Virus record (IMG/VR): IMGVR_UViG_3300046315_000035
DNA from: a virus
Taxonomy: Duplodnaviria > Heunggongvirae > Uroviricota > Caudoviricetes
Strand: one strand, 5' to 3'
Length of the DNA stretch: 64,000 nt
Part shown: piece after piece, positions 1-64,000 of the stretch
Position numbering within the stretch: position 1 is the stretch's first letter
Layout: each line of letters opens with the position of its first letter
Translations under genes and position numbers: made by a program
The notes under the pieces: model-generated
What the model saw: only the letters and a program-made list of their open reading frames with translations
Database searches by the model: none
Told to the model about the DNA's origin: nothing

Positions 1-1
1 T

Positions 2-424
2 TCTGTAAATCAAACTGCTCCTAGTATAAACACTCCACATAACGTGCATTTTCAAAATACAGATATTGCAAGTGGAATAAGAATAGTAGATCAAAATAAA
101 ATAACTATAGATAATGCAGGTCTTTATTCTTTTGATTTTAGGTTGCAGTTAACATCTTCAAATTCCTCCCAAAAAGAAATATACATTTGGGCTAGAAAAA
201 ATGGAGTAGATGTTCCACGAAGTACTTCAAAAGTTACTTTGTCAGGTAATGGAGTTGAGTTAGTACCATCTTGGAGTTTTTCACTTAGTATGCAAATTGG
301 TGACTATTTTGAATTAATGTATGCTGTAAGTGATTTGGCTATTACAATAAACGCTCCCAATGGTGTATCTTTTGCACCGTCTACACCTTCTGCTACGTTA
401 CGTGTAAGTCAGATTAACTTATAA
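2..424 (+). CDS. tail fibre / receptor-binding protein, C-terminal part (5' end outside window)
   Basis: The reading frame is open from the window edge and the listed M at 44 is a GTG. It is Ser/Thr/Asn-rich and sits next to the tail-fibre genes. Confidence 0.45.
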   Translation, partial: SVNQTAPSINTPHNVHFQNTDIASGIRIVDQNKITIDNAGLYSFDFRLQLTSSNSSQKEIYIWARKNGVDVPRSTSKVTLSGNGVELVPSWSFSLSMQIGDYFELMYAVSDLAITINAPNGVSFAPSTPSATLRVSQINL

Positions 425-436
425 TAGGAATAATAA

Positions 437-793
437 ATGCAACCAGCACACATTGATTTGGAAGTCTACAAAGGTTCAACTTTTGTAAAAATTATCCAAT
501 GGAAAACAGGCATTCCAACAGCAGCGGTTAATCTTACTGGTTGTACTGCTAGAATGCAAATTAGAAAAGCTGTAAACGATACTGCAGTTTTAGATACTCT
601 TACTACAGAGAACGGTAAAATTGTAATTCACGAACCTTTAAATGGTAAGTTTAAAATTGTAATTCCAGCGACTACCTCTACTTCTTATACTTTCACAAGT
701 GCAGTATATGACTTAGAGATTATTTTTGCTGATCAAACAGTTACCAGAGTAATTGAAGGTTGTTTAACTGCAGCACCAGAGGTGACACGATGA
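437..793 (+). CDS. hypothetical protein in tail-fibre cluster
   Basis: ATG preceded by AGGAA; no recognisable motif. Confidence 0.45.
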   Translation: MQPAHIDLEVYKGSTFVKIIQWKTGIPTAAVNLTGCTARMQIRKAVNDTAVLDTLTTENGKIVIHEPLNGKFKIVIPATTSTSYTFTSAVYDLEIIFADQTVTRVIEGCLTAAPEVTR

Positions 794-1068
794 CAACAAA
801 CGTTATTGTAGAAACACAGTATGACACAATAATTGTAGATGATTCACAAGATACTATTCTAGTTGAAACTCCCGGTGAAGTTACAGTAATTACTTCTGCA
901 GAACAAGGACCACCCGGACCTGCTGGTATTCAAAATATTAGCGATGCTTCTGATGTAGATTCTTCAAATAAGATCAATGGTTCAGTATTAGTTTATTCTA
1001 GTCAAAATCAAAAATGGGTTGCAACTACCCAACTCGAAAACCAGAATGTTGAATCTGGACATTATTAA
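790..1068 (+). CDS. hypothetical protein with collagen-like GPPGPAG motif
   Basis: ATG at 790 overlaps the upstream stop (ATGA). The product contains the short collagen-like motif GPPGPAG. Confidence 0.45.
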   Translation: MTTNVIVETQYDTIIVDDSQDTILVETPGEVTVITSAEQGPPGPAGIQNISDASDVDSSNKINGSVLVYSSQNQKWVATTQLENQNVESGHY

Positions 1069-1081
1069 TTAAGGAAAAATT

Positions 1082-3364
1082 ATGGCTTCTATTGTAAGAA
1101 TCAAACGTTCAGAAACTGGTGGTAATCCAGCTACACTTGGACAAGGTGAATTAGCTTACTCAGCATTACCGGATAACGGCTCAAACGGTGGTGATCGCTT
1201 ATACGTAGGCATGGGTACTGAAACTTCAGGTAATGCAGTTAACCACGTAGTCATCGGTGGTAAATACTTCACTGATAAATTAGATCACACTCCCGGTACT
1301 GTTACCCCTTCCTCTGCAATTATTGTAGACAGTAACGGTAAGATTGATAACCTCAAAGTAGACAATATTGAAATTGATGGTAATACGATCAGTTCAACAA
1401 ATGCAAATGGTAACGTAAACATTGCACCAAACGGTTCAGGTTCCGTTGTTCTAGATGGTCAGTCTTGGCCTCAAACATCCGGTTCTACTGGACAGTATCT
1501 AAAGACAGATGGTTCTGGTCAAACTGCATGGAGTACACTACCTCCTAGTGATTTTACTATTCAAGGTGATTCAGGTAGCGATTTATTCAGTACTGGTGAT
1601 ACGCTTATCTTTTCAGGTACAGACGCAATTGATACTGTAGTAACTGATAATGAAGTTACAATCTCTGTAAAAGATGCAAGTAATACTCAAAAGGGTGTTG
1701 CAAGTTTTAACACTACAGACTTCTCTGTAACAGGTGGTGCTGTAAGTATCAATCACGAAGCTATTCAAGATTTAGTCGGTGGAATGCTCAGTTCTAACGT
1801 AGAAACTGGTATTGCTGTTACTTATGATGATACAAATGGTAAGATTGATTTTGCAGTAAATAACCCTGTAATTACTATTTCTGGTGACGTAGACGGTACT
1901 GCTACGATGACCAACTTGGGTAACACAACCATTGCTGTTACACTAGACACAGTTAACGCAAACACTGGTAGCTTTGGTTCTTCAAGTTCAGTTCCAGTTA
2001 TTACTGTAAATGCTAAAGGTTTAGTTACTGCTGTATCAACCGCAGGTATCTCAACTTCATTTACAATCGCTGCAGATTCTGGTACTCCTGATGTATTTAA
2101 TAACGGTGAAACGTTATCTATTGTGGGTGGTGAAGGTATTGATACTACTGTCAGTGGTTCAACTAATACAATTACAATTTCTGCTGAAAATGCATCAGAT
2201 ACTAATAAAGGTGTAGCTACTTTTAATGCAGCTAACTTCTTAGTAACTTCTGGTGATGTTGTCATCAAAGATGCAGGTGTTACAAATGCAAAGTTGGTAA
2301 ACTCCAGTGTAACCGTAGGCACTTCTAACGTAGCACTTGGTGCAACGATTACTTCCTTAGCTGGTTTAACCGAAGTTCAAGTTGATAATTTAAACCTCAA
2401 TGGTAACTCTTTAACTGCAACCGATGTAAACGGTAGCATAGTGCTTGTTCCTAATGGTAACGGTGTAGTTGATGTTTCAGATTCTCGTATTACTGGTGTT
2501 GCTGAACCTGTCAATGCAACAGACGCAGCTAACAAAGCTTACGTAGATAATGCTGTTACTGGTCTAAGTTTTAAAGAAGCTGTTAATCTTTTTGCTAATA
2601 CAAATATTGCACTAACAGGTAGCACTTCAACATTAGTTATTGATGGTCATTCTGCTTTAGATCAAACTGACAATGGTTATCGCATTTTACTTACTGCACA
2701 AACAACAAGTTCTCAAAATGGTATTTATGTTTACGCTGATAATGGCACAACTTATACATTATCACGTACTGCTGATGCTGATGCTTACACTGAACTCGAT
2801 GGTGCTTCAGTATTCGTTGTAGAAGGTGCTACATATGCCAATACAGGTTGGGTACAAACTAACCACTATCTAACTAGCTTTGCAGGTCAGACTTGGGTTC
2901 AATTCTCAGGTTCTGGTGCATATGTAGCTGGTGAAGGTTTAACACTAACTGGTACAACTTTCGATGTAGGTGCTGGTGCTGGTATTAGCGTAACTGCTAA
3001 CGCTGTGGCTCTTGCTGATTCAGTTGCAGGTGCAGGTCTTACATTTAATGCAGGTGTAGTAAACGCAGTTGGTACTTCAAATAGAATCAGTGTAAGCGCA
3101 GATGCAATCGACATTGCTTCTACATATGTAGGTCAAACAAGTATTACTACATTGGGTACAGTTTCAACAGGTACATGGTCTGCTAATACAATTGCTACTA
3201 CCAAGGGTGGTACAGGCTTGACAACTTATGCAACTGGTGATATACTGTATGCTAACGGTTCAAATAGTTTAGCTAAATTGACTATTGGAACCAGTGGTAA
3301 AGTATTACAAGTAAACGGTAGCGGTGTTCCAGTTTGGGCCGATATTGATGGTGGTACTTACTAA
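1082..3364 (+). CDS. tail fibre protein (760 aa)
   Basis: RBS AAGGAA. Long Gly/Thr/Ser/Asn-rich beta-type sequence with an internal duplicated segment (SNTQKGVASFNTTDFSVTGG / SDTNKGVATFNAANFLVTSG). Confidence 0.7.
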   Translation: MASIVRIKRSETGGNPATLGQGELAYSALPDNGSNGGDRLYVGMGTETSGNAVNHVVIGGKYFTDKLDHTPGTVTPSSAIIVDSNGKIDNLKVDNIEIDGNTISSTNANGNVNIAPNGSGSVVLDGQSWPQTSGSTGQYLKTDGSGQTAWSTLPPSDFTIQGDSGSDLFSTGDTLIFSGTDAIDTVVTDNEVTISVKDASNTQKGVASFNTTDFSVTGGAVSINHEAIQDLVGGMLSSNVETGIAVTYDDTNGKIDFAVNNPVITISGDVDGTATMTNLGNTTIAVTLDTVNANTGSFGSSSSVPVITVNAKGLVTAVSTAGISTSFTIAADSGTPDVFNNGETLSIVGGEGIDTTVSGSTNTITISAENASDTNKGVATFNAANFLVTSGDVVIKDAGVTNAKLVNSSVTVGTSNVALGATITSLAGLTEVQVDNLNLNGNSLTATDVNGSIVLVPNGNGVVDVSDSRITGVAEPVNATDAANKAYVDNAVTGLSFKEAVNLFANTNIALTGSTSTLVIDGHSALDQTDNGYRILLTAQTTSSQNGIYVYADNGTTYTLSRTADADAYTELDGASVFVVEGATYANTGWVQTNHYLTSFAGQTWVQFSGSGAYVAGEGLTLTGTTFDVGAGAGISVTANAVALADSVAGAGLTFNAGVVNAVGTSNRISVSADAIDIASTYVGQTSITTLGTVSTGTWSANTIATTKGGTGLTTYATGDILYANGSNSLAKLTIGTSGKVLQVNGSGVPVWADIDGGTY

Positions 3365-3380
3365 TCAGTTAGTGATCAAT

Positions 3381-3408
3381 GGGCGGTTTTTACCGCCCTT
3401 TTCTTTTC
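3381..3408 (+). terminator. rho-independent terminator
   Basis: Stem gggcggt / accgccc (7 bp) with a tttt loop, followed by ttttcttttc. Confidence 0.6.
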
Positions 3409-3427
3409 CCTTTGTTAAGGATTGCAC

Positions 3428-4633
3428 ATGGCAAGTAAGATTATATTAAAGAAGTCATCGGTAGCTGCTAAAGCTCCTGTAGCTGGTGATTTAGATTTTG
3501 GCGAATTAGCTATTAACTATACAGACAGTAAGTTATATTTTAAGAAAGCTGATGGTTCAATTGACGCTTTTTCAAGTGCAGCAGCTTCTGCTCCTGTTAG
3601 TTCAGTAGCTGGTTACACAGGTGCTGTAACTGCAACAAATTTACTAGACGCAATTAAAACTGTAGATGGTGCAGGTAGCGGTTTAGACGCAGATACTTTA
3701 GATGGTTTATCTTCAGCTTCTTTTTACTTAGCAAGCAACCCTAACGGTTATACAAGTAATTTAGGTACAGTAACTAGCGTAGGTGCTACATCTCCTGTTG
3801 TCTCTTCTGGTGGCACTACTCCTACGATCTCTATGCCAGCGGCTACTGCTAGTGCAAACGGTTATATGACTGCTGCATATGCGAGTAAATTAGATGGTGT
3901 TGCTGCAGGTGCTACAAACGTAACCAATACCAATCAGTTAACTAACGGCGCAGGGTATATTACTAGTACTGGCTCTATCAGTGGTAATGCTGCTACTTCT
4001 TCACAAAGTTATCAAAACACCAATCCTACTTCTAGTACTTATCGTATTTTACTTGGTAATGGTACTAATAGTAACGGACCAGTCTATAATTATTCAGCTT
4101 TATATTGGAATAATGCTACCGCTACTATTGAGGGTGCAAACATTAGTGGTAATGCGGTAACTGTGACACACCCTTTTCCATCGGGAACCAGACTCCCTTT
4201 TGCTCAAGCAAGTGCTCCTGTAGGTTGGGTACAAGATACTAGTGACAACGCAAATAATCGTATGTTAAGGGTTGTAAATACTGCAGGAAACGGTGTTGGA
4301 GGTTCTAGTGATCCTATTCTGAATAATGTTGTACCATCACACACGCATGGATTCTCAACAGGCACTCAATCAGCAAACCATAACCACGGAATTTCAGACC
4401 CAACACACCGACATGATATTCGTTTACACTGGACAGCCGCTAGTGCTCCCGGTCAACTTTCTGGTCGTGAAAACAACTTTGCTGCGACAAGGGTGTCAGA
4501 GTATGCTTCAACTGGTATTTCCACCGGAACAAATAGTGTAAGTCACACACACTCTGGTACAACGGATAATGGATCAAGTCAAACAAGTTGGACACCAAGA
4601 TATATTAACATGATTATTTGTACGAAAGGTTAA
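3428..4633 (+). CDS. tail fibre protein with His-rich (HxH) C-terminal tip
   Basis: ATG at 3428. Gly/Thr/Ser-rich body; the C-terminus carries HTHGF, NHNHG, THRHD and SHTHSG motifs resembling the metal-binding HxH motifs of T4 fibre tips. Confidence 0.6.
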   Translation: MASKIILKKSSVAAKAPVAGDLDFGELAINYTDSKLYFKKADGSIDAFSSAAASAPVSSVAGYTGAVTATNLLDAIKTVDGAGSGLDADTLDGLSSASFYLASNPNGYTSNLGTVTSVGATSPVVSSGGTTPTISMPAATASANGYMTAAYASKLDGVAAGATNVTNTNQLTNGAGYITSTGSISGNAATSSQSYQNTNPTSSTYRILLGNGTNSNGPVYNYSALYWNNATATIEGANISGNAVTVTHPFPSGTRLPFAQASAPVGWVQDTSDNANNRMLRVVNTAGNGVGGSSDPILNNVVPSHTHGFSTGTQSANHNHGISDPTHRHDIRLHWTAASAPGQLSGRENNFAATRVSEYASTGISTGTNSVSHTHSGTTDNGSSQTSWTPRYINMIICTKG

Positions 4634-4636
4634 ACA

Positions 4637-4882
4637 ATGACAAATCAACAAACGGTTAAGGGTTACCAGTGGGGAGATGATTTATCTTATATTGGAGAAT
4701 ACGAGTTTCCTATTCCTCCTAATGGTGTTCCACATTTACCACCAAAAACAACATTAGTACCTCCACCTGAAGTTCCCGATGGTTACGAGGCAGCAATTGA
4801 TTTGGACTCTGGTAAATGGATAATCAGACCAGAAGATTTATCTTGGATGACCAATCCAAAAAATCTAGCACCGGGAGTTTGA
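4637..4882 (+). CDS. hypothetical Pro-rich protein
   Basis: ATG with AAAGG RBS; no recognisable domain. Confidence 0.4.
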   Translation: MTNQQTVKGYQWGDDLSYIGEYEFPIPPNGVPHLPPKTTLVPPPEVPDGYEAAIDLDSGKWIIRPEDLSWMTNPKNLAPGV

Positions 4883-4883
4883 T

Positions 4884-5189
4884 ATGGATATTAAAGCTAA
4901 ATTAAGTTGTCCTCTGGGCTCAAAATGTGAAGAAATTAAAGATAACACCATGTATCGTTGTGCTTGGTTTATCCAATTGGCGGGTACTAATCCAAACACA
5001 GGTGAATCTGTAGATGAGAGAGGTTGTGCAATGGCGTGGATTCCAATTCTTACGATAGAAAATTCAGCTCAACAACGTAGCACTGCATCTGCAATTGAAT
5101 CTTTTAGAAATGAAGTAGTTGCAACTTCTTCTGTACCAATTCTGTTTACAAATTATCCTAAAATAAATACACCAATTATTAATAACTAA
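4884..5189 (+). CDS. hypothetical protein
   Basis: ORF tightly packed between its neighbours. Confidence 0.4.
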   Translation: MDIKAKLSCPLGSKCEEIKDNTMYRCAWFIQLAGTNPNTGESVDERGCAMAWIPILTIENSAQQRSTASAIESFRNEVVATSSVPILFTNYPKINTPIINN

Positions 5190-5191
5190 CT

Positions 5192-6679
5192 ATGAAAAAA
5201 ATAGCCATTGTTGGAGGTGGTACAGCAGGTTGGATGGCAGCCTTGTTGTTACAAAAACGCCACCCTGAAAAAGATATCATGTTGATCGAAAGCTCTGAGA
5301 TAGGTATACTTGGAGCAGGAGAAGGTACAACTCCGCATTTTTTTGATTTTCTTAGAGATGTGGATATTGCTGTTGAAGAGTTGATTAAAAATTGCGGAGC
5401 TACTTTTAAATTGGGTATTTCATTTGAAAACTGGAGCGATACTCCACAAAAATACACTCACAGTTTTTTAAACGCCCCCTCTTTGTGTTTACTGGATGCT
5501 CGTTGGACGCATCTGGTTCAAGATGAAATATCTAACAAGCGAAATTTGGATGAGTTAAATTTCAATGCAAAATGTATAAGTGAAAGAAAGCTACCACTTA
5601 TCTATGGAAATTATCCTGATGCTAAAAAATCATCTGAAGCTTACGATGAACTTGGTGTTTTTGGTTTGCATTTTAATGCTCAACTTTTAGCTACTGAGTT
5701 AAGAAAAGTTGCTGTCTCTCGTGGTGTAAAAAGAATTGATACAAAAGTTACTGGTTTTATCCAAGATGAACAAGGAAATGTGATATTTATAAAGACATCT
5801 GATTTTGATATCCCTGTTGACTTTGTTTTTGATTGTACAGGTTTTTCTAGAATGATTATCGGAAAGTTATATAATACACCTTGGAACAGTTATAGTGATT
5901 TTTTACCAATGAAAAGTGCAATTCCGTTTTTTATTAAGCACGATGATAATATAGAACCTTGCACAAAAGCTGTAGCAATGAAACATGGATGGGTTTGGCA
6001 AATACCTGTACAGGGGCGATATGGCATGGGTTATGTGTTCGATTCTGATTACATTACTGCAGATCAAGCTTTGCAAGAGGTTCGTCAAGTGTATGGTGAG
6101 AATGTAGAGTCAACAAGAGAGTTTAAATTTTCAGCGGGTTGTTTTACAGAAACATGTGTAAATAATGTTGTTGCTGCTGGTATATCTCAAGGATTTGTAG
6201 AACCATTAGAAGCAACATCTCTTTGGGTAACATATCTAACGATAAAAGATGCCCTTGATGAAAAAATTATTGACACCCCATCAAGCGAAGCCACTGATAG
6301 AATTAATATAAACTTTAGACAAAGAACAGACGAAATTGCAAATTTTATTTACGCGCATTATTTGACTAACCGTAAAGATTCTCTATTTTGGACTGAATTT
6401 GAAAAGAAAAATAAACCACCAGAAAAGTTTCAGCAATTTGTGGATGAAATTCGCAAGGATGTAACTTTGGCAGATTCATCCTTAACTTTTGGAGCTTATA
6501 GTTGGATGCTTGTTTTACAAGGTATTGGTAAAAAAATAAACATACCTTCTAATAATCAGGCACTAACCTCTGTAACAAAAAATATGTTTGTTGAAAATCA
6601 AGCTAGAATTTTGCAACAATGTTTGCCTCATGATCAGGTGCTAAGAGATTTTGGTGCTAAACTTTCCAGCTTCAATTAA
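5192..6679 (+). CDS. FAD-dependent halogenase (tryptophan-halogenase family)
   Basis: N-terminal IAIVGGGTAGWMAALLL matches the GGGTAGW signature of PrnA/RebH-type halogenases. The internal HGWVWQIPV matches their WxWxIP motif. Confidence 0.75.
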   Translation: MKKIAIVGGGTAGWMAALLLQKRHPEKDIMLIESSEIGILGAGEGTTPHFFDFLRDVDIAVEELIKNCGATFKLGISFENWSDTPQKYTHSFLNAPSLCLLDARWTHLVQDEISNKRNLDELNFNAKCISERKLPLIYGNYPDAKKSSEAYDELGVFGLHFNAQLLATELRKVAVSRGVKRIDTKVTGFIQDEQGNVIFIKTSDFDIPVDFVFDCTGFSRMIIGKLYNTPWNSYSDFLPMKSAIPFFIKHDDNIEPCTKAVAMKHGWVWQIPVQGRYGMGYVFDSDYITADQALQEVRQVYGENVESTREFKFSAGCFTETCVNNVVAAGISQGFVEPLEATSLWVTYLTIKDALDEKIIDTPSSEATDRININFRQRTDEIANFIYAHYLTNRKDSLFWTEFEKKNKPPEKFQQFVDEIRKDVTLADSSLTFGAYSWMLVLQGIGKKINIPSNNQALTSVTKNMFVENQARILQQCLPHDQVLRDFGAKLSSFN

Positions 6680-6685
6680 TAATTT

Positions 6686-7111
6686 ATGAAAGGTCATAAT
6701 ATGAAATTTATGATTAATGTACCAGATGGTATGGTGGCGATAGATGGTAAAAAAACATCTGAAGTATCAATGGAAGGTATTCACCCTAACATACTTAAAA
6801 TCCATTGGTATGGTTCTTTCGGTGATGAGCATTTTTCAGACAACGATACGGTTAAAGTCCGTAGATTTTTTGATATAACACCTTATATTCCAATTCTAGA
6901 AACTGCAGAAGAATTAATTACAGAGGAACTAAACGCAAGTGAACCCGTCATTACTTATGTAGAATTAAGGGCTGCAGAATATCCCGATGTTAGAGATTAC
7001 TTAGATGGAATTGTTAAGGGAGATCAGATGCAAATTGATGCTTATATCGAAAAATGTCGTCAGATAAAACTTAAATATCCTAAACCAGAATCAAAGTTGA
7101 TTGACATCTGA
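6686..7111 (+). CDS. hypothetical protein (start may be ATG 6701)
   Basis: Lies 6 nt downstream of the halogenase gene; no recognisable motif. Confidence 0.45.
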   Translation: MKGHNMKFMINVPDGMVAIDGKKTSEVSMEGIHPNILKIHWYGSFGDEHFSDNDTVKVRRFFDITPYIPILETAEELITEELNASEPVITYVELRAAEYPDVRDYLDGIVKGDQMQIDAYIEKCRQIKLKYPKPESKLIDI

Positions 7112-7233
7112 CAACTAAGCAATACTTTAAATCAAATACATATGTGAATAACTCATTCTTGAATATTTAAAGGTTCAATAACTATTGTTCCCTTTAGAAA
7201 AATATACTTTATACCAACTTTTTATTATTGTAC

Positions 7234-7262
7234 TTGATTTTCTAATAATCTTATGGTATAAT
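7234..7262 (+). promoter_or_regulatory. sigma70-like promoter, TTGATT-17-TGgTATAAT
   Basis: -35 TTGATT at 7234-7239, a 17-bp spacer, and an extended -10 TGGTATAAT at 7254-7262. Confidence 0.5.
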
Positions 7263-7293
7263 TATGTTTATACTGCACTAAATAAGGATGAGC

Positions 7294-8088
7294 ATGGAAA
7301 CAATTAATAAAGCTAAAAGTTTTGCTCCCACAGATGCAATGCGAAATAATGCTAGAAGAGGTTTAGCACTACGAGAGAAATACAATCGTGGTGGACTAGA
7401 TGCTTCACAAGCTAAATCAGAAGGTGTAGGTTCCGGTGTAGCTAGAGCAAGAGATATCATTAATGGTAATCTGAGCTTAGATACAGTCAAGCGAATGTAT
7501 GCTTTCTTTAGTAGACACGAAAAGAATTACAATCCTAAGAAGAAAATGCCTGATGGTGGACCTACTGCTGGTACTATCGCTTGGTTACTTTGGGGTGGTT
7601 CTGCTGGTTTAGCTTTTGCTAGACGAGTCTTAAAACAAGAAGACATTCTAAAGAGCTATATTAAAGAGATTACCGATACTGAAGTTAATTCAGAGGATAT
7701 CTTACCGGGAGTTAAACTACCCGTTACAAAAGCAGTTGATGAAGAATTAAAGCAAGCTACTTTTATCGTAATGGTTCCAGAAGAAGTTGATGCACACGGT
7801 GATGTAACCAGTGAAGCTGAAGTTCGTAAGGCTTGCCATAACTTTAATAAATACAGCATGAAAGCTAATCTATTTCACTTAGTTGAAACCGATACTTTTG
7901 AGTTCTGTGAAAGCTACTGCTGCCCTAGCGATTTTGTGCTAGGTGATAAATTTGTAAAAAAGGGTACTTGGTTAGCAACTATTCAATCCTTAGATGATAA
8001 TCTTTGGGAATTAATCAAGTCTGGTGAAATCAATGGTTTGAGTATTGGTGCGTTAGCATCTGTCGAATCAATCGAAGAGGATGAATAA
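7294..8088 (+). CDS. hypothetical head-module protein
   Basis: First gene after the promoter, upstream of the scaffold, decoration and capsid genes. Start set at ATG 7294 because its SD spacing is better than for ATG 7288. Confidence 0.4.
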   Translation: METINKAKSFAPTDAMRNNARRGLALREKYNRGGLDASQAKSEGVGSGVARARDIINGNLSLDTVKRMYAFFSRHEKNYNPKKKMPDGGPTAGTIAWLLWGGSAGLAFARRVLKQEDILKSYIKEITDTEVNSEDILPGVKLPVTKAVDEELKQATFIVMVPEEVDAHGDVTSEAEVRKACHNFNKYSMKANLFHLVETDTFEFCESYCCPSDFVLGDKFVKKGTWLATIQSLDDNLWELIKSGEINGLSIGALASVESIEEDE

Positions 8089-9317
8089 TGGCAACACAAC
8101 GAAAAGCTAAAAGAAAGCTATCTGATATCAGTTTTGAAAAAGATGGTGCTCACGTAGCTCTTACATCTAAGTCTCAAGGTGGTCCTGCTAATACACACGA
8201 TTATGCACTCGTACTAAAAGCTAATAAGTTTAGCGAAGAGTTTGTACAAAAGATGCAACAAGTTCGTGTAACTATGGAACTACCTGATTTTCTACGTAAG
8301 TTCTTCTCAGTATATTACGAAGATGCAGAAGTTCTAGCTCGTATGATGGGTTATGAGAAGCCTGAGCCAGAAGTACAGGAAGTCGAAGCACCTAAAGATT
8401 ACTACGAAGATTACATTCAATCTAAGTTAGAAGCTTTTGAAGTTTTAAAATCTGCTAATGATGCAGAAGCTCTTTCTGAAGTTCTGTCTGAGTTAGATGA
8501 AACAGAATACCTTGCAATGCTCAATGATCAAGCTCTGATTGAAAAAGCATTTGAAGAACTAGAAAAAGCATATAAGCCTAAAGTTGGTGACATTGTAGCA
8601 TGGAATTCCAGCGGCGGTAAGGCAACAGGCAAAGTTACCAAGATCGTAACTGATGGTAAAATGCAAGTTCCCGACACAGAATTTACTTTGAATGGCACTG
8701 AACAAAATCCTGCCGTTATGATTAAGTTATACAGAGATGGTGAACCTACTGATACAATGGTTGGTCACAAAGCGGGTACTCTTAGTAAAGTACAAAAGTC
8801 TCTAACACAAGAATCTGAACCTGCTGCTCTTGCAGACGGTAATGATACCTCAACAAACGCTGGCGTTGAGAATATTGAAGGGGTGTCTACCTCTGTTAAC
8901 AAAGAAGAATTGGAGAAATCTAAGATGGAAGACGAAGTAAAAGTCGAAACCGTTGAGAAAGCTCAGTTTGAACTTGTGCAAAAAGCTCTAGACGAGCAAA
9001 AGGTACAACTACAAAAAGCTCTCGAAACAATCGCTGCATTTGAAGCTGCTCAAAAAGAAGCTATCAATAAAGCAAAAACTGAAAAAGTTAAAGCTATCGT
9101 GAAAGACGAAAGCAAGGTAGAAGCAATCGCTAAGGCTGCTCTATCACTAGAATCCGAAGATGATTTTACTGCCTTCCTAGATGCTATGCAATCTATGGTA
9201 GCAACTGTAGATGCATCTGAGATGTTCGTAGAAAAGGGTGCTTCTACTCAAGAAGAACCTGCTGTTAAAGAATCTGCTGTGGCAAAATTACTTAAAGCCA
9301 AGCAAGTAACTAAGTAA
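8088..9317 (+). CDS. head scaffolding-like protein
   Basis: Acidic, Glu/Lys/Ala-rich, predicted coiled-coil protein located immediately before the decoration and major capsid genes. Confidence 0.5.
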   Translation: MATQRKAKRKLSDISFEKDGAHVALTSKSQGGPANTHDYALVLKANKFSEEFVQKMQQVRVTMELPDFLRKFFSVYYEDAEVLARMMGYEKPEPEVQEVEAPKDYYEDYIQSKLEAFEVLKSANDAEALSEVLSELDETEYLAMLNDQALIEKAFEELEKAYKPKVGDIVAWNSSGGKATGKVTKIVTDGKMQVPDTEFTLNGTEQNPAVMIKLYRDGEPTDTMVGHKAGTLSKVQKSLTQESEPAALADGNDTSTNAGVENIEGVSTSVNKEELEKSKMEDEVKVETVEKAQFELVQKALDEQKVQLQKALETIAAFEAAQKEAINKAKTEKVKAIVKDESKVEAIAKAALSLESEDDFTAFLDAMQSMVATVDASEMFVEKGASTQEEPAVKESAVAKLLKAKQVTK

Positions 9318-9334
9318 TATAAAAGGAAATTAAA

Positions 9335-9649
9335 ATGCCACTAATCGCAACAGAAGCAAAACGTCTTTCTAACGTTGTCAAACAAGAACTCTTCCCTGAA
9401 TCTGGCTACTGCCGTGCCGTTCTAACTGCTACTGGTACATTCGTTCCCGGTACTGTTATTGCTGATGCCGAAGATGTAGTTCTAGGTGTAGCTATGGAAG
9501 AAAAAACAGGTACTGGCGCTAACGTATTAGCTCTAGTACGTGGTCCAGCTATCGTATCTAAAGATGGTCTATTCGTAGGCGACCTAGTTGCTGCTGATGT
9601 ATACGCTGCTCTAGAAGCCAAAGGTATTCTCTGCAACGATGCAGTCTAA
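9335..9649 (+). CDS. head decoration protein (lambda gpD-like position and size)
   Basis: 104 aa, Gly/Ala/Val-rich, directly upstream of the major capsid gene; RBS AAAGGAA. Confidence 0.5.
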   Translation: MPLIATEAKRLSNVVKQELFPESGYCRAVLTATGTFVPGTVIADAEDVVLGVAMEEKTGTGANVLALVRGPAIVSKDGLFVGDLVAADVYAALEAKGILCNDAV

Positions 9650-9686
9650 TATCTAAATTACCGAACAATAAAATAAGGAAATTATA

Positions 9687-10700
9687 ATGCAAACTCGTAG
9701 TTTTGAAAAACCATTTGAACTAGTCGATTACACAGAAGAACTACTCTTAGTTCCTAATAAGTGGGGCTTGATCAATGAATTAGGTCTATTCGGTGAAGAA
9801 GGCGTAGCTCAACACAGCGTTACCGTTGAATCCAGCGAAGGTACTCTCGGTCTAGTTACCGATAAGGTCCGTGGTGAGCGCAATAACGTAGCTAAGAGCG
9901 ATACTCGTGCTCTACGTTCATTCCCTATCCCGCACTTCCCAATGGATGACGCTGTTAAGCCAGAAGATGTCCAAGGTAAACGTGCTTACGGTTCCGCTGA
10001 TCAAGCCGAAACTGAAGCTGCTGTTATCGCTCGTAAGCTAGAGCGTATCCGTATGAACCACTCAGTAACTCTAGAAGCTGCTCGTGCCTTCGCAATTACT
10101 GCTGGTGCTATCTACGCTCCTAACGGCACTGTATCTGGTAACTTCTACACAGACTTTGGTATCACACGTAAGTCAATCGACTTCGTACTAGGTACTACTA
10201 CTACTGACCTAAACGCTAAGTCAGAAGAAGGTATTGCTCACATTCAAGACACCATCCAAAGCGGTGAAGTCGTTAGCAACATCATCGTACTTTGCTCACC
10301 TGCTTTCTTCGGCAAGTTGATCAATCACGCTACTGTTAAAGAAGCTTACAAGTATTACTCTAGCACTCAAGAGCCACTACGTAACCGTCTAGGTTCCGGT
10401 GTATATCGCCGTTTCGTACACGGTGGTGTTGAGTACATCGAATACCGTGGTTCTTACAACGGTACTGCTCTAATCCCTGCTGGTGAAGCTTACATGCTAC
10501 CACAAGGTACTGCTGACATGTTCAAGACCTATTTTAGCCCTGCTAACAAGTTCAGCCATGTTAACACAATTGGTGAGCAAGCCTATGTCTTTACCTACAA
10601 AGACCCCAAGGATAGCGAAATCCAAATTCAATCTGAAGCAAACTTCTTGAACCTAATCCGTAGACCTCAAGCTGTTGTTCAATTGACAACTTCTAACTAA
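9687..10700 (+). CDS. major capsid protein (lambda gpE-like, 337 aa)
   Basis: Size and position after the scaffold and decoration genes, strong RBS TAAGGAA, and high-expression codon usage. Confidence 0.7.
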   Translation: MQTRSFEKPFELVDYTEELLLVPNKWGLINELGLFGEEGVAQHSVTVESSEGTLGLVTDKVRGERNNVAKSDTRALRSFPIPHFPMDDAVKPEDVQGKRAYGSADQAETEAAVIARKLERIRMNHSVTLEAARAFAITAGAIYAPNGTVSGNFYTDFGITRKSIDFVLGTTTTDLNAKSEEGIAHIQDTIQSGEVVSNIIVLCSPAFFGKLINHATVKEAYKYYSSTQEPLRNRLGSGVYRRFVHGGVEYIEYRGSYNGTALIPAGEAYMLPQGTADMFKTYFSPANKFSHVNTIGEQAYVFTYKDPKDSEIQIQSEANFLNLIRRPQAVVQLTTSN

Positions 10701-10717
10701 TCATTAGATAATTAGAT

Positions 10718-10733
10718 TGCCTCTTCGGAGGCA
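10718..10733 (+). other. stable RNA hairpin with UUCG tetraloop (tgcctc-ttcg-gaggca)
   Basis: 6-bp stem closing a UUCG loop and no U-tract, so it is not a canonical terminator. Confidence 0.4.
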
Positions 10734-10875
10734 TCTAACATTAGTCTTGCGTTGTAACAAATCTTATGTTATAATTCAAGATTAATGTTAGATAAATTAG
10801 CTAGGCTGATCCCCGAAAAGAACTACTATCCACAGTTCCTGCTAATATATTTTAGTGGAAATTTCGGGAGAAATT

Positions 10876-11400
10876 ATGTATAAAATATGTGGAAAATGTA
10901 AACAAGAGAAATTGTTTTCAGAGTTTTTTAGAGATAATTCCAAGATAGACGGTTTTCGTACAGATTGTAAAGTTTGTAGAAAAGAATACCAGAGAGTTTG
11001 GAGAGAATTAAATAAACAAACTGTTGCAACATATATGCAGGATTGGTATGTTGAAAATAGAGAATCAGTTTTAAGTTATAGAGAATTAAATAAAGATAAA
11101 ATCTCAAATTATTATAAAAAGAATAGACATAAATATAATTCTCATGCAGCAAAAAGAAGAGCTTCTAAATTAAATGCCACACCTAAATGGTTAACAACTG
11201 GAGATATTGATTCAATTCAGTATCTATATAACTTAGCTAAACAATTAGAATTAAAATTTAACATATCTTATCATGTAGATCACATTGTGCCTCTTATCAG
11301 TGATAAAGTTTGTGGTCTACATGTGCCGTGGAATCTTCAAGTTATTCCTGCAAAAGAAAATTTAACTAAATCAAATAAATTACAGGAAGATACAGTATGA
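10876..11400 (+). CDS. HNH homing endonuclease with N-terminal CxxC..CKxC zinc module
   Basis: C-terminal HVDHIVPLISDKVCGLHVPWNLQVIPAKENLTKSNK is an HNH motif. The N-terminus carries YKICGKCK..CKVCRK. ATG at 10876 has a GGGAGA RBS. Confidence 0.7.
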   Translation: MYKICGKCKQEKLFSEFFRDNSKIDGFRTDCKVCRKEYQRVWRELNKQTVATYMQDWYVENRESVLSYRELNKDKISNYYKKNRHKYNSHAAKRRASKLNATPKWLTTGDIDSIQYLYNLAKQLELKFNISYHVDHIVPLISDKVCGLHVPWNLQVIPAKENLTKSNKLQEDTV

Positions 11401-11801
11401 CAATTCATGCAATAAGAATCGAACTTGGCGACACATCACCTGAATTTCCAATTATGAGTGATGAAGAATATAATTATTTTTTGAGTAAACATGATTGGAA
11501 TATTCGCAGAGCTGCAATGGATGCTGCTAAATCAATAATGCTCAAGCTTTCAATGCGTACTGATGAGACAGTTGATATTTTTTCAATTAAAGGTTCTAGT
11601 GCTGCTAAAAATTATATGTCAGCTTTGCAATTATTTATCAAGAATCCTGATCTAAATGCTCTTTATGACAAAGTGCAAGGTTATGCTGGTGGTATCTCAA
11701 AAGCAGATATGCAAGCCAATGATGCTAACTTAGATAACAACATCGTAAAAGACCCACAAGCTGAAACTTTTACTTACCGCCCTAGTTCATTCGGTATTTA
11801 A
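11397..11801 (+). CDS. hypothetical protein (head-tail connector region)
   Basis: ATGA overlap with the upstream gene; lies between the capsid and tail modules. Confidence 0.4.
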   Translation: MTIHAIRIELGDTSPEFPIMSDEEYNYFLSKHDWNIRRAAMDAAKSIMLKLSMRTDETVDIFSIKGSSAAKNYMSALQLFIKNPDLNALYDKVQGYAGGISKADMQANDANLDNNIVKDPQAETFTYRPSSFGI

Positions 11802-11815
11802 CCTAGAGGAATATT

Positions 11816-12172
11816 ATGGATAAGTACTTAGCAATAGTTCTAAAATCAATCAATACTCACGGTAAAGCTTGCAACTATTTTGTAGTTACTGAAGGTTCTT
11901 ATAATATTGAAACAGGTAGTACAACCAACACAGAAACATCATATTCTGTTAAGATGTATAAAAAGCACATTAGAGCAAGTCAGTATAATTTCCCAAATAT
12001 GATTGGTAGAGATTCTGCTTTGTTTTACCTAGCTAATAATAAACTAAGTTTTGTACCTAAAGTAAAAGATAAAATCTCTATTGATGATGTTGTATATACT
12101 GTAGAGTCGATTACAGAGCATTCTGCAGATGGTCTTGTTATTTTATACAAGATACTAACTGTAAAAGGTTAA
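11816..12172 (+). CDS. hypothetical head-tail adaptor-like protein
   Basis: Placement by position only. Confidence 0.35.
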   Translation: MDKYLAIVLKSINTHGKACNYFVVTEGSYNIETGSTTNTETSYSVKMYKKHIRASQYNFPNMIGRDSALFYLANNKLSFVPKVKDKISIDDVVYTVESITEHSADGLVILYKILTVKG

Positions 12173-12174
12173 TC

Positions 12175-12666
12175 ATGCAAGTTACATGCGATACTTCAAA
12201 ATTAGAACAAAGCTTAAAGAAGTTCCATGAAGAAGCTGTTCGTAAAATGCAAGGTATGGTGCAAAAGTTTTCATACATAGTTGCATGGACAGCTATTGAT
12301 AATACACCTCTTGGTGACTCCATCAAGTGGTTGAATCTGTATGAAAAGCGATTTGAAGAAATAGGTCTGGAACCAATCGAAGGTTTTGCAAAAGGTTCTT
12401 GGCGTGTGTCAATGGACGGTACATTAGAAATGCAAACCTTATATGGTACAGATTCTGATGAAATGGCAGCATCATTAATTAAACAAGACTTGAACCAATA
12501 CAAACTTGGTCAAACTGTAATGATCAGTAACTTTGGTCCTTATATTGTAGAGTTAGAGAAAAACTTTGACAAATATGGTAAAGGTCAACCCATCATACAA
12601 CCAACATTAGCTTCTATTTATAGAACATATCAGTTGAGTTTAGATGACTATTATAAGGCAAGCTAA
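12175..12666 (+). CDS. hypothetical neck / head-tail joining protein
   Basis: Placement by position only. Confidence 0.35.
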   Translation: MQVTCDTSKLEQSLKKFHEEAVRKMQGMVQKFSYIVAWTAIDNTPLGDSIKWLNLYEKRFEEIGLEPIEGFAKGSWRVSMDGTLEMQTLYGTDSDEMAASLIKQDLNQYKLGQTVMISNFGPYIVELEKNFDKYGKGQPIIQPTLASIYRTYQLSLDDYYKAS

Positions 12667-13073
12667 TGGCAATTATAGAAATTAAAAGAGCAGCCGAACG
12701 TAAACTAAATGCATTAACTCCTGTTGTATCTACTGCATGGGAAGGTGTTACTTTTGAACCTCCTGTTGGATTATACCAACGAGTTCAGTTTACGATTCAA
12801 ACTCCAGATGATCCTGTGCTTGGTACAGGTTTTCACAGAGAGCGCATGACACTACAAGTATTTGTTGTAGGTGCTGCAAACAAAGGAACTTCAGAAGTCA
12901 TAAATCGTGCTGAACTGATTCGTAATCATTTTGCAAAAGGTTTAGTATTACAAGAAGGTAACGTAAAGATTCATGTGTTAAAAACGCCACAAATTGCTGG
13001 TAACACTGTTGTATCTGAAAGAGTAATCTGTCCAGTTCTAATTGAATTAGTAGCTGAAGTTTATTCTTATTGA
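12666..13073 (+). CDS. hypothetical tail completion protein
   Basis: ATGG overlap with the upstream gene; the last gene before the major tail protein. Confidence 0.35.
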   Translation: MAIIEIKRAAERKLNALTPVVSTAWEGVTFEPPVGLYQRVQFTIQTPDDPVLGTGFHRERMTLQVFVVGAANKGTSEVINRAELIRNHFAKGLVLQEGNVKIHVLKTPQIAGNTVVSERVICPVLIELVAEVYSY

Positions 13074-13137
13074 ATCATGGTTGCTGAACCTAAATCAGTA
13101 CATTTGCAAATGTGAAATTTAAATTAAGGAAATTATT

Positions 13138-14346
13138 ATGGCAATCTCAAAAGGTACATCAAAAGTTGTAGCTTACAAAAAAGAAAGCGCATGGGGTACT
13201 CTAGCTGGTAATACATCTGGTAAGCTACTTCGCCGTGTAACTGCTAGTTTTAACCTAGTAAAAGAAGCTTATGAATCCGGTGAGATTCGTACTGATCGTC
13301 AAATCGCTGATTACCGTCACGGTGTACGTTCTGCTGAAGGTAGCTTGAATGGTGAACTATCACCTGCATCATATGCTGATTTCATGGGTTCTATTGTAGG
13401 TCGTGATTTTACTACTGCTCCTGTATCTGGTACAGCTTCTGTTACAATCGCTGCTACTGGTGCTCTTTATACAGTAACTCGTGCTACTGGTGATTTCTTA
13501 ACCGATGGTTTTAAAGTTGGTCAAGTTGTTCGTTTAACTGCCGCTGGTCTAGATGCTGCTAACGTAGCTAAGAACTTGCTAATCGCTGCTGCTACCGCTA
13601 CTGTTCTAACTGTTAAAGTTGTAAACGGTTCGGCATTAGTCGCAGAAGGTCCAATCGCTTCTGTAACAGTAACTGCTGTTGGTAAAACAACTTTGGTTCC
13701 TACTTCTGCTCACACTGATCAATCATATACTGTAGAAGAATTTTATAGTGATATCGCTCAGTCAGAAGTTTACACTGGTATGAAATTAAACAGTATGGCT
13801 GTGCAGTTACCTGCTACTGGTCTAACAACTGTTGACTTTGGTTTCGCTGGTAAAGACCTAACACAAACTGGCACAACTCAATACTTCACTTCACCTACTG
13901 CACAGAACTCCAACGGTATTTTCGCTGCTGTAAACGGTGTCATGCTTGTTGACGGTCTACCTGTTGCTCTAGTAACTTCTGCTGACTTCTCAGTCGAACG
14001 TGCTACTGAAAATGCAACTGCTGTAGGCTCTAACTCTGTAGCTGAGATTTTCACTGGTCGTATTCGTGTTACTGGTAACATGAGCGTTTACTTCCAAGAT
14101 GCTGCCTTCCGTACTTACTTCGATGCCGAGACTCCTGTTTCAGTCGTATTGACTCTAACTACAGATAGTGCTGCTAACTCTGAGTTTGTAACATTCACAA
14201 TGCCTAAAGTTAAACTAGGTAGCTTCACAAAAGATGACGGTGAATTAGGTATCATCGCTTCAGCAAGTTTCCAAGCTTTGTTCAACGATGTAACAACTGC
14301 TGGTCTACCTGCTACTACACTTCAAATCCAAGATTCTGCAGCTTAA
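13138..14346 (+). CDS. major tail (tube) protein, 402 aa
   Basis: Strong RBS AAGGAAA, high-expression Ala/Thr/Val-rich composition, and position upstream of the chaperone pair and tape measure. Confidence 0.6.
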   Translation: MAISKGTSKVVAYKKESAWGTLAGNTSGKLLRRVTASFNLVKEAYESGEIRTDRQIADYRHGVRSAEGSLNGELSPASYADFMGSIVGRDFTTAPVSGTASVTIAATGALYTVTRATGDFLTDGFKVGQVVRLTAAGLDAANVAKNLLIAAATATVLTVKVVNGSALVAEGPIASVTVTAVGKTTLVPTSAHTDQSYTVEEFYSDIAQSEVYTGMKLNSMAVQLPATGLTTVDFGFAGKDLTQTGTTQYFTSPTAQNSNGIFAAVNGVMLVDGLPVALVTSADFSVERATENATAVGSNSVAEIFTGRIRVTGNMSVYFQDAAFRTYFDAETPVSVVLTLTTDSAANSEFVTFTMPKVKLGSFTKDDGELGIIASASFQALFNDVTTAGLPATTLQIQDSAA

Positions 14347-14373
14347 TAACCTGTTATTATAACTTGATGATTA

Positions 14374-14406
14374 CCCCTTGGTCAAAAGCCGAGGGGTTTT
14401 TCTTTT
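14374..14406 (+). terminator. rho-independent terminator
   Basis: Stem ccccttgg / ccgagggg with loop tcaaaag, followed by tttttctttt. Confidence 0.6.
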
Positions 14407-14417
14407 GTTTACACCTC

Positions 14418-14446
14418 TTGCTTTATCTTAGAAATTGTGCTATAAT
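14418..14446 (+). promoter_or_regulatory. sigma70-like promoter, TTGCTT-17-TGcTATAAT
   Basis: -35 TTGCTT at 14418-14423, a 17-bp spacer, and an extended -10 TGCTATAAT at 14438-14446. Confidence 0.5.
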
Positions 14447-14477
14447 CATTACTTCATTAACATAGAAAGGAACTATT

Positions 14478-14891
14478 ATGACATTCGATTTAGCAAAACA
14501 TAATTACACAGAGATTGCAGAAGTAGGTTACAAATTTGAACTAAAGCTTCCCGGTACTGGTGAAGGTACTGGCGTATTTATTACTGTTCGTGGTGATCAA
14601 TCCAAAACAGTTAAAGCTTTTGGTCGCAAAAAGTACAGCGAATTTAAACTTCGTGAGCAACAAGCTAAACGCAGAGGTAAAGAAGCAGAAGACATGACAC
14701 TAGATGAAGCTGAAGAACTCAGTATTGAATCTGCAGTTATTCGTGTTATCGCTTGGGAAAACATTACTGAAAATGGTAAAGAAGTTCCATTCACAAAAGA
14801 AAATGCAGAACGTATCTTCAAAGAATACTCTTGGATTAAAGACCAAGTTATGGAGGAAGCAGGTCAACTGTTAAACTTTCGATCAGAGTGA
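14478..14891 (+). CDS. tail assembly chaperone (G-like)
   Basis: Located immediately upstream of the tape measure gene and forming an overlapping ORF pair with 14875-15270. Confidence 0.5.
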   Translation: MTFDLAKHNYTEIAEVGYKFELKLPGTGEGTGVFITVRGDQSKTVKAFGRKKYSEFKLREQQAKRRGKEAEDMTLDEAEELSIESAVIRVIAWENITENGKEVPFTKENAERIFKEYSWIKDQVMEEAGQLLNFRSE

Positions 14892-15270
14892 AATAGAAGA
14901 CGCTGTAGCTTTTGCAAAACAAGAATTTGAACTTAGTAGAAAATCAGGTAGTTCAGGAACTTTGAGAGATCAGCTTAATTCAGTATGGAGACAAACAGGT
15001 GTTAAACCTGCAGAACTAGAAGACATTAAAGATTTACCTGAAAGTTGTTTACAAGTTTGGAAATGGTTTATTGATCTAAACAACTCCAGATCATCAAATG
15101 GTTTTGGAGTTAATCCGATATCCTATTCAGATATTAAATCTTATTTTGATCTTATAGGTATTGAACTTGAAGAATGGGAATTGTACTTGATTAAAAGATT
15201 AGATCAAGAATCAATGTCCTCTTACGCAAAAGAAGCAGAGTTAGAGCGAAAGAAATCCTCTAAGAAATAA
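14875..15270 (+). CDS. tail assembly chaperone T-frame segment (possible G-T fusion by +1 frameshift)
   Basis: The +1 frame is open from 14875 and overlaps the end of the G ORF. The only ATG-less start is TTG at 14962. UUU-CGA at 14877-14882 is a candidate shift site. Confidence 0.35.
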   Translation, partial: TFDQSEIEDAVAFAKQEFELSRKSGSSGTLRDQLNSVWRQTGVKPAELEDIKDLPESCLQVWKWFIDLNNSRSSNGFGVNPISYSDIKSYFDLIGIELEEWELYLIKRLDQESMSSYAKEAELERKKSSKK

Positions 15271-15280
15271 TAGGTGCTTT

Positions 15281-15298
15281 GGTTTACTTCGGTAAATC
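15281..15298 (+). other. RNA hairpin with UUCG tetraloop (ggtttac-ttcg-gtaaatc)
   Basis: 7-bp stem including one G-U pair, no U-tract; located in the leader of the tape measure gene. Confidence 0.35.
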
Positions 15299-15367
15299 AG
15301 AGCTTCTATATTTGTAAATCTGCATGGTTTATAAATATAGAATTCCGTTATAACAGGAGAAAGTGCT

Positions 15368-18300
15368 ATGGATTTAGCAGAATTAAAGTTCGTAGTTGAT
15401 ACGAAGCAATTAGAAGAGGCAGCTAAAAAAGTTGCTGAGTTAGGTACTGCGGTATCTAAAGTAAATAAGCCGATGCAAGATTTAAATAAAGAATCTGCAA
15501 AGACTAACAAAGAATTATCTAAGTCTCAGGAAGCTGCTGCAAAAGCTGCAATTGCTCAACTGAAATTAGAACAAGCACAAAATAAATCTACAGACGCAAT
15601 TGGTAAATCAGCATCTGTATTAGAGCGTCAAAACCTTATCCTTGAATACATGGCTCAAGGTAACTCAAAAGGTCAAGCGTCAATCTTGGCTACAGCAAAA
15701 GCTGCTGGTGCTTTAGATGATGAAATGCTGCAGTTAAACAACACGTTGAAAACACAACGTACTCTAATCGGTGGTGATCCATTTGATAAGAGCATTGGTT
15801 TGATGCAAAAGCTTCAGAACGAATATAAGACAACTAATGAAGTTAGCAATTTATTCAATAAGAATTTAGGTCTAACTGAAAAACAAATGATAGACCTTGC
15901 TCGTGAAAAAGAGCGTTTGATTGCTTTGTATAGCATCGAAGGTAAAAGTCTAAATGGTCTTTCTGCTGAGTATGATCAATTGATTCGTAAGAGCGTAGAG
16001 ATCAACCAAGCTAATGATGCTCGTACCAATAGTATGAAGGCTCAGATTAAAGCACAAAATGATACAGCAAAAGCCAATGATTATCTTGCCTCTGAGATGG
16101 ATAGAGTTAATCGATTAACTGAATCTAATGGTGCAGTCACAAATGGTGTTAACAACAAGCTAATTAAGTTTGAACAAGCATTAAAGCAATCTGGTCAAAC
16201 CGCTGCTCAACAAGTTGTTGCTTTAGAAAAGTACAAAGCAAGTTTAATGTCGATTCAAAAAGCAGGTGGTGATCGTCAAGTTGACTATCTCTCCAGAGCT
16301 TTAGGTCCACAGATTACCGATATTTTCGTAGGTCTTACCACAGGTCAATCACCAATGATGGTGTTGTTGCAACAAGGTGGTCAGTTACGAGATCAGTTTG
16401 CGTTAGCTGGTGTTGCTGGTAAAGACATGGGTGATATGCTTACTAAAGCTACTCTAGGTATGGTTAGTAGCGTTAAAGATGTCGGAATTGCCGTTGGTAG
16501 TGCCTTGGGTGGTGCGTTCTTAGCTGCAGGTAAAAATGTTCTAACATTTGTAGGTAATGTCACAGGTGCAAACTTAGCACTTGACGCATTAAGAAAGTAT
16601 ATTGTTTCTACAGGTGAAGCCAGTTTTGGTTTCATTGGTAATTTAAATAAAGTTGCTGCAGTTCTTTCAATGATGGCTGGTGTAATCGTTGCAAGTGCAA
16701 TCGCTGCTTTTGTTGCATACGGTGTTGCTCTAAAACAAGTTATTGCAGAAGAGTCAGCACTATCAAAAGCTATTAACCTTACCGGAGGTTCTTTAGGTCT
16801 TACTACAAATTCTGCAATGGCACTATCAAAAGAATTGGCTGGTTCTAAAGGTAACATTGGTTCATACGTTACTGCAATTACTGAAATTGCTAAAGCTGGT
16901 GGTATTACTTCTGATAATTTAAGAACAGTAGCTACTACAATTGTTGAAGTTAGTAAGATTACTGGTATAAGTGCTGAAACTCTTGCAAAGAACTTTAGTA
17001 AGATTTCAGAAAAACCATTAGAAGGTTTAATTCCTTTTGCTAAAGAATTAGGTACAATCAATGTTTCTGTACTTAGACATATTCAAGAATTAGAACGTGC
17101 AGGTAAGTATACTGAAGCTGCTAAAGTGTCAACTGAAGCATATGCCAAAGCATTAAAAGATGTAGCTGGTGTTATCAAAGAAGACATGGGAGCTATTGAA
17201 ACTATTTTCTCTGGTATTGGTAGCACTGCTAAATCAATGTGGGATGCTATTCTCAATGTTGGTCGTAAAGGTACTTTAGAAGATCAAATGAAAGAAGCAG
17301 TTTCATCTTTGATGGAAGCTCAAAAAGGTAAATCTTGGTATTCTAGATTTGGTAGAACAAATGAAGAAGAAGTAAAATACTACGAAGAGATCGTACAAAG
17401 TCTTGGTAAACAAATTAATGCACAAAAAGAATTAGGTGCTGAGAAAGCTAAAAATTCTGCCGATGTTACTAAGTTGGAAAAAGGTCTTAAGGACGAAGAA
17501 GCTAAACGTAAAAAAGCTGAATCTGATGCTAAAAAAGCAGCGAATGATTTTGCACAAGCTTTAGAAACAGCTAATAAGTTTTATCAAACACAAGTTGGAG
17601 CCGTTGAAGATTTAACAAAGTCTGAAATAGCTTTGAATAAAGTAAGAGAAAGCGATGTTTATAAATCCTTTACTGCTGAACAGAAGAAACAAATTGATGC
17701 TATTTACGGATCAGCAAAAGCTAATGAAGTACTAGTTCAATCTGAAAAAGATGCAAAAGATGCTTTAGAACTTAAGAACAAACTACTTGGTAAAGCTGAT
17801 GGTCTTGGTAAAGAGTATTATAACACTATTGATCTAATTAACAAGTATGCTAAAGAAGGTAGATTCGGTGCAGATGAAGTTCTACAACTTAAAGCTGCTC
17901 TTGAAGCCACAACACCAGAAGCAAAACGTCTAGCTGCTGCACAGGCTGAAAGTGCTAAAGCAATGGCTGGCATTGCCGCTGATCGTGCTAACGTTGCTGC
18001 TGAATACGGTGGTGATTTTAAAACCAATGATGAAAAAGCTGCAATTAAGAATCTATCAGATTACCGCAAGAAAACTGCACAAGCTGATGCTGAGTATCAG
18101 AAACAACTTTCTGATGCAGGTGTTAACATTGGGTGGGAAGAATGGGCAATGTATCAGCAACAAGCCGATGCTAAGAAAGCTCTAGCTGAAGAAACTTATA
18201 ACAGAGAACAGTATTTGCTAAGTGATGGTTACAAACGTAATCAGGCTTATGCTACTGCATTCGAAGACTTGTTCAAAGGTATGGGTGATGCACTCGTAGA

Positions 18301-18865
18301 TTTTGCACTAACAGGTAAGACATCATTCTCTGAAATGGTTAATTCCATGATCGTAGGATTGATTAAACTTGAGATGCAAATGGCAATGACCAACATGTAT
18401 AAATCTATGGGTGGCTCTCAAGGTATCATCTCTACTATTACTTCTGCATTTACAGGTACACCAGTTGCTTCTGCTAAAGGTAATGTGTTTGACTCAGGTA
18501 ACATGCAAGCATTCGCCAAAGGTGGTGCATTCACAAACGGTATTGTAAGCTCACCAACAAGTTTTAACATGGGTCTAATGGGTGAGGCTGGACCAGAAGC
18601 TATTATGCCTTTACGCAGGGGTTCTGACGGTTCCTTGGGTGTTGCTGCTTCAGGTGGTTCATCTGGCGGTAACGTTTCTGTACAAGTTATCAACAACAGT
18701 TCTTCACAAGCTACTACTAGTGAAACAACTGATTCTAAAGGCAACCGTAAGATTGAAGTATTAATTGGTGATATGACTGCTGGTGAAATTTCACGCAGCG
18801 GTAGTGCTTCACAAAAATCTATCAAGTCTACATTCGGTATTCAACCTCAACTAATTCGGAGATAA
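15368..18865 (+). CDS. tail tape measure protein (1165 aa)
   Basis: Very long Ala/Lys/Glu-rich coiled-coil protein with central hydrophobic segments and a Gly-rich C-terminus, placed after the chaperone pair. Confidence 0.85.
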   Translation: MDLAELKFVVDTKQLEEAAKKVAELGTAVSKVNKPMQDLNKESAKTNKELSKSQEAAAKAAIAQLKLEQAQNKSTDAIGKSASVLERQNLILEYMAQGNSKGQASILATAKAAGALDDEMLQLNNTLKTQRTLIGGDPFDKSIGLMQKLQNEYKTTNEVSNLFNKNLGLTEKQMIDLAREKERLIALYSIEGKSLNGLSAEYDQLIRKSVEINQANDARTNSMKAQIKAQNDTAKANDYLASEMDRVNRLTESNGAVTNGVNNKLIKFEQALKQSGQTAAQQVVALEKYKASLMSIQKAGGDRQVDYLSRALGPQITDIFVGLTTGQSPMMVLLQQGGQLRDQFALAGVAGKDMGDMLTKATLGMVSSVKDVGIAVGSALGGAFLAAGKNVLTFVGNVTGANLALDALRKYIVSTGEASFGFIGNLNKVAAVLSMMAGVIVASAIAAFVAYGVALKQVIAEESALSKAINLTGGSLGLTTNSAMALSKELAGSKGNIGSYVTAITEIAKAGGITSDNLRTVATTIVEVSKITGISAETLAKNFSKISEKPLEGLIPFAKELGTINVSVLRHIQELERAGKYTEAAKVSTEAYAKALKDVAGVIKEDMGAIETIFSGIGSTAKSMWDAILNVGRKGTLEDQMKEAVSSLMEAQKGKSWYSRFGRTNEEEVKYYEEIVQSLGKQINAQKELGAEKAKNSADVTKLEKGLKDEEAKRKKAESDAKKAANDFAQALETANKFYQTQVGAVEDLTKSEIALNKVRESDVYKSFTAEQKKQIDAIYGSAKANEVLVQSEKDAKDALELKNKLLGKADGLGKEYYNTIDLINKYAKEGRFGADEVLQLKAALEATTPEAKRLAAAQAESAKAMAGIAADRANVAAEYGGDFKTNDEKAAIKNLSDYRKKTAQADAEYQKQLSDAGVNIGWEEWAMYQQQADAKKALAEETYNREQYLLSDGYKRNQAYATAFEDLFKGMGDALVDFALTGKTSFSEMVNSMIVGLIKLEMQMAMTNMYKSMGGSQGIISTITSAFTGTPVASAKGNVFDSGNMQAFAKGGAFTNGIVSSPTSFNMGLMGEAGPEAIMPLRRGSDGSLGVAASGGSSGGNVSVQVINNSSSQATTSETTDSKGNRKIEVLIGDMTAGEISRSGSASQKSIKSTFGIQPQLIRR

Positions 18866-18867
18866 TT

Positions 18868-19230
18868 ATGGCTTCTTATGTATGGCCTTCATCACTACCA
18901 CAAACACCTTTGGCTAGTTACTCAGAGACTTCTGGTGCAATTATCCTAAGAACACAGCCTGATGCTGGTCCTGCAAAGATGCGTAGAAGAGGTAAACGTC
19001 CTGATACTCTTAGTGTTCAATTCGACATGTCAAGTGCTCAAGTTGAAACACTAAGGGAATTCGCAATGGATACCTTAAGAGGTACAGTTCGTTTTGACTT
19101 CACGCACCCTAGAACATTGGAGACAGTAGAGGTTAGAATTGTACCACAACAAGATGGTGCTTTGTTTAGTCTGTCGTATCTTTTACCAGAATATTGGCAA
19201 GTCTCGTTACAATTGGAGGTACTACCTTGA
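18868..19230 (+). CDS. minor tail protein (lambda gpM-like position)
   Basis: 120 aa, directly downstream of the tape measure; RBS GGAGA. Confidence 0.5.
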   Translation: MASYVWPSSLPQTPLASYSETSGAIILRTQPDAGPAKMRRRGKRPDTLSVQFDMSSAQVETLREFAMDTLRGTVRFDFTHPRTLETVEVRIVPQQDGALFSLSYLLPEYWQVSLQLEVLP

Positions 19231-19748
19231 GTCGATTAACATCAATGTCGCCTAATGCATTGAAAGCTGTTTTCTCTCCAGATTCAGACGATGATTTAAT
19301 CATCTTGTTAACCATCTACAATCCTGATAATGAAAGTGAAGTAATTTTCAGATTGGCAGATGGTTACACTAAACGAATCTCAGAGACAGCAGATGATGTA
19401 GTGTATGGTGTTACCAGTAATGGTGCTGATTATACTTTCCTTCCGATGCAAATTTCCTTACCATCTGAAGATGAAGCGCAAGCTCCAAGATGCTCAATTG
19501 TAATGTACGATGTAACTCGGTATTTAACTCCGGTTATTCGAAGCATTACAGCACCTCCAAGAATTAAGCTAGAACTGGTGCTAAGTAAATCACCTGATGT
19601 AGTTGAAGTATCATTCTCTGATTTCTATATCAATAATTTCAACTATAATGCAGACTCAGTTACTGCTGATTTAGCAATGATTGATTACGAAAGAGAACCT
19701 TTCCCTATGCATTCATTTACACCTAGATATTTTCCCGGTATGTTTTAA
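19227..19748 (+). CDS. minor tail protein (lambda gpL-like position)
   Basis: Start taken as TTG at 19227, which overlaps the upstream TGA and has a GGAGG RBS 8 nt upstream. ATG 19245 is an alternative start. Confidence 0.45.
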   Translation: MSRLTSMSPNALKAVFSPDSDDDLIILLTIYNPDNESEVIFRLADGYTKRISETADDVVYGVTSNGADYTFLPMQISLPSEDEAQAPRCSIVMYDVTRYLTPVIRSITAPPRIKLELVLSKSPDVVEVSFSDFYINNFNYNADSVTADLAMIDYEREPFPMHSFTPRYFPGMF

Positions 19749-19757
19749 AGGAACAAT

Positions 19758-22700
19758 ATGAATTTTGAGAAATACATTGGTATTCCTTACGTTGAAAAAG
19801 GCAGGGATGAAACTGGATTAGATTGCTATGGTTTGGTGCGTCTAATTTACAAGAATGAATTAAAGATTGATCTTCCAAGTTTCAGTGCAGAATATACTCA
19901 AACAGATACTGCACGTATTGAAGAGTTAATTGCACAATACAAAGAAGGTTGGGAACAAACAGAAGAGCATGTGGTTGGTTCTATTGTATTGTTTCGAGTA
20001 TTTGGTAACGAATCTCACGTTGGTGTTGTTATTAGTCCTACGCATTTCATTCATGTACGTGAAAATCAAGATACCGTTATTGAGGCCTTAAGTTCAACAT
20101 CTTGGGCAAGACGTAGAGTTGGTTATTTTAATTACTCTGAAAAGAAATCTGTAGTTCTTAACGCAGTACCGCACCCTTTACGCACTGAGCGTTACACAAT
20201 GCCAATTGTTCCGGGCACTACTCTTAAAGTACTAGCTGAAGGTTTAACAAAAGAGTATAATATTGCACCTGAACTAAAGAGTAAAGTATCTGTGATGGTT
20301 AACGGTATGGTTATCCCTCAAGAGAAATGGCAAGACACTGTTTTAAAAGAAGGTGACACTGTAGAGTATCGTGCGGTTCCAACAGGTTCTGCAGGTCGTA
20401 TGCTGGCTATGATTGCTATTGCTGTGATCGCACCTTATGCTGCCACAGCAATGCTTCAATACGCTGCTGTAGGTGCTGCTGCTGCAGGTGCTACTATCTC
20501 TGCTGCTGTAGGTGGTGCTATTTATTTTGGCACTATTGCTGCTGTCAACTTAATCGGTGGTGCTCTAGTTAACGCTATTGCCCCTGTCAGACCACCAGTA
20601 CAAGCTGATAGAAACGATCCCGGTTCTTCTGAGCGTCAGCTAATGGTCAACGGTGGTTCAAACCAACAAAGACCTTACGGTTCAATTCCTGTAGTATTAG
20701 GTAAAGTTCGTGTAACTCCACCATTAGGTAGCACTAACTTTTTAACATACGAAAATGAACGTGATAGTTATCTATCAATGCTACTCGTATGGGGGTATGG
20801 TCCAATGGTTATTGACGCTGATACTTTACGTATTGGTGCAGTTCCATTAAACAGCTTTACCGATTATAATTATATTACAGCTAATCGTATTACAGAATTA
20901 ACTGTAGATAAAGAACGGCAGTTTAACTCCATCTACGGCAAAGATGTAACACAAGTTAATACACAAGTTGAATTAGTTTGTGATGGTAATCCTGAACTTT
21001 CACCTATAACAGTAAATGGTACATATGTTTACGATGGTGAATCAAATGTATCAAGACTTCAGCGTAATTTTTATAATCAAGGTTTTACTGTAGGTCAACA
21101 AGTAACAGTAACTTTTACAGTACCTTCTGGTATTAGCGGTTGGAATCTTACTGTTAACAATGCCTCCAACTTAGTGGTTACTAATATTAACTCAACAACT
21201 AAAAGGGTAGTTTTTAACATTAACTCTGTAGGTTTAATTTCAGGTACAAGTTTTATTTTTGATAAAGTAGGTGGAGATTATCCCGGAACATTTCAAATAG
21301 TAAGCGAAGGTTTAGCTCCCGGTCCTTGGTTTGAAGCTTCTACTGGCACTGAATATGATACAGAAGGCAATATTGTCCCTGTAACTTCAGCTACTCTAGC
21401 ACTACATTTCCCACAAGGTTTACGCAAGATTTATATCAAAGGCGATCAGTCTGGTAATTCTGCTGCTACTGCTGTAAAGTTTAGACTGGAGTATTCAACT
21501 AACGGTGGCATCGACTGGTTATTACTAGAGGGCTTGACAATTGGTGGTGATACTGCTAAAAAAGATGGTTTTACAACTACTAAAACGTACAGCAATTTAA
21601 ACCACAGTCAAATGCTTGTCAGAGTGCGTAGAGAAACTGGTGATAACATCGAAGATAATCCAGACCTACGTTATTACTTTCAAGCTATACTTCAGAATGT
21701 AACTTTCTTACGTAACAATAAACCTGCAGTTGATCCTGTTGGTGCTAAAATTGCAAAAAGTGCTTTTAAGATTAAAGCTACAGATCAACTTAATGGTTCA
21801 CTTCAAGGTATCAGCGCAGTAGTTCAAACATACTGTAAAATCTGGAATGGCAGTGCTTGGGTTGATGGTGCTACAAGTAATCCTGCTGCTTTAATGCGCT
21901 ATGTATTAGAGCATCCTGCAAACCCTCGTAGAATTACTGACGCTGCATCTCAGATTAACCTTACACAATTACAGTACTTTTATAACTACTGTCAATCTCG
22001 TGGTTTTGAGTACAACAGCGTACTAGGTGAAGCTAGAAGTATTCTAGAGGTTATTCGTGACATTTGTGCTGCTGGTAGAGCTAGTCCTGCACTTGTAGAT
22101 GGTAAATGGACAGTAGTAATTGATGAGGTTAAACCTAACGTTATTCAGCATTTCACACCACATAACTCGTGGGGTTTTGAAGGAACAAAAAGCTTACCAA
22201 AACGTCCAGATGGTTTACGTGTAACCTTCTTTGATCAAGACAAGGATTATCAGGAATCTGAAATTATTGTCTATGATATTGGTAAAGGTACAGCTAACGC
22301 AAGTTTGTTTGAAAGTATTACTCTTCCCGGTGTCACCAAACGTTCATTGGTCATTGATCATGCTCGTTGGCACATGGCACAAATTAAGTTACGTCCTGAA
22401 GTTTATACCATTAACTCTGACATTGAATACTTAGTTTGTAACCGTGGTGATCGCGTCAAAGTAATGCACGATGTACCAATGTGGGGTTTAGGTAGTGGTC
22501 GTATTAAGGCTAGAATTTCCAATACTAAGTTACAACTAGATGAAGACCTACCAATGAAAGCTGGTGTTACATACACCATGCGATTCAGAAGTAAAACAGG
22601 TGATTCTATTGTACGTAACGTAGTGCCAAAAACAACAGATGGTTATTACACTGAAATTGATTTAACTTCTGGTGTAACTGCTGCACAAACTGATGTATTA

Positions 22701-24989
22701 GACTTGTTCTTATTTGGAGAGTTACAGCAAGAGGCACAAGACTTGATGGTAATCAGTATCGAACCTTCTGCTAATAATTCTGCAAGATTAACGCTTGTTG
22801 ATTATGGTGTAACAAATGAATATAATATTTTTACACAATATTTAACTTTGACTGCATCTACTGTATTTGAATCTCAAATTACATTACCACCTGCATTGCA
22901 AGTAGAAAACTTCGGTACAAAAACACCACAGATTACTGCTTTCGTAAGTGATGAATCTGTAATGGAAAGAGTTTCCAAAGGTGTTTTCCGTTATAAGATC
23001 AATGTGTCTTTTGTAAATGCAGCACAATTAACAACTACAGTAGAATCTGTAGAAGTTCAATATGATCTCTTAAATTCAACTGCAGATGTTAACTTCAGAT
23101 CAGTTTTTGTTCCTTACCAAAATGGTTCAGCATCTATAATAGATGTAAATCAAGGGGAAACTTATAAAGTTAGAATGCGTTATGTTGCACGTAATGGTTT
23201 AGTTGGTGATTGGTCATCTTACAGTAACCATACTGTTGTTGGTAAAACTAATCCACCATCGGATGTTACTCAGTTTAGTGTAAGTTCAGATAGATCAAGC
23301 GGTCAGTTACTTTTGAATTGGGCTGCAAATCCTGAACCAGATGTTTATACTTATGAAGTAAGAACTCAAGATGCAAATTGGGGTTCTAATGATACCTTCA
23401 GAGTTTTCTATGGTGATGTAAATAGATGTTTTACAAAATTTACCAGCAATGGTTCTGCGTTGTTCTTTATAAGAGCAATTGATACATCTAATAACTATAG
23501 TACAAACACTACTCAAGTTGCATACATTCCGCAAGTTGTACCTAATATTACAGAGATTAGACATTCTTATTCTGATACGGCTTTGACTAGTGCAACGGTT
23601 ACTCTAGAATGGGATGACGTTACAAACTCTGAATTTGGTATAGACTATTATGAGGTATCTTATAACGGTTCATTATCTACTGTAAAAGGTAACACTATTA
23701 CTTTACCTGCTGATTGGCTTGGTGAGAGAGTGTTTACTGTAAAGACTGTCAACATTCATGGTAATAAATCTTCCGGTTTTTCTGATGATGTTTTTAAAGC
23801 TGCACCAAATCCTCCTGTTGACTTAAGAACACAGGTTGTTGATAATACTGTTATGCTTTATTGGACATTACCAGTTAGAACATCTTTACCTATTGACCAC
23901 ATCTTAATTAAGAAAGGTTCTTCTTGGAATACAGCAATTGTCCTTGGTGAAAAGAAGGGTGAATTCACTACTGTTAATGAAAGCACTGGTGGTAATTTTA
24001 CTTATTGGTTAGCTGCTGTTGATACAGAAGGTGTAGAAAGTTCTCCTGTTTCTGTAACTACATTAGTTTCTGAACCTCCTGATTTCGTATTTCATGGTGA
24101 ATTCAGCAGTGATTTCTCAGGTACTAAATCTTCAGCTACATTCGATGGTACAGTTTTGGCTTTACCAGTTAATACAACTGAAACTTTTGCACAGCACTTT
24201 ACAACCAGATCATGGAACACTCCACAAGATCAAGTTAATGCAGGTTTTCCAATTTTCATTCAACCTTCTGGTGGAACAGGTTTCTACGAAGAAGTTTTTG
24301 ATTTCGGTCAACCACTTGCTTCAAGTAGAGTAATGTTAAACTTTACAGGAAATGTTATTGCTGGCTCACCAGTGGTTGTTTCAAAGATCAGTTTGTCTCT
24401 TGACAATTCAACTTATGTGGACTATAATGGAGTTACTGATGTATTTGGATTAAACTTCAAATACGTAAAAATTAGGATTACCGTAACAGAAAACACTAAT
24501 GTAGGTCTGTATGAAATTCAAAAACTTACAGTTAGACTTGATGCTAAACTAAAGAATGATGCAGGTACTACTTCGGCTTTGTCAACAGATGCTTTAGGTA
24601 CTATCGTAAACTTTAATAAAGAGTTTATTGATGTACAAAGTATCACATTGTCACCTTCCGCAACAAGTCCAATTATTCCAGTCTATGATATCAAAGATAC
24701 TTTTGTATCAGGTACATATTCTGTAAGTTCTGGTGTTTGTACAGTTACAATAAACAATCATGGAATGATCACTGGTCAAAACGTAAAATTATTTATTAAT
24801 ACAGGTTTTGGTATAGTTGAGATTTATACTGTAACAAGTTATACAACTAACACGTTTACTGTAAATATGCCAACTGCTAATACAAGTGGTAGCTGTTCAA
24901 TGTATCCTCAATCTTTTAGAGTTTACTTATTCAACAATTCTGGTACAAGAGTAAGCGCAAACGCTTCTTGGTCTATTAAAGGATATTAA
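19758..24989 (+). CDS. tail tip protein (1743 aa): N-terminal NlpC/P60-like, ubiquitin-like segment and long host-specificity (J-like) region
   Basis: The N-terminus GLDCYGLVRLIY...SHVGVV resembles the NlpC/P60 Cys-His hydrolase of lambda gpK. A gpI-like segment follows, then a long beta-rich repetitive region. Confidence 0.7.
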   Translation: MNFEKYIGIPYVEKGRDETGLDCYGLVRLIYKNELKIDLPSFSAEYTQTDTARIEELIAQYKEGWEQTEEHVVGSIVLFRVFGNESHVGVVISPTHFIHVRENQDTVIEALSSTSWARRRVGYFNYSEKKSVVLNAVPHPLRTERYTMPIVPGTTLKVLAEGLTKEYNIAPELKSKVSVMVNGMVIPQEKWQDTVLKEGDTVEYRAVPTGSAGRMLAMIAIAVIAPYAATAMLQYAAVGAAAAGATISAAVGGAIYFGTIAAVNLIGGALVNAIAPVRPPVQADRNDPGSSERQLMVNGGSNQQRPYGSIPVVLGKVRVTPPLGSTNFLTYENERDSYLSMLLVWGYGPMVIDADTLRIGAVPLNSFTDYNYITANRITELTVDKERQFNSIYGKDVTQVNTQVELVCDGNPELSPITVNGTYVYDGESNVSRLQRNFYNQGFTVGQQVTVTFTVPSGISGWNLTVNNASNLVVTNINSTTKRVVFNINSVGLISGTSFIFDKVGGDYPGTFQIVSEGLAPGPWFEASTGTEYDTEGNIVPVTSATLALHFPQGLRKIYIKGDQSGNSAATAVKFRLEYSTNGGIDWLLLEGLTIGGDTAKKDGFTTTKTYSNLNHSQMLVRVRRETGDNIEDNPDLRYYFQAILQNVTFLRNNKPAVDPVGAKIAKSAFKIKATDQLNGSLQGISAVVQTYCKIWNGSAWVDGATSNPAALMRYVLEHPANPRRITDAASQINLTQLQYFYNYCQSRGFEYNSVLGEARSILEVIRDICAAGRASPALVDGKWTVVIDEVKPNVIQHFTPHNSWGFEGTKSLPKRPDGLRVTFFDQDKDYQESEIIVYDIGKGTANASLFESITLPGVTKRSLVIDHARWHMAQIKLRPEVYTINSDIEYLVCNRGDRVKVMHDVPMWGLGSGRIKARISNTKLQLDEDLPMKAGVTYTMRFRSKTGDSIVRNVVPKTTDGYYTEIDLTSGVTAAQTDVLDLFLFGELQQEAQDLMVISIEPSANNSARLTLVDYGVTNEYNIFTQYLTLTASTVFESQITLPPALQVENFGTKTPQITAFVSDESVMERVSKGVFRYKINVSFVNAAQLTTTVESVEVQYDLLNSTADVNFRSVFVPYQNGSASIIDVNQGETYKVRMRYVARNGLVGDWSSYSNHTVVGKTNPPSDVTQFSVSSDRSSGQLLLNWAANPEPDVYTYEVRTQDANWGSNDTFRVFYGDVNRCFTKFTSNGSALFFIRAIDTSNNYSTNTTQVAYIPQVVPNITEIRHSYSDTALTSATVTLEWDDVTNSEFGIDYYEVSYNGSLSTVKGNTITLPADWLGERVFTVKTVNIHGNKSSGFSDDVFKAAPNPPVDLRTQVVDNTVMLYWTLPVRTSLPIDHILIKKGSSWNTAIVLGEKKGEFTTVNESTGGNFTYWLAAVDTEGVESSPVSVTTLVSEPPDFVFHGEFSSDFSGTKSSATFDGTVLALPVNTTETFAQHFTTRSWNTPQDQVNAGFPIFIQPSGGTGFYEEVFDFGQPLASSRVMLNFTGNVIAGSPVVVSKISLSLDNSTYVDYNGVTDVFGLNFKYVKIRITVTENTNVGLYEIQKLTVRLDAKLKNDAGTTSALSTDALGTIVNFNKEFIDVQSITLSPSATSPIIPVYDIKDTFVSGTYSVSSGVCTVTINNHGMITGQNVKLFINTGFGIVEIYTVTSYTTNTFTVNMPTANTSGSCSMYPQSFRVYLFNNSGTRVSANASWSIKGY

Positions 24990-24992
24990 AAT

Positions 24993-25832
24993 ATGGCTAA
25001 TCATTTACAGCCTACAATTACAAGTACTTATGCTAACTTTGTAACTGAAATGGATGCGAGATTTGATGATCTAGCAGTGGGGCTTGACCCCGCTGTTACT
25101 ACAGCAACTAACGTTCCTACAAATTCAATCAGGTGGTCCGGTGCTTCTAATAAATGGCAAAAATACAACGGTTCAGCATGGAATGATTTAGCAGCTACTT
25201 ATGCAATTGCTATCTCAGGTAATGCTGGTACTGTTACAAACGGTGTCTACACCAATGCAACTTATGCAAATCCTGCGTTTATTACTTCTTTAGCTGGTTC
25301 TAAAATAACTGGTGATATTGGTGGTAATGCAGGAAGTGCTACTCAGTTAGCTACTAGTAGAAACATCAACGGTGTACCTTTTAATGGTAGTGCTGCTATT
25401 AGTGTTAACTTAAACAATGGTGTTACTTTTAACAATGCTGGTACTGGTTCAGGTTCAGGTGCTTCTTTTACTGGTGGATCAGCAGTTACTGTTAGTTATA
25501 ACACCATTGGAGCACCTAGTACTTCTGGAGTAGGAGCTACAGGTAGTTGGGGTATTAGTATTAGCGGTAACGCTGCTACAGTGACTAACGGTGTTTATAA
25601 TAATGGTGGTACTTATGGTATTAACATTACTGGTAATGCAGCTACAGCTACCAACGCAACTAGTGCAACTAGTGCAAGCAGTGCAACTTCTGCTACTAAT
25701 GCGACTAATTCTACAAGACTTATAACCACAAATTGGATTGTAGAAGAATCTGCGGGTGTTTTACAAATTAAAACATCTGGTGGTACTTTAAAGTTTGCTA
25801 TGGACACAGCAAATGGTTTTACTGTTTATTAA
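24993..25832 (+). CDS. tail fibre-like protein with Gly/Asn/Thr repeats
   Basis: Repeated SGNAGTVTNGVY and GNAATATNATSATSA units. Confidence 0.5.
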   Translation: MANHLQPTITSTYANFVTEMDARFDDLAVGLDPAVTTATNVPTNSIRWSGASNKWQKYNGSAWNDLAATYAIAISGNAGTVTNGVYTNATYANPAFITSLAGSKITGDIGGNAGSATQLATSRNINGVPFNGSAAISVNLNNGVTFNNAGTGSGSGASFTGGSAVTVSYNTIGAPSTSGVGATGSWGISISGNAATVTNGVYNNGGTYGINITGNAATATNATSATSASSATSATNATNSTRLITTNWIVEESAGVLQIKTSGGTLKFAMDTANGFTVY

Positions 25833-25850
25833 ATTTAAAGGAGGTTACTC

Positions 25851-26171
25851 ATGGCAGTAACAGTTGGTGGAACGTCCATTACGTTCAACGATGGTACTAC
25901 GCAGAGCACAGGTGTATTAAATGCTATAGCTGCGGCTTCTGTTGGTGCTGTTGGTACTTATGCTTTTCTTGCAAGAAGTACAGGGGGTGTAACAGCGGGT
26001 ACAACATACTCTGGATCAGAGATTCAGTATTCAGGGGTTTACAACGGTACATCTCTCTCTACAGGTAATAACGTTGTTTCTGGTGGTTTTAACGGTGTCG
26101 TTTCTGGAACTTGGAGAGCAATGGGTTCTGGTCCAACTTATACAGCTACATTGTTTCTTCGTGTTTCTTAA
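25851..26171 (+). CDS. Gly-rich hypothetical protein (fibre-associated)
   Basis: Strong RBS AAGGAGG. Confidence 0.4.
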   Translation: MAVTVGGTSITFNDGTTQSTGVLNAIAAASVGAVGTYAFLARSTGGVTAGTTYSGSEIQYSGVYNGTSLSTGNNVVSGGFNGVVSGTWRAMGSGPTYTATLFLRVS

Positions 26172-26182
26172 AAGGATAAAAT

Positions 26183-26443
26183 ATGCAAGCATTTTTAACA
26201 TCCGTAAAAAACCCACGATGGGTGAATGCAGATCAAACCGCAATTGACTGCGAAATTACAACCAGTCAGTTTGGTGAGGAAATATTACCATTTACAGCAA
26301 GCCTTTACGATACCGAAGCACATGGTCGAGCGATTTTTGCTGATATTCTTGCAGGTGAATACGGTTCAATTGCAGATTATGTCCCGCCAATCGAACCTGA
26401 AAATATCTTAAAAGAAACTATAGAAGAAACACCCTTGATTTAA
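26183..26443 (+). CDS. hypothetical protein (possible tail fibre assembly)
   Basis: Follows the fibre genes; no clear motif. Confidence 0.3.
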   Translation: MQAFLTSVKNPRWVNADQTAIDCEITTSQFGEEILPFTASLYDTEAHGRAIFADILAGEYGSIADYVPPIEPENILKETIEETPLI

Positions 26444-26476
26444 CCAATTAGTTATGATATAATAGTCTTAACTTTT

Positions 26477-26526
26477 GCCTGAAAGCTTTCTGTTTATTCA
26501 GACAGCTTTCAGGCTTTATTTTTATT
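26477..26526 (+). terminator. strong rho-independent terminator
   Basis: 11-bp perfect stem gcctgaaagct / agctttcaggc with an extendable inner stem, followed by tttatttttatt. An extended -10-like TGATATAAT lies just upstream at 26455-26463. Confidence 0.6.
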
Positions 26527-26562
26527 ACGATTAGAACAATCATATCAATCAAAGGTATTAGT

Positions 26563-26790
26563 ATGTCAGAGCAAATTGAACACCGTGTTATTAAATTAGA
26601 ATTAAAAGTGGAAGATCACGCAGAAGAACTAAAGAAACTGCAAGATATTTCTACAGATTTACGCAATTCTTTATCTGGTATTGAAAAAACGTTAAATCAA
26701 ATCAAGTATCTAGCAATTGGTGCAGTATTAGTTGTACTTACGCAATCAATGGGCATTACTAACGTACTCAAATTAATTATAGGATTATAA
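26563..26790 (+). CDS. holin-like small membrane protein
   Basis: 75 aa with a coiled-coil N-terminus and a C-terminal transmembrane segment, located upstream of the endolysin. Confidence 0.35.
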   Translation: MSEQIEHRVIKLELKVEDHAEELKKLQDISTDLRNSLSGIEKTLNQIKYLAIGAVLVVLTQSMGITNVLKLIIGL

Positions 26791-26791
26791 C

Positions 26792-27283
26792 ATGTTACCA
26801 ATAGTTGCCAGTATTGTCAGTTCTCTTATCGCTAATAACCTTCCACGTATGGCTCAAGCTGTAGTAGACAAAGGTTTAGATTACGTAGAAGAGAAAACAG
26901 GTGTAAAGCTGGAGCCTGATATGTCTGCTGAAAAGATCGCAGAATTAAAACTAGCAGCTTTTAAGCACGAAGAATTCCAAGAAGAGCAGCACAATAAGAA
27001 TACAGCAAGTGCTCGTGAAATGAATGCTCGTGTGCAAGAATCTAGCGTTGCTTCTACCTTAGCTAAAAATGCAGCTTATATTCTAGATTTTATTATCGTA
27101 AGTGCTGCAGTTATTGTATCTTGGCTTGCATTCTTTAAAGGTGTACCTGCCGAGAACAAAGAGATTGTTTACATGGCGTTAGGTTCCCTGTGGACACTGA
27201 CAGGTACTATCATTAACTTTCATCGTGGGTCTTCTCGCAATTCTCAATTAAAAGATGACACCATCAGTAAATTAACCAAGTAA
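26792..27283 (+). CDS. membrane protein of lysis cassette (holin/spanin-like)
   Basis: Central hydrophobic segment AAYILDFIIVSAAVIVSWLAFF. Confidence 0.35.
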   Translation: MLPIVASIVSSLIANNLPRMAQAVVDKGLDYVEEKTGVKLEPDMSAEKIAELKLAAFKHEEFQEEQHNKNTASAREMNARVQESSVASTLAKNAAYILDFIIVSAAVIVSWLAFFKGVPAENKEIVYMALGSLWTLTGTIINFHRGSSRNSQLKDDTISKLTK

Positions 27284-27291
27284 GGTGCAAT

Positions 27292-27738
27292 ATGAAATTA
27301 TCTCAGAATTTTACATTGGATGAATTTACACAGTCAGCTTCTGCTAAACGACTTGGCATCTCTAATGAACCAACACCAGAGGTTATTGCCAATCTACAAC
27401 TGCTTGTAACAAACGTTCTACAACCGCTTAGAATGGCTCTAGGGCGCTCAATTAAGGTTACTAGCGGCTACCGTAGCCCTGCAGTAAATAAAGCCGTTGG
27501 TGGCGTTAAAACAAGTCAGCATAGCGAAGGTAAAGCTGTAGATATCGTTGTGGACGGTGTAGCACCATACGATGTTGTTAAATTCCTAACGGATATGAAC
27601 ATTGAATTCGATCAAGCGATTCAAGAGTTCGGTGAATGGACACACATCAGTTATGACATCAATAGTAACCGTGAGCAAGTATTAACTGCTAAGAAAATTG
27701 ATGGTAAGACTAGATATTTATCTGGTCTTTTCAAATAA
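27292..27738 (+). CDS. endolysin, peptidase M15-type (L-alanyl-D-glutamate peptidase-like)
   Basis: SGYRSPAVNKAVGGVKTSQHSEGKAVDIV matches the Zn-binding H..D..H core of the M15/VanY family. Confidence 0.7.
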   Translation: MKLSQNFTLDEFTQSASAKRLGISNEPTPEVIANLQLLVTNVLQPLRMALGRSIKVTSGYRSPAVNKAVGGVKTSQHSEGKAVDIVVDGVAPYDVVKFLTDMNIEFDQAIQEFGEWTHISYDINSNREQVLTAKKIDGKTRYLSGLFK

Positions 27739-27745
27739 AAGAAAA

Positions 27746-27780
27746 CCCGGATATCCTTTACAGGACTCCGGGTATTTTTA
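27746..27780. terminator. bidirectional terminator between convergent blocks
   Basis: Stem cccgga / tccggg flanked by an A-tract on one side and a T-tract on the other. Confidence 0.6.
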
Positions 27781-27789
27781 CGTCTATAG

Positions 27790-28032
27790 TTATCCTACAA
27801 ACTCTTTTAATTGTTCAGCACTCATGTAACCTGATCTACGTTTCATCACTTGGTTGTCACTCATTAGAAGTACAGTTGGTACTCCACGAATGTCAAATTC
27901 AGTTGTAGCTGTAGGGTCTGCGTCAATGTCTACTGTTTCTACAGGGATACCAAGATCAACACCTTGTAAAGTTTTACTAAGCATTTTGCATGGACCGCAC
28001 CAATGAGCTTTAAATACTACTAATTTTTGCAT
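27790..28032 (-). CDS. trx: thioredoxin
   Basis: WCGPCK active-site motif; 80 aa. Confidence 0.8.
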   Translation of the reverse strand: MQKLVVFKAHWCGPCKMLSKTLQGVDLGIPVETVDIDADPTATTEFDIRGVPTVLLMSDNQVMKRRSGYMSAEQLKEFVG

Positions 28033-28459
28033 TTGTTTCCTTTAAATAATTAATTGCGTTTTCTAAAATAATCGGATTATCTTTAGCCATACCAAGCATT
28101 GAGTTACAAGCTCTGCACAATAATCCTCTGACTAATCCACTTGAATGACAATGATCAACATATAGATATTTATGAGTATTGTCATCTTGATGTATACCAC
28201 ATATCTTACAGTTATAATTCTGTGCTTCCAAAAGTTGTAAGTATTGTTCTTTTGTTAGATCGTATTTATTTTCAATCATCCACCAACGATTAGAATCTGC
28301 TTTCTTATCTCGATTTTTCTCAAACCATTTGTCATTGTAAACTTTTTGACAAGATTTACAAGCAGCTTTCTTACCATCTTTAGAATGTTTGTAATTTGAG
28401 AACTCACTGTAGAGTTTTAATTCTCCACAGCGAGAACAGACCTTATTTAGCCCACACAT
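28010..28459 (-). CDS. endonuclease VII-like HNH nuclease with N-terminal zinc module (homing endonuclease-like)
   Basis: DHCHSSGLVRGLLCRACN matches the endonuclease VII/HNH motif. The N-terminus carries CSRCGELKLYSEF..ACKSCQK. The start is probably ATG at 28459. Confidence 0.65.
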   Translation of the reverse strand: MCGLNKVCSRCGELKLYSEFSNYKHSKDGKKAACKSCQKVYNDKWFEKNRDKKADSNRWWMIENKYDLTKEQYLQLLEAQNYNCKICGIHQDDNTHKYLYVDHCHSSGLVRGLLCRACNSMLGMAKDNPIILENAINYLKETNAKISSI

Positions 28460-29414
28460 CTTGCCAATCACCTGTCAAAGCGCCCTTAGCATAGTCAGTT
28501 ACCCGTTGCTCAAAGAAGTTACTGTGTGTAGTACCAAGCATACCGTCAACCCAAGGTAAAGGATTCTTTTTGATTTTAAATATGCCTTTCAAACCAAGAG
28601 CAATCAATCTGCGATCTGCAATATAACGAATATAAAGTTTAACTTCTTCTTTAGTTAATCCTTGCATTTCATTTACACCAAAGGCCAAGTCGATGAACTT
28701 ATCTTCAAGATCAACCATCTTTTGTGCAATGGTATACAACTGAGATTTTAATTCATCGGTCCAAATGTGCTTGTTCTCTTTAACAAATTCTCTGAATAAC
28801 TTAATCATGCTTTCAGTATGTAAAGATTCATCAACTTGACTCCAAGCAATGATTTGACCCATTCCTTTCATCTTACCGAAACGAGCAAAGTTTAAAAGCA
28901 TCACGAAAGAACTAAACAATTGCATACCTTCTGTAAATGCACTAAATACAGCAACTTGTTGTGCTACTGAATTTTCATCTTGATTAATAAAAGATTCAAT
29001 ATAATCGTGCTTATCCTTCATCTCTTCATACTGTAAAAATTCATTGTATGTAGTCTCTGGCATACCCAATGTTTCGATTAGATGTGAATAAGCTGCAACG
29101 TGAATAGCTTCTCGTGCTGCAAAGCTTGATAGCATCATTCGTACTTCGGGCGCAGGGAAATTTGGTAGATAGTTTGTTACATAAGCACCAGCTACATCAA
29201 TATCACCTTGCGTAAAGAATCGAAAGATGTGCGTAAGAAACTGCTTTTCACTTTCTGTAAGTTTATTCTTCCAATCGTTAACATCTTCGATCATTGGTAC
29301 TTCAGTATGCAACCAATGCATCTTTTCCGACATTAAGAAAGCATCGTATGCCCAAGGGTAGCTAAACGGCTTAAAGTAACTGCGTTTATCTGTAAGTTTT
29401 AATTTTGTTTTCAT
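28443..29414 (-). CDS. nrdB: ribonucleotide reductase small subunit
   Basis: Ferritin-like di-iron R2 pattern (EAIHVAAYSHLIETLG, SFAAREAIH) and position next to the large subunit. Confidence 0.8.
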   Translation of the reverse strand: MKTKLKLTDKRSYFKPFSYPWAYDAFLMSEKMHWLHTEVPMIEDVNDWKNKLTESEKQFLTHIFRFFTQGDIDVAGAYVTNYLPNFPAPEVRMMLSSFAAREAIHVAAYSHLIETLGMPETTYNEFLQYEEMKDKHDYIESFINQDENSVAQQVAVFSAFTEGMQLFSSFVMLLNFARFGKMKGMGQIIAWSQVDESLHTESMIKLFREFVKENKHIWTDELKSQLYTIAQKMVDLEDKFIDLAFGVNEMQGLTKEEVKLYIRYIADRRLIALGLKGIFKIKKNPLPWVDGMLGTTHSNFFEQRVTDYAKGALTGDWQDVWAK

Positions 29415-29463
29415 TTATATCCTTAAAATAGAAAGAGACTGCCGAAGCAGCCCCTATTATACA

Positions 29464-31254
29464 TCAACCTTCACATGCTAAACAAGTTTCGTTGTTTACT
29501 AATGATGTCATGTCGATTTCATCCTCAATTCTTCTTCGTTCAACCTTTTGACCAACCTTATCTGCTTTACGTAATTTAGAACTACGAACGTAGTACAAAG
29601 ATTTCAGTCCTTGTTTCCAAGCTTGAAAGTGAACAGCATGCAAGTATTTCACACTAACATCAGGTCTAAAGAACAGATTTGTACTGATTGCTTGATCTAC
29701 AAATTGTTGCCTATCGGATGTTTGTTCAATAATCCATCGTTGATCAATTTCAGCAGCAGTTTTAAATACATCTCTGGTGTATTGATTCATCCATTCTAGA
29801 TTCTGTACTGAACCATCGTCTGCAATAATACTTGCCCACGTATCATCATACCAAGAGTCTTCATGCTTTAAAGCTTCCTCTTTGATAATCTTATCTAAAA
29901 ACCTGTTCTTATTCAAGAATGCACCAGAGGTAGTATCTTGACGGTATGCGTTTGCTGAGTAAGGCTCAATACTTGGTGAAGTGTTACCCATGATAATTGA
30001 ACTAGATGCATTTGGTGCAACTGCCATAACATGACTACAACGCTTCATTACATTCATAGTTGCTGCATCTGGACAAGGACCACGCAAGATTGCTAAATTT
30101 TCATTTGCAGCATCAAGTTGTGTTCTGATATGCTTAAACATTCGCATGTTAGTACTCTTGGCTAATGCACCCTCAAAGACAATGTTGTTCTTTTGTAAGT
30201 AAGCATGATAACCTAACGCACCAACACCTACGCTTCTTTCTTGAATTGCACTGAATCTTGCTCTTGCTATTTCATCAGGAGCATTCTGAATGAAGTACTC
30301 AATAACGTTGTCAAGCATCTCTAATATGTCAGGAATAAACTGAGGATCGTTTTTCCAAGTATCAAAGTATTCCAAGTTTACTGAACTTAAGCAACAAACT
30401 GCAGTACGTTCTGCTGATGTAGCTAATGAAATTTCACTGCACAAGTTAGAACCGTGATTTTTCAATCCTAGTTTCTTTTGATATTCAGGTAGTCCTTCAT
30501 TTGCACGATCAATAAACCAAAGGTATGGTTCACCAGTTTGCATACGCAATTCTAGCAGTTTCATCCAAAGAGCCTTAGCAGAAACAACCTCAGTTACTTT
30601 ACCGCTGTGTGGTTGAACCAGTTCCCACGAATCATCTGCTGTTGGGTCAATCATGCATTTTTCAATAATCTGCATGAACTTGTCACTGATGTTCACGCCA
30701 TGATTCAAATTCAATGTACGCATATTTTGATCACCAGTTGGTTTACGCATTTCTAAAAATTGAGTAATATCTGGATGACTGATATCTAAGTAAGCAGCAT
30801 AAGAACCCCTGCGAGTTGTACCTTGTTTATACGCCAAACTAGATGCATCATATACTTTTAAGTGCGGCATTACACCTGCTGATTTATCATCACAACCACG
30901 AATACCTACATGTACTCCTACCCCACCACCCATCATAGATAGCCAGTTTGTTTCAGATAGATTGTTAACCAAACCCTCAGATGTATCATCCAAGAAATTC
31001 AAGTAACAACTAATTGGTAGTCCACGCTTGTTTCTACCAAAAGATAGAATCGGTGTAGAGTATGATAACCAATGCTTAGAGGCATAGTCATAAAGACGTT
31101 GAGCATGTGCTTCGTCTGTGGCGAAAGATTGTGATACAAAAGCAAATCTATCTTGAGGTGATTCCTCATCCTCTCGCATGTACGATTCTTTTAATCGTTT
31201 CAAACCAAGTTCATCGAACAATGAATCTCGGGTGTAATCTTTCTTAATTTGCAT
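29464..31254 (-). CDS. nrdA: ribonucleotide reductase large subunit (no ATP-cone)
   Basis: 596 aa with a conserved catalytic core (NLCSEI, C-terminal CLACEG). Confidence 0.8.
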   Translation of the reverse strand: MQIKKDYTRDSLFDELGLKRLKESYMREDEESPQDRFAFVSQSFATDEAHAQRLYDYASKHWLSYSTPILSFGRNKRGLPISCYLNFLDDTSEGLVNNLSETNWLSMMGGGVGVHVGIRGCDDKSAGVMPHLKVYDASSLAYKQGTTRRGSYAAYLDISHPDITQFLEMRKPTGDQNMRTLNLNHGVNISDKFMQIIEKCMIDPTADDSWELVQPHSGKVTEVVSAKALWMKLLELRMQTGEPYLWFIDRANEGLPEYQKKLGLKNHGSNLCSEISLATSAERTAVCCLSSVNLEYFDTWKNDPQFIPDILEMLDNVIEYFIQNAPDEIARARFSAIQERSVGVGALGYHAYLQKNNIVFEGALAKSTNMRMFKHIRTQLDAANENLAILRGPCPDAATMNVMKRCSHVMAVAPNASSSIIMGNTSPSIEPYSANAYRQDTTSGAFLNKNRFLDKIIKEEALKHEDSWYDDTWASIIADDGSVQNLEWMNQYTRDVFKTAAEIDQRWIIEQTSDRQQFVDQAISTNLFFRPDVSVKYLHAVHFQAWKQGLKSLYYVRSSKLRKADKVGQKVERRRIEDEIDMTSLVNNETCLACEG

Positions 31255-31668
31255 TTAGTCTTCCTCTGTTGTTGTTGTCGCATATTTATCTCTAGATTCT
31301 AACAATGCCTGTGCATCTTCAGTTTCGTATCTAGCACGATAAATGTCTTCTGTTAATTTACTTCCACTTGCTTTATCAATAGCAGGTCTACTTGCGCAAC
31401 CACTAGTGATCCAAGTTTTATCTAATCGTTCCTCTCCCACCCATCGACTGCACACAACAATTTCATTGAAACGATTTCTATGCTGCAAACCATCTTGCCT
31501 TTGGTATGGTCGATCTACGTTCATTCCTAGCGAATAAAGAAAGTCTTTGAATTCTTCATCCCTATATTCAAACTCACTTGAGTAATTTGGCATTACTTTA
31601 ACAATTTCTGATTCAGAAATAATACATAATGCTACAATTGCATTGGGTCGAGTTGTGTTTTTATTCAT
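31255..31668 (-). CDS. hypothetical protein
   Basis: Directly abuts the nrdA start; no motif. Confidence 0.4.
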   Translation of the reverse strand: MNKNTTRPNAIVALCIISESEIVKVMPNYSSEFEYRDEEFKDFLYSLGMNVDRPYQRQDGLQHRNRFNEIVVCSRWVGEERLDKTWITSGCASRPAIDKASGSKLTEDIYRARYETEDAQALLESRDKYATTTTEED

Positions 31669-31706
31669 TGTTACTACCTTTCAGAACAAACGAGAGTCCT
31701 ATTATA

Positions 31707-31865
31707 TCACTGCTTATTGGTTAAATCAAGGTTATCTTGATCTTCTGGTTCATCTTTAATACTATGTAGTTCACGGTGTTCATTTACTAATTTAATAGCA
31801 GCCGCATACATGACTACAATGATGCATAGTAAAACTAATGCACTAATTATTTGCAGGAATATCAT
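31707..31865 (-). CDS. small membrane protein (52 aa)
   Basis: Found by hand. ATGA overlap with the upstream gene and a hydrophobic N-terminus MIFLQIISALVLLCIIVVMYAAAI. Confidence 0.35.
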   Translation of the reverse strand: MIFLQIISALVLLCIIVVMYAAAIKLVNEHRELHSIKDEPEDQDNLDLTNKQ

Positions 31866-32419
31866 TTATTTTCCTTTTGTTTAAGTTTAGGGTCTAGCAT
31901 AAATTCAAGCAAGAACATTGCATTAACGGCTACTGCAGCCATGTGAAGCATGTCCGGTACGCTACTATCAGTGTCATACAGTTCGCCTCTTCTATGGGCT
32001 TCTAAGTGCCTGTACAGAGCATCTAGATATCTCTGTTCAGCACCTTGTACTTTCTTCCAGTTATCACGCTCTTTATATTTCTTAAGACCAACTGTAAGGT
32101 TTTTAGCAATCTGTTCTAAGGCATAGGATGGAATCAAACTGTATTGCAACTTATCTTGATCATATTTAGTACCGGGAGATTGCTCTTGTACAACATCAGC
32201 ATTGTTCCAATCTTTCATCTGCTGTGTATCTGATCGCAAATCTGCTTTTGATGCTGGTACAAAATATGAATCAGTTTCAGAACAATTTACGATTAAATTT
32301 GATAATCTACAACCTCTGCTATCATTACGAAATGCACAGGAATTACATCCTTGAACACCGTTCTTATCCGACACAACTCTATAGACCTTATTATCAACCA
32401 TAATATCATTTAAACTCAT
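31862..32419 (-). CDS. Cys-rich N-terminus + putative dATP/dGTP pyrophosphohydrolase-like domain
   Basis: C-terminal KYDQDKLQYSLIPSYALEQIAKNLTVGLKKY...NW..RYLDALYRHLEAHRRGE, matched from memory to the phage dNTP diphosphohydrolase family. Confidence 0.4.
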   Translation of the reverse strand: MSLNDIMVDNKVYRVVSDKNGVQGCNSCAFRNDSRGCRLSNLIVNCSETDSYFVPASKADLRSDTQQMKDWNNADVVQEQSPGTKYDQDKLQYSLIPSYALEQIAKNLTVGLKKYKERDNWKKVQGAEQRYLDALYRHLEAHRRGELYDTDSSVPDMLHMAAVAVNAMFLLEFMLDPKLKQKENK

Positions 32420-32421
32420 GC

Positions 32422-32925
32422 TCAGTCCTCCTTAAAACCATTCAATAGTAAATCTGCAGGAATACAGTTGCTAAGATCATTGCTTTCAAAATCAATTGGT
32501 TTCATGATCTTATCTTTTAGATTCTTAATTACAAATAACTCATACTCAGAATTATATTCAACAATAACTTGTATACCATCTTCTTCATACATCTGTGCAG
32601 TTTGAATTGCAGTCAGTTCTTTTGCAGGATACTTGGTTAAGTTATTATAAGCGGTATCTCGCATTGCTTTATTCATGTCTACACCAAGGTATTCTAGCTT
32701 TTGTGCAAGACCCAATGCTGTTACCAGTACATCAACTACACCATCTACTACTTCTTTAGCATTGTTCTTATCAATACCTTTTTCTTTAATCTCTTTGGTT
32801 TCTTCTAAGATTAAGTTATATTGAAACTCAATATCTTTTAAAGTAGTTAGTTTGTGCTTACCTGCGATTTCGTTGAACGCATTACAGTCCATTTGAAAAT
32901 CTGAAATATTATAGTCGAAAATCAT
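32422..32925 (-). CDS. MazG-like nucleotide pyrophosphohydrolase
   Basis: LILEETKEI...VVDGVVDVLVTALG matches the EExxE / ExxD helices of MazG/HisE-type proteins. Confidence 0.55.
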   Translation of the reverse strand: MIFDYNISDFQMDCNAFNEIAGKHKLTTLKDIEFQYNLILEETKEIKEKGIDKNNAKEVVDGVVDVLVTALGLAQKLEYLGVDMNKAMRDTAYNNLTKYPAKELTAIQTAQMYEEDGIQVIVEYNSEYELFVIKNLKDKIMKPIDFESNDLSNCIPADLLLNGFKED

Positions 32926-32942
32926 GTTTCTCCTTTACTATG

Positions 32943-32968
32943 AAAAAATCCCCGGCTGTTAACCGGGG
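32943..32968 (-). terminator. rho-independent terminator (minus strand)
   Basis: Stem ccccgg / ccgggg followed by a T-tract on the minus strand. Confidence 0.5.
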
Positions 32969-33008
32969 TGTGAACTCAAATTGTAAGTGCTAGTATAGCA
33001 CAAGTTCT

Positions 33009-33968
33009 TTACATCAGCAAGCTTTTACGCTTTTCTTTTGTAGTCTTCGGTGTACGATGCCGATGTACCGCACCGCATTCATTACAGCGCATTTCATCAA
33101 AAGCATTCAATCCTGTTTCGATTGTACGACCTGTAGCTTCAACTTCTGAGCTACCGCATACACGGCAACGCACAAGATCATCATTGTAGTACAAAGCTGC
33201 ATTGAAGTCTGAACCTGCACGACCTAGCTGACGAGTACGCAAATAAACATCATACAGCAAATCTACGTCTTGTTCGCAGTAAGTTACCATATCTTTCATG
33301 GCTTGCACATCACCTTCTTGAACTTTACGCCACAGTGAAATACCACCAGTGCTTACTTTGCGACCTAACCCAAAGAACTCACCAATTGCATCCAAACGAT
33401 TACTTGGTAGCTTCAAATACTTCTTAACTAGTTGTAAAGTATCTAGTACTTTTACTTGTGGCAATGGAGGAAAACCATTATAGATTGCTCTTGCTTGTAC
33501 TACTTTGTGATCAAAACCTAAGCTGTTGTGTGCAAGCACAGCATCTGCTTCTTCGTATAGTTCAAACAACTTCGCAATAATCCGTGAATCATCTTTATTG
33601 ATTACTTCTTCTGGTGTAAGGTAGATACTTTGTGTATTGTTACTACCCAACCAGCGCCAGCAAGCACATAAAATCCAACCACCGTTATCTAAGATATTAT
33701 CCTGTGATAAGTTAACTTTGAATCGACCAAAGGTGAGAGCAGTAGCTGCTGCAGTTTCGGTATCGAATACTAAAATCTTTGGACCTTCTGTTTGCTTAAA
33801 TACTACTTCATCTGGATCATAGAAAGGTTTAGGATCAGCAATCCAACGATTCCAAATGTCGTTAACAGTAGATTTACCAATACCTAGTTCTTCTGCAACA
33901 TATCGGCTACTCATACCAGCACCTGTCATTCTCACGACTTGTTCCACGATCTTATCTGAATGTTTCAT
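33009..33968 (-). CDS. 3'-5' exonuclease (DEDDy, PolB-exo-like) with N-terminal HTH and C-terminal zinc ribbon
   Basis: FDTETAA (Exo I), HNSLGFDHKVV (Exo II) and YCEQDVDLLYDVY (Exo III) motifs, plus a C-terminal CRVCG...CNECG. Confidence 0.55.
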   Translation of the reverse strand: MKHSDKIVEQVVRMTGAGMSSRYVAEELGIGKSTVNDIWNRWIADPKPFYDPDEVVFKQTEGPKILVFDTETAAATALTFGRFKVNLSQDNILDNGGWILCACWRWLGSNNTQSIYLTPEEVINKDDSRIIAKLFELYEEADAVLAHNSLGFDHKVVQARAIYNGFPPLPQVKVLDTLQLVKKYLKLPSNRLDAIGEFFGLGRKVSTGGISLWRKVQEGDVQAMKDMVTYCEQDVDLLYDVYLRTRQLGRAGSDFNAALYYNDDLVRCRVCGSSEVEATGRTIETGLNAFDEMRCNECGAVHRHRTPKTTKEKRKSLLM

Positions 33969-34147
33969 TCTACATTTCCTTCCGTTACGGTTGCATCATG
34001 TTTATAAACCCAATTTAAAGCATTGAATTGTCCACCTTCTCTTGTCCAGTAAGCTTTATCTTCAATAAAAGTTACTTCGAATTCTTCACCGATACGTTTA
34101 TTGTACCAAAGAAGAGCATCATTGCAGTCAATTATTTTGATCTTCAT
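33965..34147 (-). CDS. hypothetical small protein
   Basis: 60 aa with overlapping starts and stops. Confidence 0.35.
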   Translation of the reverse strand: MKIKIIDCNDALLWYNKRIGEEFEVTFIEDKAYWTREGGQFNALNWVYKHDATVTEGNVE

Positions 34148-34649
34148 GTGAATCCTTTATCTCTTGTATTAAAGTGCGAATTGTATCATAACTGAATTGC
34201 TTTGTCAATACAGCTTTTTGAAATAACTTCTTTCGTTCTGCACCGTTTTTACCTCTGCTTTGGTTTAGTGCTACTAACAGGTTATCTTTTTGTGCTTCTT
34301 TTAGCTTATTGAATTCGGTGTTAATCTTTTTAATCCAACCATTGTGACGATAACGACCATCAGGTTTCTTCTCAAGATAATCAGCGCACTCTCTAAGTAA
34401 AGTAGGTAGATCATTAGGATACCACCAAGCGATTAGTCTAATGTAAGCATTCTCAGCTTTACCAGCAAAAGCATTTACCTGACGATGTAAAACACCTCGT
34501 ACAAGTTGTGTTTCATCATGAGCATGATCAAGTACATGTTGTTTAGTTGGAATATCTAAACCAGTTACAGCGCATTTATTATTTTGCTCTTTAGTTAGCT
34601 GTTCACGCACTTTCTTTACATCTGCAGTATTGTATAAATCAGTTGTCAT
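34128..34649 (-). CDS. endonuclease VII-like protein (possible junction resolvase)
   Basis: CAVTGLDI..HVLDHAHDETQLVRGVLHRQVN matches the endonuclease VII HNH core. Confidence 0.5.
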   Translation of the reverse strand: MTTDLYNTADVKKVREQLTKEQNNKCAVTGLDIPTKQHVLDHAHDETQLVRGVLHRQVNAFAGKAENAYIRLIAWWYPNDLPTLLRECADYLEKKPDGRYRHNGWIKKINTEFNKLKEAQKDNLLVALNQSRGKNGAERKKLFQKAVLTKQFSYDTIRTLIQEIKDSHEDQNN

Positions 34650-34812
34650 TGGAGTGCAACCTTTGCTCTAATCTATGTATTTCATTAGCAGCTTCTTCAA
34701 GTAAATCAGAGATTCTATCTGGTTTACCTTCTTGTACTGACTTCCTAGACTCAATATTTCTGCGAATCTCTGCACGTTTTCTTAATCGGTAAAGTAAGGA
34801 TTCTTCACTCAT
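34639..34812 (-). CDS. small hypothetical protein (57 aa)
   Basis: Found by hand; ATGA overlaps at both ends; charged helical product. Confidence 0.3.
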   Translation of the reverse strand: MSEESLLYRLRKRAEIRRNIESRKSVQEGKPDRISDLLEEAANEIHRLEQRLHSNDN

Positions 34813-35783
34813 AGCATAATACCTCTTTCATCCATAAAATCATACACATCACTAGGATCATTCCAACTTCTTTTCATGTAAGCGCACTTCCAATACATTT
34901 TTAGCATCATCTGCCAATCTGCAATGTGTTCCTTGCCATGACAATCTTTATATTCAAATTTATCAGGATACAGTCGTTTGAATTCAGCAAACATAATCTG
35001 CATAATCTCTTGTTCTGTAGTAGCATTCTCTAAAGCCTTCATTGCTTTAGAAGGTCCATACTTTACTTGAGACAACTGATAACCTTGGTAAGTATCTGCA
35101 GTATCTCCAGCCAGTACTTGAAATGCTAAGAACTTTAGACCATCACCTTTGATTGTAGTTTTAACTTTACGCAAGTGCCCAACTGTTGGAATAAGGTGAA
35201 TCTTAGGCTCTTCATCTGTCCAGTTAAACAGGTGAATTCCTTGGCACTGGTAGCTATCCTTATCTACACTTGCTAACACCGCTTCCTGATCGTTATAGAG
35301 GGCTTCATACGAACGTATTGTTACTACATCATCTACTTCTAGACCGTTATCAACAACTTTTGCTTTGTATTTGCGTCTTAGATGATTTCTAACTGCAGTT
35401 AAATGCACAGGTTTAATCGTGTCTTGTCTGTTGTCTTTATATGGTGTAGGTAACGCTAGATCATGTCTGAAGGTTTTACCACTACCAATGTAAATTTCAA
35501 GTTCATCACACCATGTTGATTCTAGAAGTTTTTCAATGCTCTTGTTGACAGTACCTACCGCAAATGAAATATCTACAGGATGTTGATGGTCTGTAATTAC
35601 ATAAGCTTCAGGTTTAAACTCAATCTCTTTGTCTGCTAAAAACTTCTTGAACTCAGTTCTTGTACCAAATTCTTTTTCTCTACCTGACTTTAAATGCTTT
35701 GCAATAATCGTGCGAGTTTCAGCAGCAGCAGCATGTTTGTATGCAACTAAGTCACCGTCTACGATTAAGAGTCTTTTACTCAT
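34809..35783 (-). CDS. 5'-3' exonuclease / flap endonuclease (PIN-like)
   Basis: N-terminal LLIVDGDLVAYKHAAAA is typical of FEN/5'-nuclease PIN domains. Confidence 0.5.
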   Translation of the reverse strand: MSKRLLIVDGDLVAYKHAAAAETRTIIAKHLKSGREKEFGTRTEFKKFLADKEIEFKPEAYVITDHQHPVDISFAVGTVNKSIEKLLESTWCDELEIYIGSGKTFRHDLALPTPYKDNRQDTIKPVHLTAVRNHLRRKYKAKVVDNGLEVDDVVTIRSYEALYNDQEAVLASVDKDSYQCQGIHLFNWTDEEPKIHLIPTVGHLRKVKTTIKGDGLKFLAFQVLAGDTADTYQGYQLSQVKYGPSKAMKALENATTEQEIMQIMFAEFKRLYPDKFEYKDCHGKEHIADWQMMLKMYWKCAYMKRSWNDPSDVYDFMDERGIML

Positions 35784-35796
35784 AGGCTCTCCTTAA

Positions 35797-35828
35797 AGAA
35801 AAACCCGAGGGTGTTAGCCTCGGGTAAA
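35797..35828 (-). terminator. rho-independent terminator (minus strand)
   Basis: Stem cccgagg / cctcggg followed by tttttcttt on the minus strand. Confidence 0.5.
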
Positions 35829-35831
35829 ATA

Positions 35832-36050
35832 TTAGCTGCGGCTAATGTCAATAGCTTTCAGAATTTCGTCTGATTTAGCTTTTAGTTCATCAACCTTGTT
35901 CTTAACGATTGCTTTTGCTACTGCACTAACAATTGCTGGATCAAGACCCGATTCTTTAGCGTCATCTTTGATTTCTTTAGCTTCTTCAGCTAGTGACTGT
36001 TCTTGAGTATAAATACGAACTAGTTTTGCGATTGCTTCTTTTTGATTCAT
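35832..36050 (-). CDS. hypothetical protein
   Basis: 72 aa, Ala/Lys/Glu-rich. Confidence 0.4.
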   Translation of the reverse strand: MNQKEAIAKLVRIYTQEQSLAEEAKEIKDDAKESGLDPAIVSAVAKAIVKNKVDELKAKSDEILKAIDISRS

Positions 36051-36051
36051 A

Positions 36052-36261
36052 TTAATCCTTCTTAGTAAAAACTGCTTTGCTGAAAATTGTCAAGTTCAAT
36101 AGAACTACCGCTGCCCACTGATAAAAACCAAATGGAATTGCTAGAACTGGAAACAATGTGTTTAGTGACCAGATAATAGCAATGGGTCCAAAGATGATCA
36201 GTAACACAGCAAAAGTAAGCATGAAAATAATTGTCATAATATCCTTAGTTTGTTTTGTCAT
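36052..36261 (-). CDS. small membrane protein
   Basis: Two hydrophobic segments. Confidence 0.4.
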   Translation of the reverse strand: MTKQTKDIMTIIFMLTFAVLLIIFGPIAIIWSLNTLFPVLAIPFGFYQWAAVVLLNLTIFSKAVFTKKD

Positions 36262-36274
36262 GTTAATCCTTTAA

Positions 36275-36910
36275 TTAAAATGGAATGTCATCGTCATCAT
36301 CAGGGGTTGCTGCAGGTTTAGCTTTTGGTTTAGCTGCAGCCTTAGCTTTTGGTGCTGGTGCTGGTTCTTCAGCTTCATCATCAAATTCGCTACCAGCTTC
36401 GTATCCTGCACCCTCTTCGGCTACATATTCAATCATTGAAGTAACTAGTACATTCTTTAGATAGAAAGATGTAGTGCCGTTAGTGCGCTCAAACTTATCA
36501 ATGCTGATTGAACCGTAAGAACCATTTGCAGGTAGCTTACTGTTAGTAACATCAACTAGTGCTTTACCGACTTTCTCAAAGACTTTTGGCTTGTACAAAT
36601 CAGGTACAGGTTTACCAGTTTTACCTAGCTCTGTAGACTTGCGTAATGTTACAACCCAAATATTCTTACCTGCATCTTCTGGAGGTGCTACTTTATAGAT
36701 ACCTTCAAATTCACTGGTTTTAACCTTCTTGATTGAAGTCTTGGCATCTACTTGTTTAGCGAATGCTTCGTATTCATCTAGTACATCTTCATCAGTAATG
36801 GCTACCGAAGCTTTCCATTCATCTGGCTTTGGTGCATCACCTGCTTTAACATAACCTTTGACTGGTTTGTGTAGTTGTACATAGAGAAGCATACCTGTTA
36901 GTTTTTGCAT
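36275..36910 (-). CDS. ssDNA-binding protein with host-SSB-like acidic C-terminal tip (DDDDDIPF)
   Basis: The C-terminus ...ATPDDDDDIPF copies the E. coli SSB tail DDDIPF, and an Ala/Pro/Lys-rich linker precedes it. Confidence 0.5.
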   Translation of the reverse strand: MQKLTGMLLYVQLHKPVKGYVKAGDAPKPDEWKASVAITDEDVLDEYEAFAKQVDAKTSIKKVKTSEFEGIYKVAPPEDAGKNIWVVTLRKSTELGKTGKPVPDLYKPKVFEKVGKALVDVTNSKLPANGSYGSISIDKFERTNGTTSFYLKNVLVTSMIEYVAEEGAGYEAGSEFDDEAEEPAPAPKAKAAAKPKAKPAATPDDDDDIPF

Positions 36911-36973
36911 AATATTTCCTTTCGACTATTAATAAAAGACTCTACTTATGACGGAAGTAGTAACCGAAGTGCA

Positions 36974-37002
36974 ATTATAGCAAACTGCAAATGCTTTGTC
37001 AA
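36974..37002 (-). promoter_or_regulatory. consensus sigma70 promoter TTGACA-17-TGcTATAAT (minus strand)
   Basis: On the minus strand the sequence reads TTGACAAAGCATTTGCAGTTTGCTATAAT, upstream of the SSB gene. Confidence 0.6.
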
Positions 37003-37117
37003 TAGTTAATTGACTTTATTTTGGTGGACAACAACGGGAATCTAACCCGCTTTCTCCTCCTATGCTATTAGGAAGTTTCATACCAGCATCAGGTAATTGA
37101 CACATCATGTCCGTTTT

Positions 37118-37192
37118 TGGTGGGTCAGACTGGACTTGAACCAGCACTATCTCGATTATGAGTCGAGGGCTTCACCTTTAAGCTACTGACCC
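37118..37192 (-). tRNA. tRNA-Met (anticodon CAT; elongator or lysidine-Ile type)
   Basis: Cloverleaf with acceptor GGGTCAG/CTGACCC, anticodon arm CTCGA-CTCATAA-TCGAG, T-arm GCTGG-TTCAAGT-CCAGT and an encoded CCA. Position 1:72 is paired, so it is not an initiator. Confidence 0.7.
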
Positions 37193-37204
37193 GCTGGTCA
37201 TTAA

Positions 37205-37543
37205 TTATTCGTAAACAATAACTGTTTTCTTTTCAGGTGTTACAAACTTATAACCTTGGTAATCTGTACCATAGTGTGATGCATACCAACCGTAGAACTT
37301 AACAAAGCAATCTTCACCGCTTTTGCTAAACTTCCATACGCACCAGTAGTCAGAACCTTGATCTTCACCACCGTAGCAATCTACTGCTGTGTAATTGATC
37401 AAATTATTGTCAAGTGCCTTTTCAATTTCACCATAACAGTTACTTTCATCCATCATATATCCTAGTGAATTATCAGTTACACTATCAAATATAACCTGTA
37501 AAGCTTCTTTAAGACTCATATAACTCTCCTTATTTCTTTTCAA
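37205..37543 (-). CDS. hypothetical protein, tandem paralogue A (YGGEDQGSDYW motif)
   Basis: Shares the C-terminal domain ..YGGEDQGSDYW.V..FS....V.F.KF.GWYAS..G with 37530-37883. Confidence 0.5.
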   Translation of the reverse strand: MKRNKESYMSLKEALQVIFDSVTDNSLGYMMDESNCYGEIEKALDNNLINYTAVDCYGGEDQGSDYWCVWKFSKSGEDCFVKFYGWYASHYGTDYQGYKFVTPEKKTVIVYE

Positions 37544-37883
37544 ATACAGTGATAGTTTTCTCTACGGGTTTGACCTCATAGAACTCTTCGTAGGTTGAAC
37601 CATCGTAAGATGCATACCAACCATTAAACTTAATGAATACAACCTGCATACCATCTGAGAATGAATACACACTCCAGTAGTCAGAACCTTGGTCTTCACC
37701 ACCATAGCGATCTACGAGTTCGAAGTTGATTTTAGCTTCTCTGAGTTGCTTTCTAAAGTCTTTAACACTCTTAGTGTCCCAATCGTATTCAGAAGTAAAC
37801 TCACAATCGAAAAATTCAGTTTTAACTTCAGTATCAGCTTCTACAAGTAGTGCATTGACTCTATCAATTAATTTATCAGACAT
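37530..37883 (-). CDS. hypothetical protein, tandem paralogue B (YGGEDQGSDYW motif)
   Basis: Paralogue of 37205-37543 with a divergent N-terminus. Confidence 0.5.
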   Translation of the reverse strand: MSDKLIDRVNALLVEADTEVKTEFFDCEFTSEYDWDTKSVKDFRKQLREAKINFELVDRYGGEDQGSDYWSVYSFSDGMQVVFIKFNGWYASYDGSTYEEFYEVKPVEKTITVFEKK

Positions 37884-37884
37884 A

Positions 37885-38697
37885 TTACTCCTTTAGTAAA
37901 ATTTGTTTAACATTTTCAAACTTAGCAGCATCAAACATATCCAAGACTTCTGTATAGTTATCAATTGCATAATCACGAAACCAACCTGAACATAGTGTAG
38001 TACAAATCTTATTTACTGATTTATAAAACGCTAGTTTAGTTGGTGCTTTCCAATCGCTAGGCACTAAAAACCTTTCGGTTGAAATAACATAAGCTTCTTC
38101 TGCAATGCATCTGAGTTTGTCTGCATGGCTTAGATTGTACCACAGATTTTTATCACACCACGCTAACTTTGAATCTTTTTGCAGTTTTTTATACAAGGGT
38201 TCTTCATGGTAAGCAAACAATTCGTGCAAGTAGTCATGATTATACTTCTTAGTTACTGCATCATCAAAGAAACCTTCTACTGTTTGCATCAAGTTCGGAT
38301 TACCTTGTGGATATGCTGACATAGTAAGCTTGATGCGTTTATTCAGTACATCTTCATCCTTATCAGTAAAGAAGGGACGAAATGCTTTTAAGTACATATT
38401 GTATTGTGTCATGTGCTTTTCAAACTTACGATCACGCCATAGGTGACTGCGCTTTACAATTGCAAGACCAACAGGGTTGACTACGTAAACTCTTTGACCT
38501 GCAATTTCAATCCAGTGCGTACTTGCATAGTTTAACAGATCGTAATTAGCGACTTGATTAAACGTATGGTGCTCAATACGCTTTGTTGTATCAGTAATTT
38601 TATGTTCACTGATAACGTCCCAATCTGAATCTGGCTTTGCTTTAAAGATGTTACTCCAGTATTGCAATGCTTGTGAACCAATCAATAGATTTTTCAT
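37885..38697 (-). CDS. hypothetical protein, possible pol-beta-type nucleotidyltransferase
   Basis: N-terminal LLIGSQALQYWSNIFKAKPDSDWDV resembles the GS...DxD nucleotidyltransferase-fold motif. This is a weak assignment. Confidence 0.35.
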   Translation of the reverse strand: MKNLLIGSQALQYWSNIFKAKPDSDWDVISEHKITDTTKRIEHHTFNQVANYDLLNYASTHWIEIAGQRVYVVNPVGLAIVKRSHLWRDRKFEKHMTQYNMYLKAFRPFFTDKDEDVLNKRIKLTMSAYPQGNPNLMQTVEGFFDDAVTKKYNHDYLHELFAYHEEPLYKKLQKDSKLAWCDKNLWYNLSHADKLRCIAEEAYVISTERFLVPSDWKAPTKLAFYKSVNKICTTLCSGWFRDYAIDNYTEVLDMFDAAKFENVKQILLKE

Positions 38698-39017
38698 TCC
38701 TACTCCTTAGTTATAGTTCAGTACATTCCGTATCTTAGAGTAGAGTCCTGCAATTACGCCGACTTTTCGTCCCAAATAGTAAACCACGTTCGTTTACCCA
38801 ACCTGAAATATACTGAACTATAACCTCTGGTCCCTAAACCAGTATTATAGTGTCTTATTACATCCGGACGACAATCCTTTGGTCTAGAAATCCGTATACG
38901 AAGTCCACCATCACTCGTATATTTTACCCATATGTGGCAAGATTTATGCTCATATGGCGCTGAAGTGTGCTGTTAACTCTAGGGATATGAGCAACAAGCA
39001 TAGCGGGACTAATTATT

Positions 39018-39092
39018 TGGTACGGCGTAGTGGAATCGAACCACTATTGAATGCTTAGAAGGCACTTGCACTATCCGTTGTACTAACGCCGT
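39018..39092 (-). tRNA. tRNA-Arg (anticodon TCT)
   Basis: Perfect acceptor stem ACGGCGT/ACGCCGT, anticodon arm AGTGC-CTTCTAA-GCATT, T-arm AGTGG-TTCGATT-CCACT and an encoded CCA. Confidence 0.8.
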
Positions 39093-39119
39093 TTAAATAT
39101 GGTCAAGATTTACCTATGT

Positions 39120-39149
39120 ATTCTAACAGAAATCAATCCATTGAGTCAA
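39120..39149 (-). promoter_or_regulatory. sigma70-like promoter TTGACT-18-TAGAAT for tRNA-Arg (minus strand)
   Basis: On the minus strand the sequence reads TTGACTCAATGGATTGATTTCTGTTAGAAT, about 25 nt upstream of the tRNA 5' end. Confidence 0.45.
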
Positions 39150-39234
39150 TAGGTCTATGCTTTGCAACTCGTTTATCTTGATGCTGTTACAGCTTCCGAG
39201 TGTAGCTAAGGTGCGACCTTAGCATCAACCTCAA

Positions 39235-39426
39235 TTATACATCAATTTCCAACTCCATGTCAACATTTCGCAAAATATTTTCTTTGATATTTAACCTAGC
39301 TAATTCGTTAAGATCGGACTGAGGCATACTCATACTAGATCGAAGTATACCATATTTATCAAACTGTTGCAACGTCTGATACTCTTTATCGTACTTGTAC
39401 TGGTAACTCATAGTTCCATCCTTCAA
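39235..39426 (-). CDS. hypothetical small protein
   Basis: 63 aa. Confidence 0.35.
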   Translation of the reverse strand: MKDGTMSYQYKYDKEYQTLQQFDKYGILRSSMSMPQSDLNELARLNIKENILRNVDMELEIDV

Positions 39427-39589
39427 TATCGTGTGTTTTAAAAGTAGCTTTTGACATGCTAATTACATGCTTAGGTAGCTGCTTATGAGTACCAGCAAAC
39501 CATTCATCTTCAAAGCAGCATTGTATCTTAGCAAGGTCATGTTCGTATATTGTATCATACACCCAAAACGGTAAAGCACCCCAACTCAT
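39386..39589 (-). CDS. hypothetical small protein
   Basis: 67 aa. Confidence 0.35.
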   Translation of the reverse strand: MSWGALPFWVYDTIYEHDLAKIQCCFEDEWFAGTHKQLPKHVISMSKATFKTHDIEGWNYELPVQVR

Positions 39590-39798
39590 AATTTCTCAGT
39601 AAAATTACGTTTAAGTTCAATTGCAGCATGTTTGTAATAGTTATGAGCACCTTGTGCCTTTGCATCCATCATTAGAAGCTTAAAACAGCACTCATCAACT
39701 ATCATCTCAGCAAACTTTTCTAATTTAGTTGGTAAACCCTCTGGATTATACGTTGGTAATCCAACTTTACTAGCAATTTCTTTAATTCGTTCATTCAT
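39586..39798 (-). CDS. hypothetical small protein
   Basis: 70 aa; overlaps the upstream gene. Confidence 0.35.
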   Translation of the reverse strand: MNERIKEIASKVGLPTYNPEGLPTKLEKFAEMIVDECCFKLLMMDAKAQGAHNYYKHAAIELKRNFTEKL

Positions 39799-39799
39799 G

Positions 39800-41986
39800 T
39801 TAAACCTTTCCGATAACTAGCTTTTCAGCTTCTTGTACATAGTATTCAAAGTCGATATCACCATCAAAGTCTTGCATGTTGTTACAAGTCTTGACATTCC
39901 AAGCGGTATCAATACCAAGTCTACGATCTGACTTATCTTCATTGTCTTCCAATGCTGGCATCAACTTGATTAGTTTACCACCTGACTTAGAAGGGTAGTA
40001 CCTGCAGATGTTTTGTTGTTGCTCTACTCTTGCATCTTCAAATTCTAGCACAAGTTTTGAACTGCGAGGAACTTTTGTGCGTAGCATGAAATCAAAGATG
40101 TTTCCAGCTTCAAAGTGCTCTTTGATAAATTCTCTTACGTCTTTACCATGTAGCATAGCAGCTTCTGCAGCCATTGGAATCACTAGACTACCTTGGTTTT
40201 GATGCCATCCCAAATCTTCGTATTGATATGCACCTTTGCGCTTAACCTTACCATTTGTGTACAACGCAATATAATTATTTACGTCTCTAATATACATGTT
40301 CTTGTAATCCACAAACTCTAGCTCAAGCTTTACATCCTTTTGCCATTGATCGCAAATCGCATTATACTGCTCTTCACTGTCTCGTGTCATAGCTACAGTC
40401 AAACCATCGGTGTTTAGCTGCACTAATTTTAGCTTTGGAATCTGTAACAAACGATCCGCAAGCATCAACAAAGACAACTGACCGTTGATGGTAATTGACA
40501 TTGTAAACTTCGGGTCATAGAACACAGAGTATTTATCGTTGCTTTTACCATAAGTACCGTTGAGTGCAAGTTTGAGCATTGCATTCTCAGGAGTATTCTT
40601 TGCATATGACTTACGCTGTTCATACATGTCTTGATAAATCACACAGAACTCTGCACCTAAATGCTCAGGATAAATCTTATTTGAGATAGCGATGTTTGGA
40701 TACATTGAGCTAACATCAGCATCACGAAGCATGTAGGTTTTACCTGCACTAGCAATTCGTTCAGATAATGAAGCATGTACACCACCTACACCAAAATCAA
40801 TGCGATAACCGTCTACAAGGACGTTTAGTGTCTCAGCAATACGGTAGCATCCCCAATAGGATTTCTTGGGTACTCTGACCTTCTTAGGCTTCTTACCAAG
40901 GTCTGGACAACCATCTGCATCCAATACGTACTCAGTTACATGCTGACCGTTTGCATCAAACAGATATTCTGTAGCTTTGAGTTCTTCTACTTCAATCCAA
41001 CCCATAGGATGTTGATTCTTGAAGTCATCATTATCTCGTTCAGTTGGAGCACCTTTAAACTTCTTACGCTTTACAGTAAGGTTTGCATACTTTGCAACTT
41101 CACCAAGATTATGCTCTTCAATATCTGAAAACACACCCTTAGTCTCAGTGATTACCTGCTTAGAAAACCAATCATAAACAGCTTGGAATTCTGGACGATC
41201 AAACTTATAGTATTTGAACAAACAGTCTTTAATTGCAATCTTGTCTCGCTTGGTTTGCATCATGACTTTCTTACCGTCTTTGAACGTGTGCAGCTTAACA
41301 CCTGAATCCTCAAGCTTCATTTGAAAGTATTCTGCACCAATCTTAGTGTCATCAGCATTGGTAAAGTCACGACCAAGTTTGATACTCAGATTATCCCTGA
41401 ATTCAATTTGTGTAAGAGACTTAAGATAAAATGCAAGCGTACATCGCACATCGTGCATGTTGTATGTTTTGAGTCTGTCAATCTCATCACCTGTTAATTC
41501 TGCATCTACAGCATAAGGCAAGTCTTCGATGTTATCCATACGCATGTTGAATTCTAGCATCTTAAGACCAGTGGCTTTTGCTTTGTTATTAAAGTGATGA
41601 ATGCGATACAGGTCAACTTGCTTGATAACTTGTTCATCAGTTTTGATGCTATGACCAAATCCGTTATCCTTGAAGGAGTCAATCTGTTTTTGTGCAAGCT
41701 TGTATACAGCAGCAGCAACTTGCTTACCACTCTTAGCTTCCCAAGACCTACGATTGGTCAAAACTTCATGCAAGATTGGATAGTCGAATCCTACGTTGTT
41801 AAAGCCTACCAAACGACCTGTAGTGGCTTCAATGTGATCTACACAAGCGTAGATACGGTCAAGTTCATTTGTACGCTCAGAAACCTCAAATACTCGTGGA
41901 AACTTACCATCTGCACGAATGACAGCAAACGTAAAAGCTGACTTATATGTCTCAAGGTCATAAATCCAGTCTTTTGTCAAATCCAT
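39800..41986 (-). CDS. DNA polymerase, family B type with N-terminal 3'-5' exonuclease
   Basis: Exonuclease motifs YDLET, GFNNVGFDYPIL and YNMHDV. Polymerase motifs DADVSSMYPNIAIS (DxxSLYPS-like), KLALNGTYGKS (KxxxNSxYG-like) and QLNTDGL. Confidence 0.75.
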   Translation of the reverse strand: MDLTKDWIYDLETYKSAFTFAVIRADGKFPRVFEVSERTNELDRIYACVDHIEATTGRLVGFNNVGFDYPILHEVLTNRRSWEAKSGKQVAAAVYKLAQKQIDSFKDNGFGHSIKTDEQVIKQVDLYRIHHFNNKAKATGLKMLEFNMRMDNIEDLPYAVDAELTGDEIDRLKTYNMHDVRCTLAFYLKSLTQIEFRDNLSIKLGRDFTNADDTKIGAEYFQMKLEDSGVKLHTFKDGKKVMMQTKRDKIAIKDCLFKYYKFDRPEFQAVYDWFSKQVITETKGVFSDIEEHNLGEVAKYANLTVKRKKFKGAPTERDNDDFKNQHPMGWIEVEELKATEYLFDANGQHVTEYVLDADGCPDLGKKPKKVRVPKKSYWGCYRIAETLNVLVDGYRIDFGVGGVHASLSERIASAGKTYMLRDADVSSMYPNIAISNKIYPEHLGAEFCVIYQDMYEQRKSYAKNTPENAMLKLALNGTYGKSNDKYSVFYDPKFTMSITINGQLSLLMLADRLLQIPKLKLVQLNTDGLTVAMTRDSEEQYNAICDQWQKDVKLELEFVDYKNMYIRDVNNYIALYTNGKVKRKGAYQYEDLGWHQNQGSLVIPMAAEAAMLHGKDVREFIKEHFEAGNIFDFMLRTKVPRSSKLVLEFEDARVEQQQNICRYYPSKSGGKLIKLMPALEDNEDKSDRRLGIDTAWNVKTCNNMQDFDGDIDFEYYVQEAEKLVIGKV

Positions 41987-42001
41987 TTATAGTTCTCCAA
42001 T

Positions 42002-42033
42002 AAAGAAAACCTAGAGTCTATCACAACTCTAGG
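42002..42033 (-). terminator. hairpin + T-tract between helicase and polymerase genes (minus strand)
   Basis: Stem cctagagt / actctagg followed by ttttcttt on the minus strand. Confidence 0.4.
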
Positions 42034-42046
42034 TCTACGTCAAGCT

Positions 42047-43780
42047 TTAATTGTTATTGTTCAACCAGTCATCCAAGTTGTGCAATGTGTGAGTGTCGTT
42101 ATCGTAGTAAACGTTACCAGCAGGTCCTGTCAATCCACAAATGCGATTCTTACTTAGTACAACCTTGGTAGTGTTTCGTTCAGTTGCATCTTCTGCGTAC
42201 TTATTTCTACTTAACAAAATGTTAGCTGAAGCTGACTTAATGATAGTAGAGCTACCTTGAATTTCTTCTTCACCGAATGTAGCACCTTGTGATGAATTCT
42301 GAGCACCAGAAGCTGACTTACGAACGTGATTAATAAAGATCAAAGTAACGTTATGACTCTTGATGATACCTTTGGCCCACTTCATGAATAACGCTTGGTC
42401 TTCATTGGATAGTCCATCTAAGATATCTTGCAAAGGATCAAGTACGATAATTCTGCAACCGCATGATACCACAAGCTCTTCTACTGTATCTTGAATCTCT
42501 TCGATTGTACCATCACGGTTATCGAGTAGATAGAAACGATGTTGACCATCTTCATTGTAGAAAAGCTCATTTGCCTTCTCACGTACTTTATCAGACTCCA
42601 ACAAGTCTTTCTTAGCTTCATCATCTTGAATCAACGAGATTTTACGACTAAGGTGTCTACCCAATAGTGTTTCACCATATTGACCAGAATCCAACTCCAT
42701 TGAAACAATACCAATTTTATGCGGTGAGTTAAAAATCCAGTGATAAACCATTTCGTTAACAAAGGATGTTTTACCAAGACCAGTACCTGCAGCAATGTTG
42801 ATGATGTGTCCCAAAGGTAAACCACCGACAAGCATTTCGTTGAGTGTATTCATGAAGTGCGGAAATGGTACTTTTGGTACAGCAGCTTGCGCTAGGATTT
42901 TATCGTACAGTTCACCACTACCCAATACACCAACAGGAGTATATCGTTTAGCTTCATAGAAGTTACGAATAAATTCATCTTCCTTACCTTCTTCAAGATA
43001 AGTATTAGGGTCTTTGTATCGCATGTGCATGATCTTGACCTTACCCTTTGGTAAAGCCTTGACTACGTTTTCAGTTGCTTCTTTACCAGCTTTATCATTG
43101 TCATAGCAAACAACAATTTGATCAAAGCTATCAAAGAAACGATACTGCGCTGCAATTTGTTTATGTGAGTTAGCACCTGTAGTTGGACTAACGACAGCCA
43201 TCTCATAATCACCACCACGAGATTTATTGTAGTCAGCAAACATCTGATATGCAGATAGTGCATCAAGTTCACCTTCGGTAATCAACACATACTTGCCACC
43301 ACGATTAAACTTAAACTGCATGAACAGTTCGCAGTCAGCACCAGTACGACCTTTAGAATAAAAGTTCTTTGGTACTTCACGGATTTTGTATCCTACGATT
43401 TGACCATCTTGTGTAGTTGGGTAGTATTGCTCTTCTACTTCTTCATTATCATCATAAGAATATCGAACTCCAAATGGTTTTGTAGTTTCATCTTTGAGTC
43501 CACGAAAACCTTTACCTGACACACCAGTTGCGAATTTAATATCTGAATTCTCATCGGGTGTCATAGCGGGTTTACTACTTGGTTTAACTTCCATACTTTT
43601 TTCTTCCTTTGATGTTGATGATCTTACTTTGGATTTCTTCTTGGAATTTTGTTCCTTGAATTCATCCGAAGGTACAGTATGCTCACAGACAAAGCAGTGC
43701 GTGGACTTATCCTCATACACTGCTCTGCCATCAGATGAACCACACTCGTCACAATTGATGTGTTTGATAAATGCTGCCAA
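42047..43780 (-). CDS. bifunctional primase-helicase (T7 gp4-like)
   Basis: N-terminal zinc ribbon CDECGSS...CFVCEH, a TOPRIM-like ITEGELDALS, and a Walker A AAGTGLGKTS in a DnaB-type helicase half. TTG start with an AAGGGG RBS. Confidence 0.8.
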   Translation of the reverse strand: MAAFIKHINCDECGSSDGRAVYEDKSTHCFVCEHTVPSDEFKEQNSKKKSKVRSSTSKEEKSMEVKPSSKPAMTPDENSDIKFATGVSGKGFRGLKDETTKPFGVRYSYDDNEEVEEQYYPTTQDGQIVGYKIREVPKNFYSKGRTGADCELFMQFKFNRGGKYVLITEGELDALSAYQMFADYNKSRGGDYEMAVVSPTTGANSHKQIAAQYRFFDSFDQIVVCYDNDKAGKEATENVVKALPKGKVKIMHMRYKDPNTYLEEGKEDEFIRNFYEAKRYTPVGVLGSGELYDKILAQAAVPKVPFPHFMNTLNEMLVGGLPLGHIINIAAGTGLGKTSFVNEMVYHWIFNSPHKIGIVSMELDSGQYGETLLGRHLSRKISLIQDDEAKKDLLESDKVREKANELFYNEDGQHRFYLLDNRDGTIEEIQDTVEELVVSCGCRIIVLDPLQDILDGLSNEDQALFMKWAKGIIKSHNVTLIFINHVRKSASGAQNSSQGATFGEEEIQGSSTIIKSASANILLSRNKYAEDATERNTTKVVLSKNRICGLTGPAGNVYYDNDTHTLHNLDDWLNNNN

Positions 43781-43789
43781 TTCTACCCC

Positions 43790-44836
43790 TTATTCATTTT
43801 TGAGCAACCAACTGTTACTCACACACTTGAATGATCGATCATGCACAGTGTTACTCTTAAACACAATACCTTCACGGTTACTGCCGTTGATTAAAGACTT
43901 ACCTTCTGCGTATTCCAAGATACTTTGAATCGTTTGTTCTTTAATCTCAGTGGCTTCTACAATGACAGGCACATGCTTTAACCCAAGCTTTTCACACGCT
44001 GCTTTAAGTTGTACAGGCAAGATGTATTGCCCTGTATGAGTATTGTACATGTCGTAAACGTAGAAGTCAAGCTGTACTTTGTACTGATTACCTTGAATAC
44101 CTTCACCGATCATTTCACCTTGAATTGCCATACCTAGCATAGAATTCCTACGCATGATATCTTCAATTTGAAACTTACGTGCTACTTTCCAGAATGAATT
44201 TGCTTCGTCTTCTTTCAAGTCTAAGTTACGTGAGCATACATGAAATACACCTTCGTCATCAAGATAGAATGTGCAAGATGAACCATCAAGTTTTTCTGTG
44301 ATTGACCACGTATCAAGCTGATATTGCTCAAAAGATCGTGTCAAGTTTTGGATACGCTCTTGATCAGTCTTTGGTACAAGCGCAGGGAAATTACCTCGTG
44401 CCATACCAGCGAGTTGAGCATTCATTGGGCGTTCCCATTTGAGAATACCCAAGTGTTCTGTCAGGTCTAAACCTTCACTGATAAGAATACCTGCACCTTT
44501 GATGGTATCTTCTGGAATAGGTAACAGTAGTCCTTGTGAGATTTGACCACGTAGTTTTACTGTACGTAGACGTTCACCTTTAACACCTTCAAATTCACGA
44601 GGTTCTTTACCTTTGGATAGGAATGGTGCAAGTTCTGTTGGAACCCAAGAATCAATTTCGAGGTACACGGCGAGTGAATCAACTGCAAATTCACCCTTCT
44701 TTACTACGACTTTCCAACCATCGACTACAGCGACTTCAATAGCGTCTGCACCTTCGATGGGTTCAATTGCTGCGATTTTACGAATAGTTGCTAATTTACG
44801 TTCTGTCATTTGTTTCTCCTTTTCTGTTTCCGTCAA
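43790..44836 (-). CDS. ATP-dependent ligase with N-terminal OB-like domain (RNA ligase-like, DraRnl type)
   Basis: Motif I EKLDGSS (KxDG). The N-terminus RKLATIRKI..IEPIEGADAIEVAVVDGWKVVVKKGEF is typical of OB-NTase RNA ligases. Confidence 0.5.
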   Translation of the reverse strand: MTETEKEKQMTERKLATIRKIAAIEPIEGADAIEVAVVDGWKVVVKKGEFAVDSLAVYLEIDSWVPTELAPFLSKGKEPREFEGVKGERLRTVKLRGQISQGLLLPIPEDTIKGAGILISEGLDLTEHLGILKWERPMNAQLAGMARGNFPALVPKTDQERIQNLTRSFEQYQLDTWSITEKLDGSSCTFYLDDEGVFHVCSRNLDLKEDEANSFWKVARKFQIEDIMRRNSMLGMAIQGEMIGEGIQGNQYKVQLDFYVYDMYNTHTGQYILPVQLKAACEKLGLKHVPVIVEATEIKEQTIQSILEYAEGKSLINGSNREGIVFKSNTVHDRSFKCVSNSWLLKNE

Positions 44837-44875
44837 AATATCATAAATCGTCTTTATGCCGGATATCGACTGTAA

Positions 44876-45439
44876 TTAATTCCCATGTCTCTGTGTGTAA
44901 CCTGCACCAAGAGAGTTTAACAATTCTAACTGTTCTTTTCTCCAGTTGCAAGCCTTTTGAAAAGCTTTTTCTTTATTTAATGTGAAATTAAACTTTTTAC
45001 GTACAAGTTTACCATCTAAACCAGATACAAATGCTTCATAGTAAGTGTATTCACCACTGTTTGCAGATGTTAAGCATACACCAACAACACCTGTTTTATT
45101 TCTTGGTGAAATTTTAACATTTCTTGCATTATCTACAAAGTCTACTTCACGTAAATTATCTATTTTGTTATTGAAAGGATTACCATCAATATGATCAATA
45201 ATTTTAGTTACTTTTCTTCCTGTATGTATTTCCCACACAAGATTATGAGCATAATAGGTTTTCTTATTAAAGCAAATTCTTATACATTTTGGATCACCAT
45301 TTTTCCTAAATGTAAAAGAACCAACATCGTCAAGCTCTGACCATACTATCCTACCATTCCATAAAACTCTATTTTTAATAGCAATTAAATTAGTTATAGA
45401 ACTTTCATTGTATTCAATATATTCAAATATCTCGTTCAT
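44876..45439 (-). CDS. HNH homing endonuclease (HNH + AP2-like DNA-binding domain)
   Basis: AHNLVWEIHTG...IDHIDGNPFNNKIDNLR is an HNH_3-type motif. It is inserted between the two ligase genes. Confidence 0.65.
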   Translation of the reverse strand: MNEIFEYIEYNESSITNLIAIKNRVLWNGRIVWSELDDVGSFTFRKNGDPKCIRICFNKKTYYAHNLVWEIHTGRKVTKIIDHIDGNPFNNKIDNLREVDFVDNARNVKISPRNKTGVVGVCLTSANSGEYTYYEAFVSGLDGKLVRKKFNFTLNKEKAFQKACNWRKEQLELLNSLGAGYTQRHGN

Positions 45440-46328
45440 CTCTTAATCCTAAAAATATCGGGAATCTAGGAGTTTTGTATCCTGTTCCAACATCAAAATA
45501 CTTAACTTTTGCAAGTTGACCTGACAATGTTTCTCTACGTTCCCACAAATCAGCACGAATAGCATCAGTCATACCGCTGCCACAACTGAATGTATCGCCT
45601 TTAGAGGTGCGTAGAATTAACGATCCCATTGTGTCTAGGGCTACCATACCATCTTTAGCTGTAGAACGTGCTGTGCGCCCTAATTCATTTGTCTTTGCTT
45701 CATTGGTATTGGTGTACTTAGGCTCCCAACCAATGATTTCAAATTCATTGTCTACAAAGCGTTTGACCTTCTGCAGTTCTGGATTCTTAGTCCCAGAGCG
45801 ACCGCACTTATATTTAGCATCAGTATCACGAATCATAACACCTTCTGCACCTTGAGCAAGCATTTCAGCTTCAAATTCATCAAGCTGTTCATCGCATGAT
45901 ATGGAATAGTGCTGCAATACTTCTACTCGCAATGGCAAACGATCATCACGATCTAGATTAACCAAACGTGCATAACGCTCAAGCCAAGTAGCTGTAGGAT
46001 GCCAACGATCAAATACCCAAAAGGTAAACTCAGGTTCACCCTCAATACGCATGACTCCAGAAGTGCTTTGGTTAAATACATCGGGTGCATTCTTATTGCC
46101 AACGATAAGTTCACCATCCATACCTTCCAAGATGTGTGCCCAATAGTTAACATAAGCTTGAATGCTCAAGTTTGGAATACGCTTAAGACTACGTGAGTAA
46201 GCTACACCACCGAAGACAATGCAGCGAATACCGTCAAGCTTTTCAGACATGTACATGTTTGTTGGTTGTGTTTTAACCTTGGTTTGCTCGATTGCAAGTT
46301 GTGGCTTAAAGCCTTCTGGAATTGTCAT
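45423..46328 (-). CDS. ATP-dependent DNA ligase
   Basis: Motif I SEKLDGIR (KxDGxR) followed by the conserved ligase NTase-OB layout; 301 aa. Confidence 0.7.
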   Translation of the reverse strand: MTIPEGFKPQLAIEQTKVKTQPTNMYMSEKLDGIRCIVFGGVAYSRSLKRIPNLSIQAYVNYWAHILEGMDGELIVGNKNAPDVFNQSTSGVMRIEGEPEFTFWVFDRWHPTATWLERYARLVNLDRDDRLPLRVEVLQHYSISCDEQLDEFEAEMLAQGAEGVMIRDTDAKYKCGRSGTKNPELQKVKRFVDNEFEIIGWEPKYTNTNEAKTNELGRTARSTAKDGMVALDTMGSLILRTSKGDTFSCGSGMTDAIRADLWERRETLSGQLAKVKYFDVGTGYKTPRFPIFLGLRDERDI

Positions 46329-46454
46329 CGTTGCACCACCTGTAAGATCATGTTAATACCTTGGATAACCATCTGTTGCTCCATTGGATTCAACTGATGC
46401 CATGTACGCTTGTCACCGAACTTTGCAGCTACTGCAGACCAAAATTTTTCTACG

Positions 46455-46874
46455 TCAGACATGATTTTCCTTTCGATAAGCTAACTCTTGTTTCATCAAG
46501 TCTTCTACGTAAGTTCCCTTGATGTGCGTTTGAGTCTCAAGTATAGCAGCAATATGATCATCTTCCATATCGCACAAGCAAATATATTTTCCGTATGGTA
46601 GAAGCTCACCGTACTTACCGTAGGACTTCCACACAAAAGCTTCACGAATAGTCTCAAAAGGATCACTTAGGTATACATCCATTGCTGTAGCAGGTGTTGT
46701 ATTTACGCTACGGCGCAAGTAATCATTACCACCGTCTACTACATAAGTTTCACCAGAAAACTTATCTGTATATTCTTTGTAGTCATGTCTGTGGTAACTA
46801 CGCAGGTAAGTACCATCGGGTGTCATGATAGCGTTGCAAATAATAGTTTCACTCTTCGGTTTCATCTTCGTCAC
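46455..46874 (-). CDS. hypothetical protein
   Basis: 139 aa; no motif. Confidence 0.4.
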   Translation of the reverse strand: MTKMKPKSETIICNAIMTPDGTYLRSYHRHDYKEYTDKFSGETYVVDGGNDYLRRSVNTTPATAMDVYLSDPFETIREAFVWKSYGKYGELLPYGKYICLCDMEDDHIAAILETQTHIKGTYVEDLMKQELAYRKENHV

Positions 46875-47060
46875 TCCATACTTCTACAATTTCAGGATCA
46901 TGTGCTGTTCGATCAAAGAATTGTAATGCATATTTGATAGCTTCAGCTTCACTGCACACATCATCAATTACCAGTGTTTCTTCAACTTTGACAGTTACAA
47001 AATATTCCATAGTTCCTCCAAACTTTAAATAATAAAAGGAGAGCCGAAGCCCTCCCTGTG

Positions 47061-47861
47061 TTACTTACCAATCGAAACCATTCCCTTGAAATCCATTGGC
47101 ACAACAATAGTCTGTACACGACCTGCTGCAATACCTTCTGCAATCTTCATTTGGGCTTGGGCTTGCATATAAGCGATAGATTGACCAGAGTTAGAACTCA
47201 GTGCAGCCATACGCTCAGATTCTTTCTTAGCGATATCAACTTCAGTTTGCTTAATCTTTAGTTCGTTTTGAGCACGAACATAGTTGGTAGCAGACTGCAG
47301 GATTTCAGCGTTAGGTAGAATATTACGAACTTGCACTACAGTCAATGATACAGCATTATCCAGCTTTTCAGCTTTAAGTTGTTCATGTACGGTATCACGA
47401 ATTTGCTCTTCGATCTTAGCACGATTGTCTGCAACTTCAAGCGATTTATAACCACGTACAACCTTATAAGCTGCGTTGTTAACAAGAGTGCTCATGTACG
47501 AATGCATCAGATAAATATCACCCTTGTGCTCAGAATGAAAGCTGCGACTCTTGGTAGAGTACAGTTCAGCAACTGAAGTAGGATTCAAACCGTAGACAAC
47601 TGTAATATCAAAGTCTGCAAGAGCACTATTGTCTGCAGTCATTGGTGTTTTATTGTCAAGTGTAACAGAGATATCTTTAGTTGGGAATGTAAGCACAGAA
47701 CCGACCATTGTTTGATTCCATGAACCGGGTGGTAGCTCGGAGCCTTCAATCTGTTTTGATGCATTGACCCGTACACCAACTTCACCAGTCTCAATGCGAG
47801 TGCAACCTACAGAAGCCAACGCAACTGCAACAGCAAGAATAATACCTTTAATAAATTTCAT
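47061..47861 (-). CDS. SPFH/band-7 domain lipoprotein
   Basis: Signal peptide with lipobox-like LASVGC. The SPFH core (TFPTKDISVTLD...DITVVYGLN) is followed by a coiled coil. Confidence 0.55.
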   Translation of the reverse strand: MKFIKGIILAVAVALASVGCTRIETGEVGVRVNASKQIEGSELPPGSWNQTMVGSVLTFPTKDISVTLDNKTPMTADNSALADFDITVVYGLNPTSVAELYSTKSRSFHSEHKGDIYLMHSYMSTLVNNAAYKVVRGYKSLEVADNRAKIEEQIRDTVHEQLKAEKLDNAVSLTVVQVRNILPNAEILQSATNYVRAQNELKIKQTEVDIAKKESERMAALSSNSGQSIAYMQAQAQMKIAEGIAAGRVQTIVVPMDFKGMVSIGK

Positions 47862-48049
47862 AAATACTCCTTTGATTAAAACAAAATAACAATGCCAGCC
47901 AGAATTGACGAAGCAATGAACCCGAAGAACAGCAAGTATAGCACAGTTTTAACTGCTTTCCACTTTGAAGATGCATCTGACTCCTTAAAAAAAGAAAAAT
48001 ACACCAGCTACAATCAGCGTCACTAATGATAGCACAAAAATTAGTTTGA

Positions 48050-48217
48050 TCATTTATTAGACTCCTTATATTCAGCATCCCAACGAATTACGCACTCGAT
48101 ACAAGCCCATTCACCACCCTCTTCCGGTGTCGGATAGTTTTCTTGCGTGAAAACTTTACGGCAGAAATCACAACACTCTGGAATACCACCCCGCAATTGT
48201 GCAATTAAATCAATCAT
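48050..48217 (-). CDS. small Cys-rich protein (55 aa, zinc-ribbon-like)
   Basis: Found by hand. MIDLIAQLRGGIPECCDFCRK...EWACIECVIRW, with its stop overlapping the next gene's start. Confidence 0.35.
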   Translation of the reverse strand: MIDLIAQLRGGIPECCDFCRKVFTQENYPTPEEGGEWACIECVIRWDAEYKESNK

Positions 48218-48507
48218 GAATTTTTCTGCTTGAGTTGAATTTCAATTTCTCGGGCAAACTTAAACACAGCAAACCGATCTTGCGGTCGCAGTGTTTGGTA
48301 ATGGCCTGTTGTTTCGTATGCTCTGACAATTTCGTCATCGTCTAGTCCAAGCCATTGCTTTGCTTCCAACCGATCATTACGAGCACGTAACAAACGATTC
48401 TCCTGCTCTAGTTCATCAATAGCTTCATTACGACCAGTCTGATAACCTTCATTATAACCAACTGAATACTCTTCATTCATAGTTTCTCCTTTTGCAGCTT
48501 TATTCAA
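48214..48507 (-). CDS. hypothetical protein
   Basis: 97 aa. Confidence 0.4.
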   Translation of the reverse strand: MNKAAKGETMNEEYSVGYNEGYQTGRNEAIDELEQENRLLRARNDRLEAKQWLGLDDDEIVRAYETTGHYQTLRPQDRFAVFKFAREIEIQLKQKNS

Positions 48508-48815
48508 AGCTTTTCCATCTTAATATTACGAAGGGAAGGACTCTTACGCATCTGCATCAAATGCCAGCTTGCACTTTTATCATCACAAGCGTAAGAACGA
48601 TTTGAGATTGTACCATCGTTCTTAACTTCTTGCCATGTTAGACGAATGTTTTTAATGTCTTTTGCTTTTAGCTTCAAGGTAGTTCTCCTAGTTCTTTCAA
48701 CAATTTATTTAACACAAGTGACAACTGATAGTCTCTTTCGCTCTTAGGTTCATAGTGACCACCACAACATAAGATATATGCACTTTGAATTCGTGCGATA
48801 GCTTCTTGGTAATTA

Positions 48816-49196
48816 TCATTCAAAATCATGTGTTGCGTTCTCTGGTCTAACTGCAGTGAATCGGTTCTTGATCATGTGCCAAGCTTCATAGTTGATTTGC
48901 ATTGTAGCAGACAAATCACGAAAAGCTAAATTTTTAATTTTAATTACATCATATTTTTGACCAACAGTGTTGAGTTGCCAATGTGTACTATTCTCTGCAC
49001 AATCCAATGCTTCCTCGTGTGAATACTCAGGTACTCTTTGCATTTTACACAAAGAAAACTTTGTCTGTTTAATGTAGTAATGATAGTAATTCTTTTTAGT
49101 TTGCTCTTTAGCTTTCTCCAAAGATAGCAAATATTCGTCACAAAGCTCAAACACAACTTGTGCAGGAACTTCGGTTTTAACTTCTGCTTTACTCAT
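48816..49196 (-). CDS. hypothetical protein
   Basis: 126 aa. Confidence 0.4.
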   Translation of the reverse strand: MSKAEVKTEVPAQVVFELCDEYLLSLEKAKEQTKKNYYHYYIKQTKFSLCKMQRVPEYSHEEALDCAENSTHWQLNTVGQKYDVIKIKNLAFRDLSATMQINYEAWHMIKNRFTAVRPENATHDFE

Positions 49197-49441
49197 GATC
49201 CCATCCCTTCAGATGCAATTGGTTTATAAATTGTGTTCATAGTCTCAAGTGTACCATCAAAATACTGCTGTAGAATCCTTGATGTACGAACATTGTAACA
49301 AGTACCTAATCGTGGATGATCTATTACAATAGGTAAACTTGCTACAGGTACTGCAGGGTTGCCATCCCAATGCCAAACCTTTGCTACACCTGCGTAGTAC
49401 ACTACAGGTTTATCTTGTGATGTTGTATTCATTTCATTCAT
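49193..49441 (-). CDS. hypothetical early protein
   Basis: First gene of the leftward operon. Confidence 0.4.
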   Translation of the reverse strand: MNEMNTTSQDKPVVYYAGVAKVWHWDGNPAVPVASLPIVIDHPRLGTCYNVRTSRILQQYFDGTLETMNTIYKPIASEGMGS

Positions 49442-49582
49442 AATTTACTCCTTTACCTTATGTTTAAACTTATACTTAACTACAGTTATAACTTAAGTTA
49501 TACTTAAATTGAAACTGAGTTTTTGAAACTTGAGCTTGTCAACTCTCGCTTGTCCCTCTGCTGCCCCTGACCCCTGAACCGA

Positions 49583-49611
49583 ATTCTACACACATCGACA
49601 ACTCTTGTCAA
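49583..49611 (-). promoter_or_regulatory. leftward promoter TTGACA-17-TAGAAT
   Basis: On the minus strand the sequence reads TTGACAAGAGTTGTCGATGTGTGTAGAAT. Confidence 0.5.
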
Positions 49612-49643
49612 TACCCTAGCTGCAAAATATTTTAAATTATTTG

Positions 49644-49672
49644 TTGCATTGTGATAAAAGTTCTGCTACAGT
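49644..49672 (+). promoter_or_regulatory. rightward promoter candidate TTGCAT-17-TGcTACAGT
   Basis: Upstream of gene 49706; weaker match to consensus. Confidence 0.3.
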
Positions 49673-49705
49673 AGAGCCTTCAATCAACAACCGAAAGGAA
49701 ACAAC

Positions 49706-50131
49706 ATGCTACTCAAGAACGAATTCTACCACATGATCAACCATCTAGGTCTAGAAGATGGTGAACTAGCGTTAGCTGAAATCGTGTGGGAGAAAGCTGA
49801 ACGTGCTATGCAAGGTAAACCTGTACAAGAAGCTAAGTTGCTTAAGAGTACAGTGTTTGAGCGCAACAGTGATCCTTATGCTTTGACACAAGCTGAACTG
49901 CAGTCTCTTACTGTAGGTCTAGCGCAGGTACTTACACACGAGCAAGAGGTGCTGCAAAAACTGAAAGAGCGAATTGATCATTGCTGGCGTAAGAGCGAAC
50001 CCAATAACGCAGATACAGAAGTTTGGTTCAATCAAATGAATGAGCATCGTAACTTTCAGCGCAAGATCAAGAAAGATCATGCTGTACTATCTCGTATTCA
50101 ATACAAACTTAAACGCCAACAAGGTAAATAA
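49706..50131 (+). CDS. hypothetical early protein
   Basis: RBS GAAAGGAAA. Confidence 0.4.
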   Translation: MLLKNEFYHMINHLGLEDGELALAEIVWEKAERAMQGKPVQEAKLLKSTVFERNSDPYALTQAELQSLTVGLAQVLTHEQEVLQKLKERIDHCWRKSEPNNADTEVWFNQMNEHRNFQRKIKKDHAVLSRIQYKLKRQQGK

Positions 50132-50132
50132 A

Positions 50133-50480
50133 TTGACACGCAAACGCTATGAAATCATTGCTACAGCCTTCGATAAGAAAGGTCGTGTACTAGGTACTGG
50201 AGTTAACGACTACAACCGCAGTCACCCACTCATGAAGCACTTTGCTGTACAAGCTGGAGAGTCAGAGCAAAAAGATAAGGTCCATGCAGAATTATCTGCG
50301 GTACTTGCATCAGGTCGTAAAAATATTCATAGCGTTTTTGTTCAGCGGTTCCATAACAATGGTACAATGGCTACTGCTAAACCGTGTCCAACTTGCCAAG
50401 CTATGCTCAAAGGCTTTGGTGTTAAAGTTGTTCGTTATACAACTGAAGAAGGAATCAAGGAGTATGAAATAAATGGCTGA
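50133..50480 (+). CDS. cytidine/dCMP deaminase-fold protein (short paralogue)
   Basis: VHAELSAVL plus KPCPTCQAML give the HAE...PCxxC zinc-binding signature. Start taken as TTG 50133 with an AAGG RBS 8 nt upstream. Confidence 0.45.
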   Translation: MTRKRYEIIATAFDKKGRVLGTGVNDYNRSHPLMKHFAVQAGESEQKDKVHAELSAVLASGRKNIHSVFVQRFHNNGTMATAKPCPTCQAMLKGFGVKVVRYTTEEGIKEYEING

Positions 50481-50913
50481 TCAAAAATCTCTAGATGCAA
50501 CCTACATGGGAACTGCTATATTGCACAGTAAGCTCTCCAAGGCTCGTAGAGCGCAAGTAGGAGCGATTCTAGTGACTAGGCAAGGTGTTACCCTTACTGG
50601 CTACAATGGGACTGCTGTAGGTCGCCCTAACGAATGCGAAGAAGAAATTTGGAACGGGCATGATCAGGGTACATGCTTAGTTACTAAACCAGAAGTCATC
50701 CATGCAGAACTTAACTGCATCATGAAAGCTGCTCGTGAAGGCGTAAGCTGTGTAGATGCTACAGTTTATGTTACACTAGCACCTTGTGTACAGTGCGCTG
50801 CTATGATGCTTCAAGCTGGAGTTAAGCGTGTGGTGTATTTGCAACAGTACAGAGATGATTCTGGTGTTAAACTACTGCAGGAATCAAATGTAATGGTAGA
50901 AGCTTATGCTTAG
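50473..50913 (+). CDS. dCMP deaminase
   Basis: GAILVTRQGVTLTGYNGTA, HAELNCIMKAA and TLAPCVQCAAMM match the dCMP deaminase pattern. Confidence 0.65.
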   Translation: MADQKSLDATYMGTAILHSKLSKARRAQVGAILVTRQGVTLTGYNGTAVGRPNECEEEIWNGHDQGTCLVTKPEVIHAELNCIMKAAREGVSCVDATVYVTLAPCVQCAAMMLQAGVKRVVYLQQYRDDSGVKLLQESNVMVEAYA

Positions 50914-51118
50914 ATGGTCCGGTACTGCGTTTTATATGATCAGCATGATCTTAACAACGTTGAATGTGTTTCCATTAAATTTACTATTCGGTTTCATCGG
51001 TGGATTTTTATGGTGTCTAGCTGGTTGGTTTAGCTATAAAGATAAAGCCTTGATTCTAGTCGAGGGTGCTTCTGCAGCTATTTACTTATTCGGTTTAATT
51101 AATTGGAGTTTAAAATGA
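50906..51118 (+). CDS. small membrane protein
   Basis: Two hydrophobic segments. Confidence 0.3.
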   Translation: MLRWSGTAFYMISMILTTLNVFPLNLLFGFIGGFLWCLAGWFSYKDKALILVEGASAAIYLFGLINWSLK

Positions 51119-51624
51119 ACGATCAAATTAAAGCTGGCGCTGATATCCATGCTGGTGACGGTGGTTACAGCGAAGGTACATTAGAAGGTTATGAACAATT
51201 TTCTAAAGCTCGAAATGCATCCAGAGGTAAACCTACTTTGTATTTAGTTAGAGGCTGTCCCGGTTCGGGTAAATCAACCTTTGCACAATGCCTACTGGAT
51301 GAATTTGTAGTACAACGCATCTATGAAGCTGATCAATACTTTGTACAAAATGGTGAATACCAATTTGATCCTACGCACCTTGAACAAGCGCACAATGACT
51401 GCAAGCGCAAAACTTGGCTTGCTCTCTACGAAGGCATGTCAGTAGCTGTATCAAATACATCTTGCGCTGAGTGGGAAGTCGAAACTTATGCTACAATTGC
51501 ACGAGAGACTGAAGCTAACTTTGTGAGTATCATTGTTGAGAATCGGCACGAAGGTAAGAACATTCACGGTTGCCCTGATGCTAAAGTCGAACAAATGAAA
51601 AGGAAATTTGATGTGCGACTATAA
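51115..51624 (+). CDS. polynucleotide 5'-kinase-like P-loop kinase (T4 Pnk kinase-domain type)
   Basis: Walker A LVRGCPGSGKSTFAQ closely matches the T4 Pnk kinase-domain P-loop GCPGSGKST. Confidence 0.55.
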   Translation: MNDQIKAGADIHAGDGGYSEGTLEGYEQFSKARNASRGKPTLYLVRGCPGSGKSTFAQCLLDEFVVQRIYEADQYFVQNGEYQFDPTHLEQAHNDCKRKTWLALYEGMSVAVSNTSCAEWEVETYATIARETEANFVSIIVENRHEGKNIHGCPDAKVEQMKRKFDVRL

Positions 51625-51636
51625 AGGAGTTATGAA

Positions 51637-52530
51637 ATGTTAAGTTATGATGAACAAATCAATCTAGTTAATCGTGCATTGGTTACTATGAAAACCGATG
51701 GCGAATACACTACGTTTAAATACGCTCGTAAAGCAATGTATGAATATCTTTGGGAAAAAGTACCTGCTTTGTGTGAATCTCGTGGACATGTATATTCTAA
51801 TATTACAAAAGAATTAGTACAAGCTGCTCCACGTAAGAGCTTCAATTATCTTGAACATTGTTATTGGAAAGATGTTCTTTTAGATACTCCAGTTGAAATG
51901 TACAAGAAAATCAATGGTTATATGGCCTGTGCTACATTACACAATGACAAACTTGTAGTTAGCACTACAGGTACTACAACAAGTGATTACGCTATGTGGG
52001 CTAAAGAGCTAATCCAACGTGATTACAAGTTGTTGGACGAAATGATTGATGACAAAGCTACGGTTCTTTTTGAAGTTGTAGTACCACAAGACCCTCATAT
52101 TGTACAAGAGCGCAAAGGTTTACATCTGCTTGGTATACGTGAGAAAGATACAGGAGATTTTTACCCTCTGAGTACACCTATAAGATGCACTTTAGAGCAA
52201 GCATTGGAAATTGCAAAGCATGATCATGGTGAAGGTTTTATGCTGTATCCTTTTCTAAATAAAGGTGAAAATATTGGTTACTATGATTACAACAATTGCT
52301 GTAAACTAAAGACTCCATACTACATCGGTAAGAAAAAGTTGATGCGTATGACAGCAAAGAATGTTGAAATCATGTATACTCAGACAGCTAGTGCATTTAA
52401 TTCTTTTCATTTACCAGAGATGTGGCATAATGCATCTAATTATATTGTGCAAAGCGTTCATAAAGATACATGGTTATCTATGAATGATCAACAACGCAGG
52501 GTAGTTCTTGAAGATTTTATGGGAGTTTAA
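51637..52530 (+). CDS. hypothetical protein, possible RNA ligase (KxNG motif)
   Basis: YKKINGYMA is a candidate nucleotidyltransferase motif I. The gene sits between the kinase and phosphoesterase genes. Confidence 0.3.
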   Translation: MLSYDEQINLVNRALVTMKTDGEYTTFKYARKAMYEYLWEKVPALCESRGHVYSNITKELVQAAPRKSFNYLEHCYWKDVLLDTPVEMYKKINGYMACATLHNDKLVVSTTGTTTSDYAMWAKELIQRDYKLLDEMIDDKATVLFEVVVPQDPHIVQERKGLHLLGIREKDTGDFYPLSTPIRCTLEQALEIAKHDHGEGFMLYPFLNKGENIGYYDYNNCCKLKTPYYIGKKKLMRMTAKNVEIMYTQTASAFNSFHLPEMWHNASNYIVQSVHKDTWLSMNDQQRRVVLEDFMGV

Positions 52531-53103
52531 ATGAAAATATTTACAAGTGATTTGCACTTTGGTCACAAACGAATTGTAGAATTTACAAATCGTGCTGTTG
52601 ATTGCGGTTCACAAGATAATCACACACGATGGTTAATCGACCTTTGGAACATTGAAGTATCTGCGGGTGATATTGTTTATCATCTAGGAGATTTCTCATT
52701 CTTTAAAAATTATAATGAAGTAGCTGATGTTGTATTACAACTCAAGGGTTCTAAGATTTTCATCAAGGGCAATCATGACAAGCGAGAGCATCTAGATCAA
52801 CTTGTAAAAGACCAACTGATCGCAGCATGGTATGATTACAAAGAGATTAAACTAGGTGATACACCTGTAGTATTATTTCACTTTCCTATTGCATCGTGGC
52901 ATCGGCAAGGTTATGGTGCATATCACTTACATGGTCATTGTCATGGAAACTTTAAAGATTACCGAGGTAAAATGCTTGACGTAGGTATTGATTCGGTATA
53001 TAATCTGTATGGTAAGCATGGATTTCTTGATGAACATCAGATCATTGAGTTCATGAAAGAAAAAGAACTGTACATTGCAGATCATCACAAAGAAAGGCTA
53101 TAA
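52531..53103 (+). CDS. metallophosphoesterase (calcineurin-like phosphatase)
   Basis: SDLHFGH, HLGDFSF and KGNHDK match the calcineurin-like phosphoesterase motifs. Confidence 0.65.
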   Translation: MKIFTSDLHFGHKRIVEFTNRAVDCGSQDNHTRWLIDLWNIEVSAGDIVYHLGDFSFFKNYNEVADVVLQLKGSKIFIKGNHDKREHLDQLVKDQLIAAWYDYKEIKLGDTPVVLFHFPIASWHRQGYGAYHLHGHCHGNFKDYRGKMLDVGIDSVYNLYGKHGFLDEHQIIEFMKEKELYIADHHKERL

Positions 53104-53772
53104 ATGCAAAAGATTGAAGATTACACCACAGCAAAGCTAATTGCTTACTCACAAGCCACCGAAGAGTTTAAAGGGCAGTTCAAGACGATTAAAGACCTTG
53201 TAGCGTACTGCGCTAGGGTAAGCAATCCAAGCAACCAACTCAACATGGAAACCTCTGATAAGCTTATTGGTTATCTATTGAAACACAAGCACTTTAGTCC
53301 GTTTGAAATGGCAAGCATTACTATTGAAGTTGAAACAACTCGTGATATTGCTCGTCAACTACTACGTCATCGCAGCTTTACATTTCAGGAGTTTAGCCAA
53401 CGCTATGCAGACCCTACAAAAGACTTGACGTTTGTAACTCGTGAAGCACGACTACAAGACCCCAAGAATCGTCAGAACTCTGTTATTACTGATAATTTAG
53501 CATTGCAGTCAATGTGGGAGAACTACCAAAATAAAGTTATTCAGACTGCACAAGATGCATATGCTTTTGCTATTACCAATGGTATCGCCAAAGAGCAAGC
53601 TCGTGCTGTACTGCCAGAAGGTTGTACAATGTCTCGTTTATATGTACAAGGAACTGTGCGTAGTTTCATTCATTATATTGAAGTGCGTAAAACTAATGGT
53701 ACACAATTAGAGCACGTTGTACTAGCACAAAAAGCTGCAGAAGCTATCTCAAAGGTTTTCAATGTTGAATGA
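53104..53772 (+). CDS. thyX: flavin-dependent thymidylate synthase
   Basis: ThyX signature RHRSFTFQEFSQRY (RHRxxxxxxxSxR). Confidence 0.8.
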   Translation: MQKIEDYTTAKLIAYSQATEEFKGQFKTIKDLVAYCARVSNPSNQLNMETSDKLIGYLLKHKHFSPFEMASITIEVETTRDIARQLLRHRSFTFQEFSQRYADPTKDLTFVTREARLQDPKNRQNSVITDNLALQSMWENYQNKVIQTAQDAYAFAITNGIAKEQARAVLPEGCTMSRLYVQGTVRSFIHYIEVRKTNGTQLEHVVLAQKAAEAISKVFNVE

Positions 53773-53986
53773 ACACGACATAAACGATTGGGAAATGATC
53801 ACTACACCTTTGAAGTTAGAACAACTAAAAGAAGGTGAAATGTTTAGTTTCTTAGGTGATAATAAGATGTACAAACTTTATTGCGTCCTTACTGATATTG
53901 CACTCGCCGGAACAGAAGAAATTTGGGATAGTTTGGTGTTTCCTAGAACTATGAATGTATTTAAATGGGTTAAAAATAATGCTTGA
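53762..53986 (+). CDS. hypothetical protein
   Basis: 74 aa. Confidence 0.35.
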   Translation: MLNEHDINDWEMITTPLKLEQLKEGEMFSFLGDNKMYKLYCVLTDIALAGTEEIWDSLVFPRTMNVFKWVKNNA

Positions 53987-54002
53987 TTTTATTCTAAATA
54001 TC

Positions 54003-54077
54003 TGCTATAATTATAAAGCAATAGTTGAAAATTAATTACTTTCAACGATAAGAGCAGCTTCCCGTGGCTGCTTTTTG
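54003..54077 (+). promoter_or_regulatory. repeated cassette: extended -10 TGCTATAAT + hairpin/U-tract, copy A (upstream of HNH gene)
   Basis: TGCTATAATTATAAAGCAATAGTT at 54003 and hairpin agcagc / gctgct + ttttt at 54053-54077. Near-identical to copy B at 63068-63143. Confidence 0.5.
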
Positions 54078-54113
54078 CTTTATATTTTACGGGTGTTTGA
54101 CGGGAAATTATTT

Positions 54114-54689
54114 ATGTATAAAAAATGCAGTACATGTAAAGATGAAAAACTAATATGTGAGTTTGGTAAGAATAAATCAACCAAGGATGGTTATCATAAT
54201 CAATGTAAGATGTGTAGAAAAGATTACACTTCTAAAAACATAGAGAATATATTAAAGAAAAGTAAAGAACACTATCATCTTAATAGAGAAAAATGTTTAA
54301 ATAAATCTAACAGTTATAATAAACTTAATAAAGTAAATACCGCCAAAAGAACTAAAAAGTATAGAGAAAATAACAAAAATAAGTTAAATCTTCTACGCAG
54401 AGAATATACCATAACTAACAGAAGTAAACTTTATGCCTTGAATGCCAAGAGAAGAGCTTCTAAACTGAAGGCAACACCAAAATGGTTAACAATTGAAGAG
54501 TTGCGACAAATTGAAGAACTCTATGAAATATCACAAGCTTTCAAACTTTACACTGGTCAAGATTACCATGTAGATCACATTATACCGTTGCAAGGTGAAA
54601 ATGTGTGTGGTTTACATGTCCCGTGGAATCTACAAGTTCTTGAAGCTTCGGAAAACTTGAGTAAATCTAACAAACTTTTAGAACAATAA
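54114..54689 (+). CDS. HNH homing endonuclease with N-terminal zinc module (paralogue of 10876-11400)
   Basis: HVDHIIPLQGENVCGLHVPWNLQVLEASENLSKSNK. N-terminus YKKCSTCK..CKMCRK. Start taken at ATG 54114. Confidence 0.7.
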   Translation: MYKKCSTCKDEKLICEFGKNKSTKDGYHNQCKMCRKDYTSKNIENILKKSKEHYHLNREKCLNKSNSYNKLNKVNTAKRTKKYRENNKNKLNLLRREYTITNRSKLYALNAKRRASKLKATPKWLTIEELRQIEELYEISQAFKLYTGQDYHVDHIIPLQGENVCGLHVPWNLQVLEASENLSKSNKLLEQ

Positions 54690-54696
54690 GCACAAA

Positions 54697-54727
54697 CCCT
54701 AAGTTAATCTTAGGGTGTTTTTTTTTT
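54697..54727 (+). terminator. rho-independent terminator
   Basis: Stem ccctaag / cttaggg with loop ttaat, followed by T10. Confidence 0.65.
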
Positions 54728-54756
54728 GCTAACTTGTATTGCAATAAGAATGTTTG

Positions 54757-54765
54757 TGGTATAAT
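54757..54765 (+). promoter_or_regulatory. extended -10 element TGGTATAAT
   Basis: Upstream of the HU-like gene. Confidence 0.4.
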
Positions 54766-54795
54766 TATAAACTTAACTTAAACAGAAAGGAATTT

Positions 54796-55125
54796 ATGGG
54801 TGATAAACAAAAACGTAAATCAAAAAGCTACAGACAACTGATTCAAATGGTAGCTAAGTCTTCAGGATATCATTTATATGAAGTAGAAGATATACTGCAG
54901 CATTTAGTAGGTAATATTCAAGTAGTACTTGCTGCTGATATGCCTGTAAAGATCAGTGGTCTTGGTACAATGCGTGTAAAAAAGATGAAAATTAAAGGCA
55001 TTCCCGGTAAACATGCAGAGAATACGTGCTACACTGCGTTCAGGTTATCAGTTACTTCTGATACCGGATTGCAAAATCACCTAAAGGAACATCATGTCGA
55101 ATCAACAGACCCCTTCAACTACTAA
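54796..55125 (+). CDS. HU/IHF-like histone-like DNA-binding protein
   Basis: Helix-helix region followed by VKISGLGTMRV (the GFGTF arm motif) and a basic beta-arm KGIPGKHAENT..AFR. ATG 54796 has an AAAGGAA RBS. Confidence 0.5.
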   Translation: MGDKQKRKSKSYRQLIQMVAKSSGYHLYEVEDILQHLVGNIQVVLAADMPVKISGLGTMRVKKMKIKGIPGKHAENTCYTAFRLSVTSDTGLQNHLKEHHVESTDPFNY

Positions 55126-55246
55126 TTGGCCTTTTGCGTTTGTCAATGGTGAGCGTACTAAAGAAAGTCAAGAGTTACTTGATAGTAAGCACTACAAGAC
55201 TAAGGAAGTATTCGACACCAACGATTATGAGGAATCACCATTTTGA
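55094..55246 (+). CDS. small hypothetical protein (50 aa)
   Basis: Found by hand. AAAGGAA RBS, and its stop overlaps the TTG start of the next gene. It overlaps the HU-like gene by 32 nt. Confidence 0.25.
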   Translation: MSNQQTPSTTNWPFAFVNGERTKESQELLDSKHYKTKEVFDTNDYEESPF

Positions 55247-55692
55247 ACGAAGCAATTAAAAACTTCAGACTAATCAGTATTGACAAAATCTTAAGTGACA
55301 AAAAGCTACCTAATTGGGTGCTGAAAGCTGCTTTTGAAGTTAAACATTCTGGTTTTCTACCAGCAGGTGAATACTTTGAAAAGCTAGATGATGTTGAAAT
55401 TTATGAAATGTCAAGTGCATTGGAATACATTCACACTGCTAACTTTCAGCAATTCAATATTTTGTCAGAGCAAGCTGAACAAGATTTAAGTAGTCTAAGT
55501 TTGCTTTGCTTTATCTTGGCATTAGGTGAAGGTGAACTGGAAGTTAATCCTGACAGTCTATCTTCTATGCTACAATATCTGTTCTTAATTGTTAACATTG
55601 AAAGTATGCACCGAGAAGGTAAACTAGAAGTCATTCGTGAGCACTATTCGTTATTCGGTGGTGACAAACCCGTAGTTAGAGCAAAGGATTAA
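55243..55692 (+). CDS. hypothetical protein (TTG start)
   Basis: GAGGAA RBS 8 nt upstream of the TTG. Confidence 0.4.
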   Translation: MNEAIKNFRLISIDKILSDKKLPNWVLKAAFEVKHSGFLPAGEYFEKLDDVEIYEMSSALEYIHTANFQQFNILSEQAEQDLSSLSLLCFILALGEGELEVNPDSLSSMLQYLFLIVNIESMHREGKLEVIREHYSLFGGDKPVVRAKD

Positions 55693-55694
55693 AC

Positions 55695-56171
55695 ATGCAA
55701 GTTAAATTAGGTAGGTTTCCAAAGGGTGACGGTGATCGTAAAATCAGTGTAAAGATCGACAAGTGGGATAGCTGGAACGCTGATCATAGTCTTGCGCTGA
55801 TCGCTGTACCCTTGCTAATTCAACTCAAAGAGACAAAGCAAGGTTCACCCAATGTAGATGATACAGATGTACCTGAGCATTTGAGAAGTACTGCAGCACC
55901 TGCTAAAGAAAACGAATGGGATACAGACGATAATTGGCATCTGCGATGGGATTACGTCATGACCGAAATGATTTATACAATGCAAGAAATTGCTAATCAT
56001 AATCAAGGTGAAGAAATCTTTTGGGATAATTCAGAAGTTGATGAAACAAAAGGTGTTATGGAGCAAGTACACGCAATGAAACTTGACCGTGAAGGACTTG
56101 ATGTTTATCAAAAGAGAATTCAAAAAGGTTGTGAACTGTTTGGTAAATATTTTCAATCATTGTGGGATTAA
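55695..56171 (+). CDS. hypothetical protein
   Basis: 158 aa, acidic. Confidence 0.4.
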   Translation: MQVKLGRFPKGDGDRKISVKIDKWDSWNADHSLALIAVPLLIQLKETKQGSPNVDDTDVPEHLRSTAAPAKENEWDTDDNWHLRWDYVMTEMIYTMQEIANHNQGEEIFWDNSEVDETKGVMEQVHAMKLDREGLDVYQKRIQKGCELFGKYFQSLWD

Positions 56172-56308
56172 CTGATGAATGAGTCAAAATTTGATGTACA
56201 ATCAAGGTTCTCTGAGGGTGATCTAGAGTATGTGACAGAAGAAGACAGCTATCAGGTTTTGCAATCCTTTGATAGCTGGCATGAATATAACCATGAAAGG
56301 AATGAAGA

Positions 56309-56509
56309 ATGATAGAACAAGAATTTCGCCAACAACTAGATGAATTGGTAACTACAGGTATTCGTGAATTGGGTGCTGGTACAGTGTACGGGCATTTGTC
56401 TACAGTAAAGCAGTTTACAGAAGTGGTGTATGATAGTAATATTGTGAATTATCTACAAAGTTTGCAGAATCAACCAAAAGAAGGAACAGAAAAAAGTGAC
56501 ACTAAATGA
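56309..56509 (+). CDS. hypothetical small protein
   Basis: 66 aa. Further tiny ORFs lie at 56175-56312, 56496-56666 and 56663-56794. Confidence 0.35.
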   Translation: MIEQEFRQQLDELVTTGIRELGAGTVYGHLSTVKQFTEVVYDSNIVNYLQSLQNQPKEGTEKSDTK

Positions 56510-56805
56510 TTTTCACGAAGGTATTCAGCGTTTATTTTTTGAAGCAAATCAGTCAAATTTAGATATTGGTGATATCTACCAGATACTAAATGGTCAGAGC
56601 ATTATTGCTGAAACAATCTTAAAATTATCAATTGAAAATGCTTATAAAGAAAGGTTTGATTTATGAAATATGTAGTAAAATGGAATAACGGTTACTGGAA
56701 AGTGTTTAACACACAAGAGTACCGTGATGAATCATTACATGGTCTAAAGACTGATGCAGACAAAGCTTGTTTGCGAATGAATCAGCAGCGATAATTAAGC
56801 TTATA

Positions 56806-56834
56806 CCCGAGTAATTCTCGGGGTTTCTTTTGTT
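56806..56834 (+). terminator. rho-independent terminator
   Basis: Stem cccgag / ctcggg with loop taatt, followed by tttcttttgtt. Confidence 0.55.
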
Positions 56835-56853
56835 TACATCTAGGAGAATTAAA

Positions 56854-57018
56854 ATGCACAGTGATAAAGAAGTTCTAATTATTCGCAATACTACAGTCAA
56901 TCGTTTGTACGATGTAGTCATGGTAAATTATTTTGAAGAGACTGTAGAATTCATCGTAAAAGGTGTACAATACGATCATGCTGTAGCAATGATGCTAGAG
57001 CTAGAAGAAACTAACTAA
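56854..57018 (+). CDS. hypothetical small protein
   Basis: ATG 56854 after AGGAGAA. Confidence 0.4.
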   Translation: MHSDKEVLIIRNTTVNRLYDVVMVNYFEETVEFIVKGVQYDHAVAMMLELEETN

Positions 57019-57210
57019 ACTTACTCAAGGAAAGATCATGGCACAAGGTTCATATTTGCGAGATCACGACCTCTTCGAGATCGTTCTGCAGAACAACAAA
57101 CGTAATAAGCGCAAGTTTGATGATGGAGGTTATGAAGAGAATGTTAAGCCTACCAAAAAACCTAAGAAGGATTTTAGTAAGCAGCGTGAGCAAAAGCGTG
57201 GAGAGTTGCT

Positions 57211-57420
57211 ATGAACGAAGTACTTACACAAATTGCAAAGAAAGCTATGGTTGAGCATTGTATCGGTCATGTGCGTTTGCAGGATTTCGCTGAGTTGATT
57301 GTCAAAGAAACCATTGCTAAGATGTCTCAGCAGTTAGATGCACATGGTGACAATCAGGCAAACAATCCTACATATTACAAAGCTATTAACGATACACTCA
57401 AACATTTTGGAGTAAAATAA
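57211..57420 (+). CDS. hypothetical small protein
   Basis: 69 aa. Confidence 0.35.
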   Translation: MNEVLTQIAKKAMVEHCIGHVRLQDFAELIVKETIAKMSQQLDAHGDNQANNPTYYKAINDTLKHFGVK

Positions 57421-57708
57421 TGCTAATAGTACTATCAATTGCCCTAATAATTGTAAGTATACTATTCATAATTGTAATACTCAGTGGTATAGATGAACTG
57501 TTATTAAAAGGTCATTTTGCACGTAAACTTCGTAATTATTTGGAGATTGAATAATGAGTAATCTATGGTTTAACATTCGTTTCGGTACACGGCATTTTCA
57601 AATGAGTAATAACTGGAAATTTTCTTTTTCAGTTAACCCTTATTTTATTGAAAATCCTCCAGCTAAATTCTTTGAGGCATATTGCTTATTTGGAAAGCAG
57701 ATTGGACT

Positions 57709-58254
57709 ATGAAAGACGTAATCAAACGATGGTCAGCATACATTACAATCTTTATTGTTGCTATGTTTCTCACAGATCAATATCGAGAGTATCGTCAGCT
57801 ACAGGAGATTGAAGCTGTACGTCAAGATTTGATCAGGCAAGAGAAGGAAGCTGAAAAGAATTGCCTTAAGAATGCTTTGTGGTATGAAGCAGGTAATCAA
57901 TCGTTATATGGTATTGAAGCTGTAGCTACAGTGATTCATAACCGTAAAATGCATCCTGATTATCCTAGCACATATTGTGGTGTTATCAATCAACGCAGTC
58001 AATTTAGCTATACGCTGCTAGGGAAACCTGATGTTGAAATCATCAAAGCTAACTTCAGACCAATGGAAGTAAAAGCTTATGCTAAAGTTGAAGAAGTAGC
58101 TGAAAAAGTTATGTCAGAAGAGTTTAAACCTGTGCTAGATTCTTCAGTTCGTTTCTATACAACAAAGCAGATTAAAAACTACTGGACTAAGACCAAGAAA
58201 GTAGCTGCTAGAATTGGTGATCATGTGTTTTATAAAGATAAAGAAAAGAAATAA
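57709..58254 (+). CDS. SleB/CwlJ-like cell-wall hydrolase with N-terminal membrane anchor
   Basis: NALWYEAGNQSLYGIEAVATVIHNRK...YCGVINQRSQFSY matches the Hydrolase_2 (SleB) pattern. An N-terminal TM segment is present. Start taken at ATG 57709. Confidence 0.55.
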   Translation: MKDVIKRWSAYITIFIVAMFLTDQYREYRQLQEIEAVRQDLIRQEKEAEKNCLKNALWYEAGNQSLYGIEAVATVIHNRKMHPDYPSTYCGVINQRSQFSYTLLGKPDVEIIKANFRPMEVKAYAKVEEVAEKVMSEEFKPVLDSSVRFYTTKQIKNYWTKTKKVAARIGDHVFYKDKEKK

Positions 58255-58262
58255 CCTTTATT

Positions 58263-58298
58263 TCCCTGTGGGTTTACACCTGCAGGGATTTTTTGTTG
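58263..58298 (+). terminator. hairpin + T-tract
   Basis: Stem tccctg / caggga followed by ttttttgttg. Confidence 0.4.
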
Positions 58299-58320
58299 TA
58301 TAATCTAGGCTTCAACACAA
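58297..58320 (+). promoter_or_regulatory. promoter of conserved family: TATAAT-CTAGGCTTCAACA leader
   Basis: tgTATAATctaggcttcaacacaa; related to the copies at 60026 and 61893. Confidence 0.45.
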
Positions 58321-58330
58321 GGAGTTCCAC

Positions 58331-58723
58331 ATGAAAGTCGCTGTCTACTTTAACTTGCACAAGAAAACCTTCAGTGTCAAAGCTTTGGAAGGTGCGAACA
58401 AAGGTCGTGTGATTAATCATTCTGACAATGTTACACTTACTGATGCTATGTTTAAAGTATCAGAAGCTGGTCGCCAACGAGTTCTCAAAGAAAAGCGCAA
58501 GAACGTTCATGCTTATGTCATTGGTCAGTTGCAATCTTTAGATGCACTGCATGTAGTAGGAGAGAAGATCACGTACAATCCTTATTTGTACAATACATTC
58601 GTTACTTCGTTCAATAAAACTCCAGTAACTAATGCCAAAGAAGTATTTATGTACTGTTCTGAAAAAGATCAAATATTTTCGCACGATGAGCAAAAGTTTG
58701 CTATAATTCACTCCAGACGTTAA
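58331..58723 (+). CDS. hypothetical protein
   Basis: RBS AAGGAG. Confidence 0.4.
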   Translation: MKVAVYFNLHKKTFSVKALEGANKGRVINHSDNVTLTDAMFKVSEAGRQRVLKEKRKNVHAYVIGQLQSLDALHVVGEKITYNPYLYNTFVTSFNKTPVTNAKEVFMYCSEKDQIFSHDEQKFAIIHSRR

Positions 58724-58904
58724 CTACTCAAAGGATTTCAAACATGCGAAAATTCACCGATGTACTTGAAGAGTATCTTGATCTACGTGAACAATTAAAT
58801 AGTGATTACTATGATAACCGTTCGATTTGGTCCAGAAGTTATGCTCGGGAATCTATTGAAGAACTTAAGATTGAACTTGATGAATTTTTCAAAGGTGTTG
58901 AACA

Positions 58905-59213
58905 ATGAAGACATACAAATTCTACGCTGATCCCGGTCATGGTTGGCTTGCAGTTAAGATCACTGAGTTGATGGAACTTGGTATCGTCACACAGATTAGC
59001 AACTACAGTTACATGCGTGGTGCTACAGCATATCTTGAAGAAGATTGTGATGCTTCTTTGTTCTTTGAAGCTTATAAAGATAAGACCGGTTGCTATCCTG
59101 AACATACCTACAAACATACAAACAATCGTAGTCCTATTCGTAACTACGAGGGTTACAATCGAAATAAAGCTGTAGATTACGCTTTGAACGCATTGAAATC
59201 TGCTACAATCTAA
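58905..59213 (+). CDS. hypothetical protein
   Basis: 102 aa. Confidence 0.4.
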   Translation: MKTYKFYADPGHGWLAVKITELMELGIVTQISNYSYMRGATAYLEEDCDASLFFEAYKDKTGCYPEHTYKHTNNRSPIRNYEGYNRNKAVDYALNALKSATI

Positions 59214-59234
59214 CTTCAATAACAGGAGTATCCC

Positions 59235-59489
59235 ATGATGACATTTGAAGGTTTTAATACTGGTGAGTTCCAAGAGAAAGACTATGGTAAGTATTTCACT
59301 TATCGTAAGACCACAAACGTTTGGGCTATTGAACATGGTTTCATGCACGAAGTTGATGTACTAGATGGTGTACGTTTTGCACGAGTAATGAAGACTGTAG
59401 CTTATGTTTGCATTGATGAAGATGAATATGGTAAACCTGTGCATCAAATCTGGCAGATCAAGAATCACAAGTTGTACTTCAAAGAATAA
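59235..59489 (+). CDS. hypothetical protein
   Basis: 84 aa; RBS AGGAG. Confidence 0.4.
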   Translation: MMTFEGFNTGEFQEKDYGKYFTYRKTTNVWAIEHGFMHEVDVLDGVRFARVMKTVAYVCIDEDEYGKPVHQIWQIKNHKLYFKE

Positions 59490-59530
59490 CCCTTTGTTTT
59501 AGTCAACTTCTCGTTTGATCAAAAATTCTC

Positions 59531-59539
59531 TGCTATAAT
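59531..59539 (+). promoter_or_regulatory. extended -10 element TGCTATAAT
   Basis: Upstream of gene 59571. Confidence 0.4.
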
Positions 59540-59570
59540 TCATTCATCGACAACACAACTGGAGTTTTAT

Positions 59571-60014
59571 ATGAAGACAATCCAATCTTTTACTCGTGGT
59601 GCAACTGCAGGTGGTCTAGAGAAAAACGACTGCACAGTTCGTGCATTGGCAAATGCAGGTGGCATTGACTATTTTGATGCTCATAATCTTTTGAGTAAAC
59701 ACGGTCGTAAGAAGCACTGCGGTGCAAAGTTTGGTACAATGCACAAAGCTTATGCTGAAGCTGGTTTTGTAGTTGAATCTGTACATGGTACTACAGGTCA
59801 AGCTCGATTTGTAGCTCGTTTTACCAAGCGTGAAGCTAAAGAGGGTATTACACTGGGTAAGTTGCTACCTAAGCTTGCCTTTGGTGAGTACATCGTGAAC
59901 GTCACAGGTCATGCACTTGCTGTAGTCAATGGTAAGGTCATTGATACTTTTGATAATCCGGCAGGTAAGCGAGTTGTTACGGTGTTTAAAAAAGTTGAAA
60001 AGTTCGGTGAATAA
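59571..60014 (+). CDS. hypothetical protein
   Basis: 147 aa. Confidence 0.4.
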   Translation: MKTIQSFTRGATAGGLEKNDCTVRALANAGGIDYFDAHNLLSKHGRKKHCGAKFGTMHKAYAEAGFVVESVHGTTGQARFVARFTKREAKEGITLGKLLPKLAFGEYIVNVTGHALAVVNGKVIDTFDNPAGKRVVTVFKKVEKFGE

Positions 60015-60025
60015 TTAAAAATCTC

Positions 60026-60050
60026 TGGTATAATCTAATCTTCAACAAAC
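60026..60050 (+). promoter_or_regulatory. promoter of conserved family: TGGTATAAT-CTAATCTTCAACAA leader
   Basis: tggtataatctaatcttcaacaaac. Confidence 0.45.
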
Positions 60051-60065
60051 GTAAAGGAAATCACA

Positions 60066-60329
60066 ATGTCAAGCTCTAAAGTTTTCGCCAACATGATCGA
60101 CCAATCCAATGGTAAGATGGTTACTGTTACTTTCATCAAACAAGATGGTAGCACACGAATTCTCAATGACCGTCTTGGTGTTAAAAAGTATCTCAAAGGT
60201 GGCAAACTTAACGTTAACACCAACGAATACATCAGCATCTATGATGTGCAAAACAAAGGTTATCGCAGTGTTAACCGCAATACAATCGTAGCTTTGCGTA
60301 TGCAAGGTATTGAAGCTGTAGCTGTATAA
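60066..60329 (+). CDS. hypothetical protein
   Basis: 87 aa. Confidence 0.4.
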   Translation: MSSSKVFANMIDQSNGKMVTVTFIKQDGSTRILNDRLGVKKYLKGGKLNVNTNEYISIYDVQNKGYRSVNRNTIVALRMQGIEAVAV

Positions 60330-60339
60330 GGAGTAAAGC

Positions 60340-60678
60340 ATGAAAGAATATACAGTCGCTGAAATCTTGCATATCGCTGCAGACAAGTATCTTGCAGTAA
60401 AAGAGTCAGAATATTGGACTAGAGGTGGCAGCAAAGAAAAGTTCTCCTGCTGTGCAGTTGATGAAGCGGTATCTCGGCTTTATGGTTACTTTGATATGGA
60501 AATTTACGAAAGAGAAGACCTCATTAAACGCATTCATGAAGGTTTAAAAAACATGGGTTGTCCTACGGGTTCAGTAGATGCTTTTGATGATAATGGTGAA
60601 TTTATTGAAGAAAATCAACAAGCACGATATGCATGGTTGAAATTTGCTGCTACAATGGCAGAAGAGCAAGGTGTATGA
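60340..60678 (+). CDS. hypothetical protein
   Basis: 112 aa. Its RBS-start context ataaggagtaaagcatgaaag is duplicated at 61590. Confidence 0.4.
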   Translation: MKEYTVAEILHIAADKYLAVKESEYWTRGGSKEKFSCCAVDEAVSRLYGYFDMEIYEREDLIKRIHEGLKNMGCPTGSVDAFDDNGEFIEENQQARYAWLKFAATMAEEQGV

Positions 60679-60937
60679 GCAAGAAGAATAAAAAGATTAA
60701 GCTCAAACAAAGGAACTATCTCGTTGCTATTGTCATGCGTAAAGCTGTACAAAAGCACAAAGATCGTAAACGTGAAGCTAAAAACAAAGGATATGATGAA
60801 AAAAGTTAATCTATTTTTGATGGTATTGTTTGGTATCAATATTGGTATTGGTATTATGTCGGGTAATCTTGCAGCTATCTGTGGGTGGACTGCTGCATTG
60901 ATTGCACAGATTCAACTTTGCAATTTGGAGTGATAAT

Positions 60938-61147
60938 ATGAAAAAATATGGAGCAAAAGACGAACTAGACTATCTGCAATTGATTGAAGAAGTTGCACTA
61001 ATCGACAAAGCTGCAGCAGAATACATGCAAGGTCCAATGCGTGAAATTACTGGTTTTGCTGCATCAGATGATCTTTGGGATGTAATTGTTTGGGAACTTA
61101 CTCCACAAGGTCATGATTACTGGTATAATATTGCGAGTCAACTATGA
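60938..61147 (+). CDS. hypothetical protein
   Basis: ATG 60938. Short ORFs 60676-60810 and 60787-60933 (membrane peptide) lie upstream. Confidence 0.35.
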   Translation: MKKYGAKDELDYLQLIEEVALIDKAAAEYMQGPMREITGFAASDDLWDVIVWELTPQGHDYWYNIASQL

Positions 61148-61353
61148 ACAGAATTACATATAACAGTTTCAATGGTAAATTCTTCTATGAAATGACAAAA
61201 TCTGAGTTAGAATATTGCATGAAGATTATCAAAGATCAAATTGATGCTTATTCTCCAAGTATTTCAGGTATTTGTATTCCTGATCAGGAAAGACACCAAG
61301 AACATATAACTGCATGGCAAAACTGCAGTTATAATTTAAACAAGTTACTTTAA
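61144..61353 (+). CDS. hypothetical protein
   Basis: 69 aa. Confidence 0.35.
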   Translation: MNRITYNSFNGKFFYEMTKSELEYCMKIIKDQIDAYSPSISGICIPDQERHQEHITAWQNCSYNLNKLL

Positions 61354-61363
61354 GGAGAAAATC

Positions 61364-61597
61364 ATGGATGTTATTTTAGCTAAAGAAAACGCTGATGGTA
61401 GTGCAGTATTTACCTTTGATATGACAGCAGAAGAGATTCGTATGATGGTCCTTCTAGGGATTAAAACAGCCCTTCTAGCGGGTATTGAAGATGCAAAGCT
61501 CTGGAATGCTGATTCTGACCTTGCAGAACTACAGAATAAGAATCGCAATGGTTCTGATGTACCATACGATATTGCAACAGAAGAAGTCTACGCATAA
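61364..61597 (+). CDS. hypothetical protein
   Basis: 77 aa; RBS AGGAGAA. Confidence 0.4.
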   Translation: MDVILAKENADGSAVFTFDMTAEEIRMMVLLGIKTALLAGIEDAKLWNADSDLAELQNKNRNGSDVPYDIATEEVYA

Positions 61598-61607
61598 GGA
61601 GTAAAGC

Positions 61608-61895
61608 ATGAAAGCTTACAAACACCTCGTTAAGTATGCACTCGCTAAAGGTCACACTTGCAGCGTATGGGATGGTGAAGAGTGGCAGGTCAGTCACAGT
61701 ACAAAGTACCAAAAGATCGTTGAAGCGATTGAATCCGTAGAAGAAGCAAATGTAGTCATTCGACTTGCTACTGGTGGTGAACGCATTGGATGGGCACAAG
61801 TGATTCCTTACGGTCTAGAAGATGATGAAACAGTGGTGGACTATATTTGCAGTGAATTTATGGAAAATTGGTCGGAAGAGTACGAAAAACTGTGA
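61608..61895 (+). CDS. hypothetical protein
   Basis: 95 aa. Confidence 0.4.
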   Translation: MKAYKHLVKYALAKGHTCSVWDGEEWQVSHSTKYQKIVEAIESVEEANVVIRLATGGERIGWAQVIPYGLEDDETVVDYICSEFMENWSEEYEKL

Positions 61896-61917
61896 TACAA
61901 TCTAATCTTCAACAACC
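61893..61917 (+). promoter_or_regulatory. promoter of conserved family: TGATACAAT-CTAATCTTCAACAA leader
   Basis: tgatacaatctaatcttcaacaacc. Confidence 0.4.
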
Positions 61918-61927
61918 GGAGTAAATC

Positions 61928-62125
61928 ATGAAACTTTATCGAGCATGGGTCAATCAACCAAGTACTTTACAACCTTTACACAAATTGCATGGTAAATATT
62001 GCATTGTTCATGATACTGGTGAAAACTCAGTTACTCTTTATTTTACTGAAGGTGATTTGCATTCGACAACTGCTTTACGTCAGTGCATCTCAAGGGTTTA
62101 TCTTTCTGCAGCGGAGACAGTATGA
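61928..62125 (+). CDS. hypothetical protein
   Basis: 65 aa. Confidence 0.35.
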   Translation: MKLYRAWVNQPSTLQPLHKLHGKYCIVHDTGENSVTLYFTEGDLHSTTALRQCISRVYLSAAETV

Positions 62126-62379
62126 AGTGCAAGTTCAACGAAGGTTCTAACTTTGATCGTCAAGGTCAATGGATTATTGCAAAGTATCTTGACCTTGATA
62201 GTGCTTTTGTAACTGGTACTGTGCAAGAAACTCGTGTAAAATATGGTGGCACTGTGCAGCATACAATCATCAGCGATTCTCCTACATATGTCAACAATGA
62301 GTTGCGTAATGCAGGTAGTACATTCTTGGTGTATGAGCATTATGTAACAGAAGCTCAATTCTTGAAGGTGACACCATGA
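62122..62379 (+). CDS. hypothetical protein
   Basis: ATG 62122 with a GGAGA RBS; ATGA overlap with the upstream gene. Confidence 0.4.
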   Translation: MKCKFNEGSNFDRQGQWIIAKYLDLDSAFVTGTVQETRVKYGGTVQHTIISDSPTYVNNELRNAGSTFLVYEHYVTEAQFLKVTP

Positions 62380-62576
62380 TGGATCAATTCAACGACTACG
62401 TTAAGCTTGAAGCTATTTGTACATACCTGAAAAGCTTTGGATATAAAGCTATGGTTCACAATAACAGCATGTCTGTGCATGTAATGGATAAAGAAATAAT
62501 TCTTGTGTTTACTACATGGGAAGTTGCAAGAGAATTTATCAGGGTGCAAGCACAACGAGGCTTAATTAAGGTATAA
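62376..62576 (+). CDS. hypothetical protein
   Basis: 66 aa. Confidence 0.35.
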   Translation: MMDQFNDYVKLEAICTYLKSFGYKAMVHNNSMSVHVMDKEIILVFTTWEVAREFIRVQAQRGLIKV

Positions 62577-62607
62577 TCTAGTCATACCAACACAACAGGG
62601 GTTTCAA

Positions 62608-63030
62608 ATGGCGTATGTTTCACAAGAAGTTATCACCAAAGCTCGTGCTGCATTGAAATCACTCAATAAAGAATATGGTGTAAAGAGCACACTAAGTGGT
62701 AAAGGTGATAGTACTTTGTTCTTGACTATTGCAGAAGGCAGCATTGATTTCATCGGTAACTACTGCGAGAATGTAACTGCTAAACGCAGACAGCATGATA
62801 CACAGCAAGTTATTGCTTGGGTTACGAAAGAACAAAACATCAGTGTAAATCAGTATTATCTTGATAGTTCATTCTCAGGTATTGCATTGGAGTATTTGGA
62901 GAAAGCTAAAGCTATCATGCACGTTGATCATTTTGACCATTCAGACATTCAATCTGACTATTTTAATTGTGCTTACTATGTGAACATTAGTGTTGGTCGT
63001 TGGAATAAACCATATAAATTAGTAAAGTAA
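62608..63030 (+). CDS. hypothetical protein
   Basis: 140 aa; preceded by TATAAT at 62572. Confidence 0.4.
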   Translation: MAYVSQEVITKARAALKSLNKEYGVKSTLSGKGDSTLFLTIAEGSIDFIGNYCENVTAKRRQHDTQQVIAWVTKEQNISVNQYYLDSSFSGIALEYLEKAKAIMHVDHFDHSDIQSDYFNCAYYVNISVGRWNKPYKLVK

Positions 63031-63067
63031 ACTGACTAATATAGTCCTTGCATTATGCAAAGATAAA

Positions 63068-63143
63068 TGCTATAATTATAAAGCAATAGTTAAAGAAGTC
63101 ATGAGCTTTAACGACAAGAGCAGCTTTCCGTGGCTGCTTTTTG
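63068..63143 (+). promoter_or_regulatory. repeated cassette: extended -10 TGCTATAAT + hairpin/U-tract, copy B (upstream of GIY-YIG gene)
   Basis: tgctataattataaagcaatagtt at 63068, then agcagc / gctgct + ttttt at 63119-63143. Matches copy A at 54003-54077. Confidence 0.5.
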
Positions 63144-63173
63144 CTTTTATAACACGGATATTTATCGGAGAAT

Positions 63174-63650
63174 ATGATGCAAATTAAGAAGTGCAGTTGC
63201 TGCAGAATAGAAAAACCTTTTATAGAGTTTCATAAGAATAAATCAAATAAGTTTGGTTTGGCTAATTATTGTATTGAATGCAAAAAGTTAAGCAGAAAAA
63301 GCAAAACCAAGGTTAAAACAAAAAATCGTAAATTTGAAGAAACATATGATAAATGGATTGTATATGAATTTTATGATGACAATAACATTTGTATATACGT
63401 TGGACAATCTAAAGTATTTGCTAAAAGATTTATTCAACACCAATATGATAAAAGAATAACAGATAAAATACATAGAATAGTTTGTTATATTATGGATTCA
63501 TTTCCAGATATGGCATTTTTAGAGGCTCAGAAGATAATTGAAAAACAACCAAAGTATAACACAAGAATATCAGAATCTTGTTTATCAAAATTTGAGATTA
63601 AATATGTTTGTAAAATAGAATATAATATTGATGGACAGAAATTAAAATAA
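63174..63650 (+). CDS. GIY-YIG homing endonuclease with N-terminal zinc module
   Basis: N-terminal KKCSCCR..CIECKK, followed by WIVYEFYDDNNICIYVGQSKVFAKRFIQHQ (GIY..YVGQS..R..H pattern). Confidence 0.6.
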   Translation: MMQIKKCSCCRIEKPFIEFHKNKSNKFGLANYCIECKKLSRKSKTKVKTKNRKFEETYDKWIVYEFYDDNNICIYVGQSKVFAKRFIQHQYDKRITDKIHRIVCYIMDSFPDMAFLEAQKIIEKQPKYNTRISESCLSKFEIKYVCKIEYNIDGQKLK

Positions 63651-63660
63651 AAAACCTCGC

Positions 63661-63703
63661 ACCCCTTTCGGAACTAAAAATCCGTTAGGGGTTTATTTTT
63701 ATT
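63661..63703 (+). terminator. rho-independent terminator
   Basis: Stem acccct / aggggt enclosing an inner ttcgg/ccgtt stem, followed by tttatttttatt. Confidence 0.5.
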
Positions 63704-63777
63704 CAAAAATCTATATTCAGAATTTTCCCAAAAACCTACTTGGGGTTTCGCAAAATAAAAATGACAAAACTGCTTCG

Positions 63778-64000
63778 GCGTTGACTTATATAAGCGTTGA
63801 CTTATATAAGCGTTGACTTATATAAGCGTTGACTTATATAAGCGTTGACTTATATAAGCGTTGACTTATATAAGCGTTGACTTATATAAGCGTTGACTTA
63901 TATAAGCGTTGACTTATATAAGCGTTGACTTATATAAGCGTTGACTTATATAAGCGTTGACTTATATAAGCGTTGACTTATATAAGCGTTGACTTATATA
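63778..64000. repeat. tandem array of ~14 perfect 16-bp repeats GCGTTGACTTATATAA, truncated by the window end
   Basis: Read directly from the sequence: it has a perfect 16-bp period from 63778 to the window edge. Confidence 0.95.

What the first reader, a model, noticed from the sequence alone, without database searches (positions are those of the whole stretch)
63778..64000. Array of perfect 16-bp tandem repeats (GCGTTGACTTATATAA) running off the window edge
At least 14 perfect copies follow the terminator of the last gene. The unit contains TTGACT and TATATAA, but no register yields a -10 hexamer with the conserved final T, so a promoter array is unlikely. There are no spacers, so it is not CRISPR. 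Candidate roles are replication-origin iterons, a protein-titrating array, a packaging or terminal-repeat region, or an assembly artefact of a repeat.
Basis: seen in the sequence. Interest (0 to 1): 0.55.

Follow-up and report, generated by a model that had tools for sequence, protein, structure and literature searches.

The report
Repeat array at phage replication origin
At least 14 identical 16-base repeats in a freshwater phage genome lie next to a binding site for DnaA, the host protein that starts DNA replication, so the array is most likely an expanded part of the phage's replication origin and not a promoter array, CRISPR or pure assembly error.

Summary
Window 63778-64000 holds 13.9 perfect copies of GCGTTGACTTATATAA, and the motif occurs nowhere else in the window.

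The array is real. Four other assemblies end inside it from the left. Two contigs start inside it from the right, and one of these overlaps the window start over 1441 nt with no mismatch. Copy number is unresolved: at least 15.8 units.

The genome is a roughly 77.5 kb siphovirus related to Limnohabitans phage DC31. It carries a T7-type primase-helicase.

The only perfect DnaA box (TTATCCACA) in the genome lies 22 nt beyond the array. Two degenerate boxes follow at 11-bp spacing.

In 15 related genomes the same intergenic region reads: terminator, conserved motif, variable tandem arrays, DnaA boxes, GC-rich element. The arrays are either 20-mers with a CAGTCA core or 8- and 16-mers with an ATATAAGC core. 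There are up to five perfect DnaA boxes, three forward and two reverse, around an invariant palindrome TCTTATATAAGA. All 43 perfect boxes in 246 kb fall in these regions.

The window's unit contains the core of that palindrome (CTTATATAAG).

Best reading: an amplified AT-rich repeat element of a DnaA-box-type origin, acting in unwinding or as a protein-binding array. The function is inferred, not shown.

The parts
63778..64000 (.). Tandem array: 13.9 perfect copies of GCGTTGACTTATATAA. Each unit is the 10-bp palindrome CTTATATAAG plus the 6-bp spacer CGTTGA. The array continues beyond the window.
   Evidence: define the array. Its continuation and right end are seen in L031 and L050. After the last partial unit (...GCGTTGACTTATA) come 22 nt, then TTATCCACAgg TTTTGCACAgg TTATAAACA. 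The array is at least 253 nt in sample 3300048526.
63727..63761 (.). Conserved left-flank motif CCCAAAAACCTACTTGGGGTTTCGCAAAATAAAAA. It marks the orthologous start of the origin-like region in relatives.
   Evidence: Alignment with L001, DC31, L017, L009 and L043. Relatives carry 1-4 copies of this motif.
63661..63704 (+). Intrinsic terminator (stem-loop plus T-run) that closes the upstream operon.
   Evidence: RNA fold -16.9 kcal/mol, z -4.0. The same hairpin is conserved in relatives.
63174..63650 (+). Homing-endonuclease-like gene (zinc-finger N-terminus plus GIY-YIG domain). It is inserted between the conserved 140-aa gene and the origin-like region and is not part of the mechanism.
   Evidence: Pfam GIY-YIG 25.2 bits. 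PHROG endonuclease VII and endonuclease families. The gene is absent at this site in DC31, L001, L009 and L017. L011 has the same kind of gene here, and L014 an unidentified ORF.
62608..63030 (+). Conserved 140-aa gene of unknown function that lies immediately upstream of the origin-like region in all relatives. It was used as the synteny anchor.
   Evidence: phrog_10415, unknown function. 15 related loci were found with it. Its sequence does not track array type: it is 93% identical to the L009 and L010 proteins, which sit next to 20-mer arrays.
42047..43780 (-). T7 gp4-type primase-helicase (Toprim plus DnaB_C domains). It is inferred to be the enzyme loaded on the opened origin.
   Evidence: Pfam Toprim_2 4.7e-14 and DnaB_C 1.9e-13. 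Its role at this site is inference.
54754..55125 (+). Phage HU/IHF-family DNA-binding protein. It is a candidate architectural factor for the origin-like region (inferred).
   Evidence: Pfam PF00216, 29.2 bits against a cut-off of 22.4. No binding evidence.

Best explanation
The array is an amplified block of the AT-rich 'TATATAAG' repeat element of the phage's replication-origin region.

The phage is a roughly 77.5 kb DC31-like Limnohabitans siphovirus. Its origin-like region is built like a DnaA-box-type origin. It lies in a long non-coding stretch after a terminator. That stretch holds tandem repeats, then host DnaA boxes, and in relatives a GC-rich element, followed by the next operon's promoter.

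Proposed working, all inferred:
- Host DnaA binds the high-affinity box 22 nt from the array and the two weaker boxes phased 11 bp apart.
- An architectural protein such as the phage HU-like protein may help.
- DnaA together with negative supercoiling opens the neighbouring repeat DNA. Each unit offers an 8-bp all-A/T block, TTATATAA.
- Once the DNA is single-stranded, adjacent palindromes on either strand can pair into a row of 10-bp hairpins, which would keep the bubble open.
- The phage's T7-type primase-helicase then loads there.

Because the function depends on a short reiterated motif, replication slippage can change unit number and type freely. This would explain the perfect copies here and the different arrays at the same spot in relatives. 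Whether the reiterated palindrome is also the site of a sequence-specific protein is open.
For: SHOWN

1. Adjacency to a DnaA box.
- The right junction was recovered twice independently: L031 from SRR35434672 and L050 from JGI 3300048526.
- Both read: array, 22 nt, TTATCCACAgg, TTTTGCACAgg, TTATAAACA.
- L031 overlaps the window start over 1441 nt with 0 mismatches, so it is the same genotype.
- This is the only perfect TTATCCACA in the 77,543-nt composite genome. The window itself has none.

2. Orthology.
- The left flank aligns with relatives.
- In DC31 and 13 metagenomic relatives the same site carries tandem arrays.
- In 11 of them perfect DnaA boxes follow directly, typically three forward and two reverse around the invariant palindrome TCTTATATAAGA.
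- All 43 perfect boxes in 246 kb from 15 genomes lie in the 11.8 kb of these regions. None lies in the other 234.7 kb.

3. Shared motif.
- The window unit contains CTTATATAAG, the core of the palindrome at the centre of the relatives' box clusters.
- It shares the ATATAAGC core with the arrays of L001, L017, L013, L029, L043 and DC31.

4. Order and stability.
- The order in relatives is: 20-mers, ATATAAGC arrays, DnaA boxes.
- The ATATAAGC arrays are the least stable duplex DNA of their loci (z 2.1-3.1, top 0-3% of windows).
- The 20-mers have average stability.
- Recalled from memory, this is the iteron / AT-rich region / DnaA-box arrangement of the P1, F and pSC101 origins. The general make-up of origins is described in PMC10797057.

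5. Single-strand folding. The array folds into serial 10-bp hairpins as single-stranded DNA (-21.9 kcal/mol per 128 nt, z -5.2).

6. Replisome. The phage has its own gp4-type primase-helicase and a DNA polymerase but no recognisable initiator.
Against: - The window's own array is only modestly unstable: 68% A+T against 63% for the genome, z 1.4, top 9% of windows. The least stable DNA of the genome lies elsewhere, near composite position 69.2 kb.
- The unit lacks the ssDNA DnaA motifs TTATT and TTGT and has no DnaA-trio run.
- This phage retains only one perfect and two degenerate boxes. The central palindrome, the reverse boxes and the GC-rich element of relatives are deleted.
- Relatives L014 and L015 have no DnaA boxes at all, so the boxes are not indispensable for the family.
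- TTATATAAG repeats also occur at a second locus in DC31 and L013. This fits a sequence-specific binding protein better than a simple melting element.
- No replication data exist for any member. GC skew follows transcription and is uninformative.
- The orientation of the boxes relative to the array was not evaluated against experimentally defined origins.
Confidence: 0.55

Rival explanations
1. The array is a row of binding sites for a sequence-specific, probably dimeric, DNA-binding protein that recognises the palindrome CTTATATAAG. This could be a phage regulator, the phage HU-like protein or a host factor. The array would act in regulation or titration, for example controlling the downstream operon or sequestering a factor, with no direct role in origin opening.
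For: - Each unit carries a perfect 10-bp palindrome.
- The extended palindrome TCTTATATAAGA is invariant in all relatives that have box clusters, including the divergent L016.
- TTATATAAG repeats recur at second loci: DC31 L002 13590-13640, a 49-bp array at the L013 contig end, and one extra copy at composite position 69,200 against 0.26 expected.
- The window array is not especially easy to melt.
Against: - No candidate binder was identified. No ORF family within 4 kb either side co-varies with array type, and the adjacent 140-aa protein does not track it.
- The palindrome is not conserved in other arrays of the same class: L017 has ATATAAGCATATTCAT and L013 has ATATAAGC.
- A 16-bp period puts successive sites on opposite faces of the helix.
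- The tight, conserved association with DnaA boxes still points to replication.
Confidence: 0.2
2. The expansion itself has no function. It would be a hypervariable minisatellite produced by replication slippage in a tolerant non-coding, AT-rich spot that happens to lie in the origin/control region. Only one or two units, or none, would matter.
For: - The copies are 100% identical, which implies very recent amplification.
- Unit type, period (8, 16, about 20 or 49 bp) and copy number differ among close relatives at the same site.
- Several relatives have no ATATAAGC-type array (L009, L010, L028, L034).
- One sample shows a single-base variant unit.
Against: - Some tandem array is present at this position in all 15 genomes examined, which suggests that reiteration itself is maintained.
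- The motif core is conserved across arrays.
- Arrays are long in several lineages: there is a scaffold gap inside the L035 array, and contigs break at the array in many samples.
Confidence: 0.15
3. The DnaA-box region, with its repeats, is not an origin. It would be a DnaA-manipulating locus analogous to datA or DARS. As the phage genome multiplies, it would soak up or remodel host DnaA and shut down host initiation.
For: - Clusters of up to five perfect boxes, and nine tandem 11-bp boxes in L016, occur in a lytic phage that has its own helicase-primase and polymerase. Such a phage does not obviously need DnaA.
Against: - The window phage keeps only one perfect box, and L014 and L015 keep none. 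That would be a weak sink.
- This reading does not explain the arrays.
- No precedent for it in phages was found in the searchable literature.
Confidence: 0.08
4. The array is an assembly artefact, a tandem sigma-70 promoter array, or a packaging or terminal-repeat site.
For: - Every available short-read contig breaks inside the array, so the copy number may be misassembled.
- The unit contains TTGACT and TATAAG separated by 18 nt.
- The 77,862-nt JGI contig that carries identical proteins is probably the source contig. It may begin and end in the array and so mimic a terminal repeat (this is inference).
Against: - The array is seen from both flanks in several independent samples. A variant unit sets a minimum of 253 nt in one sample.
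- No promoter register has T at the last position of the -10 hexamer.
- TTGACT is absent from the sister arrays.
- The phage's real promoters match TATAAT (TTGCAT-N17-TATAAT at about 63050-63078).
- The terminase genes are 8-9 kb away, and the orthologous region is internal in the DC31 record.
Confidence: 0.05

Closest known systems
AT-rich repeat region (DNA-unwinding element) next to DnaA boxes in bacterial oriC and in theta-plasmid origins such as RK2 oriV, P1 oriR, F oriS and pSC101. Described in review PMC10797057; plasmid details are from memory.
   Same: - A non-coding region with high-affinity DnaA boxes directly beside short direct repeats of above-average A+T content.
- In relatives there are also iteron-like 20-mers on the far side and a GC-rich element, as in RK2 oriV.
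- The repeats differ in length and sequence between replicons.
   Different: - Known unwinding elements have 3-4 imperfect 13-mers, not 14 or more perfect contiguous 16-mers.
- The unit here is only 69% A+T.
- It contains a palindrome.
- It lacks the TTATT, TTGT and DnaA-trio motifs.
- No Rep initiator gene is present.
- The replisome is phage-encoded and T7-like.
- No function has been demonstrated.
Iterons of phage lambda ori and of iteron plasmids
   Same: Reiterated short sequences at an origin, of the kind that a dimeric or oligomeric protein could bind.
   Different: - Iterons are 17-22 bp, usually spaced about two helical turns apart, number 3-7, are imperfect, and accompany a cognate initiator gene (O, RepA, TrfA).
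- Here the period is 16 bp and the copies are perfect and numerous.
- No initiator was found and no gene co-varies with the array.
- The degenerate 20-mers of relatives fit the iteron picture better than this array does.
Origin-like region of Limnohabitans phage DC31 (PQ492658, record positions about 19,900-20,700)
   Same: - It is the orthologous locus.
- It has the same flanking motif.
- It carries 3.4 copies of TTATATAAGCGTTTAC, one mismatch from the window unit.
- It shares the palindrome CTTATATAAG, and DnaA boxes follow.
   Different: - DC31 also has about five 20-mers, five perfect DnaA boxes and the GC-rich element.
- The window phage has lost the 20-mers, four of the five perfect boxes and the GC-rich element, and has amplified the 16-mer at least four-fold.
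- The region is unannotated in the record and is not mentioned in the DC31 paper (PMC12195039).
Predicted phage origin with DnaA boxes and AT repeats, Pseudomonas phage vB_PseuGesM_254 (PMC11512268)
   Same: A computationally predicted origin in a lytic phage, combining DnaA boxes with AT-rich repeats.
   Different: - There is no sequence relationship.
- That prediction rests on Ori-Finder for a single genome.
- The case here rests on conservation across 15 genomes.
- That phage has no long perfect array.
datA / DARS DnaA-box clusters of E. coli
   Same: A compact cluster of DnaA boxes in mixed orientation outside oriC.
   Different: - Those are chromosomal regulators of the DnaA nucleotide state.
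- They have no tandem arrays.
- The comparison concerns the boxes, not the array.

Membership tests
DnaA-box-type replication origin (oriC / theta-plasmid type) | High-affinity DnaA boxes (TTATCCACA-type 9-mers), usually several, in the non-coding origin region | tested here: met
   One perfect box plus two boxes with 2 mismatches, phased 11 bp apart, lie 22 nt from the array. This is the only perfect box in 77.5 kb. Relatives have up to five perfect boxes. All 43 perfect boxes in 246 kb fall in the orthologous regions. In this particular genome the cluster is reduced.
DnaA-box-type replication origin (oriC / theta-plasmid type) | Adjacent AT-rich, helically unstable repeat region (DNA-unwinding element) | tested here: inconclusive
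   The array directly adjoins the boxes and is repetitive. Its nearest-neighbour stability is only z 1.4, in the top 9% of windows. Sister arrays of the same class in relatives are the least stable DNA of their loci (z 2.1-3.1). No superhelical-stress (SIDD) model was available.
DnaA-box-type replication origin (oriC / theta-plasmid type) | ssDNA DnaA-binding motifs in the unwinding element (DnaA-trio run, TTATT, TTGT), as listed in PMC10797057 | tested here: not met
   By direct reading, the unit GCGTTGACTTATATAA has neither TTATT nor TTGT on either strand and no run of 3-mer trios (motifs).
DnaA-box-type replication origin (oriC / theta-plasmid type) | Initiation of replication maps here, or the fragment confers autonomous replication | not testable with these tools
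   This needs marker-frequency analysis, 2D gels or plasmid assays. GC skew follows transcription only.
Iterons of Rep-dependent replicons | Direct repeats of about 17-22 bp, spaced in helical phase | tested here: not met
   The period is exactly 16 bp and the units are contiguous, which is about 1.5 helical turns. The 20-mers in relatives do fit this feature.
Iterons of Rep-dependent replicons | A cognate initiator (Rep, O or TrfA-type) gene, usually adjacent | tested here: inconclusive
   No initiator family was found among 39 ORFs scanned with Pfam or PHROGs. No ORF family within 4 kb either side co-varies with array class. Many small ORFs were not scanned.
CRISPR array | Repeats separated by unique spacers of similar length | tested here: not met
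   The units are contiguous with no spacers.
Sigma-70 promoter array | -35 and -10 hexamers at 16-18 bp spacing, with the conserved final T of the -10 | tested here: not met
   The scan finds no site inside the array. The best register is TTGACT-N18-TATAAG. TTGACT is absent from the homologous arrays of relatives.
Phage packaging site / terminal repeat | Located at the physical genome ends or at or next to the terminase small-subunit gene | tested here: not met
   The terminase large subunit and the preceding DUF5681-family gene, which may encode the small subunit (a guess from its position), start about 8-9 kb downstream of the array. The orthologous region is internal in the DC31 record. Physical ends cannot be mapped here.

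The most novel reading that the evidence does not exclude
A widespread family of lytic freshwater phages with T7-type replisomes recruits host DnaA at a plasmid-like origin. The repeat modules of this origin (20-mers, or palindromic 8-, 16- and 49-mers) are swapped and amplified on short evolutionary time scales.

In the window phage, a large amplification of the palindrome CTTATATAAG would functionally replace the lost half of the DnaA-box cluster. It could do so by forming a self-stabilising row of hairpins on which the phage helicase-primase loads. That would be an origin-opening route that needs little or no DnaA.
Probability: 0.12. Interest if true: 0.65.

Novelty: new variant of a known kind. 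Interest (0 to 1): 0.4.

Why it matters
- It locates the probable replication origin of DC31-like phages. Their host Limnohabitans makes up about 12% of freshwater bacterioplankton on average (PMC12195039). No origin has been described for these phages.
- It suggests that a lytic phage with its own helicase-primase and polymerase still engages the host initiator DnaA. This is directly testable with a cultured phage-host pair (DC31 and Limnohabitans sp. DCL3).
- The natural series of origins gives a ready-made comparative set for asking which origin elements are needed. The series includes five boxes, one box, no boxes, 20-mers and 8/16-mers.
- Practically, the array is a recurrent breakpoint of short-read assemblies of these phages. 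It can mimic a terminal repeat in completeness calls.

Tried and rejected
- Exact-pattern scans of metagenome contigs for two units and for the right junction found nothing. The viral-contig scan for the right junction also found nothing. No contig spanning the whole array could be obtained. The long (50-200 kb) contigs that carry the window's proteins were never returned by the look-up of encoding contigs.
- A scan of 185,579 bacterial and archaeal genomes for TCTTATATAAGA-N4-12-TGTGGATAA gave only three unrelated hits, none from Comamonadaceae. There is therefore no sign that the element was copied from a host oriC.
- BLAST of the array against 50,697 phage records matched only DC31.
- An Rfam search of 58000-64000 found no RNA family.
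- GC skew follows gene orientation only.
- A search for a gene co-varying with array class found none within 4 kb either side.
- A single-sequence AlphaFold model of the neighbouring 140-aa protein was unusable (pLDDT 36). It has no PDB relative by sequence. I chose not to spend a large homologue search on it, because its sequence does not track array type.
- Literature searches for DnaA boxes in virulent phages, or for DnaA titration by phages, found no relevant precedent.
- The promoter-array, CRISPR and packaging readings were rejected, as set out above.

Full report
OBSERVATION

Window 63778-64000 is a perfect tandem array of the 16-mer GCGTTGACTTATATAA. Tandem Repeats Finder gives 13.9 copies, 100% matches and score 446. 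I also read the sequence directly. A search allowing three mismatches finds 13 complete copies. All lie in the array and none elsewhere in the 64 kb. Shuffles give a mean of 0.85 matches, and none of 100 reaches 13.

The array follows the last gene (63174-63650). An intrinsic terminator lies at 63661-63704 (RNA fold -16.9 kcal/mol, z -4.0). About 72 nt of non-coding DNA separate the terminator from the array. The unit can be read as the 10-bp palindrome CTTATATAAG plus a 6-bp spacer, CGTTGA.

IS THE ARRAY REAL?

Exact-protein look-ups recovered independent assemblies of the same phage.

- Left side: contigs from JGI 3300048526 (L003), JGI 3300046386 (L004), and Logan SRR35434672 (L006) and SRR35434628 (L008) carry the same left junction. 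They all end inside the array after 222, 95, 30 and 17 nt.
- Right side: Logan contig SRR35434672_12092 (L031) and JGI contig Ga0456291_000609 (L050) both start inside the array and give the same right junction.
- L031 overlaps the first 1441 nt of the window with no mismatch, so it is the same genotype.
- Joining window and L031 gives a 77,543-nt circular composite, 37.1% G+C, plus an unknown number of extra units.
- In sample 3300048526 the left contig has a variant base at offset 110. The 143 perfect nt of the right contig lack it. The array there is therefore at least 253 nt, or 15.8 units.
- Identical proteins also occur on a 77,862-nt JGI contig that I could not retrieve. If that contig is one genome length, the array would be up to about 570 nt. 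This is speculation.

The array is therefore real and present in several samples. Its copy number is not resolved by any assembly I could see.

WHAT THE GENOME IS

The closest cultured relative is Limnohabitans phage DC31 (PQ492658, 76.2 kb). It is a lytic siphovirus of 37.6% G+C on a 59% G+C host (PMC12195039).

The window encodes:
- a major capsid protein, tail tube and tape measure;
- ribonucleotide reductase, exonucleases and ligases;
- a DNA polymerase;
- a T7 gp4-type primase-helicase.

No initiator protein was recognised among 39 ORFs scanned. An HU/IHF-family protein is encoded at 54754-55125.

WHAT LIES NEXT TO THE ARRAY

Beyond the last partial unit both right-flank contigs read as follows:
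- 22 nt (GCATAAAAACAACATCAAATAG);
- TTATCCACAgg, TTTTGCACAgg, TTATAAACA;
- a 27-nt A+T-rich stretch;
- a conserved repeated element and hairpin, with the downstream genes beyond them.

TTATCCACA is the consensus DnaA box. It is the only perfect copy in the whole composite genome. The window itself has none.

COMPARATIVE ANATOMY

I used the conserved 140-aa gene (window 62608-63030) as an anchor. With it, and with a downstream homing-endonuclease-like gene family, I collected the orthologous intergenic region from DC31 and 13 metagenomic relatives. The left flank aligns across them.

The layout is constant:
- a terminator;
- 1-4 copies of an AAAAACC-ACTTGGGTATTTGC-type motif;
- tandem arrays;
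- DnaA boxes;
- a GC-rich element (…GCGTGCGCGTGCG…);
- a conserved repeated element and hairpin, then the next genes.

The arrays fall into two classes.

Class A is a set of degenerate repeats of about 20 nt with a CCGTTCAGTCA-AAA core. It occurs in L009, L010, L011, L014, L015, L028, L029, L034, L035 and DC31.

Class B has an ATATAAGC core:

| Genome | Array |
|---|---|
| Window | 16-mer, 15.8 or more copies, perfect |
| L001 | two 16-mer types, 9.5 copies |
| L017 | ATATAAGCATATTCAT, 7.8 copies, perfect |
| L013 | ATATAAGC, 9.5 copies, perfect |
| DC31 | TTATATAAGCGTTTAC, 3.4 copies |
| L029 | short |
| L043 | degenerate |
| L035 | scaffold gap inside the array |

Where both classes occur, the order is class A, class B, then boxes.

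The box cluster is typically three forward and two reverse perfect boxes around an invariant palindrome, TCTTATATAAGA. L016 instead has nine tandem 11-bp boxes. L014 and L015 have none.

Across 246 kb from the 15 genomes, all 43 perfect boxes lie in the 11.8 kb of these regions. None lies in the remaining 234.7 kb. The genomes are related, so these are not 43 independent events.

Compared with its closest right-flank relative, L009, the window phage lacks the segment from the second box to the GC-rich element, and it has no class A repeats.

PHYSICAL PROPERTIES

Nearest-neighbour stability separates the two classes.
- Class B arrays of relatives are the least stable DNA of their loci (z 2.1-3.1, top 0-3% of windows).
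- Class A arrays are average (z about 0).
- The window's array is intermediate: 68% A+T against 63% for the genome, z 1.4, top 9%.
- The least stable DNA of this genome is a different intergenic region, near composite position 69.2 kb.

As single-stranded DNA the array folds into a row of 10-bp hairpins, because each palindrome pairs with the next across the 6-nt spacer (-21.9 kcal/mol per 128 nt, z -5.2). This property follows from the palindrome. Sister arrays such as those of L017 and L013 do not share it.

INTERPRETATION

The best-supported reading is that this long non-coding region is the phage's replication origin. It is of the DnaA-box type, and the array is an amplified block of its AT-rich repeat element.

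The arrangement of iteron-like repeats, an AT-rich repeat region and DnaA boxes, with a GC-rich element in relatives, recalls theta-plasmid origins and oriC. The general features are described in PMC10797057. The specific plasmid layouts are from my memory.

The proposed mechanism is inferred, not shown:
- Host DnaA binds the box or boxes.
- The adjacent repeat DNA opens. Hairpin formation and perhaps the phage HU-like protein would assist.
- The phage gp4-type primase-helicase loads on the opened DNA.

Slippage would explain the perfect copies and the rapid turnover of unit type and number.

Points against this reading:
- The array has only modest instability.
- It lacks the TTATT, TTGT and DnaA-trio motifs.
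- The box cluster in this phage is reduced, and L014 and L015 have no boxes.
- TTATATAAG repeats occur at second loci: DC31 L002 13590-13640, a 49-bp array at the end of the L013 contig, and one extra palindrome at composite position 69,200.
- That last point, together with the invariance of TCTTATATAAGA, keeps alive the rival that the palindrome is the site of a sequence-specific protein.
- No candidate binder emerged. No ORF family within 4 kb either side co-varies with array class. The neighbouring 140-aa protein is 93% identical between class B (window) and class A (L009, L010) genomes.

REJECTED READINGS

- Sigma-70 promoter array. No site passes the scan. TTGACT is not conserved in sister arrays. 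The phage's evident promoters match TATAAT.
- CRISPR. There are no spacers.
- Known RNA. Rfam finds nothing.
- Packaging or terminal repeat. The terminase genes are 8-9 kb away and the region is internal in DC31.
- Copy of a host oriC. A scan of 185,579 genomes gives only three unrelated hits.
- Pure artefact. The array is seen from both flanks in independent samples.

NOVELTY AND SCORE

The DC31 paper does not mention DnaA, and the region is unannotated in the DC31 record. Among 50,697 phage records only DC31 matches. Predicted phage origins that combine DnaA boxes with AT repeats do exist, for example PMC11512268. I found no literature on such origins in phages with T7-type replisomes.

I rate this a new variant of a known kind. 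The kind is an origin-type repeat element next to DnaA boxes. What is unusual is the long, perfect, palindromic 16-bp array, the reduced box cluster, and the exchangeable repeat modules across the family. Interest is moderate (0.4). The comparative picture is clean and testable with a cultured phage-host pair, but function is inferred and the general principle is established.

Noticed in passing
window 63174-63650 (also L011 about 4570-5050, L014 about 4570-5055, L010 and L013 about 4435-4690): The site between the conserved 140-aa gene and the origin-like region is a hot spot for insertions. The window and L011 carry a zinc-finger plus GIY-YIG homing-endonuclease-like gene. L014 carries a different, unidentified ORF there. 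L010 and L013 carry a small unrelated ORF. DC31, L001, L009 and L017 have nothing there.
   Followed up: partly
outside the window: L024 360-1020 (= L031 9805-9868; composite about 68,980-69,640): A second AT-rich repeat region in the same genome lies between divergent operons. It has 5.4 copies of the 12-mer TATGTTATAACC and one copy of the palindrome ACTTATATAAGT. It is the least stable duplex DNA of the whole genome. It could be a divergent promoter region or a second origin.
   Followed up: partly
L016 4634-4730: A divergent relative has nine tandem 11-bp units, GTTATCCACAG. This is an array of DnaA boxes in exact helical phase. Two more perfect boxes lie 400 bp downstream.
   Followed up: no
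L013 6480-6694 and L002 (DC31) 13590-13640: A second locus, about 1.5-3 kb downstream of the origin-like region, carries CTTATATAAG or TTATATAAG repeats. In L013 it is a 49-bp array that runs off the end of a 79,995-nt contig. In DC31 it is three 16-mer-like units. The window phage has no such repeats there.
   Followed up: partly
window 54754-55125 (+): The phage encodes an HU/IHF-family DNA-binding protein (PF00216, 29.2 bits). It is a possible architectural factor for the origin-like region.
   Followed up: no
window 5192-6679 (+): A tryptophan-halogenase-family, FAD-dependent gene (PF04820, E 8e-101) sits among the head-morphogenesis genes. This is an unusual auxiliary gene for a phage.
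   Followed up: no
window 43790-44836 (-), 51103-51624, 51637-52530, 52531-53103 (+): An RNA-repair-like gene set is present: two RNA-ligase-family proteins, a polynucleotide-kinase-like ATPase and a phosphoesterase. It resembles the T4 Pnk/Rnl tRNA-repair system that counters anticodon nucleases. Two tRNA genes (Met at 37118-37192, Arg at 39018-39092) lie on the minus strand.
   Followed up: no
outside the window: L031 14870-14740 and 14330-13940 (minus strand as read); L050 225-370 and 760-830: Downstream of the DnaA boxes a conserved element, GAGAAACAAAAGTTTACA / CTGAAAACAAAGGTTTACA, flanks a conserved hairpin (CGTTGTTGCAGAAAAACAACG) and a promoter-like TATATAAT. Further on, near-palindromes of the type ATCGGGCTAATATTGGCCGAT and GTCGGATAATATTGTCCGA precede each small gene. 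They look like operator sites.
   Followed up: no
L035 2420-2520; L046 position 1; ends of L003, L004, L006, L008, L031 and L050: Assemblies of this phage family repeatedly break, or leave scaffold gaps, at the origin-region arrays. These arrays can therefore mimic terminal repeats and affect completeness calls.
   Followed up: partly
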